NCBI GenBank assembly: GCA_904063045.1 | Contig: CAJFCJ010000014.1 | Span: forward strand, 124,001-188,000 | Source of the DNA: Dimorphilus gyrociliatus | Lineage: Eukaryota; Animalia; Annelida | Direction: 5' to 3' | Length of the DNA: 64,000 nucleotides | Shown: positions 1 through 64,000 of the stretch, piece after piece | Numbering within the stretch: the first letter of the stretch is position 1 | Layout: every line of letters begins with the position of its first letter | The notes under the pieces: generated by a model | Told to the model about the DNA's origin: nothing | Seen by the model: only the letters and a program-made list of their open reading frames with translations | Databases searched by the model: none | Made by a program: the position numbers and the translations under genes

Positions 1-2170
1 TCAAACATCTATTATCAAATATATTATATATGTTTATAAAACAAGACTGTTAAAAGAGTATTCTGTACTAAATGCCCCGCATTTCTATCCAAACAATCAA
101 GCCAAACTCGCAGCCTGTCAAGTTTATAGAGATGAAAAACTTTCAAGACGATGGCGTTTATCATTCGATTAGATCGAGAAATGAGTTACAGGTTTGTATG
201 CTTCAATTTCTCTCCCTCTCGTTTTTATGTTTTTAATTCCAATCCTCCATCATCTACAGTCCGATCCAATGAATACAACGCAACTACCTCCGGATTATCT
301 CAACTCTTTCTACACTCAATACGAGAACCACGATTTACAAAATATTTAGTAAAGTTGGAGGGAGAACATGCGCCAACAGACACTTTTTTAATCTCGATAT
401 AGATCCCCTTGAAACGAGGCTGTAAAGAGGAGACGACTGGATGAATAGTTGACCAAAGACAATTCAGAAGGCGTCTCCGTAATAAATCTACTAACACTAA
501 TACTATTAAAGCTAACATATATAGATATCACTAATCATTGAATAAAATTATTTCATTATCTCTACTTTTGCTCTTCTCTCTTTGACAACTTTTAAGCGGT
601 TCAGAAGAAACTTTACGCCATCTATAGGAGAGAAGAAAAATGGAAAAATAGATACTGTAATGACGACGACGATGACGATGTAGGAGATAATGAAAAAGGA
701 CTGAGTATATTTCGTTCCTCTTATGATCGAGGAAGGGAAAAAGAAAACAGAATTGACGAGGAAATGAGTGATGAAAAGAGGCAAAAATTGAAAAAAAAAG
801 GATAAATATTAATGATATAAAAACTGTAAAAAGGGAAAAAGGCATAGCAAACAACAATAATAGCAAAAAATATGGTTTAAAAGGTTTTAGTTCGGAAGTT
901 GTTTTTTTTTTCCTATTGATTTATAGAAATGATTTACGGGGTATATTGCATGATTAATATGGAGCGTTAAGAGAGAGAGAGAGAGAAATTACCATGAGGT
1001 CCTTTTTTCTCTCTCTCTTTCTTCATTCATTCACTCACTATTTCCCTTTCTCTTCTCTTATTTATCCTCTTTTACTTTCCTTTTCTTTCGTTATATTAAG
1101 AAGGTTAGATTAGTTTTGTTATTATCTATAGAGTAGGTTCAAGTACCAGTATGCTTATAAGTTACATACAGTATATTCTATAGCAGTATACCCGATATAG
1201 TTGCATAAAGTAAATACTCTTTTACACTCGAATCAAGGAAAGGAAGTATATAAAGTGTGTCAAGTAGCAAACTACTCGAAGTAAAGGAGCAAACGAAAGA
1301 GAGAGAGAGAGAGAGAGAGGAGTGTGGGTGACAGAGTATCTATGATTTATTAAAGAAGATTTGCCGAGTTAGTTAGCTAATTAGTTGTCGTGTAGGAGGT
1401 CCCACCTTATAACACATATAGATCGCTATGCAGTGTTATACTTTTTCCTTTCTCCAAAGAACAAATGTGCAAAAGAAATACAAAGAAATACAAAGCCAAT
1501 GCATAGATTGTATGGAAAATAAATCAAAGAAGAGTACAACAACTCTAAATTTCAAATAGACTTTTTAACCGTTTCACGAAATAATAAAGTAGAGAGAGAG
1601 AGAGAGAAAGAGAGAGAGAATGAACGAGGGTGTTGAAATGTACAACAAATCTTTCCGCTATTACGATAGTTTTACAATTGATTTCCAATGTTGATTTAGA
1701 TAGATGAATAAAAGAAAAATTCTGGAAAAAGGAAAAAGTAATTTATTCAATTTGTCTTTCTTTTTTTCTAAAAGAGAAAAAAGAAGATAGATACCTCTAC
1801 GAGTTGAAGAAGAAAGGAAAGAAATGTACAGTTTGGGGGGACGGGAGTGAGGGAAATAGGCGGCTACAATAGACCGAATGAACTATGCGGGAATTGGAAT
1901 AAGAGGGAGCGAGCGAGAGAGAGAGAGAGAGAGAACGATACCCGCCCTTTCTTCCAAAAAATAAAATAAGGAAGAAAAGTAACGCCCCCCTCCCCTATAT
2001 CGTCATAGTAGATGGGCTGATATCAAATAGGTGGAACATTAATATTAATTTAGTTAGACGCCATATTTAATCATGCAATAAATGTCAATAACCTCACCGC
2101 TTTAATTGTGTACACATTTACAAAGTCGATAGTCTCTATACACTTCCCATTCATTTCGACTAGGGGAATA

Positions 2171-3457
2171 ATGAGCTGTGCCGTTACGAAGGCTTTTCAA
2201 GAAAAAAGGTACAAGCAAGCCGGCATTCTACTAGAACTGGGTTTTGACAATTGTTACCAAGACGAAAAGGATGGAAGGAACGTATTGCACAAATGCGCGC
2301 TTGTAGACGTCAACGATAGGAGAGAAGTTTTAAATCTTATAAGTATATTGATAAAAAGAAAGGGTTCGGATCTTGTAAATTCAAGAGATAAATTCGGTAA
2401 GACTATTCTTCATTTGGCGTTAGAGAACGAATACTTTTCAGCCGTGAAACTTTTACTATCTTCCGACTTGGTTGATTTGACGGTTGCCGACAACAATGGA
2501 TACACTGCCCTTCATTTATGCTCTGAAAGAGGATACACAAAGCTAACAAGCTTTATTGTTAAACGAATGACCAAATATAGACTTTCGATAGACCAAAGAA
2601 CAAAAGACAAGGGTATGACGGCCTTGATGCTGGCTTGTTCTAAAGGAAATTTCAATATTGCCAAAATATTATACGTCGACGGAAAAGCGTCGACAACGAT
2701 GAGAGACGACGTTCAATTTCAAAACGCTAAAGAGATATTGGAAACTTTCGTTGGTGGTAAATGTTGCAGAGACTTTCTAGAAGTTCTAGAAGAGAATCTT
2801 AAACTTAAGCAATTGCCTATGAGAAGGTGTAAATCGGCGAGAACGCTGTACCATCCACAAACAATTACGGCAACGTTAGACTGCTCATCATCCCACGATA
2901 AAGACAGCAATAATAATTGTAACAATAGAAATAAAACTGCAGGTACAAATCATGTTCTGGATAGGCCGAAAACGGCGTCGGCCGCCTATAAAAGAGCTCA
3001 ATTCCACTATGTATTTGGTTTATATAGCGATGTTTGTTCGACTTCTTATACAACCGCCTTTAAAGTGGAGGAAACTTTTGAACAAATTCCCAAGAAATCT
3101 TTAACTATCGACAAAGCCGAAAAACTTTCGTCTGCTAAAATGAAATTACAAAATTTGATTAAATTAAAGAAATCAAATACTTTATTCAATACTGTTAAAC
3201 AATTAAAAACTCGAAATAGGTCAGAATCTACAAGACATTCAAGTCAATCGTCCATTTTTAGTACTGAAAGCGCAAAAAAGCATTCCCCCAATAAACATAA
3301 CAGCAATCATGATGTTGTTAGGAATATTTGGAAGAAAACTCTATCCTTATCATCAACCAAAAGCGAACCTATTCCGCACACTAACCTCCTTAAGAAAATT
3401 GTTAAATTACGTCATACAGCCTCCGACGACAATCAAGCCGACAACGTTTTTGATTGA
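2171..3457 (+). CDS. Intronless ankyrin-repeat protein (~428 aa): about 4 N-terminal ANK repeats and a basic low-complexity C-terminal half
   Basis: Long uninterrupted ORF (first ATG 2171). Ankyrin motifs: GRNVLHKCA, FGKTILHLALENEYFSAVKLLL, NGYTALHLCSERGYTKLTSFIV, KGMTALMLACSKGNFNIAKIL. Confidence 0.9.
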   Translation: MSCAVTKAFQEKRYKQAGILLELGFDNCYQDEKDGRNVLHKCALVDVNDRREVLNLISILIKRKGSDLVNSRDKFGKTILHLALENEYFSAVKLLLSSDLVDLTVADNNGYTALHLCSERGYTKLTSFIVKRMTKYRLSIDQRTKDKGMTALMLACSKGNFNIAKILYVDGKASTTMRDDVQFQNAKEILETFVGGKCCRDFLEVLEENLKLKQLPMRRCKSARTLYHPQTITATLDCSSSHDKDSNNNCNNRNKTAGTNHVLDRPKTASAAYKRAQFHYVFGLYSDVCSTSYTTAFKVEETFEQIPKKSLTIDKAEKLSSAKMKLQNLIKLKKSNTLFNTVKQLKTRNRSESTRHSSQSSIFSTESAKKHSPNKHNSNHDVVRNIWKKTLSLSSTKSEPIPHTNLLKKIVKLRHTASDDNQADNVFD

Positions 3458-4765
3458 GTGGTTCGTTTTCTACTGGAAGTTGAGGATAGGAAAGAGGAAA
3501 AAGGAAGTAAGGAAGTAAGGGAGGAAAGGATGAAGGGATGAAAGGATAAAGGGAGGAGCAGTAGAAAGGCAAAGAAAAGTGGAACGACGATGGTAGAGAT
3601 GAATGATAGAGGAATAAGGAAACTTTATTTCCTATTTGCTATATCTCTCTTTCTCTTTCTCTCTCTCTCTGTCTCCTTATCTATTCACGCTTATCTCTCT
3701 ATTCATACACAATTATATCTACCTAATGATGTGTACGAACGTATATCTTGCTTTCTATTGTCTTCCCCTTTTTTAAAGATTTGCTAACCAACAAATATAA
3801 CAATTGATAACAAGTTGAAAATAAACTGATACAATCTATTACAGTATATTAGTATATGAAAATATATCTGAAGGCTGTAGATTAACTTATTAAATGGATT
3901 AGAAAGGCCTAATTGAGGGCGGATTACAAAAAGTTTACTCGAACTAAACATTTAAAAGATTCAGTCAATTTGTAAACAATCACTGTAAATATTTACAAAA
4001 TCTATTCATATACAAGTTATAGAGTCTAACCATTTTTCAGCAGACAGTTTTCAACATCTCTACATAACAATACATTTACTGTATACAATATTATTCCCCT
4101 TTTATCAATATCCAATTGATTTCTATATACATGATATAGGCTGAAATAATTGATAATTAACACCTGATATATTTCTCTTTACACTTTTAGTCAAGGAAAA
4201 AAATGACAAGGAGTGTCTCCCCTTTTAATCTTATTAAAATGTTTTCTCTTTTTTCCTTCCTTCTCTCTATCAGTCTGCCTATTCCTCCCTCGCTCCTTGC
4301 GACACTTTCCCCTTGTCTTTTTCTTCCCAACCGCTTCCTCTTTGTGCGAATACCTTTAAACGTTTATCGATTTGTTTATATAGAAGAAAGGATAAAATGA
4401 CAACTTTTCCGCTATCCAATAATTACTTTTTACGACATCACCGAATAATAATCGCTTATGAATATAAATGAATACAATATATACTTGATATCTTTGTCTT
4501 TCTTCCCCCTCCTACTTACAAGCTCCCTAACCCTCACAGCAAACACCTAGCAAAATAATCCCTTCTATTAGGTCGTTAATTTATTTAGCAGCGTCACTTT
4601 TAACATCTAACAAATCTATACGAATGGTATCAGCTTTTATTCATAGTTATTTCATAATAATTACAAATTAGCGGTAAGACTATGAATTATCGATGAAGGG
4701 ATTGAGCTCTAAAGTATATGTATGTAAAGATATACATATATACATATACTGTATACTGTATAGAC

Positions 4766-4800
<35 letters not shown>

Positions 4801-5000
4801 TACGTATAGTGCGTTTAGACTACCACACAAAAGCCTCGCACAACGGCGTCTAATCTATAAATCATATAGATATAAAGGTTAGCAGTTATATTTCAAAAGC
4901 GCCTGCTCAATTTAGCAATTTGTTAATTTTTTAAAAAGTAGATTATTCTTGCTCTTCCTGGGAAATTCCAATATTTGCGTACCAGTGACGCTTTTCTATT

Positions 5001-5042
<42 letters not shown>

Positions 5043-5314
5043 ATATATAGGTTTTTCTAACTCTCAGCACGAGTTTGGAGCATATTTCAATTTTTTTCCC
5101 ATTGAAAAAGATCAATAAAAGGATATTAAATGTTAGAAATCAGTGGAAAAGTTAATTGTGATATAATTAAGGCGGCACTTGGATACAAACATTTACGTAG
5201 ATGTTATAAAAAAACAACGACAAAGCGCAAGCACATTAAAAAAAAAAAAGAGACGCCTATCTCGTTAAATTTAAATTTTTAAAAATATTACGAATATGTT
5301 AGTAAAGAGTCATT

Positions 5315-7537
5315 TTAAAGTTTCTCAATCCTAAGATTAATGCCATTCAACGACTTGAGAATTAATTGAAATGACATTTTTGGTTCTTTTCCATCGATTT
5401 TGTGAAATCTAAAATTCTTCAGGAGGACAGCCATAACAATTTTCATTTCATTCATTGCAAAATTTTGTCCAATGCAGTTTCTATGGTCGATAAAAAAAAT
5501 ATGATATAATAGATAAAATGAAATATTTATATTCTAGTCGTGTGGGGCGTCTAACCTTGGTCCTGCTGAAAATGCTACGAAAGCGAATGGATCTCTTTTA
5601 TTTTTGCTATCCTTCAAATGTCTATCAGGATCGAATATTTCTGGATTTGGCCATTCTTCTTCATCTCTTTGAATGGCGAAGATAGAAAGACTTACGGGCG
5701 TTCCTACGTTTATCTTTTGCCCATTACTTAGAGTTTTTTCTTCCGTAACCTGCCTAGAGACGAATGGAACAGGTGGAGAAAGCCGTAGGCTTTCCCTTAT
5801 CACTCGAGTCAAATAGGATAGTTTTGAAAGATCGTCCCTAAAAGGAATAAGGAGATTATCAGTGAGGAAATAACCTTTATTTTCCCTACCATTCAAGATT
5901 ATCCGATCCTTTCTCTTCAAATATCATCAATACTTCTCTCCTGGCCTTTTCTTGAATTTCTGGGTTGTTGGCCAGATTATAAAGACACCAAGATAAACCG
6001 GAAGCCGTAGTATCATGCCCTTCGAACATAAACGTATCAACTTCATCAGCTATTTCTTGATCAGTTAGACCTATTCCGTTGTCATCCTTGAAAGAGAAAA
6101 GAAGAAGATTAATATTAGGCCAATCCTAAAAGTAGGAAAAGAATAGAATACAAACCCTTGCCGAAAGGAGGATATCGATAAAATCCAGATATTTACCTTT
6201 CTTGGCTTCTTTCTAAGAAAAGATGGCTTAAAGTTAATGGAGGAGGACTCGGAGGAGGAGGAGGAAGAGGAGGAAGAGAATTAGAAAAGCGAAAGTTTAA
6301 TTACCTTTCCATTGGACAATTTTTTCTTCTTCTGGGAAATAATTCCTTTGGTGAACGAATGAAGAACGTAAAGGTGATAAAATCGCTTTATACCACTCGG
6401 AGTCAGGTGGTAGAGAAAAGGAATGCTCGAAAATACCGAAGTGATCCTTCTTGAGGTGAGAAAGGTTATTCTTTCAACAGCTTGTAGATAAGGATGAGTA
6501 GTTCTGTTCAATATATAAGATACGTACAGTATTATACATTATACATTGTAATATAATAATCGTGTAATGTCGTTTGATAATATTTGTTTGAAAGGTTAGA
6601 AATTAGGTTTACTTCGACAACTGACAATTGGTATGTTCACCAAAAATACACTGGAGAAGAGAGTCCAGAGTCATTAGGCCAACATCGTTAAAAGCTTCAA
6701 TGTTATCCTTTCCATCATCGATAGATTTTGACCATTTGTCCTTTTTCGAGAGAAGGTAATGATTAAATTGAAAAATTTGTTTGAATAAGGAAAAGAGAAA
6801 GATAGAGGAATAGAGAGAATGCTTAACAGTTTTATATAAAATGTACGTACGACAAGAACATTAGCGCATTCGTTAAACACGAAAGCGTATGGTTTCAAAA
6901 TGTCGTAATGAAAGGCCGGCGTTAGTAGCCGTCTGTTTCTGAACCATTTCGCTCCCTGACTCAATAAGAGACCATCTCCAAGCCAATCTCTAACAAAACC
7001 GTAGATTTTAGGATCCTTGGGCTCTGTGAAATCGGCGAATAGTACAGGTGTGTTTTATATATTGAAGAGATTGTAAATACCATTTGACATGAATATCTCT
7101 TTCGCAAGAGACGCCTTTCCAACAACAACACGAATGTAACTTGGCCCGAATTGAATCCAGTAGAGGCCATTGAATTTTTTGGACCATTTGATTACCTTTT
7201 CGGGTACTTTTTCCTTATCCTTAAACTATGGATCAAAGAAAACGAAGTAGCTAGTTGTCGACTATTTGATGACTTAATGATCTAAGTGTATTTGTTTTAC
7301 CTGAGCGATTGTTCCAAAGAACCAATTTCCTGGCGGAGAAGGGATATTTTTGCATTGCTCCCTATTTCTCTTAATTAGGAAGAAGGTCGAAAGGATACTC
7401 TTTGAAGTTGTGTAAATTAAATAAATCGCTGCCGAGTATCCAAATATTTTAATTAGACGCTCTTTAAGCGTTTCCAGATCAATGTCGTTGATAGTTTCAT
7501 TGATGAAGTTGAAACCTTTTGCAACCGACCTGTCCAT
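5315..7537 (-). CDS. Cytochrome P450 family 4 (CYP4-like), copy 1, multi-exon, apparently intact
   Basis: Spliced exons in consistent phase give [30 protein letters not shown], the I-helix [14 protein letters not shown]-helix RESLR, FDPDRH and heme motif FSAGPR|NCIG. ATG 7537, stop TAA 5315-5317. Confidence 0.93.
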
Positions 7538-8215
7538 CTTAATGTTTTAGCTTAATCTCTTCAAAGCCGATAACCTGTGAAACAGATTGCTCATAAATAC
7601 ATTTTGAATTGCCTTCCGATATGAGCGATAAAATAGTAAATTAGTAGCCTATAAATTCTTTTATTCATCTAGCCGATAAAAGTATAGATATAGGAAAGAC
7701 AAAAAGCAAAATAGCCAATAATTACCAAAGTGATCTTTATTGTTTCATGAAAAGATTGCAAATTAACTAATGCTTTAATGGTTGAACAGACGAAATTCCT
7801 CTGATCAGGTCCAAGGGCAAAATATGGGTTATTTCTCTTTTCAATATTAACAATACTAGAAAGTCTTTCATTAGACAAAAAATTGTTAACAATAGAAAGA
7901 GAAGGAGTAGAATAGTACGAAGGGAAAGACGAAAAAAAAGAGAGAAATAGAAGAGAAATATTGGAATAAATGAATATATTCAACTCGTATCTTTAAAAAA
8001 TACTGTTCAGCATTATGCAATGCTGACTAGGTCAAACATACAAAATATATACATATGGTAGGCTTACGTGTTGTATTTTTTGGGAGATGATAACACTGCA
8101 ACTTTTTATTCTTTAATAAAAGATAAAGGTGTTTAATTGGTTAATATTCTTTTTATCTATCTCTTTATTGAATTTATTAGCATCGAATCGTGTTAAAATT
8201 GATCAGGCATAGGCG

Positions 8216-8260
8216 GATAGATAGATAGATAAAAAGATAGATAGATAGATAGATAGATAG
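8216..8260. repeat. (GATA)n microsatellite, interrupted
   Basis: Direct tandem gata units. Confidence 0.85.
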
Positions 8261-9686
8261 AGAAAGGACAGACAGTCGGACATACATACGTACGTACATA
8301 CAGAGTGTTTTTATACTGTATTGCTTAACAGCTGATAACACTATTGCTCACGACCTCTAACAATTAAAATATTTAAGAACTCTTCCACTCAGCCCAGCAT
8401 CAAGGCCTAGCTATTGTCAAGTTGATTATATTAGATGATATTATTGCTATTCGTTTGTTTGTACTCTTCCATCTCTTAACAATATATTCATCTGTTGAAC
8501 GTCGACTTTATTTCAAGGAATTCAAAACAGTATGGATTGTTTTATTGCTACTAATGCGAAATCACCCTTATGAGTAGTTTCCATTACAATCTTGTTCGAA
8601 ATTGAAGGGAGAATGGGAAAGGAGGTTAGAAGGAGAACGGAAATTTGTATAGAGAAAAGAGGAGAATACGAGTAAATATTGCTTAGAAATATGTTCAGAG
8701 TCTAATATAGCAATACCCCTGAAATGAGAATGATAGGTTAAAGGAAGCAATATAGAATTAAGAGACTGAACTTTCTTACATGTGATAAAGGAACGAGGGA
8801 GTTGGAGGGCGTCGATTTCTCAATTGCGTTAAATCATTGCTTAAAGCAATACTATTTGCCAACAATTCTTTTAGATTACTATACATAAATTTATCTTTTG
8901 TATCTGCATTTTGATTAAACGAATAAAGGGATAATCTGAAAGATAATTCCCACTTCCTACTTAGAGACTGTTCCGTCTTACTCACCCGAAATTCAAGTTT
9001 ATATTGCGCAATTTTTCTTGTTTTTGTCGACGAATGTCTTGTCGTTTCTAACATTGATTGGTTGATTGATTGCTGAGTTAACAACAGTGGACGATACTGT
9101 TTAAAAGTCTCGTAGTTGACTTAAGTAACCCTAACAGTCTATTCTAATTGGCTGAATAAAAATAGGTCAACAGGTTTTCTCAATAAAAAAAAAATAGCGA
9201 CCACATATTTTGAGTATAGGAGAGTTTTTTGTTGTACTAGTCTAAGAACTGACCTTGACATTATAATCGAAGAAGAAAAGAAGAGAGAAGAGTTAAAACT
9301 CTAACCACTTTAAAGTAAACAAACTAAAAGTAGAAGAATATAATATTTAAGCAGTTAATAATTAATAGTCGAAGCTATTATGTAATTTTTTTTCAGCTTG
9401 TATAAATAGACTATAAATTGCTTTTGTCGCTTCTCCAAACATCTCTTACTCTCCTTCCATTTTCCTTAAATTTTCCGCTCAGTTTCACTCCGTTCATGTT
9501 GAATTTGATAGACGGAGATCAATAGATAAATGCATAAATGATCAAATCAATCCGTTTTTAACTTATTAAAGAATAACGCTTTTCTTCTTCTTCTTCTTCT
9601 TCTTCTTCTTCTCCAGGTCAAATATATTTCATTTTGAATTTTCTTTCCCTTGTTTGCTTATATTTCTATATATACTGCCTATAGGC

Positions 9687-10830
9687 CTACAGTGAATTTG
9701 CGGTAATTTCTTTACCAGGTTGTTTCATTTTGCTTTTATTGATATTATTATTCTCGATAATATTCAATCTGTTGTACTTTGATAACCTTTCAACTTGAAT
9801 GTTGATTCCATTTGAAGAATTCAAAACAATATCGATAATCGGTATGGGATCGACCAAAGGTTTTAATCTAAAATTCTTAAGGATAATGGCCAGTGAAGTT
9901 TTCATTTCTGCTAATGCAAAATGTTGTCCTATACAATTCCTGGAAGGAGGGAAAGAGAGAAAAATTGCCTGTTACTTTAATTGATATAAACGGATGGCTT
10001 GTAGAATGTTACCTTGGTCCGGCCGAAAATGGTGTAAAGGCGTAGGGATGTCGATCGTTAGTTTTATCGAATCTACTGGGATTAAACTTTTCTAGTTCAT
10101 CCCATACATCTGGATCTTTGTGGATGGCGGCGATATTTATATCAACGGCCATACCCTTGGGTAATACCATTCCATTTTCCAACCTTCTATCCTTGTCTAA
10201 CTGTCTTGCAATAACGGAAATAGGAGGGTTGATCCTCAGGCTCTCTTTTAGTGAATTCGTTAAGTAGGTTAATTTTGATAAATCATCCCTATTAATGATT
10301 AAAATAAAGATAAAGTGGTGTTTAGAAGTAATGTTTACTTCTTCCAAGGGTAATTCAAGGTTATACAATAATAAGACATGTTTACTAAAGATGAGATAAT
10401 ATCATATATTTATTTACCAAGTTTATTGGAAGAGCCTATAACATTCACTACTTCTCTTGGATTTGTGGATGCTCAGCCAAGTTATTATACAAAGCGAACG
10501 AAAGCGCCGAAGCTGTAGTATCATGAACGGCAAACATAAACGAATCAACTTCGGCGGCAATTTCCTTATCAGTCAAGCCGTTACCATCTTCGTCCTAGAA
10601 GAGAGGGAGAGAGTTAGATGAAGTAGAAAAGGAAGAGACGAAGATATTTGAAAGCTAAACTACGAACTTTTTGCAGACAAGAGAATATCAATAAAATCCA
10701 AAAATTTCCGATTTGGATTTTTTTGGTTGTGGAATATTGCGAGAATCTTTTCCAACTTGTCTTCGATGGCCAATAAAGGAAAGCAAGTGTTTTATTGCAG
10801 TAGTAAGAAGATATAAGAATATCGAATAAA
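9687..10830 (-). pseudogene. CYP4 partial duplicate (3' half only), pseudogene
   Basis: Recognisable exons: [12 protein letters not shown]; [27 protein letters not shown]; KESLR...FSAGPR; NCIGQHFALAEMK. The I-helix exon has in-frame TAG-TGA at 10445-10450 after a ~13-nt deletion, EG is changed to AV, the upstream exon is frameshifted, the normal stop is lost, and no 5' exons are recognisable before copy 3's stop at 11482. Confidence 0.85.
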
Positions 10831-11481
10831 TAACAATCCAAGTAGTGGAATAACCGTTAAGAAATAAAGAGAGATATATGAATTTTGATTATTTGTTAAT
10901 GAAAAGGTAAGGAATTTTTCTATTGTTACCAGGAAAATTGAAAACAGTTTTAAGCTGCTTAGTTCCTTAAAGTTGTTCCAACAGCGTACATCAATCATTT
11001 TTGTTTCAACTGCAAAAAATCGCTGTAGCTGGCGTCTTTAATGAAATAATCAGATTTAGGAGAGGACCAGCTACATATTTACCTATTTATACGTTTAAAT
11101 CTATGAGAATACTTCATTTTGATTGATTAATTAAAAATAGAATACTAGCGACAAATAGTTGAGAACAATTAAAAAACTATATATGAATAGAATAAATGGT
11201 TCTAGTACATGTGTTGTTTTGTCATTTGAAATTAATAACACTATAATATTGATAGATTCAACATTTAATCTTTTAATTATATTGTATTTATAAGGAAGAA
11301 GGCAACTAAACATAGGATTAGAATGACAGAGAACTAACTAAACAAATTAAACATCTACAATTCTTTGACAGTAATTGTCTTCTAAGTATTTGTAGCCTTC
11401 TTCTTCTTCCTCATCATCTTCTTCATCCTTCCTTCCTTCCTTTCTTCCTTCCCTCCCTCTTTAACCTCTTTAAATTTTTGT

Positions 11482-14057
11482 TTAAAGCGCTTCAACTTGA
11501 ACGTTTATTCCATTGGATGAACGCAAAACAAGATCAAAGATAATTTTGGGATCGTTTATTGGTTTCAATCTAAAATTCTTTAGTATAATTGCCAATGTTG
11601 TCTTCATTTCGGCCAAAGCGAAATTTTGACCTATACAATTTCTGAAAAATGATAAAAAAAGAGATTAAAAATGAACTGCAACTATGAAAGTAAATAATTA
11701 GAGAGAAAATGAAACCTTGGTCCGGCGGCGAATGGTACAAAAGCGTACGGATGTCGACCAGTAGAGTCAGCGAATCTATCCGGATCGAATTTCATTGGTT
11801 CCTCCCAAACTTCATCGTCCATGTGAATTGAATACATATTGATAGATACGGCAGTTCCTTTCTTCAGAACGAGGCCGTTACAGAGTTTCCTATCCTGAGT
11901 CATTTCCCTAGCAATAATCGGTACAGGAGCGTGAACTCTCATGCTTTCCTTAAGGGTATTCGTTAAATAGGTCAGCTTGGGTAAATCATTCCTAGAAAAG
12001 AGGATAAAACACATTAGACTGAATAATAGAGCTTGGAAAACGTGCCAAATTCGTACTTTATCTTTATTCCTATTGGTATTAACAATAAACGATTCTATAT
12101 TAACATCTCTAAAAAAATACAGCAAAATATTCGACTGCTAGGCCTACTATATACAGTATACAGTATAAGAAGAACGTCTATGATTCGTAGCCATACATTG
12201 TTTATCATATATAAATATCCTATGTATAGTATTTAATACATCATTATTACCAGGAAATGTTGTCAGATGAACCCATAACTTCCATTACTTCCGCTCTACA
12301 TCTTTCCTGTATTTCAGGGTATCTAGCTAAATTATAGAGAGCGAAAGAAATACCGGAAGCTGTAGTGTCGTGTCCTTCAAACATAAATGTATCAACCTCG
12401 GCGGCAATCTCTTTATCAGTCATTCCTTTACCATCTTCATCCTTTTGGAAGAGAGAGAAGAGAGAATAAGAGGAGGAGAACTATAGATGAAAAAGAACAC
12501 TTACCCTAGCCGATAAGAGGATATCGATGAAATCGATAAATTTCGTCTTCTTTGGCTGACTTAGGTTTGACTTTTTATCAGCTATAACCTTTCTGGTAAA
12601 TGAATGCAGTCTGTTTAGATTCATATAGTACCTCCATCCAGTAGGTGTAAGACAAAAGAGTAGATGAATCATCAGTATTGGATTGTGAAATTTGACGTTC
12701 AAGCATTCTGCAATATTCCTTATGGCTTCCAAGTATGGATGATTTTCGCTGTTGAAAAAGAATTGAAGAGTAAATTAAAGAAAAAGTCTACAATCGAAGG
12801 AAAAAGAGAAGAAAGGATAAAGAGAGAGAGAGAGAAGGGGGGGGGCGGGAGGGGAGAAATGCGACAGGAGACAGATAGAAGAAGATATATATATAGACTA
12901 TATATAATTCATACTTTTTCATTTGGCAATTCGACGTTATACCGAATATACATTTCAATAAAGAATCCAACGTCATTAAACTGATGTTCTGGAACATTTC
13001 GTATTTTCCATCTTGACCATTTTTTATTGCTCTACGCCATTTGTTCTGCATAGAAAATGCATGATTAAAAAGTATTAGTGGTATAGGAACAAATTCAATT
13101 AAGGTCTTTGATAAATGAGTAACCCGACCAAGACTCTTGGGGAAAATGACGCAAAAGGATTGAAACTTACACATAATGTATTAGAACATTCGCTAAACAC
13201 TTCCACGTATGATTTGAGAATGTCATAATGAAAGGCGGGCGTTAGAAGACGTCGATTTCTAAACCATGTAGAGCCTTTACTTAAAAGTAGGCCGTTTCCA
13301 AGCCATTCCTCGAGAAATCCGTAAACGAACGGGTCCTTTGGTTCTGCGTTAAAAGGGAAGCCATGTTATAGAACGATTTAAAATACCCCTAAAAGCAAAA
13401 TATCTCCAGCCCGGCTGCCTCCCTGCCTCTGCTTACCCGACGAATTGAGAATGTCCTTGGCATACTTTGCTTTTCCCAGAGATAATCTCGTATAAAGAAA
13501 ACCAAATTGTAGTTTGTATAGGCCATCGTACTGTTCATGCCATTTTCTTAGACAGATGGGAAGATCTTCCCTCGCAGCAAACTGTAAGATTTATTAAGGG
13601 ATAATAAGAGATTATATCGACAGCATTAAAAGAAGACTACTTACGTGATGATCGTGTCCACCTAGAAAATGCTCCGGAGGTGATGCGACACCTTTGAATT
13701 GACGACGGTTTCTTATTTTATATTGGGTGAACGAAATGGATTTTCTAAAGCCAAGGGAGGCGATGTAAATGCCCACCGAATAGGCTACAATTTGCCTAAT
13801 TGTAAATTTCTGTTAAAGAGCAATTAAAAAGGGAAATTAAGGATGTTAAAGAGAGAAGATTAAACGAATAATATAGAATTTTCGACAGTAAAGATAGTGT
13901 AACAAATAACAGTAACATTGTATTGTTATAAATATAGAGACAGTAAACAAACCTCAAGTAAACTATACAATTTGGAATCTTTCAATTGTTCGATAAAGAA
14001 ATTTCCATATTCTTCAATAAACTCTTTACCGATTTCAATAATTGAATTATTCAACAT
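11482..14057 (-). CDS. Cytochrome P450 family 4 (CYP4-like), copy 3, multi-exon, apparently intact
   Basis: ATG 14057 ([10 protein letters not shown]). Exons give [54 protein letters not shown] and FAAGPR|NCIG. Stop TAA 11482-11484. Confidence 0.93.
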
Positions 14058-15910
14058 GATTTATTTCTATAGAATTCTATTCTTTCTTCTATTATCAGCT
14101 TTTCGCTGTTGTCGGTCGTACGTTGTAGCAAGCTAACTTGGTCAAACTTCTTTTTGAAATACAAGGCTAGCTATAGTAGTTTCCTACTATATACAGTATA
14201 TATATATATATATATATAAGCATTCGAATAATTGAGATAACGTTAACAGGCCTGGCCCAGATATTGACCCCTTTTTTGTCGTTGAAACTTACTATAAAAT
14301 ACATATAAGCTGATATATTATCTATTGTTTATTAAATGGAATAGAGGTAAACGAATATTTAGTTCTAAAGATTGGCCTTCGTTCTATTTATATTAGGAGA
14401 TTTTAACTGCCTTTTAGATAAATTGAGAGAGAGAGAGAGAGAGTCAGATTGAGAGATTTGGAGACATTGGAAACTTTTTTTGAGTTGTTTCTTGCATTAA
14501 AATAGTCCGGCATTGCTGTTTGTTTTGGCAAACAATCCATTGTTGAAGAACATACAATATATATATATATGGTATTTTTGTCCATATTCTCAATTTTCCA
14601 TATAAGGATAACAAGCATCTTTTACCAAGATATTTCGTTAGCCTATATTGTGTCAAGTGGCTATATCTCTTACAGATGGCGCTTTAGCTAGTGCTCGAAA
14701 GTGTCGAAAGATGTCGACAAGCTTAATTTAAAAGGTAAAGGTAAATATTTGGGACTACTTAAAAAACAATTATTAAAAGAGAGAGAGAGATTGAAGAAGA
14801 TTTTTGTCAGCAAATTTCCGAGAATATGTTAATGCTACCGACCTTTCTTTGAGAGAATATTATCCATATTTTCTTCATTTTCCTTTTAATAATAAGAAAA
14901 TATAAAAAGTTGTGAGGGATTTACTTAATCCTCATTCTCTTCCTTCCCTACACTCGGTCTTATTCGCTCACTTATTTGTGGATTCAATCATCCATACAAC
15001 CACCCCCACCCATCTATCTATCCTATGGATCATTATTCTCTCTCTCTCTCTCTCTCTCTGTCTTCTCTCTCTCTCTTCCCTGTTCTATTTCTCCCTTCTG
15101 AATACACTGTCCTTAAGGTTCAACGGAGAGAGAATGATAAAAGAAGAATTAATATTAATAATTAAAACATACAGAATGAATAGATCAATAGAAGAAGAAA
15201 TAACGAAAACAATAGGATACTTGAATTAACACTGAAAGAGACTAAGGAAAGTAGAGCTTATTAGGCAGATGCCTAGATCTAATGATAAAGTTTTCTCAAT
15301 GTATTACTGTAGTACTGTATACTGTGAATATTAATAAGAACAAGTAAAGAAGAATAATCAAATACGTACCGGTTTGATTAAGCTATTTATACTTAACTAT
15401 ATAATTTATATATATAAATATATACTGTATACAGTATATATTAACCTGATTACGAAATATCTCTTTTATTTTATTTTATACTTTTCCATAGCCCTATCAA
15501 GTATAAACTGGTTTTCTTGCCTGTCTTTTCCCTTCTTTAAACCCGATATTTATCTAACAGATGATAATGAGAACAACAAGAAAATCCAGGACCGACAATT
15601 ACATAGTAGTTCTTTTTCTCTCTATCTCTTAAGCTAACATATTCTGTAATGAGCACAAAATTTTATCATCATAAACAATAAATACGAAATGAAAGATTAA
15701 ACATTTTATTGCTTTTTAGCAATGTTGTTGTTTCTCTTCTTGCAATTCTTGAGAGAGAGAGAGAGAGAGATGGAAAAGCGATTTGGAATAGTTCTTATCG
15801 GTTTAGCACCTCGTTTAATAGATAGAGAAAGACAACAGATGTAGTCTAACACTAGTCACTTAAGTCATCTCTACTCTCAAACTCTTTTTGGCATACTCTT
15901 GTAAAAGATG

Positions 15911-15948
15911 TACACACACACACACACACTCTCTCTCTCTCTCTCTCT
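15911..15948. repeat. Compound (CA)n(CT)n microsatellite
   Basis: acacacacac followed by ctctctct. Confidence 0.85.
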
Positions 15949-16025
15949 TATTCTTAAATGTTATATATTTCTTTAAAGATATTTACCATTTGATCATTTT
16001 CTCCCTGTATATAGCATAATTTAAA

Positions 16026-16590
16026 GTGGCGGGAGAGATGAAAAACAACAAAACAACAGCAAAGTTACCTAATCTCTTATATCTATAATGAAACTAGGAG
16101 AGTGAAAATTACGCCAGTTTCTCCATTAAAATTTGATGAATAATACTTATGGACCAGTAATGAAATTTATCAAAACAACAACACTATACTGTAAATCGAC
16201 TATTATAAGATAATAATTGTATAGCTCTCATTTCGGTTGTATTGTCGTAAAGAGCGCGTGCTGTTTTTTAGAAATGCACAGTTTGCATCTTTGGCTTAGA
16301 TCGTCTTCGTCCATCGGACGAATAAGGGCAATATGAAAGATAAAGCTATAGAGTAGTAATGACTATTTGCCTAAACAGATCTGTTTTATTGAATGGCCCT
16401 GACATAGTATTCAACTTTTCAATTACCTAACCTAATAAGTTATGTCTAACCGTATTTGCTGGCTATAATGACGTTGTTTGATGCTATCCTCTCTCAAAAA
16501 GAAAAAAGAAGAAAAAGATTCCAATCAACTATTGCCTTATTTTATTAAAGAGGCTATCAACCGCAAGAAAATTATCGGGTGTCCTCTCCA
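16026..16590 (+). pseudogene. Decayed SLC5 symporter relic (third copy)
   Basis: After acceptor aaacag at 16378 the sequence reads SVLLNGPDIVFNFSIT*...LTVFAGYNDVV*CYPLS...NQLLPYFIKEAINRK, matching exon 6 of the gene at 19138 (SVLLNAPAICLMFSITC...LTVFAYYNGVVQCDPLS...NQLLPYFIMDAINRK) with stops. There is a weaker exon-1-like remnant (RRVKITPVS vs RNMKVVPVS) near 16095-16125. Confidence 0.8.
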
Positions 16591-16937
16591 ATAGGTTCGT
16601 GGCTCAAAAGGAAATTTATATTATTGGGTATAAAGGCAAAGTAAAGCGGGATAGAGGGATATAAAGATATTAGCGTTAAAGATGTTTTTGGTAGTAAAAT
16701 ACATTAAATTCTAGTTGAAAGTATAAAGTTGAATAAAAAAACAATTTGTTTAGATGTAATTTTCGATATAATTTGCCTTTGGAATAGCTTTTCCTTTCGA
16801 TTAAACAAACAAAATTGCCTAGCTCGGCTTACAAACAACTCGAACTATTTCTTACTAACCTTCTAGGTACTAAAGTAAATAAAGTTTGTTATAAGCCAAA
16901 CATATTCAGGCGTTCATTCAATTCATTCATCAATCAG

Positions 16938-16968
<31 letters not shown>

Positions 16969-19137
16969 GTCGTCCGTTCATGTATCCTTATTTATATTAA
17001 TACTATTTATACTTATAGCCTGCTTACAGATTAAGTAGGATTAGGGAAAAAACAAAAAAGACAGTTTTTTTTTATCTTGGCACGATAACATCTACGTAGA
17101 ACGGAATAGATCCGAGAATAAGAATTAGACTAATTCTTTATCAGACTAGCAAGTCGGTCAGCGTCGTATCTTACTGAATATAAAAAATTGGAGGAAGATA
17201 GGGAGAAAAACGATGAAGATGGCCTCGATTCGACATTGAATTAAGAATCTTTATTATTGATTGTATTAAATATTTAGAGTTGATAATTTGCAAGTAAAAT
17301 GGTAATAAAGAAGAAGAAATCAAATTATTATATGCGATATGAGAAGAGAATATACGGGGAAATTTCTATCAATCATCTTAATAGCGTTGATCTGTATCTT
17401 TCATGCCTTGCGAAAAATTACTTAAATAGAACCAATGACCCAATTTAGAGTTTCCTCCTTTCTTTTCCAGAGATTGAATGATAAAGAAATTTTTTCCTTC
17501 TCATCCTTTTTCACCTACGTCAAGATGGATGGATGGATGGGTGAATAGATAGATAGATAGGCGGATAGATTGAATGATTAATTAACTAATTAATTATTGA
17601 ATAGCTTGACTTGATACAAGATAAGAGAAATATGGAATATTTATTAATTGGTGTATTTTATCTTTTAACTAAATTCTTCATCTTGAACCAATAGAATTAA
17701 TTTTTATCTATTTCAATATAAAGAACAGAATCTTATTCTCTCTCTCTCTCTGATTTCTTCAATTGTTCATATTAAGAGAGATAGACAGACGGAACAGATA
17801 GATAGATAGATAGATAGACAGAAGAAAACATTCATTAAAAAGGTCAAAATAAGGATCTTTTATATGTTTGATTTAATATTTTTTTTTTTGATAAAAAAAG
17901 AAGAAGAAATTATTAAGAAAAGTATAAAGTGCGTTTAAATCACATAACTCTTAATCTCGATTAATTAAAGGTCAAGTATGAACTTTTAGAACGCTGACCC
18001 GAGTAATAGCTAAATACTCTTTTTAACCTTCCCTCCCTTTATACAGTATTATTATTGTTATTATTATTATTGTTATTACTATTATTATTCATTCTTCAAC
18101 AATCCATTATTACGATTATTACTCATAGTAATACGCTTATTATATTTATTAATGCATTGGTAATATATTGAATTAGATAACTAGAAACTGTTCTTTCATT
18201 TATCCTGTTGGCCAAAGTAATAATATTCAAGTTTTTGTTTTATCTTTATTCTTGAACTCTTTACTAAAGTAAAGTAATCTTGAACTTCCTTAGCAGCTAA
18301 GAAACTGGAGGAGCCGAAAATTATGAAAACTCGTCAACTACGGATGAAGACAGTACGGAGAAAGAGGAGCAGATGCACAAAAGAGAAACATAGACATATA
18401 TTTGTATATGTTGTCTATATGCACAGTACACACCTAAATACCTACATACCCACATACATAGAAGAGCGGAATGTTTGTTCTCTTTAGCTTTACATGAGCA
18501 TGCTTAATTGTCTAATCAATTAACGATAAGAAAAGATATATATAGTTTCTTTCAAGTGCTCTAATCGTAGAGAAGCTAAAGACTCCTACAGATTTTATGA
18601 TAAAGATTACAAAGTGAAAATATAACATGAATTTACAATAATACGAAAGTTGAAGAAGACGGAAGACAAGTAAAAACTTTTAATAATTTAATTAACAAGT
18701 TAACTAATTAGTAATAAATTAATGGACAAATTAATAAAGTTAGGTTAAGCGGATATTATAATATTAAAAATTCTTTCAAGTGTGTTTATAACATATTTAC
18801 GTTATCTTTTAATTCTTTTACTCTTTATAAGCATACTAGAACAGATAATAGCATCGTTTCACTAATAGTAATAGATATATAAATATGTGCATGTAGAAAA
18901 ATTAACTACGATGAATAGGCTAGTCGTAAAGGTATCTCTTGTTTATGAGCGCCATAGCAATAAGAAAATTAACAGATAACTTTTCTTATCCTTTGTTTTC
19001 GTTAGAATCTTTGTAACATACACGTGTTAGAGGACCAACTTCTTCTATTCGAATCGTTTGCAAGACTCAATTGAACAAACAGTCTGAACGGAGAGACCAA
19101 CGAAAAGACTGAAACACTTTAAAAAGTATCAAGAACA

Positions 19138-21659
19138 ATGGACAGTAGTACCACATCATCTTCGGACTTCCTGACTAAGACGACAAATACTTTGGCATGG
19201 CCGGATTATCTGATCTTTTCGCTTACTCTTCTCGTTTCATTAGGCATAGGAATTTATACGGCAGTTGCGGGAGGTGGTCAAAAAACCACTAATGAATATC
19301 TTATGGGTAATAGGAATATGAAAGTTGTACCAGTTTCTTTGTCGATGTTTATGAGTTTTGTATCAGCAATTTTGGTGTTGGGTAATACCGGAGAAATGTA
19401 CCAAAGAGGTACAATGTATTGGTTACAATGCGTTGCTAATTCGATATCCTACGTTACAATTGGAATGGTATTTGTCCCCTTATTCTTTCCGTTGAACGTA
19501 ACCAGTTCATTCGAAGTAAGTACAGCAAATTCCGTTTGCCCGCAAACCTCCTATCCCATATATCATTTACATTATAGTATCTGGAAAGAAGATACAAGCA
19601 TAAATCCGTGAAAATTGTTGGAACTATATACTTGATGCTTTCGCAAATTATATACATGGGAATAGCCATGTATTCTCCCGCAACGGCACTTGAAGCAGTC
19701 ACAAATTTTCCAGTATGGGCGTCAATTTTAGCTTCCGGAATAGTTGCAACAATTTATACAACAATCGTAAGCGTAATAGACAAAATTTATCTATATAATT
19801 ATTAAAAGGATTTATGCTTATTAGGGTGGTATGAAGGCAGTTATTTGGACTGACGTGTTCCAAGGTATCGTCTATATGGTTGGCGTTAGCGCTATTCTTG
19901 GTTTTGTAAGTTGTTCATTCAAGTTTGCAATTCAAATGATAAAATGTTTGTAATCATTCAAAGGGTGTTGAAAAAGTTGGTGGTTTGAAGAAGGTATGGG
20001 ATATTTCGAGGGAGCATAATAGATTGGTTGATTTCGGGTAAGCATTGACATTCTTAATGAAGCCAATAGTTGCATATTCCTATAAAAAACAGTTCGTGGG
20101 ATACTTGGACATTTAATCCGGCTATAAGATTATCAATATGGTCCGTTATGATTGGAAGTTTTGTCAACTCTCATCAAACCTCTGGCACTGGACAAACTTC
20201 CGTTCAACGTTATTGCGCCCTACCAACGTTGCGTGGAGCAAAATTGTAAGCATTTCAAGTGGTTTTTCACTCTTAAAAGATTGAATGATAAACAAAGATT
20301 TCCCTCTACAGATCTGTACTTTTAAACGCTCCTGCTATTTGCTTAATGTTTTCAATAACCTGCTTAATTGGTCTAACAGTTTTTGCCTATTATAACGGAG
20401 TCGTTCAATGCGATCCTCTTAGCGCAAACTTTATCAAAAATCCAAATCAACTTTTGCCTTATTTCATCATGGACGCTATCAACCGCAAAGGATTGCCTGG
20501 TCTCTTTTTAGCCGTTCTCTTTTCTGGAGCCTTATCAACCGTTTCTTCGTCTTTATCCGCTCTTTCAGCCGTTGCATGGAAGGATTTGTTAGAATGGAGA
20601 TTTAAGCATATTCCAGAAAGTAGAAAAGCTCTTGTAACCAAATTTTTGGCAGCATTTTTTGGTTGTGTAGCCATTGGAATGGCATTTTTGGCGAGTAAGA
20701 TGGGTAACGTTCTCCAAGCGTCTCAAAGTTTCGTTACAGGTGTAGCAGGACCATTGTTGGGTATGTTTGTTCTAGGTGCAGTATTTCCCTGTGCGAATTG
20801 GAAGGTAATAATAACCAACTGAAAGAAAGCAATCTAATGGACTAATTAACTAATAAAAATTGATTTTGTTAGGGTGCTACAATTGGAAGTATTTTCGGTC
20901 TAGGAATAACAATGTGGATTACAATTGGTGCTTACATAACAAAGCCTTATTCTCTAACTTTACCAGTTGTAACTGATAGATGTCTGAACTATACGCCTCC
21001 AGCTTTTCCTCCAACAAATCCACCGTAAATAGATTCTTTATAGGGAAAGATTTTCCTTTTAATATCGACTGTTTTCCTATCAATCAGCAACGTATTAGGA
21101 ATCTACAAAATCTCTTATTTATGGTACGCAACCGTAGGAACATTAACGACTATTATTGTTGGGTTAGCTGTGTCCTTTGCAACAGGTAATATAGTTGATT
21201 ATACAACTAAATGATAAAAAACATTTGCTTATCTCCTCCTTTTCACCAACTAACGATTTGTTTATCTGTTTAAAAACAACACATTCCTATCAATACAGGA
21301 CCAACAAATCCGAGAAGCGTTCACCGGAAGTATATCATAGCAATTGTAGATCAGTGTTATTGCTGTTTACCTGAAAGTTTTAAAAAGTTATTCAGATGTT
21401 GGGAACCAAGCGAAGCCATTGACGAAGATGAGGTTTGTTTATCTTGATAGTATTAACTATCCTAGCCTCTTCCCTATGTATTTTACTACAATTTTACTAT
21501 TGCGTTTAGATAACAGAAGAAATTGAATTGAAAGATTCCAAGATTGTGACATCCAAGAAAGATAGTCAAGTAGCTCCGCTACCAGACTATTCTGCTACAG
21601 AGACGGAGGCTCATCAAAGGGTTGGTTATAAAGTGGAGGATAATCCTACGAAATATTAA
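19138..21659 (+). CDS. SLC5 sodium:solute symporter (SLC5A8/SLC5A6-like monocarboxylate/multivitamin type), copy A, 10 exons
   Basis: SSF motifs [80 protein letters not shown]. All introns are GT-AG and in phase. Stop TAA 21657-21659. Confidence 0.93.
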
Positions 21660-22214
21660 AAGAAAAGCCAAAACAAACAAACAAACAAATTAATAAATAT
21701 TTTGAATATGTAAAGAAAAACTTGTTTTTATTTCATTTTGTTATGAATAATTAATTAGATAATTAATTAATAAATTACGATGAATGTACTGTATGGAGTT
21801 GTTTCTTTTCTCTCTCTCTCTCTCTCTCTCTCTCACATATAAGCAAACATCAATGTTTATTACAATTAGCAGTTTATTAGTTTGCCATCTGTATAGCAGT
21901 TAAAGATTACACCTTTTAAACAAATGTCTACATTAATATTTATACTTCAAAAAGAAATGATACAGAATAGTAAAAATAGTTGAAATAATATATTAATAAC
22001 GATAATAGGTATAACACTGTTGTTAAGGGAAAAAAAACAGTTCAAGTTGACTTTGTGACATCTTCTTTCTTCGGTTCGTCCGCTTGGAATGCTGGATTTT
22101 CGTGTCCATTTACTTTATTATCCATTGGATGAATGGCGTTTCTTGACGAGTTACCCTTCATCTAATTAAAAGGTAATAAAACGAAAGTAAGAATTACTTA
22201 AATGTTTGACTCGT

Positions 22215-25206
22215 TTAATTGTTTTCTCTTTTTACCTCGACAGTTTCAAACTCTTCTTCAAAGTCATTCTCAATAATCTTGTCTCTATCGACACCGCACC
22301 ATAGTTTTCTTTGTATAGACATTGGGAGGCAGCAAAACACTCTTTGGAAGAACGGTATTATCAATCTTGGATCTTGTTCACTTGGTTTTTCAGGACCGGT
22401 TAATAGACTAACGATGGTACCGATGATTAAGCAACTAAATGTACCGATTGCCGAAAACCACATAAAAGATATACGGAATAGGCCGAAAACACCATCCTTG
22501 TCCCCTGGAACTCCCTTTAATTCTACGAGATTTAAATCTGAGCAGTTGTTCATACTTGTTGAAAGTCGAGCGCTATGAGGTTTAGTAACGTATTGGCCAA
22601 TGGTAACGGTCAGGGTTAAGATTAAACCAATCCAACCGCCAGCCAAGGCACCTTTCCAATTTGCGAATGGGATCAATCCGCCCAATAAGAACATTCCCAA
22701 TAGTGGTCCTGCAACACCGCTGACGAAACTCTGAGATGCTTGGAGTACGTGTCCTCCTAATGTCTGAGCCATAAAAGCCATGCCTACGGCTATTATACCG
22801 AAAACACCAACGAGAAGTTTGTTAGCCAAGGCCTTACGTTCTTCGGGAATATGGTGAAATTTCCATTCCAAAAGATCTTTCCAAGTAACGGCTGCCAAAG
22901 AATTGAGAGAAGAAGAGAGCGTGGAGAGTGCACCGGAGAAGAGAACAGCAACAAAAAGACCCGACAGACCCTTAACATTGATTACCTGGCTGATAAAGAA
23001 GGGCAAGAGTTGATTTTGGTTATTTAAAATAGTGCTATTATTAACGCCGGCTCTAAGAGGATCGCAGCCCAAAGCGTCAAAATAAGCAAAGACAACTAAT
23101 CCACAAAGGCAGGTTAGAGTATAAAAGAGGAGCATGGCTGGAGTATTTAATATAACTGATATTCTTCCTTTGTTCATGGAAGATACAGAGCTATTTGAAA
23201 AGAATTAAGTATTAATGTAAATATGGCACCAATTTTCGAATAGTACGAGAGTTTACCAGTATCTTTGAACGGATGTTTGTCCAGTACCAGTTGTTTGAAC
23301 GGAAGCTATCACTCTGCCAACGACAACAGACCAAAAAGACATTCTTATCAAGGGATTTGCGTTCATGCTAAGTTTGAGAGGGGAATAGGGTTAGAGAAAG
23401 AGAGAAAAGATAGGATGATAATATTTACTTGAAAAATTTAATTCTTCCTGTGTCGCTAGCTCTTTTGAAAACTTCTTTCATTCCTCCATCAATTTTGTTA
23501 GTACCCATAACAAGAACAGTAATTAGACCACCAACCATAACGAGCGCTTGGAAGACATCTGTCCAAACGACAGCTTTCATACCACCCTAAAAGCAGTACA
23601 AGGTATTGTATAGGAAAAATTAGAAAAAGAAGACAAACATTAATGACAAACATAGAAATGGAAAGAACAGAAGCCGACTATTTTAATCTTTTCTTATTGT
23701 TCCAACTATTTGTAAATTGTATACATAGTTAGGAAAGAATATTTACCAAAGTTGTATAAATAGTAGCAACGACGCCTGTAGCGAGAATAGACGCCCACAC
23801 TGGAATATTTGTAACTGTTTTTGGAAAGAGAATTATTCATATTTACTATCAAGTTCAAGAGGATGGATAATAATTATAGAAAATGAACTAACCGGCGTCT
23901 AAAGCCGTTGCTGGAGAGAACATAGCAATTCCCATATAAAGAATCTGTTGGTTGATAACGGATTGTTACAACAGTAATAATAACAATAATAATAAATATT
24001 AATAAGCATCTAGATAAGAAAAAGGGGAATAGATGATTCTCACCTGAGATAACATAAGAAGAATTGTACCGGATAGACGAACAGATCTTGATTTGAATCT
24101 CATCTCAAGATACTAGAGAAATAAAAAGAAATGAATGAATGAATGCATTAATAGTTAGTTAACAGTTTTATAATCGCAATATATAATTGATAATTAAAGA
24201 GAAATTTCAACATCTTTATCTTGAGTACAATGTTGAATGTCTTCGTAAACTTAGTCAATTTGGGGAGGAGAAAGGTTGAAGAATTAAAAACATAAACAAT
24301 GACAAGGAAGAAAGATATGCAGAGCACTTTTTTTTATATTGAAATTAGTAAGAAATAGAAAATAATACAAAAAAAAGATTGAACTGCACTTAAAAAACTC
24401 TTATTAGATAAGTATAAAGATAGAGAAGATAGAGATAATAATGTTTTTATCTATCGCCTAGCTACGATTACGATCAAAAATACAAATTAATAGATTAAAC
24501 GACTCTTTAATAAATAAAACTCTTAAAGATTTCTATCTTTTCTTTTTTTTTTCACGCTCTAAATGAGTGACTTTCAAAAGATTAATGGAATTGCACAGCC
24601 TTTTCTCTCCAACTGGACTGGGGAATGAATGTTTGAATGGAGAGGGCCGATAGAAAAATCAACATTCTTTTTTAAAAATATATACCTGAAACGATGATGT
24701 AATGTTTAAAGGGTAGAATAGTGGCACGAAAATTACTGACGATATAGCAAAAGCCAATGAAGAGCCAACTGCAGCCATCCACATTTGCGTTCCGTGCAAA
24801 TACATTTCGGCAGTATTTCCAAGAATTAGGATAGCAGATATATAAGACATGAACATAGATAATGCAACGGGGATAACGCCTAAACTCCTATGTAGAGGGA
24901 AAAAGTAAAGGGTAGAAAAATTGAAAGAAAGTTGTCACAATGCTCAAAACTCTTACTTGTTACCCATAAGGTATTCCTTGGTCGTTTTCTGTTTTCCTCC
25001 AGCAATTGCATAGTATATACCAATGCCAAGTGAAATCAGAAGAGTTCCTGCAAAAACAGTTGAAAATTTTGCAGAGAGAGAGAGAGAACAGTTAAATAAA
25101 TTCACAAGAAAGGAGAGAATAAATGAATAAATAGAGAAATAGTATAAAGAATCTTACCGATAAACAAAAGGTAATCTGCCCAATGAAAGCTTGTCTTAAT
25201 CTCCAT
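22215..25206 (-). CDS. SLC5 sodium:solute symporter (SLC5A8/SLC5A6-like), copy B, 9 exons, convergent with copy A
   Basis: ATG 25206 ([12 protein letters not shown]). Motifs [53 protein letters not shown]. The last exon, 23190-22215, is uninterrupted. Confidence 0.93.
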
Positions 25207-27562
25207 GATTGATTTATTGTTTTCCAGTTGAGAAAATATTAGACAACTAATACAAGATAAATTATTGAATGATTACTTAAACGAGGCTTTGAAGAGACGA
25301 AAAACGATTAAAATATGAAGAGAGAGAGAGAGAGAGATGAGAAGTCAAAGTTGAACTTACGCCAAGACTCGAAAATTTTAAATAAGCCACATCTTTATAT
25401 ATATAGACGAACAATCATCTACTTTAGTAATACTTGTTATCTCTTTAAAAATCTTATCAACAAGAAATATTTGATATATAAAGTTGATTTTTCTTATAAT
25501 TGAATATTACGGAAAAAAACGTTTTGTTCAAGATATCATAAATCGCATATGAAATGTTTCTTATCTTAAAAAGTATCATCATAACTTTAGATAATAAACG
25601 GTTTTTAATTAAATCATTTTTTTTCATTCAACACAATCAGTTGATTTCTTTTCTTTCTTTCTCTCTCTCTCTCTTTCATTCAATTTTTTTTACATGAATT
25701 ATTTTAACATTTACTCAATTCATTCGTTCCATTCTCTCCCTTTCTTCATATCTCCCTCGTTTCTTTCCCCATCCCTGATCCCTACCATACTTACTTCGTC
25801 ATTGTTTTTTTTATTCCCCTTCTCTTCCTCGTATGATCAAATTCAACTAATTTAACTTTGTTATTCAAAGCTATATATATATATGTATATATATACATAT
25901 TCATATCTAATTACCATATGCAAATAAATGCTAATTAAATGAAAATTGACGGTGTGACAATTAAAACAAAAGCAAATAATCAACAAATAAATGAACGAAT
26001 AAACAAACTAGCAAACTAGAAAAAAGTTAATAGTTCCAAAAATATCCGAAGGGCAATGGGAAGAGAAACAAACACAAGACAAATAGAATGTTAATACCCA
26101 ATTTAACAACCTTACATGTGCATGATATATGCTGTTTATATTCTAATACGAATACTATTAGAGTTAAGTCGCAAACTAACTCATTCTATTAAACTCTGTA
26201 TTATATTCTTTCTCCTTTCTAGCATTTTTCCTTTTCCCTTCAGTCATTCGTTCGCTCTCTTTCTTTCTTTTAATATTTTTGCTTATTCTCACATTCCCTT
26301 CTCTCCCTGCGGCTGCTTCGCTGTACATGTCTGTTTTGTTTGTATTTATGTTTTATGTTCATTTCGTCTCTGTAGCAGAGGAGTTATCGAGAGAAATCTC
26401 TTTAATAAACACAACAACTAAAGCACTCGACTAATCTATGCAAATTGATTAAGAGAGAAACCTTTACCCTTTTAATTAGATCGTACTCGTTTACACTTTT
26501 TTCATTTAAAATGCGTATAAATTAAAATATCATCATTCTACGATTTTCTTTGTTTGGTTTATCATTGTGTTAGATAAAACAAAAGTAGTTTTATTCATCT
26601 ATGAAAGAAACGCAAAAAAATACTGAGAGTCTTTGTAATATGGTTCTTGAACTATAAGCCTAGGCTTGTAGTTAAATAAGATAAAGCGGGAGAACGTGCG
26701 AATGACGTTATTCGCTGTTTTTTCCCCCCTTTTTAATTCTAGGTAGCTAAGCAATTAAGATGACAAGTAAAAAAAGAAAAAGAAACGTTAATTATTATTC
26801 AAAGCACTAACTCAAAGCTAGTATTACGGTAGTTGAAAGAGAAAAAGAGAGAGAGAGAGAGAGAGAGACAAAGAGTGTGAGTGAGTGAAGGAGTAAGGTA
26901 GAGAAAAGCAAATGAGAATGTTATAGCTCAATCAAAACATTTCAATTCATTGACTTTTTAGCATTGATAATGAACTTTTAAGAAAACAACTTTATTCACT
27001 TTTCTTATCGATAAACAGTAATTTAGAGATAAAAGTATTTTCTTAATAATTCAACTATTAAAAAAATATATTTACAAAATTTATGCATAGTCACTTTTCA
27101 TTATAATATCATTTCATCCTTAAGAATTATACTATTGTTGTATTGGCTGTTTATCGCTTTGTATTTATATTTTCAACCTCTTTCCAATTCACTCTCTCTT
27201 TTTATCTTCTTGTTTTATCCTTCATTCGTTCATTCATTCTTCCCCTGCCCATCTCCTTACTAAAGCAACGCATGCATATTCTCCAACTCGATAGTCTCGA
27301 CTAGAATAATTTTCGTATTATACATGTCTTTCTTCCCTGTCATCCCTCTCCCCCTCCTGCCCCCTCCTCCTCCCCTTTCAAATTGAACAACTAACATGTG
27401 TTTCTTTGATAATTTATTGACTAAATACTAGAACATAAGAAAAATGACAAGAGTTGAGCAATTATTTAAGGAAAGAAGAAAAGAATTGAGTTTTATTCGT
27501 CTAGTGAGTTCTTCTATATCCTTCAACTGTTCCATGTTACAGTATTCGAAATAGTTGATAAT

Positions 27563-29162
27563 TTAACCGGGATAGGAGTTTTGCGGCATTCCCTTCGAAC
27601 CGGTATTGGTTATTCTAAACACTGAACCGGCTAACGGCTCTTTTTCCATATCTTTAGCAGTATAATTATGTCTAGCGCACGTAACGTATAATTCTGAATA
27701 GTCTTCGCCACCGAAACAGCACGATGTTATATGTTTAGCGGGAAGTTTTACCGACTGAACTATCTTTGCTATAAATAGAATAAGCGAAAAAAAATTAAAA
27801 ACACGTCAAACAAACGAATAGTAATTATAATCGAACGCTTTTAAAAATACTTTCAATTGACTCTTTCTCCTTCCCACAAGGTCAAATATAAATATATACA
27901 TATGTTAGTATATACTGTATATATATATATATATATATACGATTATAAAATAGGAATAGGAGGATAGAGCAACCGATGTACCATACAAAGAATTACGAAA
28001 AAAACAACTTATTGATACCTTTAATAGGATCAAATTGAATAACTTGGTAAGAACCATAGAAAGCAATCCATAAATATCCATTGCGGTCTATAGTCATACC
28101 ATCCGGACTTCCCATTGCATCATCAAATTTGATAACTGTACGCTGATTGGCTGTTTACGTTCCAAACAGAGCAAACAGAAAAAAAAATGAAAGAAAAGAA
28201 AGATAAATTTTGGAGAAATAAGTAAATTTAGTTATTATTTTTTTTTTTAAAAAAACAGAATTTCTAGATAAATCGTTCAAAATAGAGATTTCTTACATAT
28301 GTTGCCTGATTCTTTATCGTAATCGAAGGCGTATAATTCTTTAGGCGTAGAATCGATATAGAACATTGTCTTTAAATCGATTGTCCAGGCCAGTCCATTA
28401 GAAATTGATATTTTACCAATCTCCTTTCTCAACTTGCATTCTTTATCTAGTCTATATAAAGAGCCAAGGCCAGGTTCTACAGTGGCGGGTCCTGTCTCAA
28501 AACCCATTGTACCTAAACAGCAAAATATAACGTAAATTATAACAACTTTCTTAATTCTTTCTAATATACTGTACATCCAGATATTTACATTATATTCAAA
28601 TAGGCCTATTATACTTAAAGATAATATATTCATGTATATATTTAATATATAACAAACCAGCCCATAAATTGCCCAAAGGATCGCATTTGCCGTCGTTAAA
28701 CCTCGTCGAATATCCATCTTCAACCCGAACAATTTCCTCGCAATTTCCAGTTTGCCAGTCTAATTTTGAAATTGTTTGTCCCAGGCCTAGTAGATATTCG
28801 TCCGTATTTCCTTTCTTCGGTACAATAAAGCCGACAGTTTGTCCTATAGCATTTTATGAACAATTTATATATAGTGTATATATAGAGTATAACAAACTAC
28901 AGTATCTAATCATAGTCTCTATATAGCGTATAAACAAACTAGTAGTAATCAGATCATTGTAATAGAGTTATATAAAAAACAAAGTGCAGCTGTATTTACC
29001 GCAATTTCTCGTTTGAATTTCTCCAGTTTTCGAGTTCCATCTCATGCACGAATTATCGTAGATATCAACGTAGAGGAGAGACTCACTTTTCTCTTCCCAA
29101 TGAGGTCCTTCTCCAATCGATTTAGCCGCATTTGCAATTAAAACTTCCCATTTAGGCTCCAT
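27563..29162 (-). CDS. RGN: Regucalcin / SMP-30 gluconolactonase family protein, 5 exons
   Basis: IGEGPHWEE, RFNDGKCDPLGNLWAGTM, ISNGLAW, FYIDS, PDGMTIDRNGYLWIA, ITSCCFGG...LYVTCAR, AGSVFRIT. In-phase GT-AG introns. Stop TAA 27563-27565. Confidence 0.93.
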
Positions 29163-30676
29163 GACTGTTTGCAGAATACGAAAATACTCTTACATATAGG
29201 ATTAGTGAATATATGTATATGTATACTGTATATTCAGCTATAAAGCTATTTGAGCAACTTGAATAAGTAGATGGTGTTTTTTTTTGCAAACAGCAAACAG
29301 GAAAGAGATATTTAATATTGTTTATGGGAATTGGTAAGGCAGAGGAGAGGAGTCGAACGGGAAGTGGAGGAAGAACAAGAAGAAGAAGAAGAAGAGCCGG
29401 TTTGTCGCCTGGATGAAACTAATAATGAGAAAAAAATATTTACTCCCCCAAAAATACTTAAACAATAATAAAAAATTAAGGTCAAAAGGCCGAAAAACAG
29501 TATTAACAAATCACTTTTATCGCTATTCATCTAACAACATTTTCCTTGTTATATTCAACACTACTTAGTACATATTACATATATAGACGGCGTTACTGAC
29601 GGTTATTGATTTCTATTATAGGCTTGCAATACCAAGAAATTGCCAAAAGGAAAAATAAACTTTAATTTGAATGCGTCTCTCTTTAATAAGGGTAGAAATG
29701 GAGAATGGAAAAATGAGAAAGGAAAATTAGGCCTAGAAATTACTTCTTGGCTCGCCCGAATAGGATGTCTATAGAAGAGATGGAAGGAGGGGGGAGGGAA
29801 GGCATCATTCGACGAGTCAATGAATGAATGAATGAATAAATGAATGAATGAATCGACTGACTAATTGATAAAGATAGAAAAGATGAGCATAACGTTTTCA
29901 AATATAGAATAGTTGTTATGCGAATGTCAAGCAAGTTTGCCTCGAAAAAACAAATGACCGAGAATGTTGATTCGGAAGTGTTTGTTTCAAAAAGTGGGTT
30001 GTACGCAATAGTCTATTCCATGTCCTTCTAACGTCCTCCGAGTTAGAGGTTGAAAGAAGATTACTCTCCTATATTTGGCGTTTTCTCTTTACCAACATTT
30101 AGCATCGGTTCCCTTTTATTAATAACTAGTATTTAAATCTATTTCATTGATATAGCTGTTTGATATATTATATCTTCATAATACAAATATATATGTACAT
30201 ATTGTATATACAAAATAGAAAGAGAGAGAGAGAGAGAGAGAGAGAAGGGAGGGACACAACGTTTTATCTTTAGATGAGTAAACAAGTGAAAAAGTAAAAA
30301 AAAAAGCCTTTTCGTTGGAATTAGGCTATATAGCGAGATGTTTAAATTGGACAGGGAACAATTAAACAAGAGACTACAGTATTGATATATATAAAATATT
30401 CATATTTTTTCACCTGAAACGAGAGGAAACAAACCGTTAAAACGATGAAACAAATAAAAATTAACGGAAATACTCAAACAAGTTGGCTATGAAATAAGAT
30501 TGATTTTCGGCTAGGGTTTCTCCTCAAGCCTTTTATGTGCACTATCTCAGATTCTTCAGTCTTTGTTTGCTTCACTTTGTCCCTTTATAGACTGGGGTAA
30601 ACTTTGACTCTTTTGGGATGTCAATTATTAGTACTAACCGTTAGAATAATTGTAAATTTTCATTTTGAATTTTATC

Positions 30677-30677
30677 G

Positions 30678-30710
<33 letters not shown>

Positions 30711-30745
30711 CTTCTTCTTCTTCTTCTTCTTCTTCTTCTTGTTCT
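30677..30745. repeat. Compound (CT)n(CTT)n microsatellite
   Basis: Direct tandem units. These account for the spurious poly-F/S/R ORFs in the track. Confidence 0.9.
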
Positions 30746-32090
30746 TCCTCTTTCGCCGCTTCTTCGGCTATCCTTTCCTCTTCTTTCTTCTCCTTCTCCT
30801 CTTTCGTAAATCAAGTTACATTTCCATGCAAAACCCCACATAAGACAATAGCCCATGACTATAATTAAGAGGACGGCGACGCATAATTTCTATAGCCGTA
30901 ACCTTACGCGTAGGCATACTCAACCAGATAAAGTGATGGATAGTTGGACAGACGTACTGACTGGAAGACGAGTAAATGGACAGTGAGATAGGCAGAGATA
31001 GAAAAGAGCACAAAATAGATGAAGAAGATATATTGGATAAAGAGGAAAATGACGAAATATTCATGCGTTGGACTTGCGTAGAAGAGAGTGGGAAGGAACA
31101 TTCAAGGCGTGTGAGAAAAAGAAGAAGATCTACAAGAGCACACCCTACTGCTCAAAAGAAAAACCGCAAAATATTCAAGAAATGATGCATAAAGTTGAGT
31201 GATATTTCTCTTCTAAAAATCCACCATCGCTACCCCTGTTCTGCTTGAATGCTCGAATAACGCGCAATTAATTCACCCAGCCAGTCGTTCTACAACTCTG
31301 TTTCTCTATCTTTTCCTTGTTGGTCTCGTTATCTGTCTATCCGAGTTTCATTCCATCTCTTTCTATATTTGTTCTTTTGTCCTCTTCGACAGCGCCCTTA
31401 ATCTTACATAATACGTCTCTTATCCACCATTATTATTATTCGTAATTTGATGAATAAGAAAAGAGAGGATGAAGGTAAAAGAATGAGCCTGACAAAAGTT
31501 GAAGAGAAGAGAAAAGTATCGCTAGAATTAGGAAAAATTAAAGAGTAATGATGAAGAAATGAGAGTGAGAGAATAAGAAAAGGTGATGCTTTTGCAACAA
31601 AATAGTCAATTAAGTTGGCAGTGCATGTTTACATCGGTTAGGTTTTCTTTTTCTTTTCTTCTATTCTTGCCTTCAGGCTGTTCCCGCAAGTTTTCAAAGC
31701 AAAACTTTATGTATATAATACTTATGTACACAATATATGCTGAATACACGTTCTACATTCATTCCTTTAATAATAGCGCTATTCTTTTATTATGATAAAT
31801 TAATTAAAAGGCCCGGCAATGAAAAAAATGGTGAAACCCTAGTTCACTTTAGAAAGCAACATCGTCTCAATTCCCTTAATAACGTTTTCCTTTTTGATCT
31901 TTTAAAATTCAACCAATTAAGGCCTATTTCTGGAAGAAAAACGCAAAATTTTTACTCATTGAAAGATATTGTATAGTGAAATTTTCTCTTTCCTTTTTTC
32001 CCTTTATATTTCTTTTGCGTGAAAAAGAAAATTGACGGCAGGAAAAGAGAAAGAGAAAGTAAAAGAGAGGAGAAAAAGAGTTAGCAAGAC

Positions 32091-32183
32091 TAAGTAAGTA
32101 AAATAAGTAAGTAAGTAAGTAAGTGAGTGAATGAATGAATGAATGAATGAGTAAGTGAGGAAAGAGAGAGAGAGAGAGAGAGA
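32091..32183. repeat. Compound (GTAA)n(GTGA)n(ATGA)n(AG)n microsatellite
   Basis: Direct tandem units. Confidence 0.85.
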
Positions 32184-35100
32184 AGGTTGAGATGGGGCAA
32201 AAAATATGAGTCGGGATTAGGAATAGTTTCTTCTAAAGTCTCTTTGAGGGAAGCCTTAATCGAAAAGGAATAAACGATAAAGAAAATATCATCGAGTCAA
32301 TTAGATAGTGTCATATTTTTTTATTATTCAATTTCTAATCACATCTACTTATAGTACTATAGTAAGGGAAAAAGGAAGGAAATTATGTAAGCTGATTGGC
32401 TGACTGTCAAGAGCTGATTTCATCCACTAAAGATCTTGAGAATAGGTGAATAATGAAGAGTCTACCCAATATAAACCGCGCTCGATTTAACATTTTATGC
32501 CCGAAGAAAAAGAGAAGAGTGGACAATCGGAGAAGAGATATATTCCATAACTATAATCTGAGAGACGCCACTTAATTAACGATTAAGGAGATTAAAGAAG
32601 ATTATAGTTGAAACTGCAAAATTGATAATATATATATACTGCATATATCTATATATATACAGTATATATATATAGAGTTGTATAGATAATTATAAATCAA
32701 ATATAGAATAAATAGTGTTTCGTACGTTATCTTTATAACTCTACCGCCGACTCTCCGTCCATATCGCATTGACAAACAACACGCCAAGCTATTTATCACG
32801 AAGAGGATGCAAAATTTGTTTGGCAAACCTACATTTTATAATAAATTAGAATTACTGAGGTTATTACGAATTTAGACGACTATCGAATTATTTCACATCC
32901 ACGAATAATTCCATAGAATTTACTAGTTTTTTCTCTCGATCCCTCTCTCTTCATTTTACTGTGGTCATATACATATTTATAGGCCTTTGGTCGGTTGTAA
33001 AATTTCTATGACTAGTCTCATTCTGTCATATTACTTTGCGTAACATTAGCAAAATTCTTAAATGAATTTTGACGTTTCTCCACTCTCTCTCTCTCTCTCT
33101 CTCTCTTTTAAGCCTCTGCGCTTCGTTCCCTTGCTTATTGTCTTTCCTTTCTATTGCGTGAGGAGTATTCACTTTTCTCTTGTATTGAGTTTATGTAAGA
33201 ATAGTGGTGATCTACTTTGAGAAAAAAAACTAGTAGAATAATTATCGGGCTATTTGATGAAGTCCAATAAAAACCCGGTATTTCTAGTAGGCCATATACT
33301 GTATAGAGTGTATAAGGAATAAATTCTCTCTCTCTCTCTAATCCACTTTAAATGGCTAATAAAATATTTGTAAATATCTTGTATTTACAATAAATAGACG
33401 ATTAATTGTCTAAATTCAATACTTACTCACTCTCATTATTGATTGAGAAATTGAGAAAAAGTAAGAGTCTTTAAAACTGTCCCTCCTACTGTCCTTCACA
33501 AAAATGCAAGGTTAAGGTCAATGGTATAAAAAGCTCAGAGTGGGTAAGGAGAGACACTACTATTATATTATTATTAATACAATCTATTTTTAGCATATTG
33601 AAAAAGACAAAGAGAGGGATAAAGAAAATTGAAGTAAATAGTAAATTTTTGTGGGTAGATGAGATGTTGTTCATTAGCCACTTGCTTCTTTATTTCTATC
33701 TAAACTGTCTCCTTTCAATTCTCACTTTATTTTTATTCCCACTTAGCGTTACTCTTCTTATAAACTTCCGTTTATACTATTGAAGAATTGCGCAAGCTGT
33801 GCCTTTGCATATTTAATCTAATTCTTCCACTTGATTCAAACTGTTGCCTCCGCAGCTTGCATTCACAAATAACTATTTCTTTTCAAATACTTTTTAATAT
33901 CATCTATTCATAAAACAACAAGAAATCCCAATGTATATTTTATTCATTTTTTATTTATTCTTTTCTTCTTCTTTTCTCTTTTTTCCTTTCTTTCCTTTCA
34001 TTTTAATAGGCCAAACTTCCGCTATTTAATCAATAATTAAACGATGAGCCAGCTTTGTCAGACTAGATGTAAAAGTATAATATAATCGTTTTAATGGTCT
34101 TGTTAAGGATTTTATCAATGAGCTAATTGAGCATAAAATATCAAAAAGGGATAAGAATACGAAGGGAAACACGACGTAAAAAGGTTCGGAAGAGGAGGAA
34201 ATGAACTAAAATTCAAAACAATGCTAGTGAGGAGAAATAGAAGATGGAGTAGCTGCGACAAGGAGGCAGGGAAAGGAGTTGAGTGGAAACAGTAACGTTT
34301 TAAAGGATAAACTTATATCACTAGATGGCTAGATAGATAGATAGATATAGAGATGGATAGAAAGAAAAGAGAAGAAAGGAAGAAAGAGAGAAAAGAACAA
34401 AGTTGAGCTAACATAGGAGCCTAGGGAGAGAGCAGAGGAAAAATGAATAGTAAGCGAAATAATTTACCTATTACCTTGCGTAAAGCCTCTGATTGGATGA
34501 ACGAATAAATAGGCGTTAGTGTTGTAACAGAGACTTTATTGAATACAAATAAAGAAAACCAGTTGGCGCTTCAGCTCGGCACTTTTAGTTTTTTCTCTGC
34601 CGCCGAACGGCTATCTTTATCTGGAGTGTATATTTCTCGGTCTTTATTTTATTTTAGTTTAATTTTATTTATTAATTATCGTATTCTTCTCCTTCTTCTT
34701 CTTCTACTGCTTCTTCTTCTTCTTCTTCTTCTCGCCATTGTCTTCGTGTAAGCTTATCTTCTAAAACACACGATAAAGTCAAAGCACTTAGTCTATATTC
34801 TTCTGCTTCTCCTTCGTCTTCTTCGTCTCCTCCTCTTCTCTCTTTACACTTCTCCTCAACAACAGCATTCTTGTTCTTTTTGTTCTGCTAGTTCTTCCTC
34901 TACTTCTCTTCCTTCTCCACTTCCTCGTTCTACTCCTCTCTAATCTTGGTTCTGTGAAAAAAACTTTGCTACCTCATTTCGAAGTTGTTTGAAGATATCT
35001 CTATAAAAATTCAACTATAATAATATACAACAAATATTACCATTGCTAATACTGTCAGAAATACTACTACTATTACAACAACAGCAACTACTACTACTAC

Positions 35101-38100
35101 TACTATTACTACTATTATTATTACTATTATTGCTATTTCTGCTACTGCAAAGGCTCTAGTTTCGACTATAAAAGTTGGTCTTTTTCTTAATTTCTCCCGC
35201 AATTCTACGACTAAAGGCACAAATTAAGAAAAGGTGGAAGAGAACTATACATATATAAACTCTCACTTCATCTGTACATTTGTTAAATTCTTCTGATTAT
35301 CTTCTCCTATTGTTTTTCTGTACCATCATCACCTTTATTTTCTTTCTTCCTTCTCCTCAAATCATCTTTTCCTGCAGCTCACTTCCTCGGATTCACCTCT
35401 CAGAGGAAAAATTTGTTTCAATTCTCCTGAATTAGATGATTTGGCAATTGACAATTGAAAGTTGAAAACGAAAAATAGTAGTTTCATCTCTATCAATCTC
35501 ATTCTTCTCTCACCGCTATTTGCCATACCTTTTTTCCTGAAGGTGAGTTGATATATATCTTAGAAACTATTACCTAGTTAAGTGTTTGAATGAGTTGGAG
35601 AGAAAGAGAGGGAGGGCGGAGGGAGAGGAAAAGAAAGAAAAGGAATAGAGAAGAGCGCAAACCTAAGACGAAACGGAGAACAAGCCAAGGTTTTTCAAAC
35701 AGTGAAAAAGAAAATGAAGAAAGTAGGTAAAGAAATAAATAGAAAGACGAATGAATATAAAAGATGGATAGACGGATAGATAGATAGATAGGTAGATATA
35801 TATGTAGATAGATAGAGTGATGGAAGAAAAGAGTAAAAAACGACAAGTAGAATGTAGCATGTTCTCTCTTCTAGGAAAAGAAGAGTCTATTTCTGGTAAA
35901 TCTCTAAGATGCATAGGGAAAATAGTATAAATTAGCTGAAATTGATAAGAAGTACACAAGTGCCGTACGTAATACGTTTTTCGCCCAGAGTACGAAAAAA
36001 ATTCCCTCACGATATTTCGTCATTAAATCTGACGCTTATCGATTTTTATGGACATATTGAATAAAGCTATAAAGTAATTTTTATATTTATCTATTTGGGA
36101 TGGCCTTCTGTCAACCAAAGTAACGCCGCTGGTAATTGTCACATAATATTTACCCTTCTAAAGGGAAGAGGAGATAGAGAAACGAAGAGGGTAAAAAGAG
36201 GAGATGAGACGAGGGGAGGGGAGGGCGGGCAATGAAGGTGAATGAATGGATAGATAATTTATTGAGGAGAGGGTGACAACCGTCAGGTAGACAACTGTTT
36301 GAAATATTAAGATCAAAACAACCGCCGCCTATTTTAACAGGCTTAATAAAGAACTTTGTTGGACATAAGAGAGAAAAAGAAAGAAAAAGTGGGGAGGGGG
36401 TGTAAGGTATGTGGGTGAATGACTGAATGAGTGAGTGAGTGGTGTGAATTTAGTATCTGACGATCCCCGGCCTCTCTTTGTATACTGTATATTTATGTAT
36501 AAATAGTGAAAACAGTATATGTCAGATATATAAGTTGCTTTCTCTTTGACATTTGACAAGGAAATCATGATGAAAACTAGAATATAAAACTTGATCGAAT
36601 GCTGTCCATTATCAGTCAGAACATTTTTACCATTTAATAACAAGAGGCCCAAAGGCATCGTCAATTTTAATCAAGGCAATTTTACCTCAAATCCTAAGAT
36701 TATCACACTTATATTCCTAGTATCATTCATTGTCTTCTTATCCTCCTTCTCCGCCTCCTCCTCCTCCCCCTCTTATCTACTCTCTTTAACGATATCTAAC
36801 GTTAAATTAGCGTTTAATAGACAACGAATAGACTGAAATTAATGCAAATAAGGGGAATAAAAAGAGATTTTTTTTTATATCAACCTAATCCGAAGTCAAA
36901 GCAATTGTATGTAATAATCCGATTGATAGGCCTAGACAGTCTTTATTCTCATTTACATAGTAGTTATAAAAAAATAGGAAGGAGTATATTCAAGAATTTT
37001 TTTGTTCTATATTTAGACTAAGTCTCTCAAATATTTGATAAAATCAACTAGAAAAATATACAAATAGACAAATATTGCCCTATGTTTTTAAAATGAATGG
37101 CTTCTTTTTCTTTTTTGTTCGAAACTAAAGACAGAGAGAGAGAGAGAAAGATGATAGTATATTATCGATCTTTATATCGAACATATTCCCTATTTCCAGT
37201 CATTTATTCACTCTTTCACTCATACTTATTCTTTTATTTACAACTTTTAATTCTCTTCCATTGTGACTGTCAATCTATCTTTCTTCTCCTTTTTGTCAGG
37301 GTTTCGTACTTGAACGGTTTGCGTTTGTAGCCGCTGTTTATATAATACTTTTATACTGTGTGTAAATAAGTTGAAAATTTCCCCTTCAACTATCTTATAG
37401 GCTTCCTATTATGATTATTTATAGCAATAATAATAATATGCAATTTTTTACTTAGGCCTAACGAAAGAAAGTGAAAGAATTAAGCATTAAACACTGAGTA
37501 ACAAGTCCCTCTTCTTAATAAATAAAAGTCAGGATCTCGTTTTATTCTAATAACGTGCCATTTAAAATTAAATTAAAGCAATCGGGCCTACTATCTGTTC
37601 AATATGAATTATAAGGGTAATAATAACGGTGATAATTGAAGATAAACAACGAGGGTATGTTAAAAACTTATTCGAATGAAATGAATGAGAGAGAAGGATA
37701 GAAAGAGAGGGAGAAAGAAAAAAATTTATTGAGAAAAGGTAAATGGTGTTTTCCTTTTAGATTATTTGAAACTGTTCAATAGATTATTTTTATTGAATAA
37801 TTAAGAAAGAACGATCGATAAGAGTCAAAAGGCAACGGGTCGAGGAAATCAATATCACTAAGAATTATGATGCATATGTGATGTTTTGCTATTTGATTTA
37901 AAAGACGTCTACTAAAACTACCTATAAAGTTTACATGCAGTATATACACTTGGTTTGCATATTCGTTTAATTTATCTGTTAAAAAGTGCATTAACTTGAT
38001 GAAGAGAGAGAGAGAGAGAGAGGCAGAGACAGAGAGTTAACGCGTATAAATTTGTTAATTAACTATTCATATTAAGTTGAATGTTCCGTACCAGTTATTT

Positions 38101-39333
38101 CTCAACATCTTTAATCCTTAAATTACTTTATTAAGGTAGAAAGGAGTTTAAAACGAGAGTTGAGGATATTTTTGTTTTATAGATTAATTCATCTTTTAAG
38201 GGGAACAAAGTCAAGTTATATTAAATTTAGTTAGTCTCTCTCTCTCTCTCTGTCTCGATTTATAAAATGATATAAAGAACTAATTAATTAATTAAATGTT
38301 AAAGGTTAAATCTTTGGGAGAAAAAGACTAATCATTTTAATAATGTTTTTATTCATTCAATTAAATAGAATCGTATTACCTTCCTTTATATACAATCACT
38401 AAACTGGTCAATTTGCATAGTCAACAAGAAAAAGTCACATTGTTAGACTTTTTTCTGTTTACCAAACCTGCCTATCAAAGCTTTGCCAAAGAAAAGTAAT
38501 TCGAGAAAGACTTTTCCTCTGTCAGATAGGATAGTCTACCGCCCCACCTCTCTCTCTCTCGTCCTTTCCTTCTTGTCGATCTCTCATTACCTGTTCTTAT
38601 TCCTATCCCATCACCACTTCTATACGGCGCTGCATTTGCTAGAATTTTTTACTTTTATTCGACTAGTTCTACGCTTTTCTCTTCTTCTGCTTCTTCTTGT
38701 ATCAACTCATCTACTTTTTTTATTAGCCGGTAATCGTTTAATCATTAATTATTAGTACTAGTATTTACAGCTAATTAGGATTATCCTGCACAAAGAAAAC
38801 ATAAAGAAGCCCTTTTCAATGACATTTCGGTTTATAACCATCCGTTTTAGAGTATATTTAGATAAAAGGGGAGCACAGGATTACAACATACATAGATACA
38901 ATGTGTATATACAGTATATATATTATACAGGCTTCATAACAAAAACAAAACTATCCAACCTATTCCCTCAATGAATGAATTAGTTGAATAAGATTGAATG
39001 GATGAATGAGTTTATTGTTTTTTAAGAAAAGAAAAAGCTTTGAAACAATTCTTTTTTCAGGAATGAAAAATTGATTATATCCCAAGGAAAGAGAAGAAGA
39101 AATAAAGAGGTTCTTTCCTTTACTTACAAAATATAGAGGAAATTTGGAGAAGAGACAGGAAGGATACAAGAAAAAGAGAGAGAAATACAGAAAAAGGATA
39201 AATAGATAGACAGAGACATAAAAAGAGAGAGAGAGAGAGAGGGAGAGAGATAGAGGGTTATTGGAAAGAAAAGGTAATACAAATATTAAGGGAAAAAGTA
39301 GAAATACATTGAAAAGCAAAAAGAGCAAAAATA

Positions 39334-40083
39334 ATGACAACAGTAGCATCAAATACAACTTCGTATCTAGAAACCTTCTCCTCTTTTGATAGTTTCTTAG
39401 CTCATCAGCGACCAATAGTTCCGTTAGTTCAAAAATTCGGTACCCCAATATGGTATATAATCGGATTTGTTGGTAATACTTTAGCCTTTCGGCTGTGGAT
39501 TAAGAGAAACATGAGAAATTCGTCGGGCTTCTATTTAGCCGCTTTAGCTATGTCAGATCTCATATTTTTACTTATGAATTTGCTGTTTGAACTTCAAAAT
39601 ACGTGGCAAGTAAACGTGCTGTATCAACCTGGAATTTGTCAATCTTTTCCGGTAATATATATGGCTATACAGTACCTTTGCCCTCTATTGGTCTTGGCTT
39701 TTACAGTTGAAAGATACATTTCAATTTGCCATCCCTTTAAAAGTGAGGTATTTTGTACAATGAGCAGAGCTGTTAAAGTGACGATTGGCCTGTCTCTTTT
39801 AACTCTGGCCCTTCATGCTGTTCAAGGCGAGTACTTGTAGAGTCTGATTGAACATTTCTCATGAAATATATAGCACATGAGTAGAGCAATAGAGATAAAG
39901 AGATGCTTATATATTTTAGTCTATTACCAATAGGTGACGCTACCAAAGAGAAATCGTCATTATTAGTTTTATATATATATATATATATATAATTAATTAA
40001 AAAAGGAAAAAGCTTAGCTAAGGGATTTTTCCTGTATGTTTTCGTTTAAAATAGAAATGCTTTAAGATTGAATGGCTAAGGTA

Positions 40084-40135
<52 letters not shown>

Positions 40136-40830
40136 AAGAGATTGAATGAGAGCAAGAACCTATTTTAATAATCTATTTTTGGATTCGAAATATAGGTTAT
40201 TTTTGGACGTTTGACGCAAAAAACAGGGAATGTACTCTGAGGAGAAGTGCTATTGCTGGGGATCCTTCATTATGGTCGGTTTATACTTGGTGTACGGAAT
40301 TGATTGTTTTTGCCCTAGTTCCCGTAGTTATACTCGTACTAAATGTATTGGTTATTAGGGAAGTTAGGAAAATATCAAAGTCAGAGGAAAAACGCCTATT
40401 TAAACATACGACAAAATCCAAAGGAGGAAGTAAAACATCTGCTACAACCGTCACTTTATTAGCCGTCTCTTTCTATCTAATTGTAACCACACTTCCAGTG
40501 ACGATATTCTATTCGATGGGACATTCGTTCGAAAAGGGCGATCTGAGTCTATCGGAAGAAGAGATAGAAGAAGACAAAACCTGGCAGAGATACTTAACAT
40601 TTTGGACAATTAGGATATTCGTTCAGCAATGGGGAATGTCTCATTACGCTTGTAATTTTTTCATTTATCTTCTAACTGGTAAAAAATTTAGAGATGAACT
40701 AAAGAAACTTCTGTGTAAGAGGATGCCGTGGAAAAATGACGATTATAATAGAAGCGTCATGTTTAGTGCCCTACCCCAAACAGAACTTAAAAACGGTACG
40801 TCAGGTCAAGGTCTGACTAGTTCTGTATGA
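39334..40830 (+). CDS. Class A (rhodopsin-like) peptide-type GPCR, FMRFamide/sex-peptide-receptor-like group, 2 exons (39334-39826, 40196-40830), 375 aa
   Basis: TM1 GFVGNTLA, TM2 YLAALAMSDL, TM3 FTVERYISICHP, TM5 LVPVVILVLN, TM7 NFFIYLLTGKKFR. The exons join in frame only through a GC donor at 39827 and the AG at 40194-40195. Confidence 0.9.
40084..40140. repeat. Compound (GT)n(GA)n microsatellite in the GPCR intron
   Basis: Direct tandem units. Confidence 0.85.
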
Positions 40831-41153
40831 TGAAATTATTATTTATGATTACATATTATACATATATGCATTTGCAGTATAAACCAAAGTGTAGGCTGGC
40901 AAACAAACAAACAAACAAAGTAACTGATATACAGTATATTTGTAGACATTATATGCGTATTCTTAAGAACATTTATCAGTGTGTACGATAAAAACAACAT
41001 GCATACTTTTCGCATATACAGTCTTTGCAGTATATGTTCCAGCTTTTATTCTTTCTTCTTATTTGCTCTCTCTTCTCTCTCTCTCTCTCCCTATAACCTA
41101 CTATTAATAAAGACACAAATTATTCCAATTTCTCTTCCTCCTCCCTTCTATTC

Positions 41154-43044
41154 CTAGCAAAAACTGGATATCGTCTTTCTTCGTTCTTTAATAAACAAAT
41201 TAAACTCATCATCTTCACTCGTTACTCTTTCCAGAATATAACCCTTATCATTACTGTTAATCTCTTCAAAAAGTTGAAAAACCCTTCTTTTAAAATTTAT
41301 ACTTATCAAACTGCAATTGAAATTTCTACTGCAATATTTAAAAGTATTTAAAAGTGACGTAAACTTAATCTCTTCCTTATTAATTAGCCTCTTTCTTTTC
41401 ACAAGTACGAATATTTCGCGATTATCTTTCGAGCTATTTGATGATTTAACTAGATTATTTATATTCTGAAGATTTCTTTGTGGAGATGAGGTAAAAGTGG
41501 CCACTGTAGTTGTAGGCGAAACTGCCAATCTTGGAGGATAAAAGCTGTAGATAAGGTTAAATAGTCATTAATAGCAATTCTTTTTATAAATATCAATGGG
41601 AAAAGGCATGAAGGGGGGCGGGGAGAGAGAGTGAGGGAGGAAAAAACGGACAGAGTAACGGTAGTTTAGCTTAGGCTAAACAAGTGCGAATAGGTGGGAG
41701 TATAGTGTAAATAAATCGAGTAATGTATATAATTACCTAGTGATTAAGGGGGCGGAGGTTGACAAAGAGAAGGGATCGCCAAAGTAATAGGAATATAATT
41801 CAATTTCTCTTATGAAAAGCTTATGAGTTTGTTTATTTAAGACGGAAATTTGTAAAGCTCTTCCTTGACAAGGTAAATAATTCCAATAAGAAATGTACCA
41901 ACAACTTCTAATGCTAATGAAGCAACTTGTCACATTTTCGTCAGCACCTCTTAATCGAATTTCAACTTGACTGTTTTCTAAAGAGCAAAGAATTGTTATT
42001 CAATTATTTAATGGATGATAAAGGAAAGATAAGAGGATGTGGTTTGTTGTCGGTGGGAAGAAGGGTGGAGAAGGGAAGAAATAGGAAAGTGAAGAGAAAC
42101 AAGAAAAATCAGTATCTTTTTTTAGAGTGTAAGGTCTTATGCATGGGATATAGTTTGACAAGAGTATTTCTTTTTTATTTGGTATTTGTTACCTCTAGGA
42201 AGAAATCTCATTCTAATGATATTTATTAGAAATTCTTTTCTTAGTTGAATAGAAAACTTTCTTAGACCGTCCAAAGGAAAACTATTATACATTTTTCCAT
42301 CTATTAACTGACTAGCCAATCCTTTTCCGCCGTATGCTTTACCTCCCCTGGCTAAATTCTTGGAAATACCGTCCGAAATTAGACCTACTGATTCTTCCAA
42401 AGTCGCTACTAAAACCTTATTACCACTAATAAAACTTTTGACAGCTAGAGAACCGCCATGTATTCCGGTTGGGACGCTAGTCGACTGTTCTAGCTCTTTA
42501 ACTGCCTCTATAGACGTTCCTGTACGATATATATAATTTTTCAACAAAAGTAAAAGTCATCTTATGCGTTCCATTCGAAAAATGATACTAGACAGAGTGT
42601 ATGAAGTACTTAATAGTGAATTTACCCGAAGGCGAAGACAATATGATAGCTAAACATCCTTTCTCTTGGTAGGAATTCAATAATCTATAACAGGTCTTGA
42701 AATAAATTAAGGTCGGAAGTCGAAAGATGATTATCTTTCCCCGAACAGATTCGAGATCAGGTTTATTCATACTACGGCAATTATCTTTAATATATTCAAT
42801 GATAACTTCACCTTTTATCTTTAAAGAAGAGAAATTAATGAATATTTGAATCTTGAAAGAAAACGACAATTATTATTCCAAATACCTTTAGCCAAGAATT
42901 AAAATAAGAAGGAAATGTGCGTATGGAATATCGAATCATTTCCGGTAGAAAATGAACATAAAACTCTCCACTATCAAGAGTTAAGGAAGGAGAAATAAGT
43001 AGTATGGAAACAATTAGGAGACGGCAGGTTAGATTCCTTTCCAT
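41154..43044 (-). CDS. Putative secreted mosaic protein (436 aa): signal peptide, PA-like domain, F5/8C/F-type-lectin-like domain, S/T linker, PAN/apple-like domain
   Basis: Five exons (43044-42886, 42818-42626, 42519-42193, 41977-41737, 41544-41154) with canonical GT-AG junctions join into one 1311-nt open frame. The N-terminus is hydrophobic (LLIVSILLISPSLT). Domain calls are by motif pattern only. Confidence 0.75.
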
Positions 43045-44024
43045 TTCTTTCTTTCTTTCTTTCTTTCTTTCTTGCTTTCTTTCTTCTCTTTGTTTTATTC
43101 CATTTGGAGATGTAAAGGGAGAGAAACCTTTCTTTCACATTTCATTGTGTCTGGGTATTAATCATATAATTCAAATTATGATTATCATTATAATTACCAT
43201 TTTCCCTCGTCTTGAATTTATTATTCTTTGTTCTTTTCTTTCAAATTAGATAAATCAATTCATATGCAAAATCAATGTATTCCACTTTTCAATAACTTTT
43301 TAAATAGCTCTTTCCTCTCTTTTCATTCCCTTCTCTCTTCTGCCTAAAGTTAAACGGCAAGGAGGAGATACGTCGACTCTTCCCCTTCTTCCTTGTATTG
43401 TCCCGTGTCTGATCTTTACTCCTCCATCAGTAGTACAGGCCTGTTAATCTAATGTGCACACTTACAACGCGTATTTGTTTATAGACCATCTTTATTTTAT
43501 AGGTTTTTCTCTTAAGAAAATCTTTCAAGCATGAATAATCACTTTTTATTAATGATTTTCATTTTTCCTTCTTAACCTAGATTCATTATTTATTTTGTAA
43601 AATGATAACATCACTTTTTTTTCCCGCCAAAAAAAAAATAAATCAATTGTGCCTGTCTGTCTGTCTATCCTTCGTTCTTTTTCCCCTTCTCTCTCTCTTC
43701 GTGTCCTCTTCTACTCATTTCCCACTACTCTTTCTTGTTGTATTATTCTCTTTCAATATTATCGTTATAGGCCTAAATTTCCCCCTCGTTTTTTCCACGA
43801 AAAAGGAGTTTTGTATAGGCTGGTTTCCTGTTTCATATATACGTCTTTTTTTTTTTTCTCAGAATAGTTTTTATACAAAAACTAATGATTTATTCGAAAA
43901 AGAAAGTGATTTCATAGGAATTAAGATAAGTGACACTAGTTGGATTATGTCATATTATGATCAATATCTAGGAATTTAATATTATACTCGAAGTGAATTT
44001 CGCACGGTTCTTTTTATTCGCGTA

Positions 44025-46498
44025 ATGACTTTATACCAACTTGGTTATAAAGACTATAACGATTACGTAGAAACGTTGGATAATTTAACAGGTAAATAAA
44101 AATGGTTAGATATTTGTAAAATATTTGAATAAAGCGAATATTTTTAATAGAAAGCATTAAAGCGAACTTAGAAGGAAGAAACGATGATGACTGGAAAGAA
44201 TTTGATAATGGAATCGTTAAGTTTATGAAAGAAAACAAAATACCAGGAATATCATTAACAATTGGACGAAATGGAAATATTATCCATGAACAGAGTAAGA
44301 CAAAATTGACAAATAGAGTAATCTTATGACTTTGCATAATCGGTATTGTTTCTCTTTATTCTTCTTGACCAGCTTACGGTTTTGCTAATAGAAGAGAAAA
44401 AGTCAACAAGTCAAATCTATTCAGAATTGCTAGCGTAAGTAAGATGCTAACTTCAATTGGAATTTTAAGAATTATTCAAAATGGTGGTCAATTGAAATTT
44501 CATCAAAAAGTCTTTGGCCGAAACGGTTGGTTGGGAATAAAAGAAAATATCTTCATTCATTGAATCATTCATTGTAAACTTTGTTTACTGTTTAATTATC
44601 ATATTAGGCATCCTATCTTCCTATTCCCCTACTGAAAGTGGCGATAAACGCCTACTGAACATAACTGTTCGACACCTTTTACAGCATAGTGGCGGTTGGG
44701 ATAGAGAGATAGCGGGCGATCCAGTCTTTTATAAGAATGTTGGTAAGAATATGAAAGTTGATGAGCCAGTTTCGGCCCAAGTATTAATATCTTATATGAT
44801 GGGTCAGAAATTACAGTTTAAACCAGGTAATCTAATGAGGTTTATATAGTGTATTCACACTCTCTTTGTACGTAGTAAAAACAATAAACAATTTCCTCTC
44901 TTTCCCTCTGTGAATAGGCTCAATTAATTGAACGCCTTTAAGCTTATAATCTACCTATTCACCAGTTCATCTTCTCCTTTTTAGGTAGTAAATATTGCTA
45001 TTCAAATTTTGGTTACGTCATTCTTGGAAGAATAATTGAAAAAATCAAAGGCGTCTCTTATGAAGAGTATATTAAATCTTTTCTTACCGATATTGGCGTA
45101 GATGATATGAGAATTGGAAAAACCCAATATTGCCATAGACTTATTGAAGAAGTAGAATATTTTGTAAACCCTCTAATGGGACCTATATTAGGAAAAAGCC
45201 TATTCAGCACAGACGAAGAGGAAGATGATGGAAGCCAAGTTCTATTACCATACGGATCGTTTTGTCTAGAGAGTGGAGATTCGGATGGAGGTTGGCTAGC
45301 TACTTCAAAGTCTGTTGTAAAATTGCTAATGAGTCTGAGCAAAGGGGAAGGTGAAGGTTGTTTATTAAATAAGAAATTAACAAATGAAATGATGAAGAAA
45401 CCAAGATATAAGAATAACAAACAATCAACTTGTTGGTACGGATTGGGCGTTGATGTTATAGGCTTCGATAAGTTATCTTTCGAACATACAGGACATTTGG
45501 ATGGTTCTACTTCTATCGCTTTAAGAAACGATAAGGGATATTGTTGCGCTCTTCTCTCCAACTACTGGCCGTTTGAAAGCGACTATTCAGGCTTACTATC
45601 AAATCTATTAAATAGAATCGAAGATTGTAGTTTGTACAGTATTCCTAATATTTTTGGCGAGTTTAAAGAGTCAATTTCGTTCTATTCGGAAAGATTCATG
45701 TTGTGTTTGAACGTTGAATTAAAGAACTTGAAGGAATTCAACAATTTTTGTAGATATAACTTGAATATGGGACCGTCTACAATTTGCTGTTGTACAGTTA
45801 AAGGCGTTATCTATTGTTACGGATTCTGGGTAAAAGATTCTAAAAACGAGCTATTAGTGTGTTCAAAGGAACTTGTCGTAGAGGAAATTAACAGGATAAA
45901 AACTGCTAACCTTCGCCTCATTTACGTCTATTTCGTACGAAATATTGATGTGTATTTATTAGTATTCGGTCAAGGTCAACCGAATACTACGCACTACCAA
46001 CTCGAATCCGACGAAGCGGACTTGGAAAGGATTCTGTCAACACCCGACGTACGAGTTGTATCGCTTACATTTAATAAGGAGCGCTATTGCGTTGTTTACG
46101 AAAAGGATGAGGAGGAAAGGGACAAGGAAGGCGGAAAGTCTACTAGACTGGAAAAGAAGAAATCCTATAGACAATACGTAGAAGTGAATAAAGAAGAAGA
46201 GTATGATAAAAAATTTAATATGCACTCAAGGTACGGAAGAATGCTGTCCTTTCTCTTCTTTTCCGAAACAGGCGATAAAATAGCATCTGTGTGGAACGAT
46301 AGCGGATCATTCTATTTCTCGGCCGAGAGGGAAATGTCCAAATACCAACTAATAACCGATTGCGGTTATCTTTACCGGAAAGGTTATAATCCTCTCTCCG
46401 TGACGTCATACATCAAGGACAATTGCCTGAAGTTTGCTTCGGTGTTTTATAAAACACCGCAAAAGAGGAAACTGACGACAAGAACGTTTAAAAAATAG
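44025..46498 (+). CDS. Beta-lactamase/DD-peptidase family serine hydrolase (698 aa) with C-terminal degenerate polyglycine-hydrolase-like (BTRD1-type) tandem repeats
   Basis: Five exons (44025-44091, 44151-44294, 44373-44525, 44608-44826, 44985-46498) in phase, 2097 nt. Motifs KIPGISL, FRIASVSK (SxxK), LLQHSGG, YCYSNFGYVILG (YxN), FEHTG. The C-terminus has GYNPLSVTSYIKDNCLKFASVFYK-type repeats. Confidence 0.88.
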
Positions 46499-47402
46499 TT
46501 GTTTATGGTAAAATGTCTAAGCAAAACTTGACCAATAGTTAATTATTACAACCACAAAGTATACGTTGGGTTGTTTTCTTAATTCTTATACTCGATAGAT
46601 GTCGTTAGTTGGTAATAAACTGTGCGCTTTTTTTGTTTTTTTGTATAGGCGTAGGATAGGTTGATTCCTGGTACCGTATCCGTTCAGTAATATGAATCGT
46701 TTGACCACAATTTAAAACAGATAAGAATTGTATTCAGATCCAAATTGAAGTAGAACACGATCTAGCAAACAAAGTTGAGGAAGATAAAAGGGATAAAGTG
46801 AGAAGTAAGGAGGCGAGGACAAGAAAGAAACCTAGTAGTCGGTAGTGCGTTGAATGTCAACACAAAAATACAACTATATACCAATATAGGTGATATAGGT
46901 ATATGTAGATAATTAGAGTCGGTCGGATAGCTAGATAGCGAGGTAGAAGAGGAAAAGGAAGAAGACAATTGTATATAATAACGTTGATATTTATGATTAT
47001 ATTTAAGTATCTATTGATACAAAGAAATTTCTGGATGCTAATTTAAATAATGAAGAGAAAGAGTTTTAAAATACTATGTTCAATTCTATGCATCATTTTA
47101 CTCATTGGATCAATAATAGCGATATTATACTACTTGTTTTTCCATAAGAATAAGCAAGAATATAAAAGTAAGTAGAAAATTTCCTATTGCACTTAATGGA
47201 TAAATATTCTTTAATTGTTTTAATCATATAACAAGCAAACAAACAAACAAACACATTTTTGTCAGGTTTGAATTTGTATTGCTGAATATATTCGTGCTTT
47301 TAAAGGCGATAACACTGTTTCAGATAGATAGGTTGATAGAGAGACAGAGACAGACAAACAGAGAAACAGAAGCAAATATATTCAGACTTTGAACCTAACA
47401 GT

Positions 47403-49229
47403 ATGGCAATATTACAATATAATATATACAATACATATGTACTAAGCCTATGTTTATATATCCATTTTGTTACAAACAATGGCAAAGGAATCTTTTTAAT
47501 GAGAAAACTTTGTGTGCTTTGTTCTATAGGACCAACTATTTTGAAGCCACCTGTCGGATTGATATGGAATTCTAAATGTATGGTTAAAAATCCAGAATCG
47601 TCTTCGGAAATTATGAAAATTGTCGATAGTAAATTACCGTGGGATTATTTCCCTTTCAACTTATTTATTTTCCATTTTGATAATGGCAAAGATTGTTGGC
47701 CAAATTCCAAAGAGAACGTCACTATTTCAAAAGTACGTTATAAAACTAATAAGTACGGAGTCTATATATCAAATATTTGCAATATAACATCCAAAGAATT
47801 GAGTACTGTTAGTAAGAAGATGTTGAAGAAACTTGAATACATCAGATTTGGCTATCAGACGCAAGTTTGCGGTGAAAAATTCGACGACGATTTCATTAGA
47901 AGTTTAAAGGACGGATCATCAACAAGCGTAAAGAACATTCTACATTTTCCCTATAAATTCAACATAGGAGAGGCAAAATTAACTGCAGATATACTAACTA
48001 TATCTCCACCTTTTATAAAGGAATACGTATCTGCAATAGTCGATAATTATCTATTAGATTATAAAGGGATCTTCCGTTCCGGATTCTTTCCCTACGCAAC
48101 TTCGCTAGAATTGAATAACCAATTCCAATTCGTTATGTATTGCCTAATGAAATCTCCTATTTTCGTAGATTATACCCTACATAATTTCTATTCAAAGAAA
48201 ACTATACAAACATTTTCCCAAGAGATTCTAAACAAACATAAATCGTTAATCGACTTTCATCAAAGTGAAAAAACATGGCCGATTTCCTTAAAAGTTTGTA
48301 ATAGACATAAAAGTTTCTCATTTCACTTTTTTCATCTCTATTTTTGTAAATTGAATATTCAAACGAAAATCAAAAACTACTTTTATGTCTATTATTTATC
48401 ATTGAAAACAAAAGGCGGGATCCTATATCAAAGATAAGAAATCTCATTCTAGACGCTTTCAAGTTTTCTCAAAACCCAACAGCAACGCTGGCGTTGACAA
48501 TGGAATACAAAGTTTTTGGAGATCTCAACGTCTTCAGCAGAATTCCAATGAATTTCGTTTGATATTCACCAACTCATCGGATAAAGATAGTTGGCTGTCT
48601 CTGTGTCTAACTGCCCGCGGACAGACGTTAAGGATTAAAGAATGCGATAATTCGTAAGTAAATCTATTTGAATACTGGATAAAAGATTTGCAGTTTGATT
48701 GTTATGTAATAGGGCAAAAGGAGGGCAAGGCGAACAAAGTCAAACGTTCATTTATTCAAAGAAAACCAAACAACTTATGAATAAAAAGTCGAAAAGTTAC
48801 GTTTGCCTACCGAATTATCCATATTCACCTGTAAGATTCGAGTCGATAGCTCAGCAAGATTGTTCGCTTCGTATTCAGATGAAATTGAACAAAAACGGCA
48901 ATTATCTATTGCACAATGACCATAATTTATACATGGGCGTTGGTCTATACGACCTGTACGAAGTTTATACAAGGATTGACGCCACCCAACACCTTTACGC
49001 CTTTATAAACTTTCATCCGTCCAATTCGGAAACGAGAGACTTGTCTGCAAAAACGATAAGAGGACTGCATCAATTATATAATTATAACTTTAAATGTACG
49101 GATTCATCAAGATCGCCGACCACTAAGGAGTTTCTAATCGGTGACAAAATCAAGATAGAGGCGAAAACAGTTCACTATTGTTTTATAAAGGAACTTGCGG
49201 AAGATTACGATCAATATGAATATGCATGA
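47403..49229 (+). CDS. GH27 (alpha-galactosidase/NAGA)-like pseudo-enzyme with a C-terminal ricin-B-like beta-trefoil (~532-548 aa)
   Basis: Exons 47403-48293, 48415-48653 and 48713-49229 join in frame (possible extra in-frame GC-AG intron 47482-47529). Ordered GH27-like motifs: NNG..PPVG..W, KDCW, KYGVY, EYIRFG, TADI, FVMYCLMKSPIF, LIDFHQ, FQVFSKP. These are followed by CLTARGQTLRIKECD...QTFIY...QLMNKKS..VCL. Confidence 0.72.
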
Positions 49230-49780
49230 GTTCGCTGAAATCCGAGAGAAACAATTAACAATTTATTAGAAATAGACGAGCAATTAAAAAGGAGTTAAAT
49301 ATCGTTCAAAGGAGAGAAAGAGAGAAATAGTTATAAAACTGTGTGCTTTTCTCTACCCTTTTTTCTTTTTTTCTCTCTTTTCTCTCTTCTTTTTGATTAA
49401 ACTTTTTCGTAACATCAAAAGATAAAGAATGATAAAATGATAGTTTAAACTTACTCAAACGACAATCATTTTTATCTAAAAGGAAAATCAAGTAACGCCT
49501 CTCTCCTTTAAAGAAAAAACTTTGTATATATATACAGTATATATATAGATATAGAGTAGTATCTTTATAGTTTTGGCGTCTATCTTGTGCGCGCGTTAGC
49601 ATATATTGTCTAAAGCTGAATGCGTCTGTGCACGTATTAACATATACGTACATGTATAGAACATTGGCAAATACTTGTACAAGTGAATCTCGGTAATACT
49701 CGACAGAGCTTTTAAGGAAAAGTCAAAAAAAGAAATTGCTAATCCTAACCTAACTCAAATCCAAAAGTTAATCAACAATT

Positions 49781-50893
49781 ATGGCTTTTAATTCGACGAG
49801 ACGAAACTTTACCTTACCAAAGTTTGACTGGGAAGCTTGGTTTGAAAAGTATGTACCCAAGTTCCATCACGCAAAAACGATGGTAATAATTGTTTCAACC
49901 GTCTGTTTGTCACTATTAATAATTGGATTCTTTGGAAATATCATTAGTTGTATAATCTTTAGTAAAAAGAGTTTAAACCGTTCAACAACTTCGGTATTCC
50001 TACGTTTCTTGGCAATAATCGATTCAATTTGTTTACTGTTCAACTGCGTTCTATGGAAAATAAGATTGTTTATGGGTTTTTTCAATCTTTCTGATAAAAC
50101 TATTCAAATGTTCATATGCGCATTCACCTATCACGGATCGTTCGCCTTTAATCAACAGAGTTCGTGGATAATTGTAGCCATGACCGTTGATAGGAGTGTT
50201 CATATTTTCTTTCCGACAAAGGCGCAAGTTTTATGTACGAAATTCAGAGCGTTCATGTTCTGTTCCTTTATCATAGTGGTAACTTTAGTATTCTATCATC
50301 CTTACTATTATCTGTATAAGGAGGGAGCGTATATCTCCATAGACCCAAAGGATAAATATTCGATTGTAATGAGTTGTAATACGATCTCCGAGTCGGCTTC
50401 CTATTACTTGAAAGATATACTGTTCCCCTTGGATAGTATCATGTATTCAGTCGTACCATCGGTTATACTGATAGTTATAAATATATTAATGATTCGTCAC
50501 GTCTACAAGTCGACGAGGAGAAGAAAAGAGATGACTCAAGGAAAAACTGACAAGGCAACGAGTAAGAAAACACTGCAAATGACTATAACCCTTATGTGTA
50601 TAAGTTTCTATTTTTTCCTAACTACATTTCCAATATCCTTGAACGTTCTTATATTCCATTTTAGAAGAACTACGACTCTAAGGGAATATATCAAGTATTT
50701 ATCTTATACAAGATACTTTAACCTTTTCGCCTATACTAATAATGCGGCTAATTTCTTTATATACTGCCTTTCCGGCTCAAAGTTCAGATCAGAATTTATA
50801 AAGTTATTTCGTAAGAAGGCGAAGGGAAGGGAAGGATCGAAAAGTCTGTCGACTTCGAATGGCTCGTCGTTTAAAGGCCAATCGCGTTATTGA
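49781..50893 (+). CDS. Intronless class A peptide-type orphan GPCR (370 aa)
   Basis: Single ORF with 7 hydrophobic segments: GFFGNIIS, FLRFLAIIDS, AMTVDRS (DRY variant), VVPSVILIVINI, FFLTTFP, NFFIYCLSGSKFR. Confidence 0.92.
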   Translation: MAFNSTRRNFTLPKFDWEAWFEKYVPKFHHAKTMVIIVSTVCLSLLIIGFFGNIISCIIFSKKSLNRSTTSVFLRFLAIIDSICLLFNCVLWKIRLFMGFFNLSDKTIQMFICAFTYHGSFAFNQQSSWIIVAMTVDRSVHIFFPTKAQVLCTKFRAFMFCSFIIVVTLVFYHPYYYLYKEGAYISIDPKDKYSIVMSCNTISESASYYLKDILFPLDSIMYSVVPSVILIVINILMIRHVYKSTRRRKEMTQGKTDKATSKKTLQMTITLMCISFYFFLTTFPISLNVLIFHFRRTTTLREYIKYLSYTRYFNLFAYTNNAANFFIYCLSGSKFRSEFIKLFRKKAKGREGSKSLSTSNGSSFKGQSRY

Positions 50894-52184
50894 AAGAATG
50901 GGGGGAGGAAGATGAGAGATGGCGGATAAGAGACGACCGATAAAGAACGGCGAATTGTATTTTCTTTTCAAGAAAGAAGGCAACATTTTCCACCTTCTTT
51001 CCTCTTGTCAGTATGTCGTTTGTTTGCTTGTCAATTAAATACTGTTAAGACTAAGTATATCACTAAACACATATTCTAATATATAATCACACATTGCGAC
51101 TTGATTCACGTTATCCGTCTTATTTCTTTGATATACAGTATATACTCTATAAACTCGTGTGCAAAAATTGACCTATTATTCTTCATCATATCTTTCAATG
51201 GAGTGTCATACTTTCCCTTATCCTTTCATTTATTTTCCCATACGTAGGGTTTGGAAGGTGTATATTCAGATTAATATTCACCCTCCTCCTCATTTAGTTA
51301 CACCGTGTACAAGATATAAGGCTGTATGTACATTAATTTCAATATACAAGCCAATATAAGCCACGCCCATCAAAAAAGGATAAGTAATGCTTCATATTTA
51401 AATTATTATAATACATACGTAAGACAAGGAAAGAGAGAAGGGGCTTGGAGGGCGGAGAGGAAAAAAAACAGGGATAGAGAGAAGGAAATAACAAAAAAAG
51501 TGCGAATGAAAGTAGAAACAATGAAAAAAAGTTTCGGGTTTAATATTCACATTTAGTAATCTATGTAGACTTTAGCTTTTATCTATTTCGATCAGATTAA
51601 ATATCCTTTTTTTTTTGTTTCTCACGCTTCTCCCCTTTGTATAGTTTCTATAAAAAGTCATAGGGCTGTTGTTTAGCAATGCTATGTAACTTTCTCTGTC
51701 ATTTTCTCCTTCCTAATAAAATGTTCACTTTACTGGCTGTAGAGCGGTAAGAACGAAATATAGTTAACAACGACTTACACACCAGAGGGCATTAAACATA
51801 ACATTTAAATATGGCAGAGTAGAGTTTGTGATTGAGTAAATAGTATAAATTAGACAGCGAAGAGTTAATGAATAATATGAAGAATGGTATTAATTATAGT
51901 TTGTAGGAAAATGAATGGGAAGAAGAAGAAGAAGAAGAAGAATAGGGGAAGAAGAGAAAAATGAATTTTTCAAGTAAACAAAATAAATCTGTATTTATCG
52001 TTAGTCAATGAAGATAAAGCAACGAAAACAAACTAGCGTTAATTTCATATTTCTTACCGTCTAGAGTTTTATTTCTATATAATAATATACTAATAAGGGT
52101 TAGATTGAAATTTATAGACCATGTTTGTTGAGTAAATCAACATATATATATATATATAAATATCTAAGACGTGTGAATGCATGT

Positions 52185-52217
<33 letters not shown>

Positions 52218-52322
52218 TATATTCATATTTATGTCCTCAGAGAGAGAGAGAGAAAAAAAAAGAAAGGGGGAGAGAGAGAGAGTCGATATGCATAAAAAAA
52301 AATGACAAGATAATAATTAAGT

Positions 52323-53553
52323 CTAGAAGTAAAAATTAACAAGAGCTGAGAGACTGAAGCCGAATAGGACGCATAAAATTTTCATAAGGTCGTCATTATC
52401 ACCAATAGCCTTGTGTAAAATTTCAAAAAAGCTGACAAACAGAAAAGTTCCTGTTGAAAGTCCCTGAAGAACTGCGCTCACCAAATTTAAACTGGAACTT
52501 GGCTTTGCCTTATTTCCTAAAAAGGTAATTACTGTACCAACTGCTATACCAACTGGTGTCATAATAGAAAAAGCTGCTATTAGCGTTACTATCCTTCTAG
52601 TATCGTTTGAAAATTGCTTGGTGAACTGAACGCCTAATGAGAATATTATTATAGATTTATGTAATAGGATAGCTATAGTCAAACTCCACATTTGACCTTT
52701 TTTATTTTGAAGACCAACAGCCAAACCTTCAAAAATCATGTGTAAACTCAAGGCCAAAAGTAAAACAACAGCTCTCATCCCACTCTGCATCGAAGACGTA
52801 GAAGGTGAAGGAGGAGAAGAAGGAGGAGGGGAAGGAGGAGGGGGAGCAATAGGAGGGGAATGAGAAGGGTGATGATCATGACAATGATGATGGGCATAGG
52901 TTTGAGAATGAGGAGGATGAGAATTAGATAAAAGAGAGGAATTATGGTCGGATTGCTGTCCTTCAGCTAGGTTAACTTCAGTCCTTATCTCTGCTTTCAC
53001 ATTTTCATAAGAGGCCTAAAAAAAGTGAAAAATATGAAACACGTGCAATATTCAAAAGAGAACATCATATCAGTTAATAATCGATTAGTATCTATCGGTT
53101 AAAATTTGCTATTTTTGTATTACGTTGAATAAAATTACAGCGTACCTGACAATCCTTTAACAAAGGAGAATGCTCTCCACTTTCTGAGGGAAATAAATTT
53201 TTTGCAATTACCCATCTTCGTTGACAAACAACCGCTAAATTTTCAAGGATTAGCACTAGCAGAAAGCCAATAGCCGTTAAGAATTCAGCCAAAGGATAAT
53301 CAATTGTCAATCCATTAGCTTTTTCGAAGATGGCTAGTTGTTCATTAACTTCCGGTAAGAGGTGGAGAAGTAGCGTTCCTAAAAATATCCCACCAGCAAA
53401 GCAGTTTAAATAATCTATAATATTTTTAGAAGTTTCGTCTTTTATCCTTTTGTTCTTGAGCATAGTTAATGGTTTTAGGGGAAGAAGACCCATGACAAAC
53501 GATATAATAGAGATAAGTGAGAGGGAGAATATTTTTAGAATCCATAATTCCAT
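52323..53553 (-). CDS. ZIP (SLC39 subfamily II; ZIP1/2/3-like) zinc transporter, 2 coding exons (53553-53146, 53015-52323), 366 aa
   Basis: LNCFAGGIFLGTLLLHLLPE, His-rich loop HHHCHDHH, LALSLHMIFEGLAVG, AILLHK, SIMTPVGIAVG, LQGLSTGTFLFVSFFEIL. Phase-0 GT-AG intron. Confidence 0.93.
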
Positions 53554-53802
53554 TGTTTATTCTTTTAGAAGATGATTGTATAAGAGACAATTCAAAAAGC
53601 TTACTGAAAATAAATAAAGCCAAGTTAGAAGCAGTAAAGACTGAAATGTGATTCACTTGTTATCCTCATGCTTACAATAGGTGAACTTTGATCTTATCTG
53701 ATAAGTTCATAATGTGAAAACTCTTACGAAAATCATAAAAAAGTACGAATATATTTATAGTATATAGTATGTATACAGTATATATATATTTATTTATTCA
53801 TC

Positions 53803-53807
53803 TATCA

Positions 53808-53844
<37 letters not shown>

Positions 53845-53845
53845 C
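53803..53845. repeat. (TCTA)n microsatellite
   Basis: Direct tandem units. Confidence 0.85.
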
Positions 53846-55065
53846 CCAACCATCCATCCATTCTTATACATATATATAGATATATTTATATATATTTATA
53901 TATGTGTATCTGTCTATCTCTCTATCCAGCTAGCCAGCCAACCAGATAACTATCTAATCCTTTCTCTTTCTTCTCCTCTCATCCTCCAGTCTCACCTCTT
54001 CCTTTCTCACTATATTATTTACTCTTTGCCTATTTATGCCGTATCTTTCTCCTCACCCCACTCCTTGATATCTTTCTTTTTTATTTACTATCCACAACTC
54101 TCATACACCCAAGCCTATCTCTCCTTCTTTCAGCTCTTTACCGTTCTATGCTCTATTAGAAATCTCTTCTTTCCTATTATGCACGTGTCAATATAAAGGT
54201 CAGACTTGGCTGTTTTTTTTCTTTATTCAACCCTCTACTAATTAGAATTCTAGCAGTTTCTTGAGCGCAATCAATATTAAGAGCAATTAAGCCTATTTTC
54301 TTTTTTTATTATTATCGGCCTTGAAAATGTTTTGACTATCAAACTTTAAGACACAAAAAAGAAAGAAATCGTTATGTTACATGAGCACGTTAACACCAGT
54401 GTACAGATCTTGTAAAATTATTAAAAAAAACGCGTCACTCATAGTTAGATCGTGATTGAACAGAACGTCTAATAGACGCCTTCTCCCCTATTTTTCGCTT
54501 CAAATTACGGTTTTGATGGATGTTAGGAAAAGAGTCTTTAGGGGTGTGTGAATATTGAGAAAAGGTGGTGAAGGCGGGATTTGGTGACTTTCCTTTATAA
54601 ATCTTAATAAAATACGTAAAGCTAGAGAAATGGATAGATAGATGAGTGCAGAGATGAGTATAAGGAAGGAAGAGGGAAGAGGGAAAAAGAAGAACAAGAA
54701 GTAGAACAAGAAGAAAAAGATACGATGGGACAGTGTGGTCGACAAATATATTAATATAAATGACAAATATAACCCTATATATATATATATATGTATAAAT
54801 ATAGTATATACTTTCTTTACATTAAGAAAAGTAGAAAGTGTGAGAAAGAAACAAGGAAAGTAAATTATTAAAAAAAAAAATCGAAGCTACCAACAGATGT
54901 CGTCTAGGTAGCGAAAAGGGAAGAGATTAGACAAATCACTTTTTGCGGCGAGAGCGAGCATCGCGATGTGTTTGCTACGTCAATAAACAGAACAATGGCT
55001 GACAAAAAATGATGTAGAAAGCACCTGTGCATTTTTCATCTCTGTGGCAACGCTTTCTGATATTT

Positions 55066-55079
55066 GTTTCTATGGCAAC
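55066..55079. promoter_or_regulatory. RFX X-box motif upstream of the NWD-like gene
   Basis: GTTTCTATGGCAAC matches the X-box consensus RYYNYY-WW-RRNRAC. A half-site (TGGCAAC) lies at 55045-55051. The motif is about 250 bp upstream of ATG 55329. Confidence 0.6.
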
Positions 55080-55087
55080 GAAAAATA

Positions 55088-55094
55088 TTATATA

Positions 55095-55131
<37 letters not shown>

Positions 55132-55301
55132 GTATATATATATATACATCTATATATGAATATATACTAGTATATTTATATATAGAGATACAGTTATATA
55201 TATATTTATATATATATAGATATATATATACAGTATACTGTATATATATGTATAAGTATACATATTTATATATGTATATATATGCGTATATACATGTGTA
55301 T
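55088..55301. repeat. Long degenerate (TA)n tract
   Basis: About 210 bp of near-pure alternating TA with interruptions. Confidence 0.9.
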
Positions 55302-55328
55302 TGAAACTAGAACAAAAGCGGATTGGGT

Positions 55329-58300
55329 ATGACACTGGTAACCACTAAAAATGATAAGATAAAAGACGATAGAGCAGCTGTAGACGGTGTTCTTTTATCT
55401 CGAATTCAACTGTTGGTAATAAGCAACGGAGGTCCTGGTAAGAAACTTAATATTTATCAATATATAAATATATACTGTATATATACAGCCGCGGTCATAA
55501 ATATCTATACATGAAAAAAAAAATTTTTTTTTTCTAGAAAATAATTTTTTTTTGGATTTCTTCAACAAAATTGTTTGTTCTTTTTTTAAATATTTGTTGA
55601 AGAATATGTTATAAACCAGAAAATGGATTTAGTTTACTGAAAAAAATATTCTTATATAAAAAAAAGAATGTTTTTTAATTCTATGTTTATTTATCATTAA
55701 AAATAGTCCCAAAAAAAATGGCCAAAAATATTTATATAAATTTAATTACATAGTTTGTCAAGGTTTTTTTTCTAAATTTTTGCGTTTTGTCTCAGTCTAA
55801 AAACTACTTTTTAATTCTGTTTCCTTTATTGATAATAACTTGCCAAACTCTCTCCCCGATTCCTCTATATAAATTTTTCACAAAATCTCTATTGCTTGTA
55901 TTGATTTTGTCCACCTCTTCCTGTATCCTGTCCCATAAATGGTCAAGGGTTTTTGGTGTTTGAATTTCATACACTTTAATTTTTAAATAACCCCACAAAT
56001 TCTCTATGGGGTTGAGGTCTGGAGAGTATGGAGGCCAATCAAGGACTTGAATTCCATTCTCCTCCAGGATATCCATTGTTACTCTGGCAGTGTGTGGGGG
56101 TGCATTATCCTGCTGAAAGGTGAAGTTTTCTCCAAATTTTTCCTTCAAAATTGGGAAAACTGTTCCCTGAAGAAATTCGGCATAAATCTCTCCAGAGATG
56201 TTGGAGGGAAGTCTTTGGATAAAAACTTCACCATCTGAGGATATACACCCCCACACCATCACTCCTCCTCCACCAACTGGAAGCTTATCTCTAAAGAGCC
56301 TTGGCCTGTCATTGAGCTGCCAGGTTAACAGATGATTGGGACCATCCAGCGAAAACCTGGACTCATCTGTGAAGACCACATTTTTATATTCAACTTGGCT
56401 CTGAATCCATCCACCCAGTATATTTAATCGTGTGGTTTTTGCTCTTGCTGACAAAGGGCATACCTTCAAAATGGGCAGATACTTTGCTCCATTTTTATTT
56501 AGAATCCTTCTAATGGTTCTTTCAGAAAGATCCAGGCTTAAGTTATCCTTAATTTTTTTAGCAGTTGCCAACTCTCTTTTTTCCTGTAATCTTATGCATT
56601 CTCTTTTAATTAGTGACTTCAGTCTTTCACTGGCTTTGGATGGTCTTCCCCTTTTGTCAGGTTTTCCTGCTCTTTTGTTCTCACAGATATACAGGAGTGA
56701 AGGTTTTGGGATATTTAAGTCTGCCTCAAGTTCTTTATAGGTCATTTCAGCTTTTTTCGCCCTTGCTAGCTCTCTAATTTGAGAATGATATTTCATTTTG
56801 ACAAAGAAATGTAAGTAATTATCTGCTGAGTCAGATTTGTTCTAAATTCAAATGTTCTAAAAACTATTTAGACAAAAAACATGTTTTTATAGATATTTAT
56901 GGCCATTTTTAAATTATATAATTTAATTGCAAAAAGCACTTGTTGTCTAAAATTAAAAAAAAAAAGTACTTTTAAAAGCTGAAAAAAACAAATGTTGTAT
57001 GAAATTACATAAAATACCCTTTAAACAACATCATTCTATTTAAGAAAAATAATTTTATTTCTCAAAATTAGAGAAAAATGAGTTTTTAAAAAAAATATTT
57101 TCTTTTTTTTCATGTATAAACATTTTTGACCGCGGCTGTATATATATATATAAAATCCTATATATATATATGTATACTTATGTACAGTATACATATATAA
57201 AATAGACTGCCTTTCACCACTATTTGCACAATTATCGTTATTATTGGTAGGAAAATGTTTCCACTTTTGCGCTTTTTATTGTTTACGTGACTCTTTACGA
57301 AGCGGCGAAACGCCTATAAACAATAGGTAAAAGTCGCGGAATAAAAGTAAGAATATTACCGAATAGACGACAGGAGAGGAGAAAAGGGGAGAAGAGAAAA
57401 GAGGAAAGAAGAGATTGCATTAGCGTTCTTCGTAAATGAAATAACGTCTCATCTCTATATTTTTATTATAGTCTTAAATGTTAAATTGGAGAGTAGCAAG
57501 TATCAGCAACAACTATAATAATAGCGCAATCATCATTATCACGTACGTCATCAGTAAAGTAGCATGATCTTTCAACAAGCTACTAGTAGTTTTAATGCTA
57601 ATCTTCATAAAGAGAATGAGTTATAACACAGTTTTATTATAATATTAAATAGACAATGTAATGTTTTCTAACAATTTCTATCACGCACTTTAAAAACGAA
57701 ACTAATAATGCTTCGGTTCCTGTTCCACCTCCGCCCTTCCTTCCCCTTTTCCGTCTCGCTCGTTTCCTATTATCTCCTATAATTCTTGCAATTCCTATTC
57801 GCAGAATTTGGATTGGAGAGGCACAAATTATGGAACGATTGCCTACCTGAATTGCAGCAATTTTGTTTGCCATTGAACATTGAAGTAGAAATAAGCGATA
57901 TAAATTTTGGTTTAAGTAAAGATTTGTCGAATTATCCTCAACTTTTGAATGATTTTATCGAAGAAATATTAAAGGTCGAAAGCTCATCCTGCCTGAAAGT
58001 TTGTCTGGTAAATTAATTATACTTTTATTGAAGCATAATTCTGCACTGAATTAGTTGTACTCATTAATGTCGAAAAAGATGTATGTAAATACTATTTTAC
58101 AGATATTATTGGGTGATAAATACGGTTGTGGTGCTTTACCGCTTACAATTTCCAACGAATTATTTCAAGGTGTTTGCAACGAATTAACGAATAATATAAA
58201 TGGTTTGTATTCGAATTATTTCCCTCTCTCTCTCTCTCTTTCTCTCTATACACTTCCTCCCTTCCCTTACCTTACTTACCCGCCTACCCTCTGTTAAATT

Positions 58301-61300
58301 TCGCGTCATTCCCTCTCCCATCGCAAACTTCTTTTATATATTTTTACTGTCTCCCTAATCGAATTAATTACGTTTACAGATACAAACTTTCTAAAGGACT
58401 GCTATATACGAAGTGAACTATCCAATTCCGTAAATTACAGACTGAGAAAGCGAGTAGAAAGATGGCGAAACCCTACAGGGTGAGGGATAAAAAATTAATT
58501 AAAATCTTTTTTCCCACTGTACACTATGACAGAATAGGCGAAATAGACATAATACTAAATGAGACAGTATATGACTACATGTTTATATATATTTTATAAG
58601 GTTAGAGATAAATAAACACGCCAACGCCGAAGCATATGCATAGACAAATAGTCACTGAGGTAAAAAATATTACGTTTGTTTTTACAGCCTAGTGCAAGCG
58701 TCTATGGAGACGCTGTTCTTCTTTTTTTTGTTCATTTATTAACGTGAATATAAACAGTAGATAAAAATAGTTATACTATATTTAGGAACCTACTAAAGGA
58801 GGAAAGAAAGAAAAAAAGCAGTTCCCATTTCTTTTGATGATTCTTTTTTTGTACCAAAATCTTTGTTTATAGTCGATTTTCATTGCATTGATTGGAAGCA
58901 GGCAAGGATCAAGTTTATATTTTAATGATAGTGTATTATATACAATATATACAGTATATAGTATAAATGCAGTATCTACGTCCAAAAACACGAAACTAAC
59001 GTGATTAGTAACAAAAATAGGCAAGTTTCCAATTAAGCATCCTATCGACAATTAATTACAACGTGATATTTTGCTTTGCTTCCATAATATTAATAATTAT
59101 TCAATGCATAAATATACAAAAAAATAACGCATTATTCCCTATTCATTCTGGGAAAATACAAGGAAAAGAGAATAGTAGCTTCAATACCAAATACACAATA
59201 TACAATGCATATAAATTTACTAAGTAACTAAGAGAAAAGAGAAAAAACCAAGGGAAAAAAACATGAAAGAACGCAAGAGGAAGGGAGCGATATGAAAACC
59301 TACCCAGGGTAGGTAATGTTGTTTAGGTGGGGAGTTAAGAAGGGGAGAAGAATAGAAAAGAGGAAAAGTGAAAGAGAGAAAGCAAGAAAGTAAGAATGAG
59401 TGAATGAATAAACGACTATGTATAATAAGAATAGAGGAGGAGGGGCATAAAATAAAGAGGGAAGAAAGAAAAGCTAAATAAAGCAAAGAAAAGCCAATAC
59501 ACTAATATGTATTATATATATATATATACTGTATATTGTATATAACAACCAATATGTTTATATATGGACATATATAGGTTGATGTGGTGCTAATTCTCAT
59601 ATTTGGATGAAGTACATGCATTTTTAATTCATACCGTACCCAAAGCTAACCGTACAATTATTTCCCACGCTCAGTCACTCAGTCACCTGCTTATGCATAC
59701 AGATATACTAATATATATATATAGAAACAGTATATAGAAACACAAATGTACTCCAAGGTATTACCTAACGTAATTAATGCCTCTTTTAGTTTCACTCACT
59801 TTCCTCTCTCCTCTCTAACAATTGTCTAGGATGGAGAGAGAGAGAGAGAGAGAGAAATAGCAATGCTATTTATTTCCTTTATAGAATAGGCAATTCTGAG
59901 AAATCGTATGAAAACTGGCAAGAGGAGGAATCTAAATTAAGACGTTTATTTACAAGCCATAAAGGCGACCAACTCAACAAACATCTGATAAAATCTTGTA
60001 AGTATACCATATATATTACACTCTATGTCAAAATCAAACCTTTAAACGACAAGACATATTTTTCCTCATGCATTAATGCATACACTGTACACAGTGCCTA
60101 ATCGATTGGCATTACACCTTCATAATTTTCTTCAGGTATAGAAAAACAGGTGAAAGCCGCCTTCCGCAATGACAACTGCAACCTAATAGCCGTGAGCAGA
60201 GTGCTTGAAAGTAAGCTTTGAATTTTCTTTTATCGTTGTTTTCAAGTTCTTCCTCTCTGTCTTTCTCTTTTACTCTCCCTCTCTCTTTTTACTGTTCGTA
60301 TTATCATTGCAACTATTTCAAGTCTTGGCGCATGCGCCTTTAAAACGAACTAAACCTCTTCTATTTACTCTGGCAATGACTATTTTAAAAGTTATGATGT
60401 TCTGTATATACAAATAGTATAAATACGTGTCTAGGTATGTATGTATGTATGTATGTATGTATGTATGTATGTTTGTTTGTTTATGCTATGGTAAGTAAGT
60501 AAGTGAGTGAGTGAGTGAGTGAGTGAGTGAATGAATGAGCGAGGGAGCGAGTGTACGTCGGCATATACTCTTATTATACAGTATGTTTATATTATGCTGT
60601 AACTCGTCTTTGATTTCTTTTTCTTTTCATTTCCTCTTGTTCTTTATCCCTCAACCTCAAATGCTCTTTCTCACATTATTCTCTATCATCTTCCTAATAC
60701 AGACATAGACATTAACGATACTCAGGCCTATAACTACACGGATTTGGACGGAAAATCGATTTGTCCTCAAAAGTCGCAACTTTTAAAAGATTTAAAAGCG
60801 TCTGTTAAGAATAAAGTGAAGCAACATTATTACCACGAATTCTATATAAACTGGGAAAGGAATGCTATCGATTGCGAAGAGTTTAAACAGCATTCAGATT
60901 ATCTCGCTAATTTTAACGCTTTCGTCGTTACTAGAGTTAGAAAGTTGATAGACAGATTTACGAAACATAGGCCTACTTTGCCAAAAAGAATATGCAATCA
61001 CGATACAGTAAAAGTTCTTCAATTAGAAAGCGATTTTCTAGCCAACGTTACGCAATATCGAAATTTAACTTATGAGCAAAAGTTTACTGATGGCAACTTG
61101 GGGAAGAGTCTATCGTCGAAATTGGAAAATACGTGTTGGCTTATAGAGGAGGAAATAGATTCCGGCAAAAGCGCTCTACTAGCCAGTATCTATTATGAAT
61201 ATTACAAAGATTCAATTGTTCTCGGGCAATTTATCAACGAACATTTTAGGCCTAGTCCTGCTGCTTTAAAGAGAAATTTCGAGTTGCTGTTGGGATGGAA

Positions 61301-61750
61301 GTTGAAAGAGAACTATCGTCTAGATATTCAAAGTTTACTGATAAAAGCGTCGGAAAAGTCAAAGAATGTTATCTTGCTGATCGATAATCTGCATTTAGTC
61401 TCTTCTCAAACAGATAGTAATCATGATTTTGAATGGATATTTCAAAAGTTACCAAGTTCCGTTCATATAGTGTGCTCAATATCACCGAATGCCTTAAATT
61501 TGAATGGTAAATTGTTCAAACGTTACTCTATCAATTTCTCAACAGAAAACGCCATTCAATATATAAAAAATACATTATCCAACCAAAACCGAGAGTTGAC
61601 TATAGAAGAGGACTTTTTACTGCAAAAGATCCTTAAAGAAGATGGAACCTGGTTCCTGGTTCAACTTTTACAACATTCTTTATCCAACGAAATAAATCGG
61701 TGAGGTTTTTATTCATTAAGTTTGTAGATAGAACGAAAGGTTAATTATCG

Positions 61751-61784
<34 letters not shown>

Positions 61785-64000
61785 TTGTAGCCTTCGAGAA
61801 AAAGATGACGACGCCGAAGAGACGTTTACGACGTTCTACGTAAAAGAATTGCTAAAATTCGTAGAAGAACAACTCGGCGAAGATCTTTTGGGCTTAATAA
61901 TCCAAACTATAACCGCTTCGGCCGTTGGCATAACCGAAGTTGAAATACTCGATGTCCTATCGATAAATAACGATGCTGTACTGTTGGCCGTACCTGCGAA
62001 TGAATTATCAAATTTACTGAGATTTCCTTTTTCCGTATGGCTTTACGCTAGAAAATACTTGAAACCTCTTTTTTCAACCTATCACTTTAAGGGAAGAGAA
62101 TTATGGAAATGGAGGAATGAGGATGTTAGAAAGAGCTTAAAATCATTATACTTTAAAACGGCTGAATCGTTTAAAAATACTCACAAATGCTTAGCCGACT
62201 ACTTTAGCAATAAATGGATTAATCATAAACCTTTGGTAGTCCCCGAAAGGTCTATTCAAATTATTGAACCTTACTCTTGTTGCAGATATTTAACTCCTCA
62301 TCCTTTACTCTATTCCGAATATTTATACAATTATAGACGTATTACAGAATTAGGCCAACATTTTCTGCACAGCGTCGATATTGAGACGGTTAAATGCAAC
62401 ATATATTTTAACCTGGAAAGTCTTATTTCATTAATACAAGCTCTGGGCGTTCATTTTCTTTTAGAAGAAATTGACCTTGTATTGAGACATTTCTTCGATA
62501 CGGAACTCCATGTACTTAGAGATACAATTATTGCTTGCCATAAAATCTTAGAGGAAGATACTTTGCAATTACCTGTTGAAATAATAGGCCGATTAAGGAA
62601 TATCGAATTCGGAAAGGACTTTCCCAACATCTCAGATCTTATGCTTCAGTGCGTTCAGTGGTGTGATTCGAATACGAAACCTTTGCTAGTTCCGCTTTCA
62701 TCGTGGTTGCCAGATCCTAGGCAGAAAACTTTAATTACGTTAAATATTCCATCGACGAAGGCAATTATTACTGGAGAAACTCAATTTCTGACCATTTCAA
62801 CTAAAGAGAATATTATAAAAATGTATCATATAGCCTCTAAACAACTTATTCGTTCCTCTTTTCCTTTAAAGTCAAGCGTTATCTTTCTACTCGATTGTAA
62901 AGATGACAGAATCGCCGTCTCTACCGCCGACGGAAGCGTTATAATATGGAATTTAATTAACGGCAAATTTGACGGTTTTCTTAAGCAATCGTCTCCAATA
63001 AGAGCCAACGTATTGGCTAACGTTGGCGATAACTTACTATTGGGTAATAGTGACGGTTCTATGGATAGTTTTAACTTGAATACTCTTGAAGTTGTTGACA
63101 AGTTAAAACATCATAGTGACGCCATAACCGGATTACGAGTAAGTAAGGATGGAGAATATACAGTTTGCAGTAAGTCTATAATATGTTTACTCTGTATGGA
63201 ATAAGTAACTTTTAAATGCTCTTTTTTTTTTAACCGTCTCTTAGCATCCAGAGATAAAACTGTCAAATGTTTATCTTCCGATAACTTGGCCGTAATCATG
63301 GAAATATCCGATGAGAATTTAAATCAGCCTATTATTTTGATGTCCATAAGTAGCAATAATCTCTTTCTAGTACTTTGTAAGTTTAATACGTATTGTATAC
63401 TTTCTCTTGTCTTTTTGTTATTTTTTTCCTTTTTTGATGTTATCCCTTTCTTTATCTTGCTTTCATCTATCTTTAGCTTATTCTGAGTATAGGAAGATTA
63501 TAAGGATGAGAAACATGCTGTATATGTATAGGTGTATATATATAGCGGTTAAAGCCATTTTTCATGTTTCCATTTGTATCTAAGGTCACTTTCAAGGGTA
63601 ATCCCTCTTATTTTTTATTGAAAGATTTAGGTAGACCGCAGGAAATTTCGTCCACTTTCATGAAGTTAAAGAATTCCAATAGGAAGCGGGTATTCTCCTT
63701 ATTAATTCTCCTTTATGCATACAGTGTTTAGTTATAATAAGTACTAATATTCCAATTTTAATAGGCATTCTCTCCAATGCCAGTCCATTTCTCTGTTTAG
63801 CGAGGATTTATATACGAGACATTAAATTATATTTTCAGTATTTTGCTGATGAGTGCACCTCCATAAATCTTCTTTTCTCGCTGGAAGCGCAATTGTTTAT
63901 CATAATTTTTTTCGGTAGTCGTTATCTCTTCTACTAGACAATGTTGTCAAATTGCTTTGATAAGAAATAATAGCGATTACTTTTGAAAGTGCATTCGGGT
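55329..64000 (+). CDS. NACHT and WD40 repeat protein (NWD1/NWD2-like), multi-exon, truncated by the window end
   Basis: Exon 1 (55329-55437) splices in phase to 57805, giving IQLLVISNGGP|EFGLERHKLWNDCLPELQQFC, a DUF4062/TIR-like N-terminus. It continues with LLGDKYG, a P-loop-like EEEIDSGKSALLA, Walker B VILLIDNL, GITEVEILDVLS..., YNYRRITEL, and WD40 segments (STADGSVIIWNL, GNSDGSMDSFNL, HSDAITGL). Confidence 0.88.
55486..57138 (-). mobile_element. Tc1/mariner DNA transposon (1653 bp), full length, in intron 1 of the NWD-like gene
   Basis: Terminal inverted repeats CAGCCGCGGTCA(T/A)AAAT(A/G)T(C/T)TATACATGAAAAAAAA at 55486 and ending at 57138. TA target-site duplications at 55484-55485 and 57139-57140. 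Encloses an intact transposase. Confidence 0.96.
55804..56796 (-). CDS. Tc1-family DD34E transposase (330 aa)
   Basis: N-terminal HTH region (GRPSK, LSERTIRRIL), then VFTDESRF, VMVWGCIS, FQQDNAPPH and WPPYSPDLNPIENLW. There are 34 residues between the second D and the E. Confidence 0.96.
   Translation of the reverse strand: MKYHSQIRELARAKKAEMTYKELEADLNIPKPSLLYICENKRAGKPDKRGRPSKASERLKSLIKRECIRLQEKRELATAKKIKDNLSLDLSERTIRRILNKNGAKYLPILKVCPLSARAKTTRLNILGGWIQSQVEYKNVVFTDESRFSLDGPNHLLTWQLNDRPRLFRDKLPVGGGGVMVWGCISSDGEVFIQRLPSNISGEIYAEFLQGTVFPILKEKFGENFTFQQDNAPPHTARVTMDILEENGIQVLDWPPYSPDLNPIENLWGYLKIKVYEIQTPKTLDHLWDRIQEEVDKINTSNRDFVKNLYRGIGERVWQVIINKGNRIKK
60435..60550. repeat. Compound (GTAT)n(GTTT)n(GTAA)n(GTGA)n(ATGA)n microsatellite in an NWD intron
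   Basis: Direct tandem units. Confidence 0.88.

Follow-up and report, generated by a model that had tools for sequence, protein, structure and literature searches.

Three adjacent protein-coding genes in the tiny marine annelid Dimorphilus gyrociliatus, here called genes 1, 2 and 3, raise the question of whether they form a functional unit directed at microbes or are neighbours without a common task. The former had been proposed in an earlier note on the window, the whole stretch of 64,000 nucleotides analysed.

Arrangement of the three genes

The description of the genes as consecutive and cleanly spliced holds: all introns are GT-AG and phase-compatible, and no internal stops occur (Table 1). 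The introns of gene 1 measure 67, 106, 215 and 192 nt and those of gene 2 measure 59, 78, 82 and 158 nt, the latter all in phase 1 (four of four); the junction of exons 2 and 3 of gene 3 was picked by phase and by alignment to an intronless paralog. The receptors noticed on either side of the block are likewise borne out by 7tm_1/Srw matches, the 40300-40827 portion of the upstream GPCR matching both families in Pfam. Genes 1 and 2 lie head-to-head, their ATGs at 43044 and 44025 agreeing with the claimed distance of about 1 kb, and the spacer contains a (GAAA)n run beside the gene 1 ATG as well as CT-rich low-complexity sequence. Coding regions across the block are separated by 323, 980, 551, 551 and about 1430 bp, and because all coding gaps between 40830 and 52323 are 0.3-1.4 kb, the divergent gap of 1 kb is the local norm. 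Elsewhere in the window the genes bear no relation to these: ankyrin, two SSF transporters, SMP-30-like, ZIP, DDE transposase and NWD1-like.

Table 1. Positions, in the window, of the three genes, their parts and their flanks.
Feature	Positions	Strand	Basis or remark
Upstream flanking GPCR, rhodopsin family, at least 2 exons	39334..40830	+	PF00001 7tm_1, E 2.3e-14 on 39334-39837
Gene 1, orphan, predicted secreted protein, 436 aa, 5 exons	41154..43044	-	GT-AG, phase-consistent, stop-free
Gene 1 exons	43044-42886, 42818-42626, 42519-42193, 41977-41737, 41544-41154	-	
Divergent spacer, 980 bp, ATG of gene 1 to ATG of gene 2	43045..44024	.	Sequence reading
Gene 2, S12/class-C beta-lactamase-fold serine hydrolase with C-terminal repeats, 698 aa, 5 exons	44025..46498	+	
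Gene 2 exons	44025-44091, 44151-44294, 44373-44525, 44608-44826, 44985-46498	+	
SxxK catalytic motif (S-V-S-K), gene 2 exon 3	44432..44443	+	Translation; aligned with bacterial S-L-S-K
YxN motif (Y-S-N), gene 2 exon 5	44999..45007	+	Column invariant in two alignments
H-T-G motif, gene 2	45485..45493	+	H167 and G169 invariant in two alignments; aligned with bacterial H-x-G
Gene 2 C-terminal region, about five repeats of 39-49 aa	45695..46456	+	Similar to the N-domain of polyglycine hydrolases, which has five repeats (Pfam BTRD1)
Gene 2 repeats (exon-5 residues)	237-284, 287-329, 336-374, 394-438, 442-490	+	
Gene 3, GH27-derived protein, predicted type II membrane-anchored, 537 aa, 4 exons	47050..49229	+	
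Gene 3 exons	47050-47167 (anchor), 47530-48293, 48439-48653, 48713-49229	+	
Gene 3 GH27 TIM-barrel-like region, without K-x-D nucleophile motif	47530..48293	+	E 3.4e-30 to paralog
Gene 3 ricin-B-like insert, Cys-containing	48439..48950	+	Aligns with the insert of the paralog
Gene 3 C-terminal beta-sandwich-like region, similar to Melibiase_C of GH27	48951..49226	+	Alignment via paralog family
Downstream flanking GPCR, single exon, 370 aa	49781..50893	+	Srw E 4.7e-17, 7tm_1 E 7.1e-16

Gene 2 and its bacterial affinity

Gene 2 encodes an S12 family protein of bacterial affinity. Its exons 3, 4 and 5 match PF00144, exon 5 with 49.7 bits where the cut-off is 27, and the SxxK, YxN and H-T-G motifs are intact, which upholds the earlier DD-peptidase/beta-lactamase assignment; the H-T-G is the equivalent of the KTG box of class-C enzymes. 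The top match among solved structures is the S12 D-peptidase Pab87 (2QMI, E 2e-6), and the best database matches carry the source label CubicO group peptidase. Bacterial CubicO/Pab87-type S12 D-peptidases and AmpH-like relatives of penicillin-binding proteins have SxxK, YxN and HxG in common with gene 2; unlike the bacterial CubicO/AmpH-like proteins, gene 2 lies in an animal genome, is interrupted by four introns and is devoid of a bacterial signal peptide, and its C-terminal repeat domain is missing from the best 80 bacterial loci. The product is probably an active S12 serine hydrolase from the bacterial CubicO/AmpH-like subfamily. Since it is modelled without a signal peptide, its site of action would be intracellular and its substrate a peptide, amide or ester, provided that the model has not missed a 5' exon carrying such a peptide.

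The C-terminal repeats mentioned in the earlier note stand in part. Repeats 1-4 were recognised by eye and the statistical support concerns the last repeat, which matches Pfam BTRD1 at E 0.12 and bacterial BTRD1 repeats at E 3.4e-4 over 41 columns (hhalign), and which scores 2.6 with a home-made HMM of bacterial repeats, the 99th percentile of shuffles being 1.1. The repeat region also aligns with the C-terminus of P0059, which bears BTRD1. This lends weak to moderate support to repeats of the BTRD1/polyglycine-hydrolase type. Polyglycine hydrolases consist of a class-C beta-lactamase-fold domain and a domain of five repeats of about 44 residues (PMC9912923); the fungal enzymes (Bz-cmp, Es-cmp and Fvan-cmp; PDB 7TPU) share these two building blocks with gene 2, and P0059, the nearest relative with the architecture of gene 2, matches 7TPU at E 1e-6. 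The repeats precede the catalytic domain in polyglycine hydrolases whereas they follow it in gene 2, of which the last repeat alone matches BTRD1, and weakly. Moreover, the gene 2 model has no secretion signal, in contrast to the fungal enzymes, and the catalytic domains closest to its own come from bacteria and not from fungi.

Proteins from Planctomycetota, Verrucomicrobiota, Acidobacteriota and Aminicenantes align collinearly with the catalytic domain at 30-38% identity, and gene 2 can be followed exon by exon along full-length bacterial proteins. At least 561 bacterial or archaeal genomes encode a relative (561 among the 600 pattern matches listed), the best 80 of which show 29-38% identity and come mostly from Planctomycetota. 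A scan of the worm genome found no close paralog of gene 2, and the 11 other PF00144 loci of the worm gave phmmer E values above 0.005. No named eukaryotic protein occurs among the 120 best matches from a collection of 5.8 billion proteins including NCBI and UniRef; the search for relatives in other animals was word-limited, with the top 8000 candidates scored. The ortholog P0001 shares 56% and 51% identity with exon 5 and 72% with exon 4 (59% by BLASTP), and in the tree it pairs with gene 2 at 99% support, next to P0059, which has an identical domain order.

A horizontal origin of part of the block had been suggested in the earlier note; with bacterial proteins as the nearest relatives and the other PF00144 loci of the worm barely matching, transfer from bacteria is the likely origin of gene 2. 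The gene would have been acquired before D. gyrociliatus diverged from the relative carrying P0001 and would afterwards have gained its four short phase-1 introns and the AT-rich composition of the host. Less likely, gene 2 was never transferred and belongs to an ancient eukaryotic S12 lineage that evolves fast and is missing or unsampled in most other animals. In favour of this reading, the top bacterial identity is just 38%, the stem branch is long, and P0059 and P0064, the closest sequences whose domains are ordered alike, are themselves long branches without a taxon label, P0059 having low-complexity linkers that could be eukaryotic. The existence of 11 other PF00144 loci in the worm also speaks for a vertical origin, but these loci are far more distant from gene 2 than the bacterial proteins are, the subfamily is abundant in bacteria, and named eukaryotic proteins are absent from the 120 best matches.

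Descent of gene 3 and the orphan gene 1

Gene 3 had been described as a dead GH27 enzyme with a ricin-B domain, a call that stands through its paralog family and not through direct domain matches, none of which were obtained for the family in Pfam, PDB sequence search, ESM Atlas or AlphaFold. The paralog, DgyrCDS11432, lies on a different contig and adjoins the active true GH27 gene DgyrCDS11433; its segment C19:663493-664287 is 32% identical to the TIM-barrel-like region of gene 3. Orthologs of this paralog, P0123 and P0122, match an animal GH27+ricin-B profile at E 1e-6 and 5e-6; P0122, the one that was shuffled, outscores 300 of 300 of its own shuffles, and the insert of P0122/P0123 aligns with the animal GH27 ricin-B insert inside one HMM alignment (E 1e-6). 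When added to GH27 with MAFFT --add, gene 3 is collinear at PPxGW, DCW, KxGxY, PGF and F..WC.MKxPL with a gap at YLKxDxC, and hhalign found the motif in the GH27-like region at E 0.0027; taken by itself, the GH27 alignment is not significant in its N-terminal half. The C-terminal region aligns via the paralog family to the GH27+ricin profile at positions of about 440-492, and exon 4 on its own scores only 0.5 bits directly.

These sequence comparisons establish a GH27 ancestry for the gene 3 family. Animal GH27 proteins with a ricin-B (CBM13-like) insert (Oscarella, Corticium, Sycon and Didymodactylos; P0133, P0134, P0157 and P0207) have the same order of parts, namely TIM barrel, ricin-type insert and C-terminal beta-sandwich; in gene 3 and the paralog, by comparison, no Pfam threshold is reached, the nucleophile motif YLKxDxC is absent and a predicted membrane anchor stands at the N-terminus. 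Gene 3 probably encodes a membrane protein of type II topology that derives from an animal GH27 alpha-galactosidase with a ricin-B-type insert; because the nucleophile motif is lost, it would at most bind sugars and could not cut them. The rarity claimed for the architectures of the block is overstated, given that GH27/ricin-B occurs in sponges and rotifers and S12 with BTRD1 repeats in bacteria and metagenomes.

The PA, lectin-like and PAN domains once assigned to gene 1 found no support. A Pfam search was without any match, a scan of the worm genome found no close paralog, and two structure routes yielded nothing. Both structure predictions made in the analysis had low pLDDT values (35.7 and 41.6). 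An exhaustive HMMER search returned a single relative among 1.84 billion representatives, the Logan assembly fragment P0125 (39% identity, E 9e-9). The N-terminus contains a hydrophobic, signal-like segment, as judged by eye, and the product is probably a fast-evolving secreted protein without an assigned fold.

Chance neighbourhood or cooperation

The three lineage-restricted genes of the block are, in our view, probably independent in function and adjacent by chance in a gene-dense annelid genome. The opposing proposal is a co-regulated cassette for microbe sensing or processing, in which a lectin-like secreted protein, a peptidase of bacterial origin and a lectin at the membrane cooperate to defend gut or epidermis or to feed on bacteria, and in which D-amino-acid or glycine-rich cell-wall peptides are the targets of gene 2. 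Its appeal comes from the divergent arrangement of genes 1 and 2, from a gene 2 family that takes in DD-peptidases, D-aminopeptidases and polyglycine hydrolases (PMC9912923), from the origin of the gene 3 family in an enzyme that binds sugars and contains a lectin insert, and from the lineage restriction of all three genes as far as the searches reach. However, the spacing is ordinary for this region, and in the D. gyrociliatus genome (assembly size 77.9 Mb) genes number 208.9 per Mb, introns have a median length of 66 bp and operons are absent (PMC7854359). The predicted locations of the modelled proteins differ as well, with a signal peptide in gene 1, none in gene 2 and a type II anchor in gene 3; the lectin call for gene 1 lacks support, genes 1 and 2 each lack a close paralog, and relatives of gene 1 or gene 2 are absent around the gene 3 paralog. 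A glycan/peptide theme is moreover so broad that it would fit, by our estimate and not by computation, a sizeable share of animal genes, so that three in a row would be expected many times per genome. The cassette is judged improbable.

Somewhat less improbable, though still unlikely, is that genes 1 and 2 are co-transcribed from a shared bidirectional promoter while being functionally uncoupled, with gene 3 independent. Like known bidirectional-promoter pairs they are oriented head-to-head at a distance below 1 kb, and stretches of open chromatin in D. gyrociliatus are short and lie mostly at promoters (PMC7854359); against this, a distance of this size is usual here, and chance makes about one in four adjacent gene pairs divergent.

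Gene models of the block

The block consists of three consecutive genes, gene 1 (a secreted orphan protein), gene 2 (an S12-type hydrolase with C-terminal repeats) and gene 3 (a membrane-anchored protein related to GH27 glycosidases). Reading of both strands and a script check of every exon revealed that all of their introns are GT-AG with compatible phases and that the number of internal stops is zero, bearing out the earlier note in its coordinates and in its description of cleanly spliced genes. The intron sizes are consistent with the median of 66 bp in D. gyrociliatus (PMC7854359), and the GC content of 29-38% across the region is that of AT-rich eukaryotic DNA. The two flanking ORFs, which had been taken for peptide-type GPCRs, both match the 7tm_1 profile and are rhodopsin-family, Srw-like GPCRs. 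The ATGs of genes 1 and 2, described as head-to-head and about 1 kb apart, are separated by 980 bp. All searches were run with individual exons, stop-free reading frames or proteins from databases as queries, in place of joined spliced proteins.

Coordinates of the three genes, the catalytic motifs of gene 2 and the gene 3 paralog with its neighbour (window positions unless a contig, C, or extracted locus, L, is named)
Feature	Position	Strand	Details
Gene 1	43044-42886, 42818-42626, 42519-42193, 41977-41737, 41544-41154	-	436 aa; introns 67, 106, 215, 192 nt
Gene 2	44025-44091, 44151-44294, 44373-44525, 44608-44826, 44985-46498	+	698 aa; introns 59, 78, 82, 158 nt
SxxK motif (S-V-S-K) of gene 2	44432-44443	+	aligned to bacterial motif
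YxN motif (Y-S-N) of gene 2	44999-45007	+	aligned to bacterial motif
(K/H)(T/S)G motif (H-T-G) of gene 2	45485-45493	+	aligned to bacterial motif
Gene 3	47050-47167, 47530-48293, 48439-48653, 48713-49229	+	537 aa; introns 362, 145, 59 nt
DgyrCDS11432, intronless gene 3 paralog	C19:663472-665025 = L003:1480-3033		
DgyrCDS11433, GH27 alpha-galactosidase	C19:667083-668368 = L011:1225-2510		catalytically intact; plant/microbial type

Family, origin and repeats of gene 2

By profile and motif, gene 2 is a member of Pfam PF00144 (MEROPS S12): exon 5 reaches 49.7 bits where the cut-off is 27, the same profile matches exons 3 and 4 at E 5.7e-5 and 3e-4, exons 2-5 are collinear throughout with full-length bacterial proteins, and the three catalytic motifs are intact. 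The hydrolase is apparently active. Among solved structures, Pab87 of Pyrococcus abyssi comes closest (2QMI, E 2e-6). No signal peptide could be read by eye in the gene model, and an extracellular role against bacterial walls therefore fits it poorly; it is possible that a 5' exon has been missed.

A word search returned a single close relative, P0001, an ORF-style fragment of the gene 2 ortholog that is 59% identical and comes from a Logan assembly (contig of 6457 nt). The next match follows at E 2.6e-29, and all named matches of that search are bacterial, belonging to Planctomycetota, Aminicenantes, Omnitrophica, Verrucomicrobiota and Bacteroidota. Among bacterial and archaeal species genomes at least 600 pattern matches were obtained, at least 561 of which encode a relative of gene 2; the best 80 of these at least 561 relatives are 29-38% identical to it and mostly from Planctomycetota. 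Within the worm genome there is no close paralog, and for the 11 other PF00144 loci phmmer gives E > 0.005 against gene 2. These loci of the beta-lactamase fold (L013-L020; contigs C7, C19, C140, C12, C11, C74, C100, C2, C6, C46 and C39) are all remote from gene 2, and several lie on small contigs and carry in-frame stops. A quick maximum-likelihood tree pairs gene 2 with P0001 at 99% on a long stem and places next to the pair P0059, a metagenomic protein, and P0064 (support 84; the tree is unrooted and carries a long-branch warning).

Contamination as the source of gene 2 can be ruled out because the gene lies on contig C14 within host DNA, has four GT-AG introns and a host-like GC content of 32-38%, and is flanked by animal GPCR genes. 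We consider it probable that gene 2 was horizontally transferred and represents a domesticated bacterial-type hydrolase. The earlier suggestion that the block might be partly of horizontal origin can thus be retained for gene 2, whose best matches are bacterial and much closer to it than the other PF00144 loci of the worm; the co-regulated module to which it was coupled finds no support here. Our literature search found no relevant report on beta-lactamase transfer into annelids. As a well-integrated, intron-bearing bacterial-type S12 hydrolase in an annelid, the gene is of modest interest alone. All four of its introns (44092-44984) are phase 1, which is unusual if they were gained independently, as is presumed for a bacterial-type gene.

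The architecture of gene 2 had been described as DD-peptidase/beta-lactamase plus repeats; the fold family stands on the profile score and the motifs, while of the repeats only the last has statistical support. Divided by eye, the 270-residue tail yields five repeats (exon-5 residues 237-490) resembling BTRD1 (PF17660), the repeat of the polyglycine hydrolases. The last one matches the Pfam profile at E 0.12, below cut-off, reaches roughly the 99.5th percentile of shuffles with a home-made HMM, and aligns over the full repeat in hhalign at E 3.4e-4; in the ortholog P0001 no BTRD1 match was found. In the polyglycine hydrolase of known structure there are exactly five repeats of this type, and they precede the catalytic domain (PMC9912923). 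Gene 2 differs from the polyglycine hydrolases, which are secreted enzymes that cleave Gly-Gly bonds, in that its repeats are C-terminal rather than N-terminal to the catalytic domain and in that its model lacks a signal peptide. It would add an animal case of the polyglycine-hydrolase five-repeat domain, in reversed order; to our knowledge, the function of this domain is known in no kingdom.

BTRD1 repeats followed by S12 were found in the bacterial loci L110 and L178 and in the proteins P0045 and P0058, and the reversed order of gene 2, S12 and then BTRD1 repeats, in P0059. The latter, 729 aa long, is a GC-rich, intronless protein with eukaryote-like low-complexity linkers, and its gene lies on a 3168-nt metagenome contig from JGI; it could represent either the lineage of the donor or a eukaryotic family that has not been sampled. 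A metagenome scan with P0059 found nothing, a scan with a gene 2 family alignment (A7) returned catalytic-domain relatives only, none reaching into the repeats, and BTRD1 repeats are essentially absent from the best 80 of the at least 561 bacterial and archaeal loci. The proteins at L110:4507-7041 and L178:4525-6774, on prokaryote-sized metagenome contigs (123,515 and 35,966 nt), each have five N-terminal BTRD1 repeats and then S12, that is, the polyglycine-hydrolase architecture in bacteria.

Gene 1 and the gene 3 family

The product of gene 1 can be said to be a secreted, fast-evolving orphan protein. The combination of PA, lectin-like and PAN domains proposed for it was not recovered by profile: no Pfam family matched any of the exons at E up to 1, and the locus is neither among the nine genome-wide matches to the PA domain (PF02225) nor among the 119 to F5/8 type C (discoidin, PF00754), both at E up to 10. 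The scan for the lectin-like domain covered PF00754. Exon 5 has no Pfam match to PAN/Apple at E up to 1 and contains three cysteines only. What remains is a resemblance at the level of sequence pattern, read by eye, to the cores of PA and PAN domains and to a sandwich of the galactose-binding type. An exhaustive HMMER search with exon 3 against 1.84 billion representatives gave a sole match, P0125 (39% identity, E 9e-9), an ORF-style fragment of 210 aa from a Logan assembly (contig up to 4051 nt). This relative matches no Pfam family either; with it the ESM Atlas gave low recognition and TPR-type chance matches only, and its AlphaFold2 model, built on three alignment rows, reached a pLDDT of 41.6, too low for fold reading. 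No close paralog of gene 1 was found in the worm genome. A (GAAA)n-type microsatellite at 43045-43095 directly adjoins its ATG. F5/8 type C is a large expanded family in this miniature genome: at the level of exons, matches at E up to 10 number at least 119, and several of them form tandem arrays, as at C7:2.946-2.998 Mb and on C95, C123, C183 and C43.

For gene 3, read in the earlier note as a dead GH27 with ricin-B, the direct tests failed and the support is transitive. Neither its exons nor its paralog match Melibiase_2 (PF16499) at E up to 10, the locus is not among the matches of a genome scan for GH27, and there is no Pfam match to ricin-B (PF00652, PF14200). The paralog had no match at E up to 10 in a PDB sequence search. 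For P0121, a protein of the same family, the ESM Atlas gave no usable match (pLDDT of its own model 0.27), and AlphaFold2 with seven alignment rows reached a pLDDT of 35.7, too low for beta-trefoil reading.

The route to GH27 leads through the intronless paralog on C19, which corresponds at 100% identity to the annotated protein DgyrCDS11432. It is 32% identical to gene 3 (the main exon matches at E 3e-30, the last exon at 7e-14) and has three relatives in Logan assemblies at 61-65% identity. The next gene, about 2.4 kb away, is DgyrCDS11433, the probable parent-type gene of the paralog. The Logan proteins P0123 and P0129 are 61% and 84% identical to DgyrCDS11432 and DgyrCDS11433, respectively, and the longest contig reported for each is 20,060 nt; the two genes may therefore be a conserved pair. 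Sponge and rotifer relatives of DgyrCDS11433 carry ricin-B as an insert that separates the TIM barrel from the C-terminal sandwich; the architecture claimed for gene 3 is known in animals and less uncommon than had been stated. A custom HMM built from animal GH27 proteins with this insert matches P0123 and P0122, orthologs of the paralog, at E 1e-6 and 5e-6, in a single alignment that begins at the final motif of the barrel, crosses the insert and ends in the sandwich. P0122, the only one shuffled, outscores 300 of 300 of its own shuffles, and the exons of gene 3 alone score at chance level. In hhalign, the gene 3 family and GH27 share only a motif of 13-27 columns (E 0.0027-0.012; best F..WC.MKAPL, E 0.0027), and the -glob mode gave no meaningful alignment. 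MAFFT --add places gene 3 collinear with GH27 at six barrel motifs and gaps out the YLKxDxC nucleophile motif in gene 3 and its paralogs, in a region without statistical support. Both gene 3 and the paralog start with a hydrophobic anchor. Profile comparison thus indicates, indirectly through the orthologs of the paralog, that the gene 3 family is homologous to GH27, and the earlier reading is a fair one on these grounds. The pair would represent an animal GH27-ricin enzyme that has become a membrane-anchored pseudoenzyme too decayed for profiles to detect. Its ancestry can be recovered, where Pfam and structure prediction fail, through a paralog without introns and an adjacent gene of the parent type.

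Functional cassette or chance neighbourhood

The earlier note saw in the block a possible co-regulated module for sensing or processing microbes. In its most detailed form, such a module would be an antibacterial or bacterivory cassette specific to dinophilids and centred on a captured bacterial gene: genes 1 and 2 would be expressed divergently under one promoter, gene 1 would supply a secreted recognition protein and gene 2 a bacterial-derived D-peptidase or polyglycine-hydrolase-like enzyme, and gene 3, a membrane-anchored dead galactosidase, would be the lectin of those same cells in gut or epidermis. The head-to-head arrangement would suit a shared promoter, but the D. gyrociliatus genome is dense, with 208.9 genes per Mb and little sequence between them, and lacks operons (PMC7854359), and the coding gaps from the GPCR to the ZIP transporter are 323, 980, 551, 551 and about 1430 bp, which makes the 980-bp gap ordinary. 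The products of the three genes are predicted to differ in location, the other genes in the window are unrelated to them, and the gene 3 paralog on C19 adjoins a GH27 gene, not relatives of genes 1 or 2.

The module thus finds no support in gene density, spacing, predicted location or linkage of the paralog, and adjacency by chance is in our view the likely explanation. That the three genes form a true functional cassette appears improbable, and the fully specified version with promoter, recognition protein, enzyme and lectin slightly more so. Taken as a unit, the three genes are unremarkable and should not be treated as an immune island; the value of the block lies, modestly, in genes 2 and 3 individually.

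Several further features of the window were recorded. CT-rich low-complexity tracts recur in its intergenic regions. An intact ORF of 330 aa at 55804-56796 on the minus strand, 6.5 kb downstream of gene 3, encodes a DDE_3 (Tc1/mariner-type) transposase domain (E 3.7e-19). Two adjacent, convergent sodium:solute symporter (SSF) genes at 19138-23177 are probably a local duplication, and an NWD1-like gene with winged-helix and WD40 domains occupies 60744-63204 on the plus strand at the right end of the window.

What the first reader, a model, noticed from the sequence alone, without database searches (positions are those of the whole stretch)
44025..46498. Intron-containing animal gene for a bacterial-type DD-peptidase/beta-lactamase with C-terminal polyglycine-hydrolase-like repeats (candidate HGT)
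Seen: a complete catalytic set SVSK / YSN / HTG, the same triad pattern as Streptomyces R61 DD-peptidase, plus LLQHSGG. Four short in-phase GT-AG introns show it is genomically integrated rather than contamination. The C-terminal ~330 aa contain degenerate ~50-aa repeats (e.g. EMSKYQLITDCGYLYRKGYNPLSVTSYIKDNCLKFASVFYK) resembling the BTRD1/polyglycine-hydrolase structural repeat (PF17660). Established: in fungal polyglycine hydrolases these repeats precede the beta-lactamase domain, whereas here they follow it. No signal peptide is obvious. Inference: an active serine hydrolase, possibly of bacterial ancestry, acting on peptidoglycan peptides, Gly-rich proteins or beta-lactam-like compounds.
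Basis: partly seen in the sequence, partly recalled or inferred. Interest (0 to 1): 0.75.

Follow-up and report, generated by a model that had tools for sequence, protein, structure and literature searches.

The report
Old animal PGH-like serine hydrolase gene
This is a real, spliced and expressed worm gene for a penicillin-binding-type serine hydrolase joined to a five-repeat barrel domain, but corals, molluscs and a brachiopod share it with the same introns, so it is an old animal gene of unknown substrate and not a recent gift from bacteria.

Summary
A 5-exon, 698-codon gene lies on the + strand at 44025-46498. All four GT..AG introns are confirmed by spliced contigs. The product has a PF00144 catalytic domain with SVSK, YSN and HTG intact and no signal peptide. 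Its 291-residue C-terminal domain is a divergent BTRD1 domain. Pfam alone misses it (E 0.11). A full-library phmmer search links it to BTRD1 proteins (E down to 4e-9). An AlphaFold model (pLDDT 81) shows five E-H-E-E units and matches only the N-domain of the fungal polyglycine hydrolase, 7tpu (Z 18.9).

The window is from the annelid Dimorphilus gyrociliatus (public model DgyrCDS9683, which looks wrongly fused to the next gene). Proteins with the same domain order occur in Lingula, two corals and eight molluscs. On the catalytic domain alone the animal rows form one clade (bootstrap 99, SH-aLRT 97). Three Dimorphilus introns sit in the same column and phase as in Lingula and Pocillopora, and the fourth matches Lingula.

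The nearest outgroups are bacterial, so an ancient bacterial origin stays open. The likely function is an intracellular S12 acyl-enzyme hydrolase that uses the barrel to dock its substrate. The scan had not noted this family on other DNA.

The parts
44025..44091 (+). Exon 1 (start codon ATG 44025-27; 22 codons + 1 nt)
   Evidence: An in-frame TAA lies at 43977-79. The start is kept in the relative L001. The junction is confirmed in X2 and X3.
44092..44150 (+). Intron 1, 59 nt, GT..AG, phase 1
   Evidence: Skipped in contigs of X2 and X3. Same phase and the same 48-codon spacing to intron 2 as Lingula intron 1.
44151..44294 (+). Exon 2
   Evidence: Identical to residues 23-71 of P0121.
44295..44372 (+). 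Intron 2, 78 nt, GT..AG, phase 1
   Evidence: Skipped in X2 and X3. Same alignment column and phase as in Lingula and Pocillopora.
44373..44525 (+). Exon 3, carries the nucleophile motif SVSK (44432-44443; Ser91, Lys94)
   Evidence: PF00144 profile positions 39-71. SxSK is kept in all animal members.
44526..44607 (+). Intron 3, 82 nt, GT..AG, phase 1
   Evidence: Skipped in X2. Same column and phase in Lingula and Pocillopora.
44608..44826 (+). Exon 4, carries LLQHSGGW (44676-44699)
   Evidence: PF00144 profile positions 82-138. The motif is kept across animals.
44827..44984 (+). Intron 4, 158 nt, GT..AG, phase 1
   Evidence: Skipped in X2. Same column and phase in Lingula and Pocillopora. Absent in the relative L001.
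44985..46498 (+). Exon 5: the rest of the catalytic domain (YSN 44999-45007; HTG 45485-45493), the whole C-terminal barrel, and stop TAG 46496-98
   Evidence: Contigs of X2 and X3 run unspliced through to 46700.
44025..45622 (+). Catalytic S12 / class-C beta-lactamase-fold domain (residues 1-407, introns included in this span)
   Evidence: PF00144 E 8e-39 on P0121. AF2 model with pLDDT 89.9 and pTM 0.91. Foldseek: 2qmi 6e-21, R61 1ikg 1e-18, 7tpu 2e-18.
45623..46495 (+). C-terminal BTRD1 / PGH-N-domain-type five-repeat barrel (residues 408-698)
   Evidence: phmmer hits to BTRD1 proteins, E 4e-9 to 4e-4. AF2 model with pLDDT 81.3. 7tpu_A is the only significant Foldseek hit, E 1.8e-5. VIA Z 18.9 over 232 residues against chain residues 13-279.
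45695..45835 (+). Repeat 1 (E-H-E-E)
   Evidence: DSSP on the AF2 model: E25-32, H33-47, E49-59, E62-71 of the domain.
45848..45970 (+). Repeat 2 (E-H-E-E)
   Evidence: E76-81, H82-94, E98-105, E110-116.
45998..46102 (+). Repeat 3 (weakly modelled; the first strand is not resolved)
   Evidence: H132-138, E143-150, E153-160, with pLDDT about 60. It is followed by a charged linker that is expanded in the relative.
46172..46297 (+). Repeat 4 (E-H-E-E)
   Evidence: E184-190, H191-203, E207-213, E219-225. Repeats 4-5 are the best conserved part of the domain, with dN/dS 0.06.
46313..46453 (+).
   Evidence: E231-238, H240-252, E256-265, E268-277. PF17660 E 0.11.

Best explanation
This is the Dimorphilus gyrociliatus member of an uncharacterised family of two-domain enzymes that animals have inherited vertically. 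The family is present at least in Cnidaria, Mollusca, Brachiopoda and Annelida. Residues 1-407 are a serine hydrolase of the S12 / class-C beta-lactamase fold. Residues 408-698 are a five-repeat E-H-E-E barrel of the BTRD1 kind. Both domains have their closest characterised structural counterpart in fungal polyglycine hydrolases, but the order is reversed and no secretion signal is present.

Inferred mechanism:
- Ser91 (SVSK) attacks a carbonyl and forms an acyl-enzyme.
- Lys94 and Tyr200 (YSN) act as the base and proton shuttle.
- His362-Thr-Gly lines the strand that borders the active site.
- The barrel docks or positions the substrate, as has been proposed for the polyglycine hydrolases.
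- Most likely the enzyme works inside the cell on a peptide or protein amide bond. I put this at about 0.55. An ester substrate gets about 0.2 and beta-lactams under 0.05.

Shown here: the gene model, splicing, presence in transcript assemblies, both folds, intact motifs, purifying selection, the animal clade and the shared introns. Inferred: catalysis, location, the role of the barrel and the substrate class.
For: - Gene and expression: all four introns are removed in contigs of X2, and two of them in X3.
- Identity: P0121 = DgyrCDS9683 of Dimorphilus gyrociliatus. Its residues 1-672 equal the exon model.
- Catalytic domain: PF00144 E 8e-39. AF2 pLDDT 89.9. Best PDB relatives by sequence are Pab87 2qmi (1e-21) and the PGH 7tpu C-domain (7e-20), ahead of LACTB (6e-10) and R61 (3e-9). 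Foldseek agrees.
- Barrel: one search gave 12 hits. They are the gene's own public model P0121, the relative P0001 and ten further proteins. The nine of those ten that were scanned all carry Pfam BTRD1 above cut-off; P0131 was not scanned. 15 of 19 aligned homologues match BTRD1. The AF2 model shows five EHEE units. 7tpu is the only significant Foldseek hit. VIA gives Z 18.9 on PGH N-domain residues 13-279, with the next hit at Z 6.7.
- Family range: the same architecture occurs in Lingula, Pocillopora, Montipora and eight molluscs.
- Tree: the animal clade gets UFBoot 99 / SH-aLRT 97 on catalytic columns only, with Dimorphilus inside it (quick tree).
- Introns: introns 2-4 lie in the same column and phase as in Lingula and Pocillopora, and intron 1 matches Lingula.
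- Conservation: SxSK, YxN, H[TS]G and LLQHSxGW are kept in every animal member, and no N-terminus has a signal peptide.
- Selection: dN/dS against the relative L001 is about 0.12 overall and 0.06 in repeats 4-5.
- Context: rhodopsin-type GPCR and ZIP transporter genes flank the gene.
Against: - No biochemical datum exists for any animal member, so the substrate class is a guess from relatives.
- Absence of a signal peptide was judged by eye, not with a predictor.
- Within the animal clade the branching does not follow the species tree: corals group with molluscs and the Dimorphilus pair is on a long branch. Support there is weak (94/67, 89/71).
- Repeats 1-3 of the Dimorphilus barrel have drifted far from the BTRD1 consensus, and repeat 3 is modelled at pLDDT about 60.
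- The family was not seen in vertebrates, arthropods or nematodes. The word search scored only 8000 candidates, so absence is not shown.
- X2 is of unknown library kind, so transcription rests on the spliced form of its contigs. One 226-nt contig in a marine metatranscriptome also matches the gene at about 98% identity.
Confidence: 0.8

Rival explanations
1. Recent horizontal transfer: a bacterial DD-peptidase / beta-lactamase gene entered the Dimorphilus (dinophilid) lineage and later gained introns.
For: In the first word search every hit except one close relative was bacterial or metagenomic, at 30-39% identity over the catalytic half. PF00144 is mainly a bacterial family.
Against: That picture came from the word-based search. 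Using the Lingula homologue as query brought up full-length coral, mollusc and brachiopod proteins. Dimorphilus nests inside an all-animal clade (99/97). Three introns share column and phase with a brachiopod and a coral. The relative L001 keeps introns 1-3.
Confidence: 0.03
2. Ancient horizontal transfer: the whole animal family descends from one bacterial gene (perhaps already a beta-lactamase-BTRD1 fusion) taken up before the cnidarian-bilaterian split, and has been inherited vertically since. This concerns origin only and is compatible with the best explanation.
For: The animal clade sits among bacterial sequences, with bacterial or unidentified rows as its nearest neighbours. Human LACTB is far more distant than archaeal Pab87 or the fungal PGH. 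Bacteria carry beta-lactamase and BTRD1 in both orders: P0150, P0040 and P0055 have BTRD1 first, and P0130 has the beta-lactamase domain first in a clearly bacterial neighbourhood. Only a patchy animal range has been seen so far. Peitsaro et al. 2008 (PMC2266909) argue for bacterial ancestry of other metazoan lineages of this superfamily.
Against: The tree is unrooted and has no fungal, protist, LACTBL1 or nematode sequences. Direction and timing therefore cannot be read from it. The same pattern would follow from descent from the early eukaryote with many losses. P0056, an unidentified eukaryote, branches at the base of the animal clade.
Confidence: 0.4
3. It is a working DD-peptidase or beta-lactamase acting on peptidoglycan peptides or beta-lactam compounds.
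For: The motif set SxxK / YSN / HTG matches the Streptomyces R61 DD-peptidase (established knowledge). R61 complexes are among the best Foldseek matches (1ikg, 1e-18).
Against: No signal peptide occurs in any animal member, so the protein would not meet a cell wall unless fragments reach the cytosol. Its closest characterised relative, the polyglycine hydrolase, shows no nitrocefin activity (PMC9912923). By sequence R61 (3e-9) is much further away than Pab87 or PGH.
Confidence: 0.1
4. It is a carboxylesterase or lipid hydrolase of the family VIII (EstB-like) kind and not a peptidase.
For: EstB, EstCE1, EH7 and family VIII esterases are all strong structural matches. EstB scores E 2.5e-9 by sequence. 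The same fold supports ester hydrolysis.
Against: The top matches by sequence and by structure are peptidases or amidases: Pab87, PGH, R61, dHy1, D-amino-acid amidase and ClbP. A protein-docking barrel suits a macromolecular substrate.
Confidence: 0.15
5. It is a decaying or non-catalytic copy in a fast-evolving, compacted genome.
For: The Dimorphilus branch is long. Repeats 1-3 fall below Pfam detection. Two ancestral introns were lost between the two dinophilid genomes.
Against: The frame is open and every catalytic motif is intact. dN/dS is about 0.12. Spliced contigs occur in two studies. Both domains are modelled confidently.
Confidence: 0.04

Closest known systems
Fungal polyglycine hydrolases / chitinase-modifying proteins (Fvan-cmp, PDB 7tpu; Bz-cmp, Es-cmp)
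   Same: Both domains correspond. The catalytic domain is the second-best PDB match by sequence (E 7e-20) and scores 1.8e-18 by fold. The barrel matches only the 7tpu N-domain (Z 18.9). Both have five E-H-E-E repeats. Both carry SVSK and YSN (PMC9912923).
   Different: The domain order is reversed (hydrolase first, then barrel). There is no signal peptide, whereas PGHs are secreted. The third motif HTG is intact here but lacking in Fvan-cmp. The host is an animal and not a plant-pathogenic fungus, so the plant chitinase substrate is not relevant. No activity data exist.
Pab87 of Pyrococcus abyssi (PDB 2qmi), the 'CubicO' S12 peptidase group
   Same: It is the best PDB relative of the catalytic domain by sequence (1.2e-21) and by fold (6e-21). 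JGI names many of the bacterial homologues 'CubicO group peptidase'. It is intracellular.
   Different: Pab87's C-terminal domain is not a BTRD1 barrel: 2qmi did not appear in the barrel's fold search. Whether the animal protein oligomerises is unknown.
Streptomyces R61 DD-peptidase (PDB 3pte, 1ikg)
   Same: Same fold and the same SxxK / YSN / HTG motif pattern (motif identity from established knowledge).
   Different: R61 is a secreted single-domain enzyme. Its sequence relation is distant (E about 3e-9).
LACTB / LACTBL1 and the four metazoan PBP-beta-lactamase lineages of Peitsaro et al. 2008 (PMC2266909)
   Same: These are metazoan active-site-serine proteins of the same superfamily with proposed bacterial ancestry. 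LACTB is a clear structural match.
   Different: LACTB is mitochondrial, forms filaments and has no BTRD1 domain. It is about ten orders of magnitude weaker by E-value than Pab87 or PGH. The 2008 survey included no mollusc, annelid, cnidarian or brachiopod. Whether this family equals one of its four lineages could not be tested here.
Bacterial beta-lactamase + BTRD1 fusions (P0040, P0055, P0150, P0130)
   Same: They have the same two Pfam domains. Their catalytic domains are 30-39% identical and are the nearest non-animal relatives in the trees.
   Different: Most have the barrel first. P0130 has a signal peptide, and P0002, a single-domain relative, also has one. They have no introns. P0130 sits among hydrogenase and PFOR genes.

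Membership tests
Pfam PF00144 / MEROPS S12 (class-C beta-lactamase-fold serine hydrolases) | Significant match to the family profile over the whole domain | tested here: met
   E 8.4e-39, 134 bits, profile 2-314 of 329 on P0121. The matches in exons 3-5 are collinear.
Pfam PF00144 / MEROPS S12 (class-C beta-lactamase-fold serine hydrolases) | Catalytic motifs SxxK, YxN and K/H-T/S-G present | tested here: met
   SVSK residues 91-94, YSN 200-202, HTG 362-364. All three are kept in all animal homologues.
Pfam PF00144 / MEROPS S12 (class-C beta-lactamase-fold serine hydrolases) | The fold | tested here: met
   AF2 pLDDT 89.9, pTM 0.91. 498 PDB matches at E <= 0.001, all of those listed from this superfamily.
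Pfam PF00144 / MEROPS S12 (class-C beta-lactamase-fold serine hydrolases) | Serine-dependent hydrolytic activity | not testable with these tools
   Needs recombinant protein and an S91A control.
Pfam PF17660 (BTRD1; polyglycine-hydrolase-like structural repeat) | Profile match above the gathering score | tested here: not met
   12.9 bits against a cut-off of 23, E 0.11, one repeat only. No match when the domain is scanned alone.
Pfam PF17660 (BTRD1; polyglycine-hydrolase-like structural repeat) | Homology to bona fide members through sequence search | tested here: met
   phmmer against 1.8 billion proteins gave ten hits beyond the gene's own model and its close relative. Nine were scanned with Pfam and all carry BTRD1 above cut-off. 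E ranges from 4e-9 to 4e-4. 15 of 19 aligned homologues match.
Pfam PF17660 (BTRD1; polyglycine-hydrolase-like structural repeat) | Five E-H-E-E units forming the PGH N-domain barrel | tested here: met
   DSSP on the AF2 model. 7tpu_A E 1.8e-5, TM 0.63. Z 18.9 over 232 residues on chain 13-279. Repeat 3 is only weakly modelled.
Polyglycine hydrolases (fungal chitinase-modifying proteins) | Barrel N-terminal to the hydrolase domain | tested here: not met
   The order here is hydrolase (1-407) then barrel (408-698).
Polyglycine hydrolases (fungal chitinase-modifying proteins) | Secreted (signal peptide) | tested here: not met
   The N-terminus is acidic and hydrophilic here and in all animal homologues. 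This was judged by eye, without a predictor.
Polyglycine hydrolases (fungal chitinase-modifying proteins) | Third beta-lactamase motif (KTG) absent | tested here: not met
   HTG is present here. It is listed as n/a in Fvan-cmp (PMC9912923).
Polyglycine hydrolases (fungal chitinase-modifying proteins) | Cleaves Gly-Gly bonds in polyglycine linkers | not testable with these tools
   Needs an enzyme assay.
LACTB family sensu Peitsaro et al. 2008 (LACTB, LACTB-like 1, LACTB-like 2 / LACTBL1, esterase-like) | Groups with one of the four described metazoan lineages in a tree | not tested
   No tool returned LACTBL1, nematode or Dictyostelium sequences by reference. The only datum is that human LACTB is a weak sequence match (6e-10) compared with Pab87 or PGH.
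Horizontally acquired gene, recent and lineage-specific | No orthologues in other animals; nests among bacteria | tested here: not met
   Orthologues occur in corals, molluscs and a brachiopod. The animal clade has support 99/97. Introns are shared.

The most novel reading that the evidence does not exclude
Animals have an ancient intracellular counterpart of the fungal polyglycine hydrolases. It would be a cytosolic endopeptidase that uses the BTRD1 barrel as an exosite to cut unusual peptide bonds. Candidate substrates are Gly-rich linkers, or peptides that contain D-amino acids or derive from peptidoglycan. The family would be retained in marine invertebrate lineages (corals, molluscs, brachiopods, annelids) and lost elsewhere, which would give the barrel fold its first defined role outside plant pathology.
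Probability: 0.15. Interest if true: 0.65.

Novelty: new variant of a known kind. Interest (0 to 1): 0.35.

Why it matters
The headline claim, a bacterial cell-wall enzyme gene recently captured by an animal, does not hold. This is a useful correction: a best-hits-are-bacterial picture disappeared once a less divergent homologue was used as the query.

What remains is an uncharacterised animal enzyme family that is conserved from corals to annelids and under purifying selection. Both of its domains match the fungal polyglycine hydrolases, but the order is permuted and it appears to stay inside the cell. The PGH N-domain barrel has no known function, and the authors of the crystal structure noted that it occurs in all kingdoms. 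An animal family in which the barrel's last two repeats are the most conserved part of the protein offers a second, independent system in which to ask what the barrel binds.

The work also flags a probably chimeric public gene model (DgyrCDS9683).

Tried and rejected
- Pfam and NCBIfam on the exon pieces confirmed the catalytic domain but gave only a sub-threshold BTRD1 hint.
- A PDB sequence search with exon 5 found nothing for the C-terminal half.
- The word search restricted to the C-terminal 299 aa found only the close relative P0001. BLASTP against P0056 gave collinear but non-significant repeat matches (E 0.13-0.46).
- These blanks justified the single full-library phmmer job on the C-terminal 291 aa, which settled homology.
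- I considered that P0056 and P0124-P0128 might name further animal phyla.
- The PGH paper's supplement held none of the animal taxon names I searched for (Metazoa, Mollusca, Crassostrea, Lingula, Eukaryota, Animalia). The parts of its top-50 Foldseek table that I saw listed fungi and bacteria.
- The relation to LACTBL1 could not be tested because no tool returned its sequence.
- I rejected contamination. The gene has spliceosomal introns, animal neighbours (GPCRs, ZIP transporter) and lies on a 2.2-Mb contig.
- I rejected the annotated 1105-aa fusion as the true product. Contigs run unspliced across the proposed donor, and the ORF's own last 26 residues form the conserved final strands of repeat 5.
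The 698-aa product was handled as exon references plus P0121:1-672.
Full report
**1. What is in the sequence**

The + strand between 44025 and 46498 carries a five-exon gene: 44025-44091, 44151-44294, 44373-44525, 44608-44826 and 44985-46498. The coding length is 2097 nt, which is 698 codons plus TAG. An in-frame TAA lies 16 codons upstream of the ATG. The four introns (59, 78, 82 and 158 nt) all begin GT, end AG and sit in phase 1.

When public runs were laid on 43900-46700, contigs of run X2 skipped all four introns at exactly these borders. Contigs of X3 skipped the first two. A 226-nt contig from a marine metatranscriptome also matched the gene at about 98% identity. X2's library kind is not on record and X3 is only guessed to be DNA. 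X3 also holds a contig that retains part of intron 4. The simplest reading is that both are transcript assemblies, so the gene is spliced and expressed.

The neighbouring genes are rhodopsin-type GPCRs and a ZIP zinc transporter.

**2. The catalytic domain**

PF00144 matches exons 3, 4 and 5 in profile order (39-71, 82-138, 141-314). The full-library search returned P0121. Its record is DgyrCDS9683 of the annelid Dimorphilus gyrociliatus, on a 2.2-Mb contig. Residues 1-672 of P0121 are identical to my exon model. I therefore used P0121 as the reference for the spliced protein and did not join the exons myself.

On P0121 PF00144 scores E 8.4e-39. An AlphaFold model of residues 1-410, built with a 36-sequence alignment, has pLDDT 89.9 and pTM 0.91.

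| PDB relative | By sequence | By fold |
|---|---|---|
| Pab87, 2qmi | 1.2e-21 | 6e-21 |
| PGH Fvan-cmp, 7tpu | 7.4e-20 (C-domain) | 1.8e-18 |
| Human LACTB | 6e-10 | 1.5e-16 |
| EstB | 2.5e-9 | 5.3e-16 |
| R61 DD-peptidase | 2.7e-9 | 1.4e-18 (1ikg) |

Foldseek then lists a run of D-stereospecific amidases, ClbP, esterases and class C enzymes.

**3. The C-terminal domain**

On its own sequence the Pfam BTRD1 match is below threshold: 12.9 bits against a cut-off of 23, E 0.11, last repeat only. The word search limited to this part found only one close relative. Because the family scans and the word search left the domain open, I used the one full-library phmmer job on the 291 residues encoded by 45623-46495.

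That search gave 12 hits. Two are the gene's own public model P0121 and the close relative P0001. The other ten have E from 4e-9 to 4e-4. Nine of the ten were scanned with Pfam and all carry BTRD1 above cut-off; P0131 was not scanned. Most of them have BTRD1 placed after a beta-lactamase domain. In a 19-sequence alignment of this domain, 15 members match BTRD1.

An AlphaFold model built on that alignment has pLDDT 81.3 and pTM 0.79. It shows five strand-helix-strand-strand units, with the third weakly modelled. The crystal-structure paper describes the N-domain of the polyglycine hydrolase Fvan-cmp as five E-H-E-E repeats of 44 residues that form a barrel (PMC9912923).

Foldseek against the PDB found one significant match, 7tpu_A (E 1.8e-5, probability 1.0, TM 0.63); everything else had E above 0.05. 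VIA-align gave Z 18.9, rmsd 4.5 Å and 232 aligned residues, model 23-291 on chain 13-279, which is the PGH N-domain. The next hit had Z 6.7.

**4. Is it a horizontal transfer?**

The first word search suggested so. Apart from one 59%-identical relative (P0001, a 26%-GC Logan contig), every hit was bacterial or metagenomic. One of the phmmer hits was a Lingula anatina protein of the same architecture (P0127). Using it as the query brought up full-length homologues from these animals:

- Corals: Pocillopora meandrina, Montipora foliosa.
- Molluscs: Potamilus, Sinanodonta, Liolophura, Octopus, Gigantopelta, Aplysia, Candidula, Physella.

A maximum-likelihood tree was built on catalytic-domain columns only (52 rows, 386 columns, LG+C20+F+G4, careful search). 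All 15 animal or eukaryote-like rows fall in one clade with ultrafast bootstrap 99 and SH-aLRT 97. The Dimorphilus pair lies inside it, and every bacterial row lies outside. A first quick tree with 76 rows agrees.

I then mapped the exons of the Lingula and Pocillopora genes on their genomic loci.

| Species | Phase-1 introns (split codon) | Phase-0 intron (between codons) |
|---|---|---|
| Dimorphilus | 23, 71, 122, 195 | none |
| Lingula | 120, 168, 218, 291 | 346/347 |
| Pocillopora | 93, 143, 215 | 270/271 |

In a three-way alignment, Dimorphilus introns 2, 3 and 4 fall in the same column and the same phase as in both other species. Intron 1 matches Lingula's first intron in phase and in its 48-codon spacing to intron 2. 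The phase-0 intron before VEYF is shared by Lingula and Pocillopora and has been lost in Dimorphilus. The dinophilid relative L001 has also lost intron 4.

Shared introns between an annelid, a brachiopod and a coral mean that the gene, with its introns, was already present before cnidarians and bilaterians split.

The deep origin of the family remains open. Its nearest neighbours in the trees are bacterial or unidentified, and LACTB is far away. Bacteria carry the two domains in both orders: P0150, P0040 and P0055 have the barrel first, while P0130 has the hydrolase first and lies next to hydrogenase and PFOR genes. The trees are unrooted and lack fungal, protist and LACTBL1 sequences. An ancient transfer and ancient eukaryotic ancestry with losses therefore cannot be told apart.

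**5. How it most likely works**

- Every animal member keeps SxSK, YxN, H[TS]G and LLQHSxGW, and none has a hydrophobic N-terminus.
- Against the relative L001, dN/dS (NG86, with dS saturated near 2, so the ratios are rough) is about 0.12 over exon 5. It is 0.11 in the catalytic part, 0.23 in repeats 1-3 and 0.06 in repeats 4-5.
- The gene is thus constrained in all its parts, most strongly in the last two barrel repeats.

I infer an intracellular acyl-enzyme hydrolase. Ser91 is the nucleophile, and Lys94 and Tyr200 handle protons. HTG lines the strand that borders the site. The barrel docks the substrate, as proposed but not shown for polyglycine hydrolases.

The nearest characterised relatives are peptidases or amidases, several of them D-stereospecific, so a peptide or protein substrate is the best guess (about 0.55). 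An ester substrate is the main alternative. Beta-lactam hydrolysis is unlikely, because PGHs show no nitrocefin activity and this protein has no route to the outside. None of this is tested.

**6. Comparison with what is known**

The protein is a member of PF00144 / S12, with profile, motifs and fold all met. Its barrel is homologous to BTRD1 domains, although it fails the Pfam gathering score on its own sequence.

It resembles fungal polyglycine hydrolases in both domains but fails three of their defining features. The domain order is reversed, there is no secretion signal, and the third motif is intact where Fvan-cmp lacks it. I therefore do not file it as a polyglycine hydrolase.

It is not LACTB. 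The 2008 survey of metazoan members of this superfamily described four lineages but sampled no mollusc, annelid, cnidarian or brachiopod. I could not test whether this family is one of those lineages.

My literature searches (polyglycine hydrolase, PF17660, LACTBL1, LACTB-family evolution, and Dimorphilus with HGT) turned up no paper on the animal family. Public records call its members 'uncharacterized' or 'Beta-lactamase-related domain-containing protein'.

**7. Verdict**

The gene is an ordinary, vertically inherited member of an uncharacterised animal enzyme family. The recent-HGT claim is refuted. Interest is modest. It rests on the family itself, a permuted, apparently cytosolic animal relative of polyglycine hydrolases, and not on this particular copy.

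The scan's other notes on this stretch come from the same first reading. A different beta-lactamase-fold gene elsewhere in this genome was noted (s1-083900) but I did not examine it.

No full-length two-domain model was made.

Noticed in passing
window 46383-49229: The public gene model DgyrCDS9683 (P0121, 1105 aa) leaves this ORF after ...CGYLYRK (about 46383) and continues into the downstream gene (47403-49229, weak ricin-B match). This drops the conserved last two strands of repeat 5. Contigs of X2 and X3 run unspliced through 46383-46700. The model is probably a chimera of two genes.
   Followed up: partly
window 43093-44025 (approximate): X2 contig record 1 (1297 nt) carries exons 1-3 and runs about 800 nt upstream of 43900. 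This is either a long 5' UTR or an assembly overlap with the divergently oriented upstream gene (41154-43044, - strand).
   Followed up: no
L001:806-3479 (Logan contig of SRR23372229, GC 26%): This is the orthologue in a related, even more AT-rich genome. It is 59% identical over the aligned parts of exon 5 and has SVTK in place of SVSK. Introns 1-3 are kept and intron 4 is lost. Long low-complexity inserts (Ser/Asn-rich and Lys/Glu-rich) lie exactly in the linkers between barrel repeats 2/3 and 3/4.
   Followed up: partly
L002:1-3168 (JGI metagenome 3300036111): P0056 has the same hydrolase-then-barrel order, with four clear BTRD1 repeats. The ORF is open to the contig's 5' end and is followed by about 900 nt of AT-rich sequence without ORFs. 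It looks like a transcript of an unidentified eukaryote and branches at the base of the animal clade.
   Followed up: partly
P0122, P0131, L005:6001-8709: In bacteria BTRD1 repeats are joined to quite different partners. P0122 has a lysyl-oxidase domain plus ten near-identical repeats. P0131 (2115 aa) has a long helical-repeat region that I judged by eye to be TPR/CHAT-like, plus several repeat arrays. P0130 is a secreted beta-lactamase with a repeat-rich insert.
   Followed up: no
window 39334-40830 and 49781-50893 (+), 52323-53553 (-): Rhodopsin-type (Srw-like) GPCR genes lie on both sides of the three-gene stretch, and a two-exon ZIP zinc transporter lies further on. The ORFs at 47403-49229 and 41154-42547 gave no Pfam match at E <= 0.01.
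   Followed up: partly
L006 and L007 (P0124), ENA sample ERZ25072999 (P0125): Further unidentified eukaryotic genomes carry this gene. Their last exon begins at (V)EYF, the position of the phase-0 intron of Lingula and Pocillopora, and a separate upstream PF00144 exon is present.
   Followed up: no
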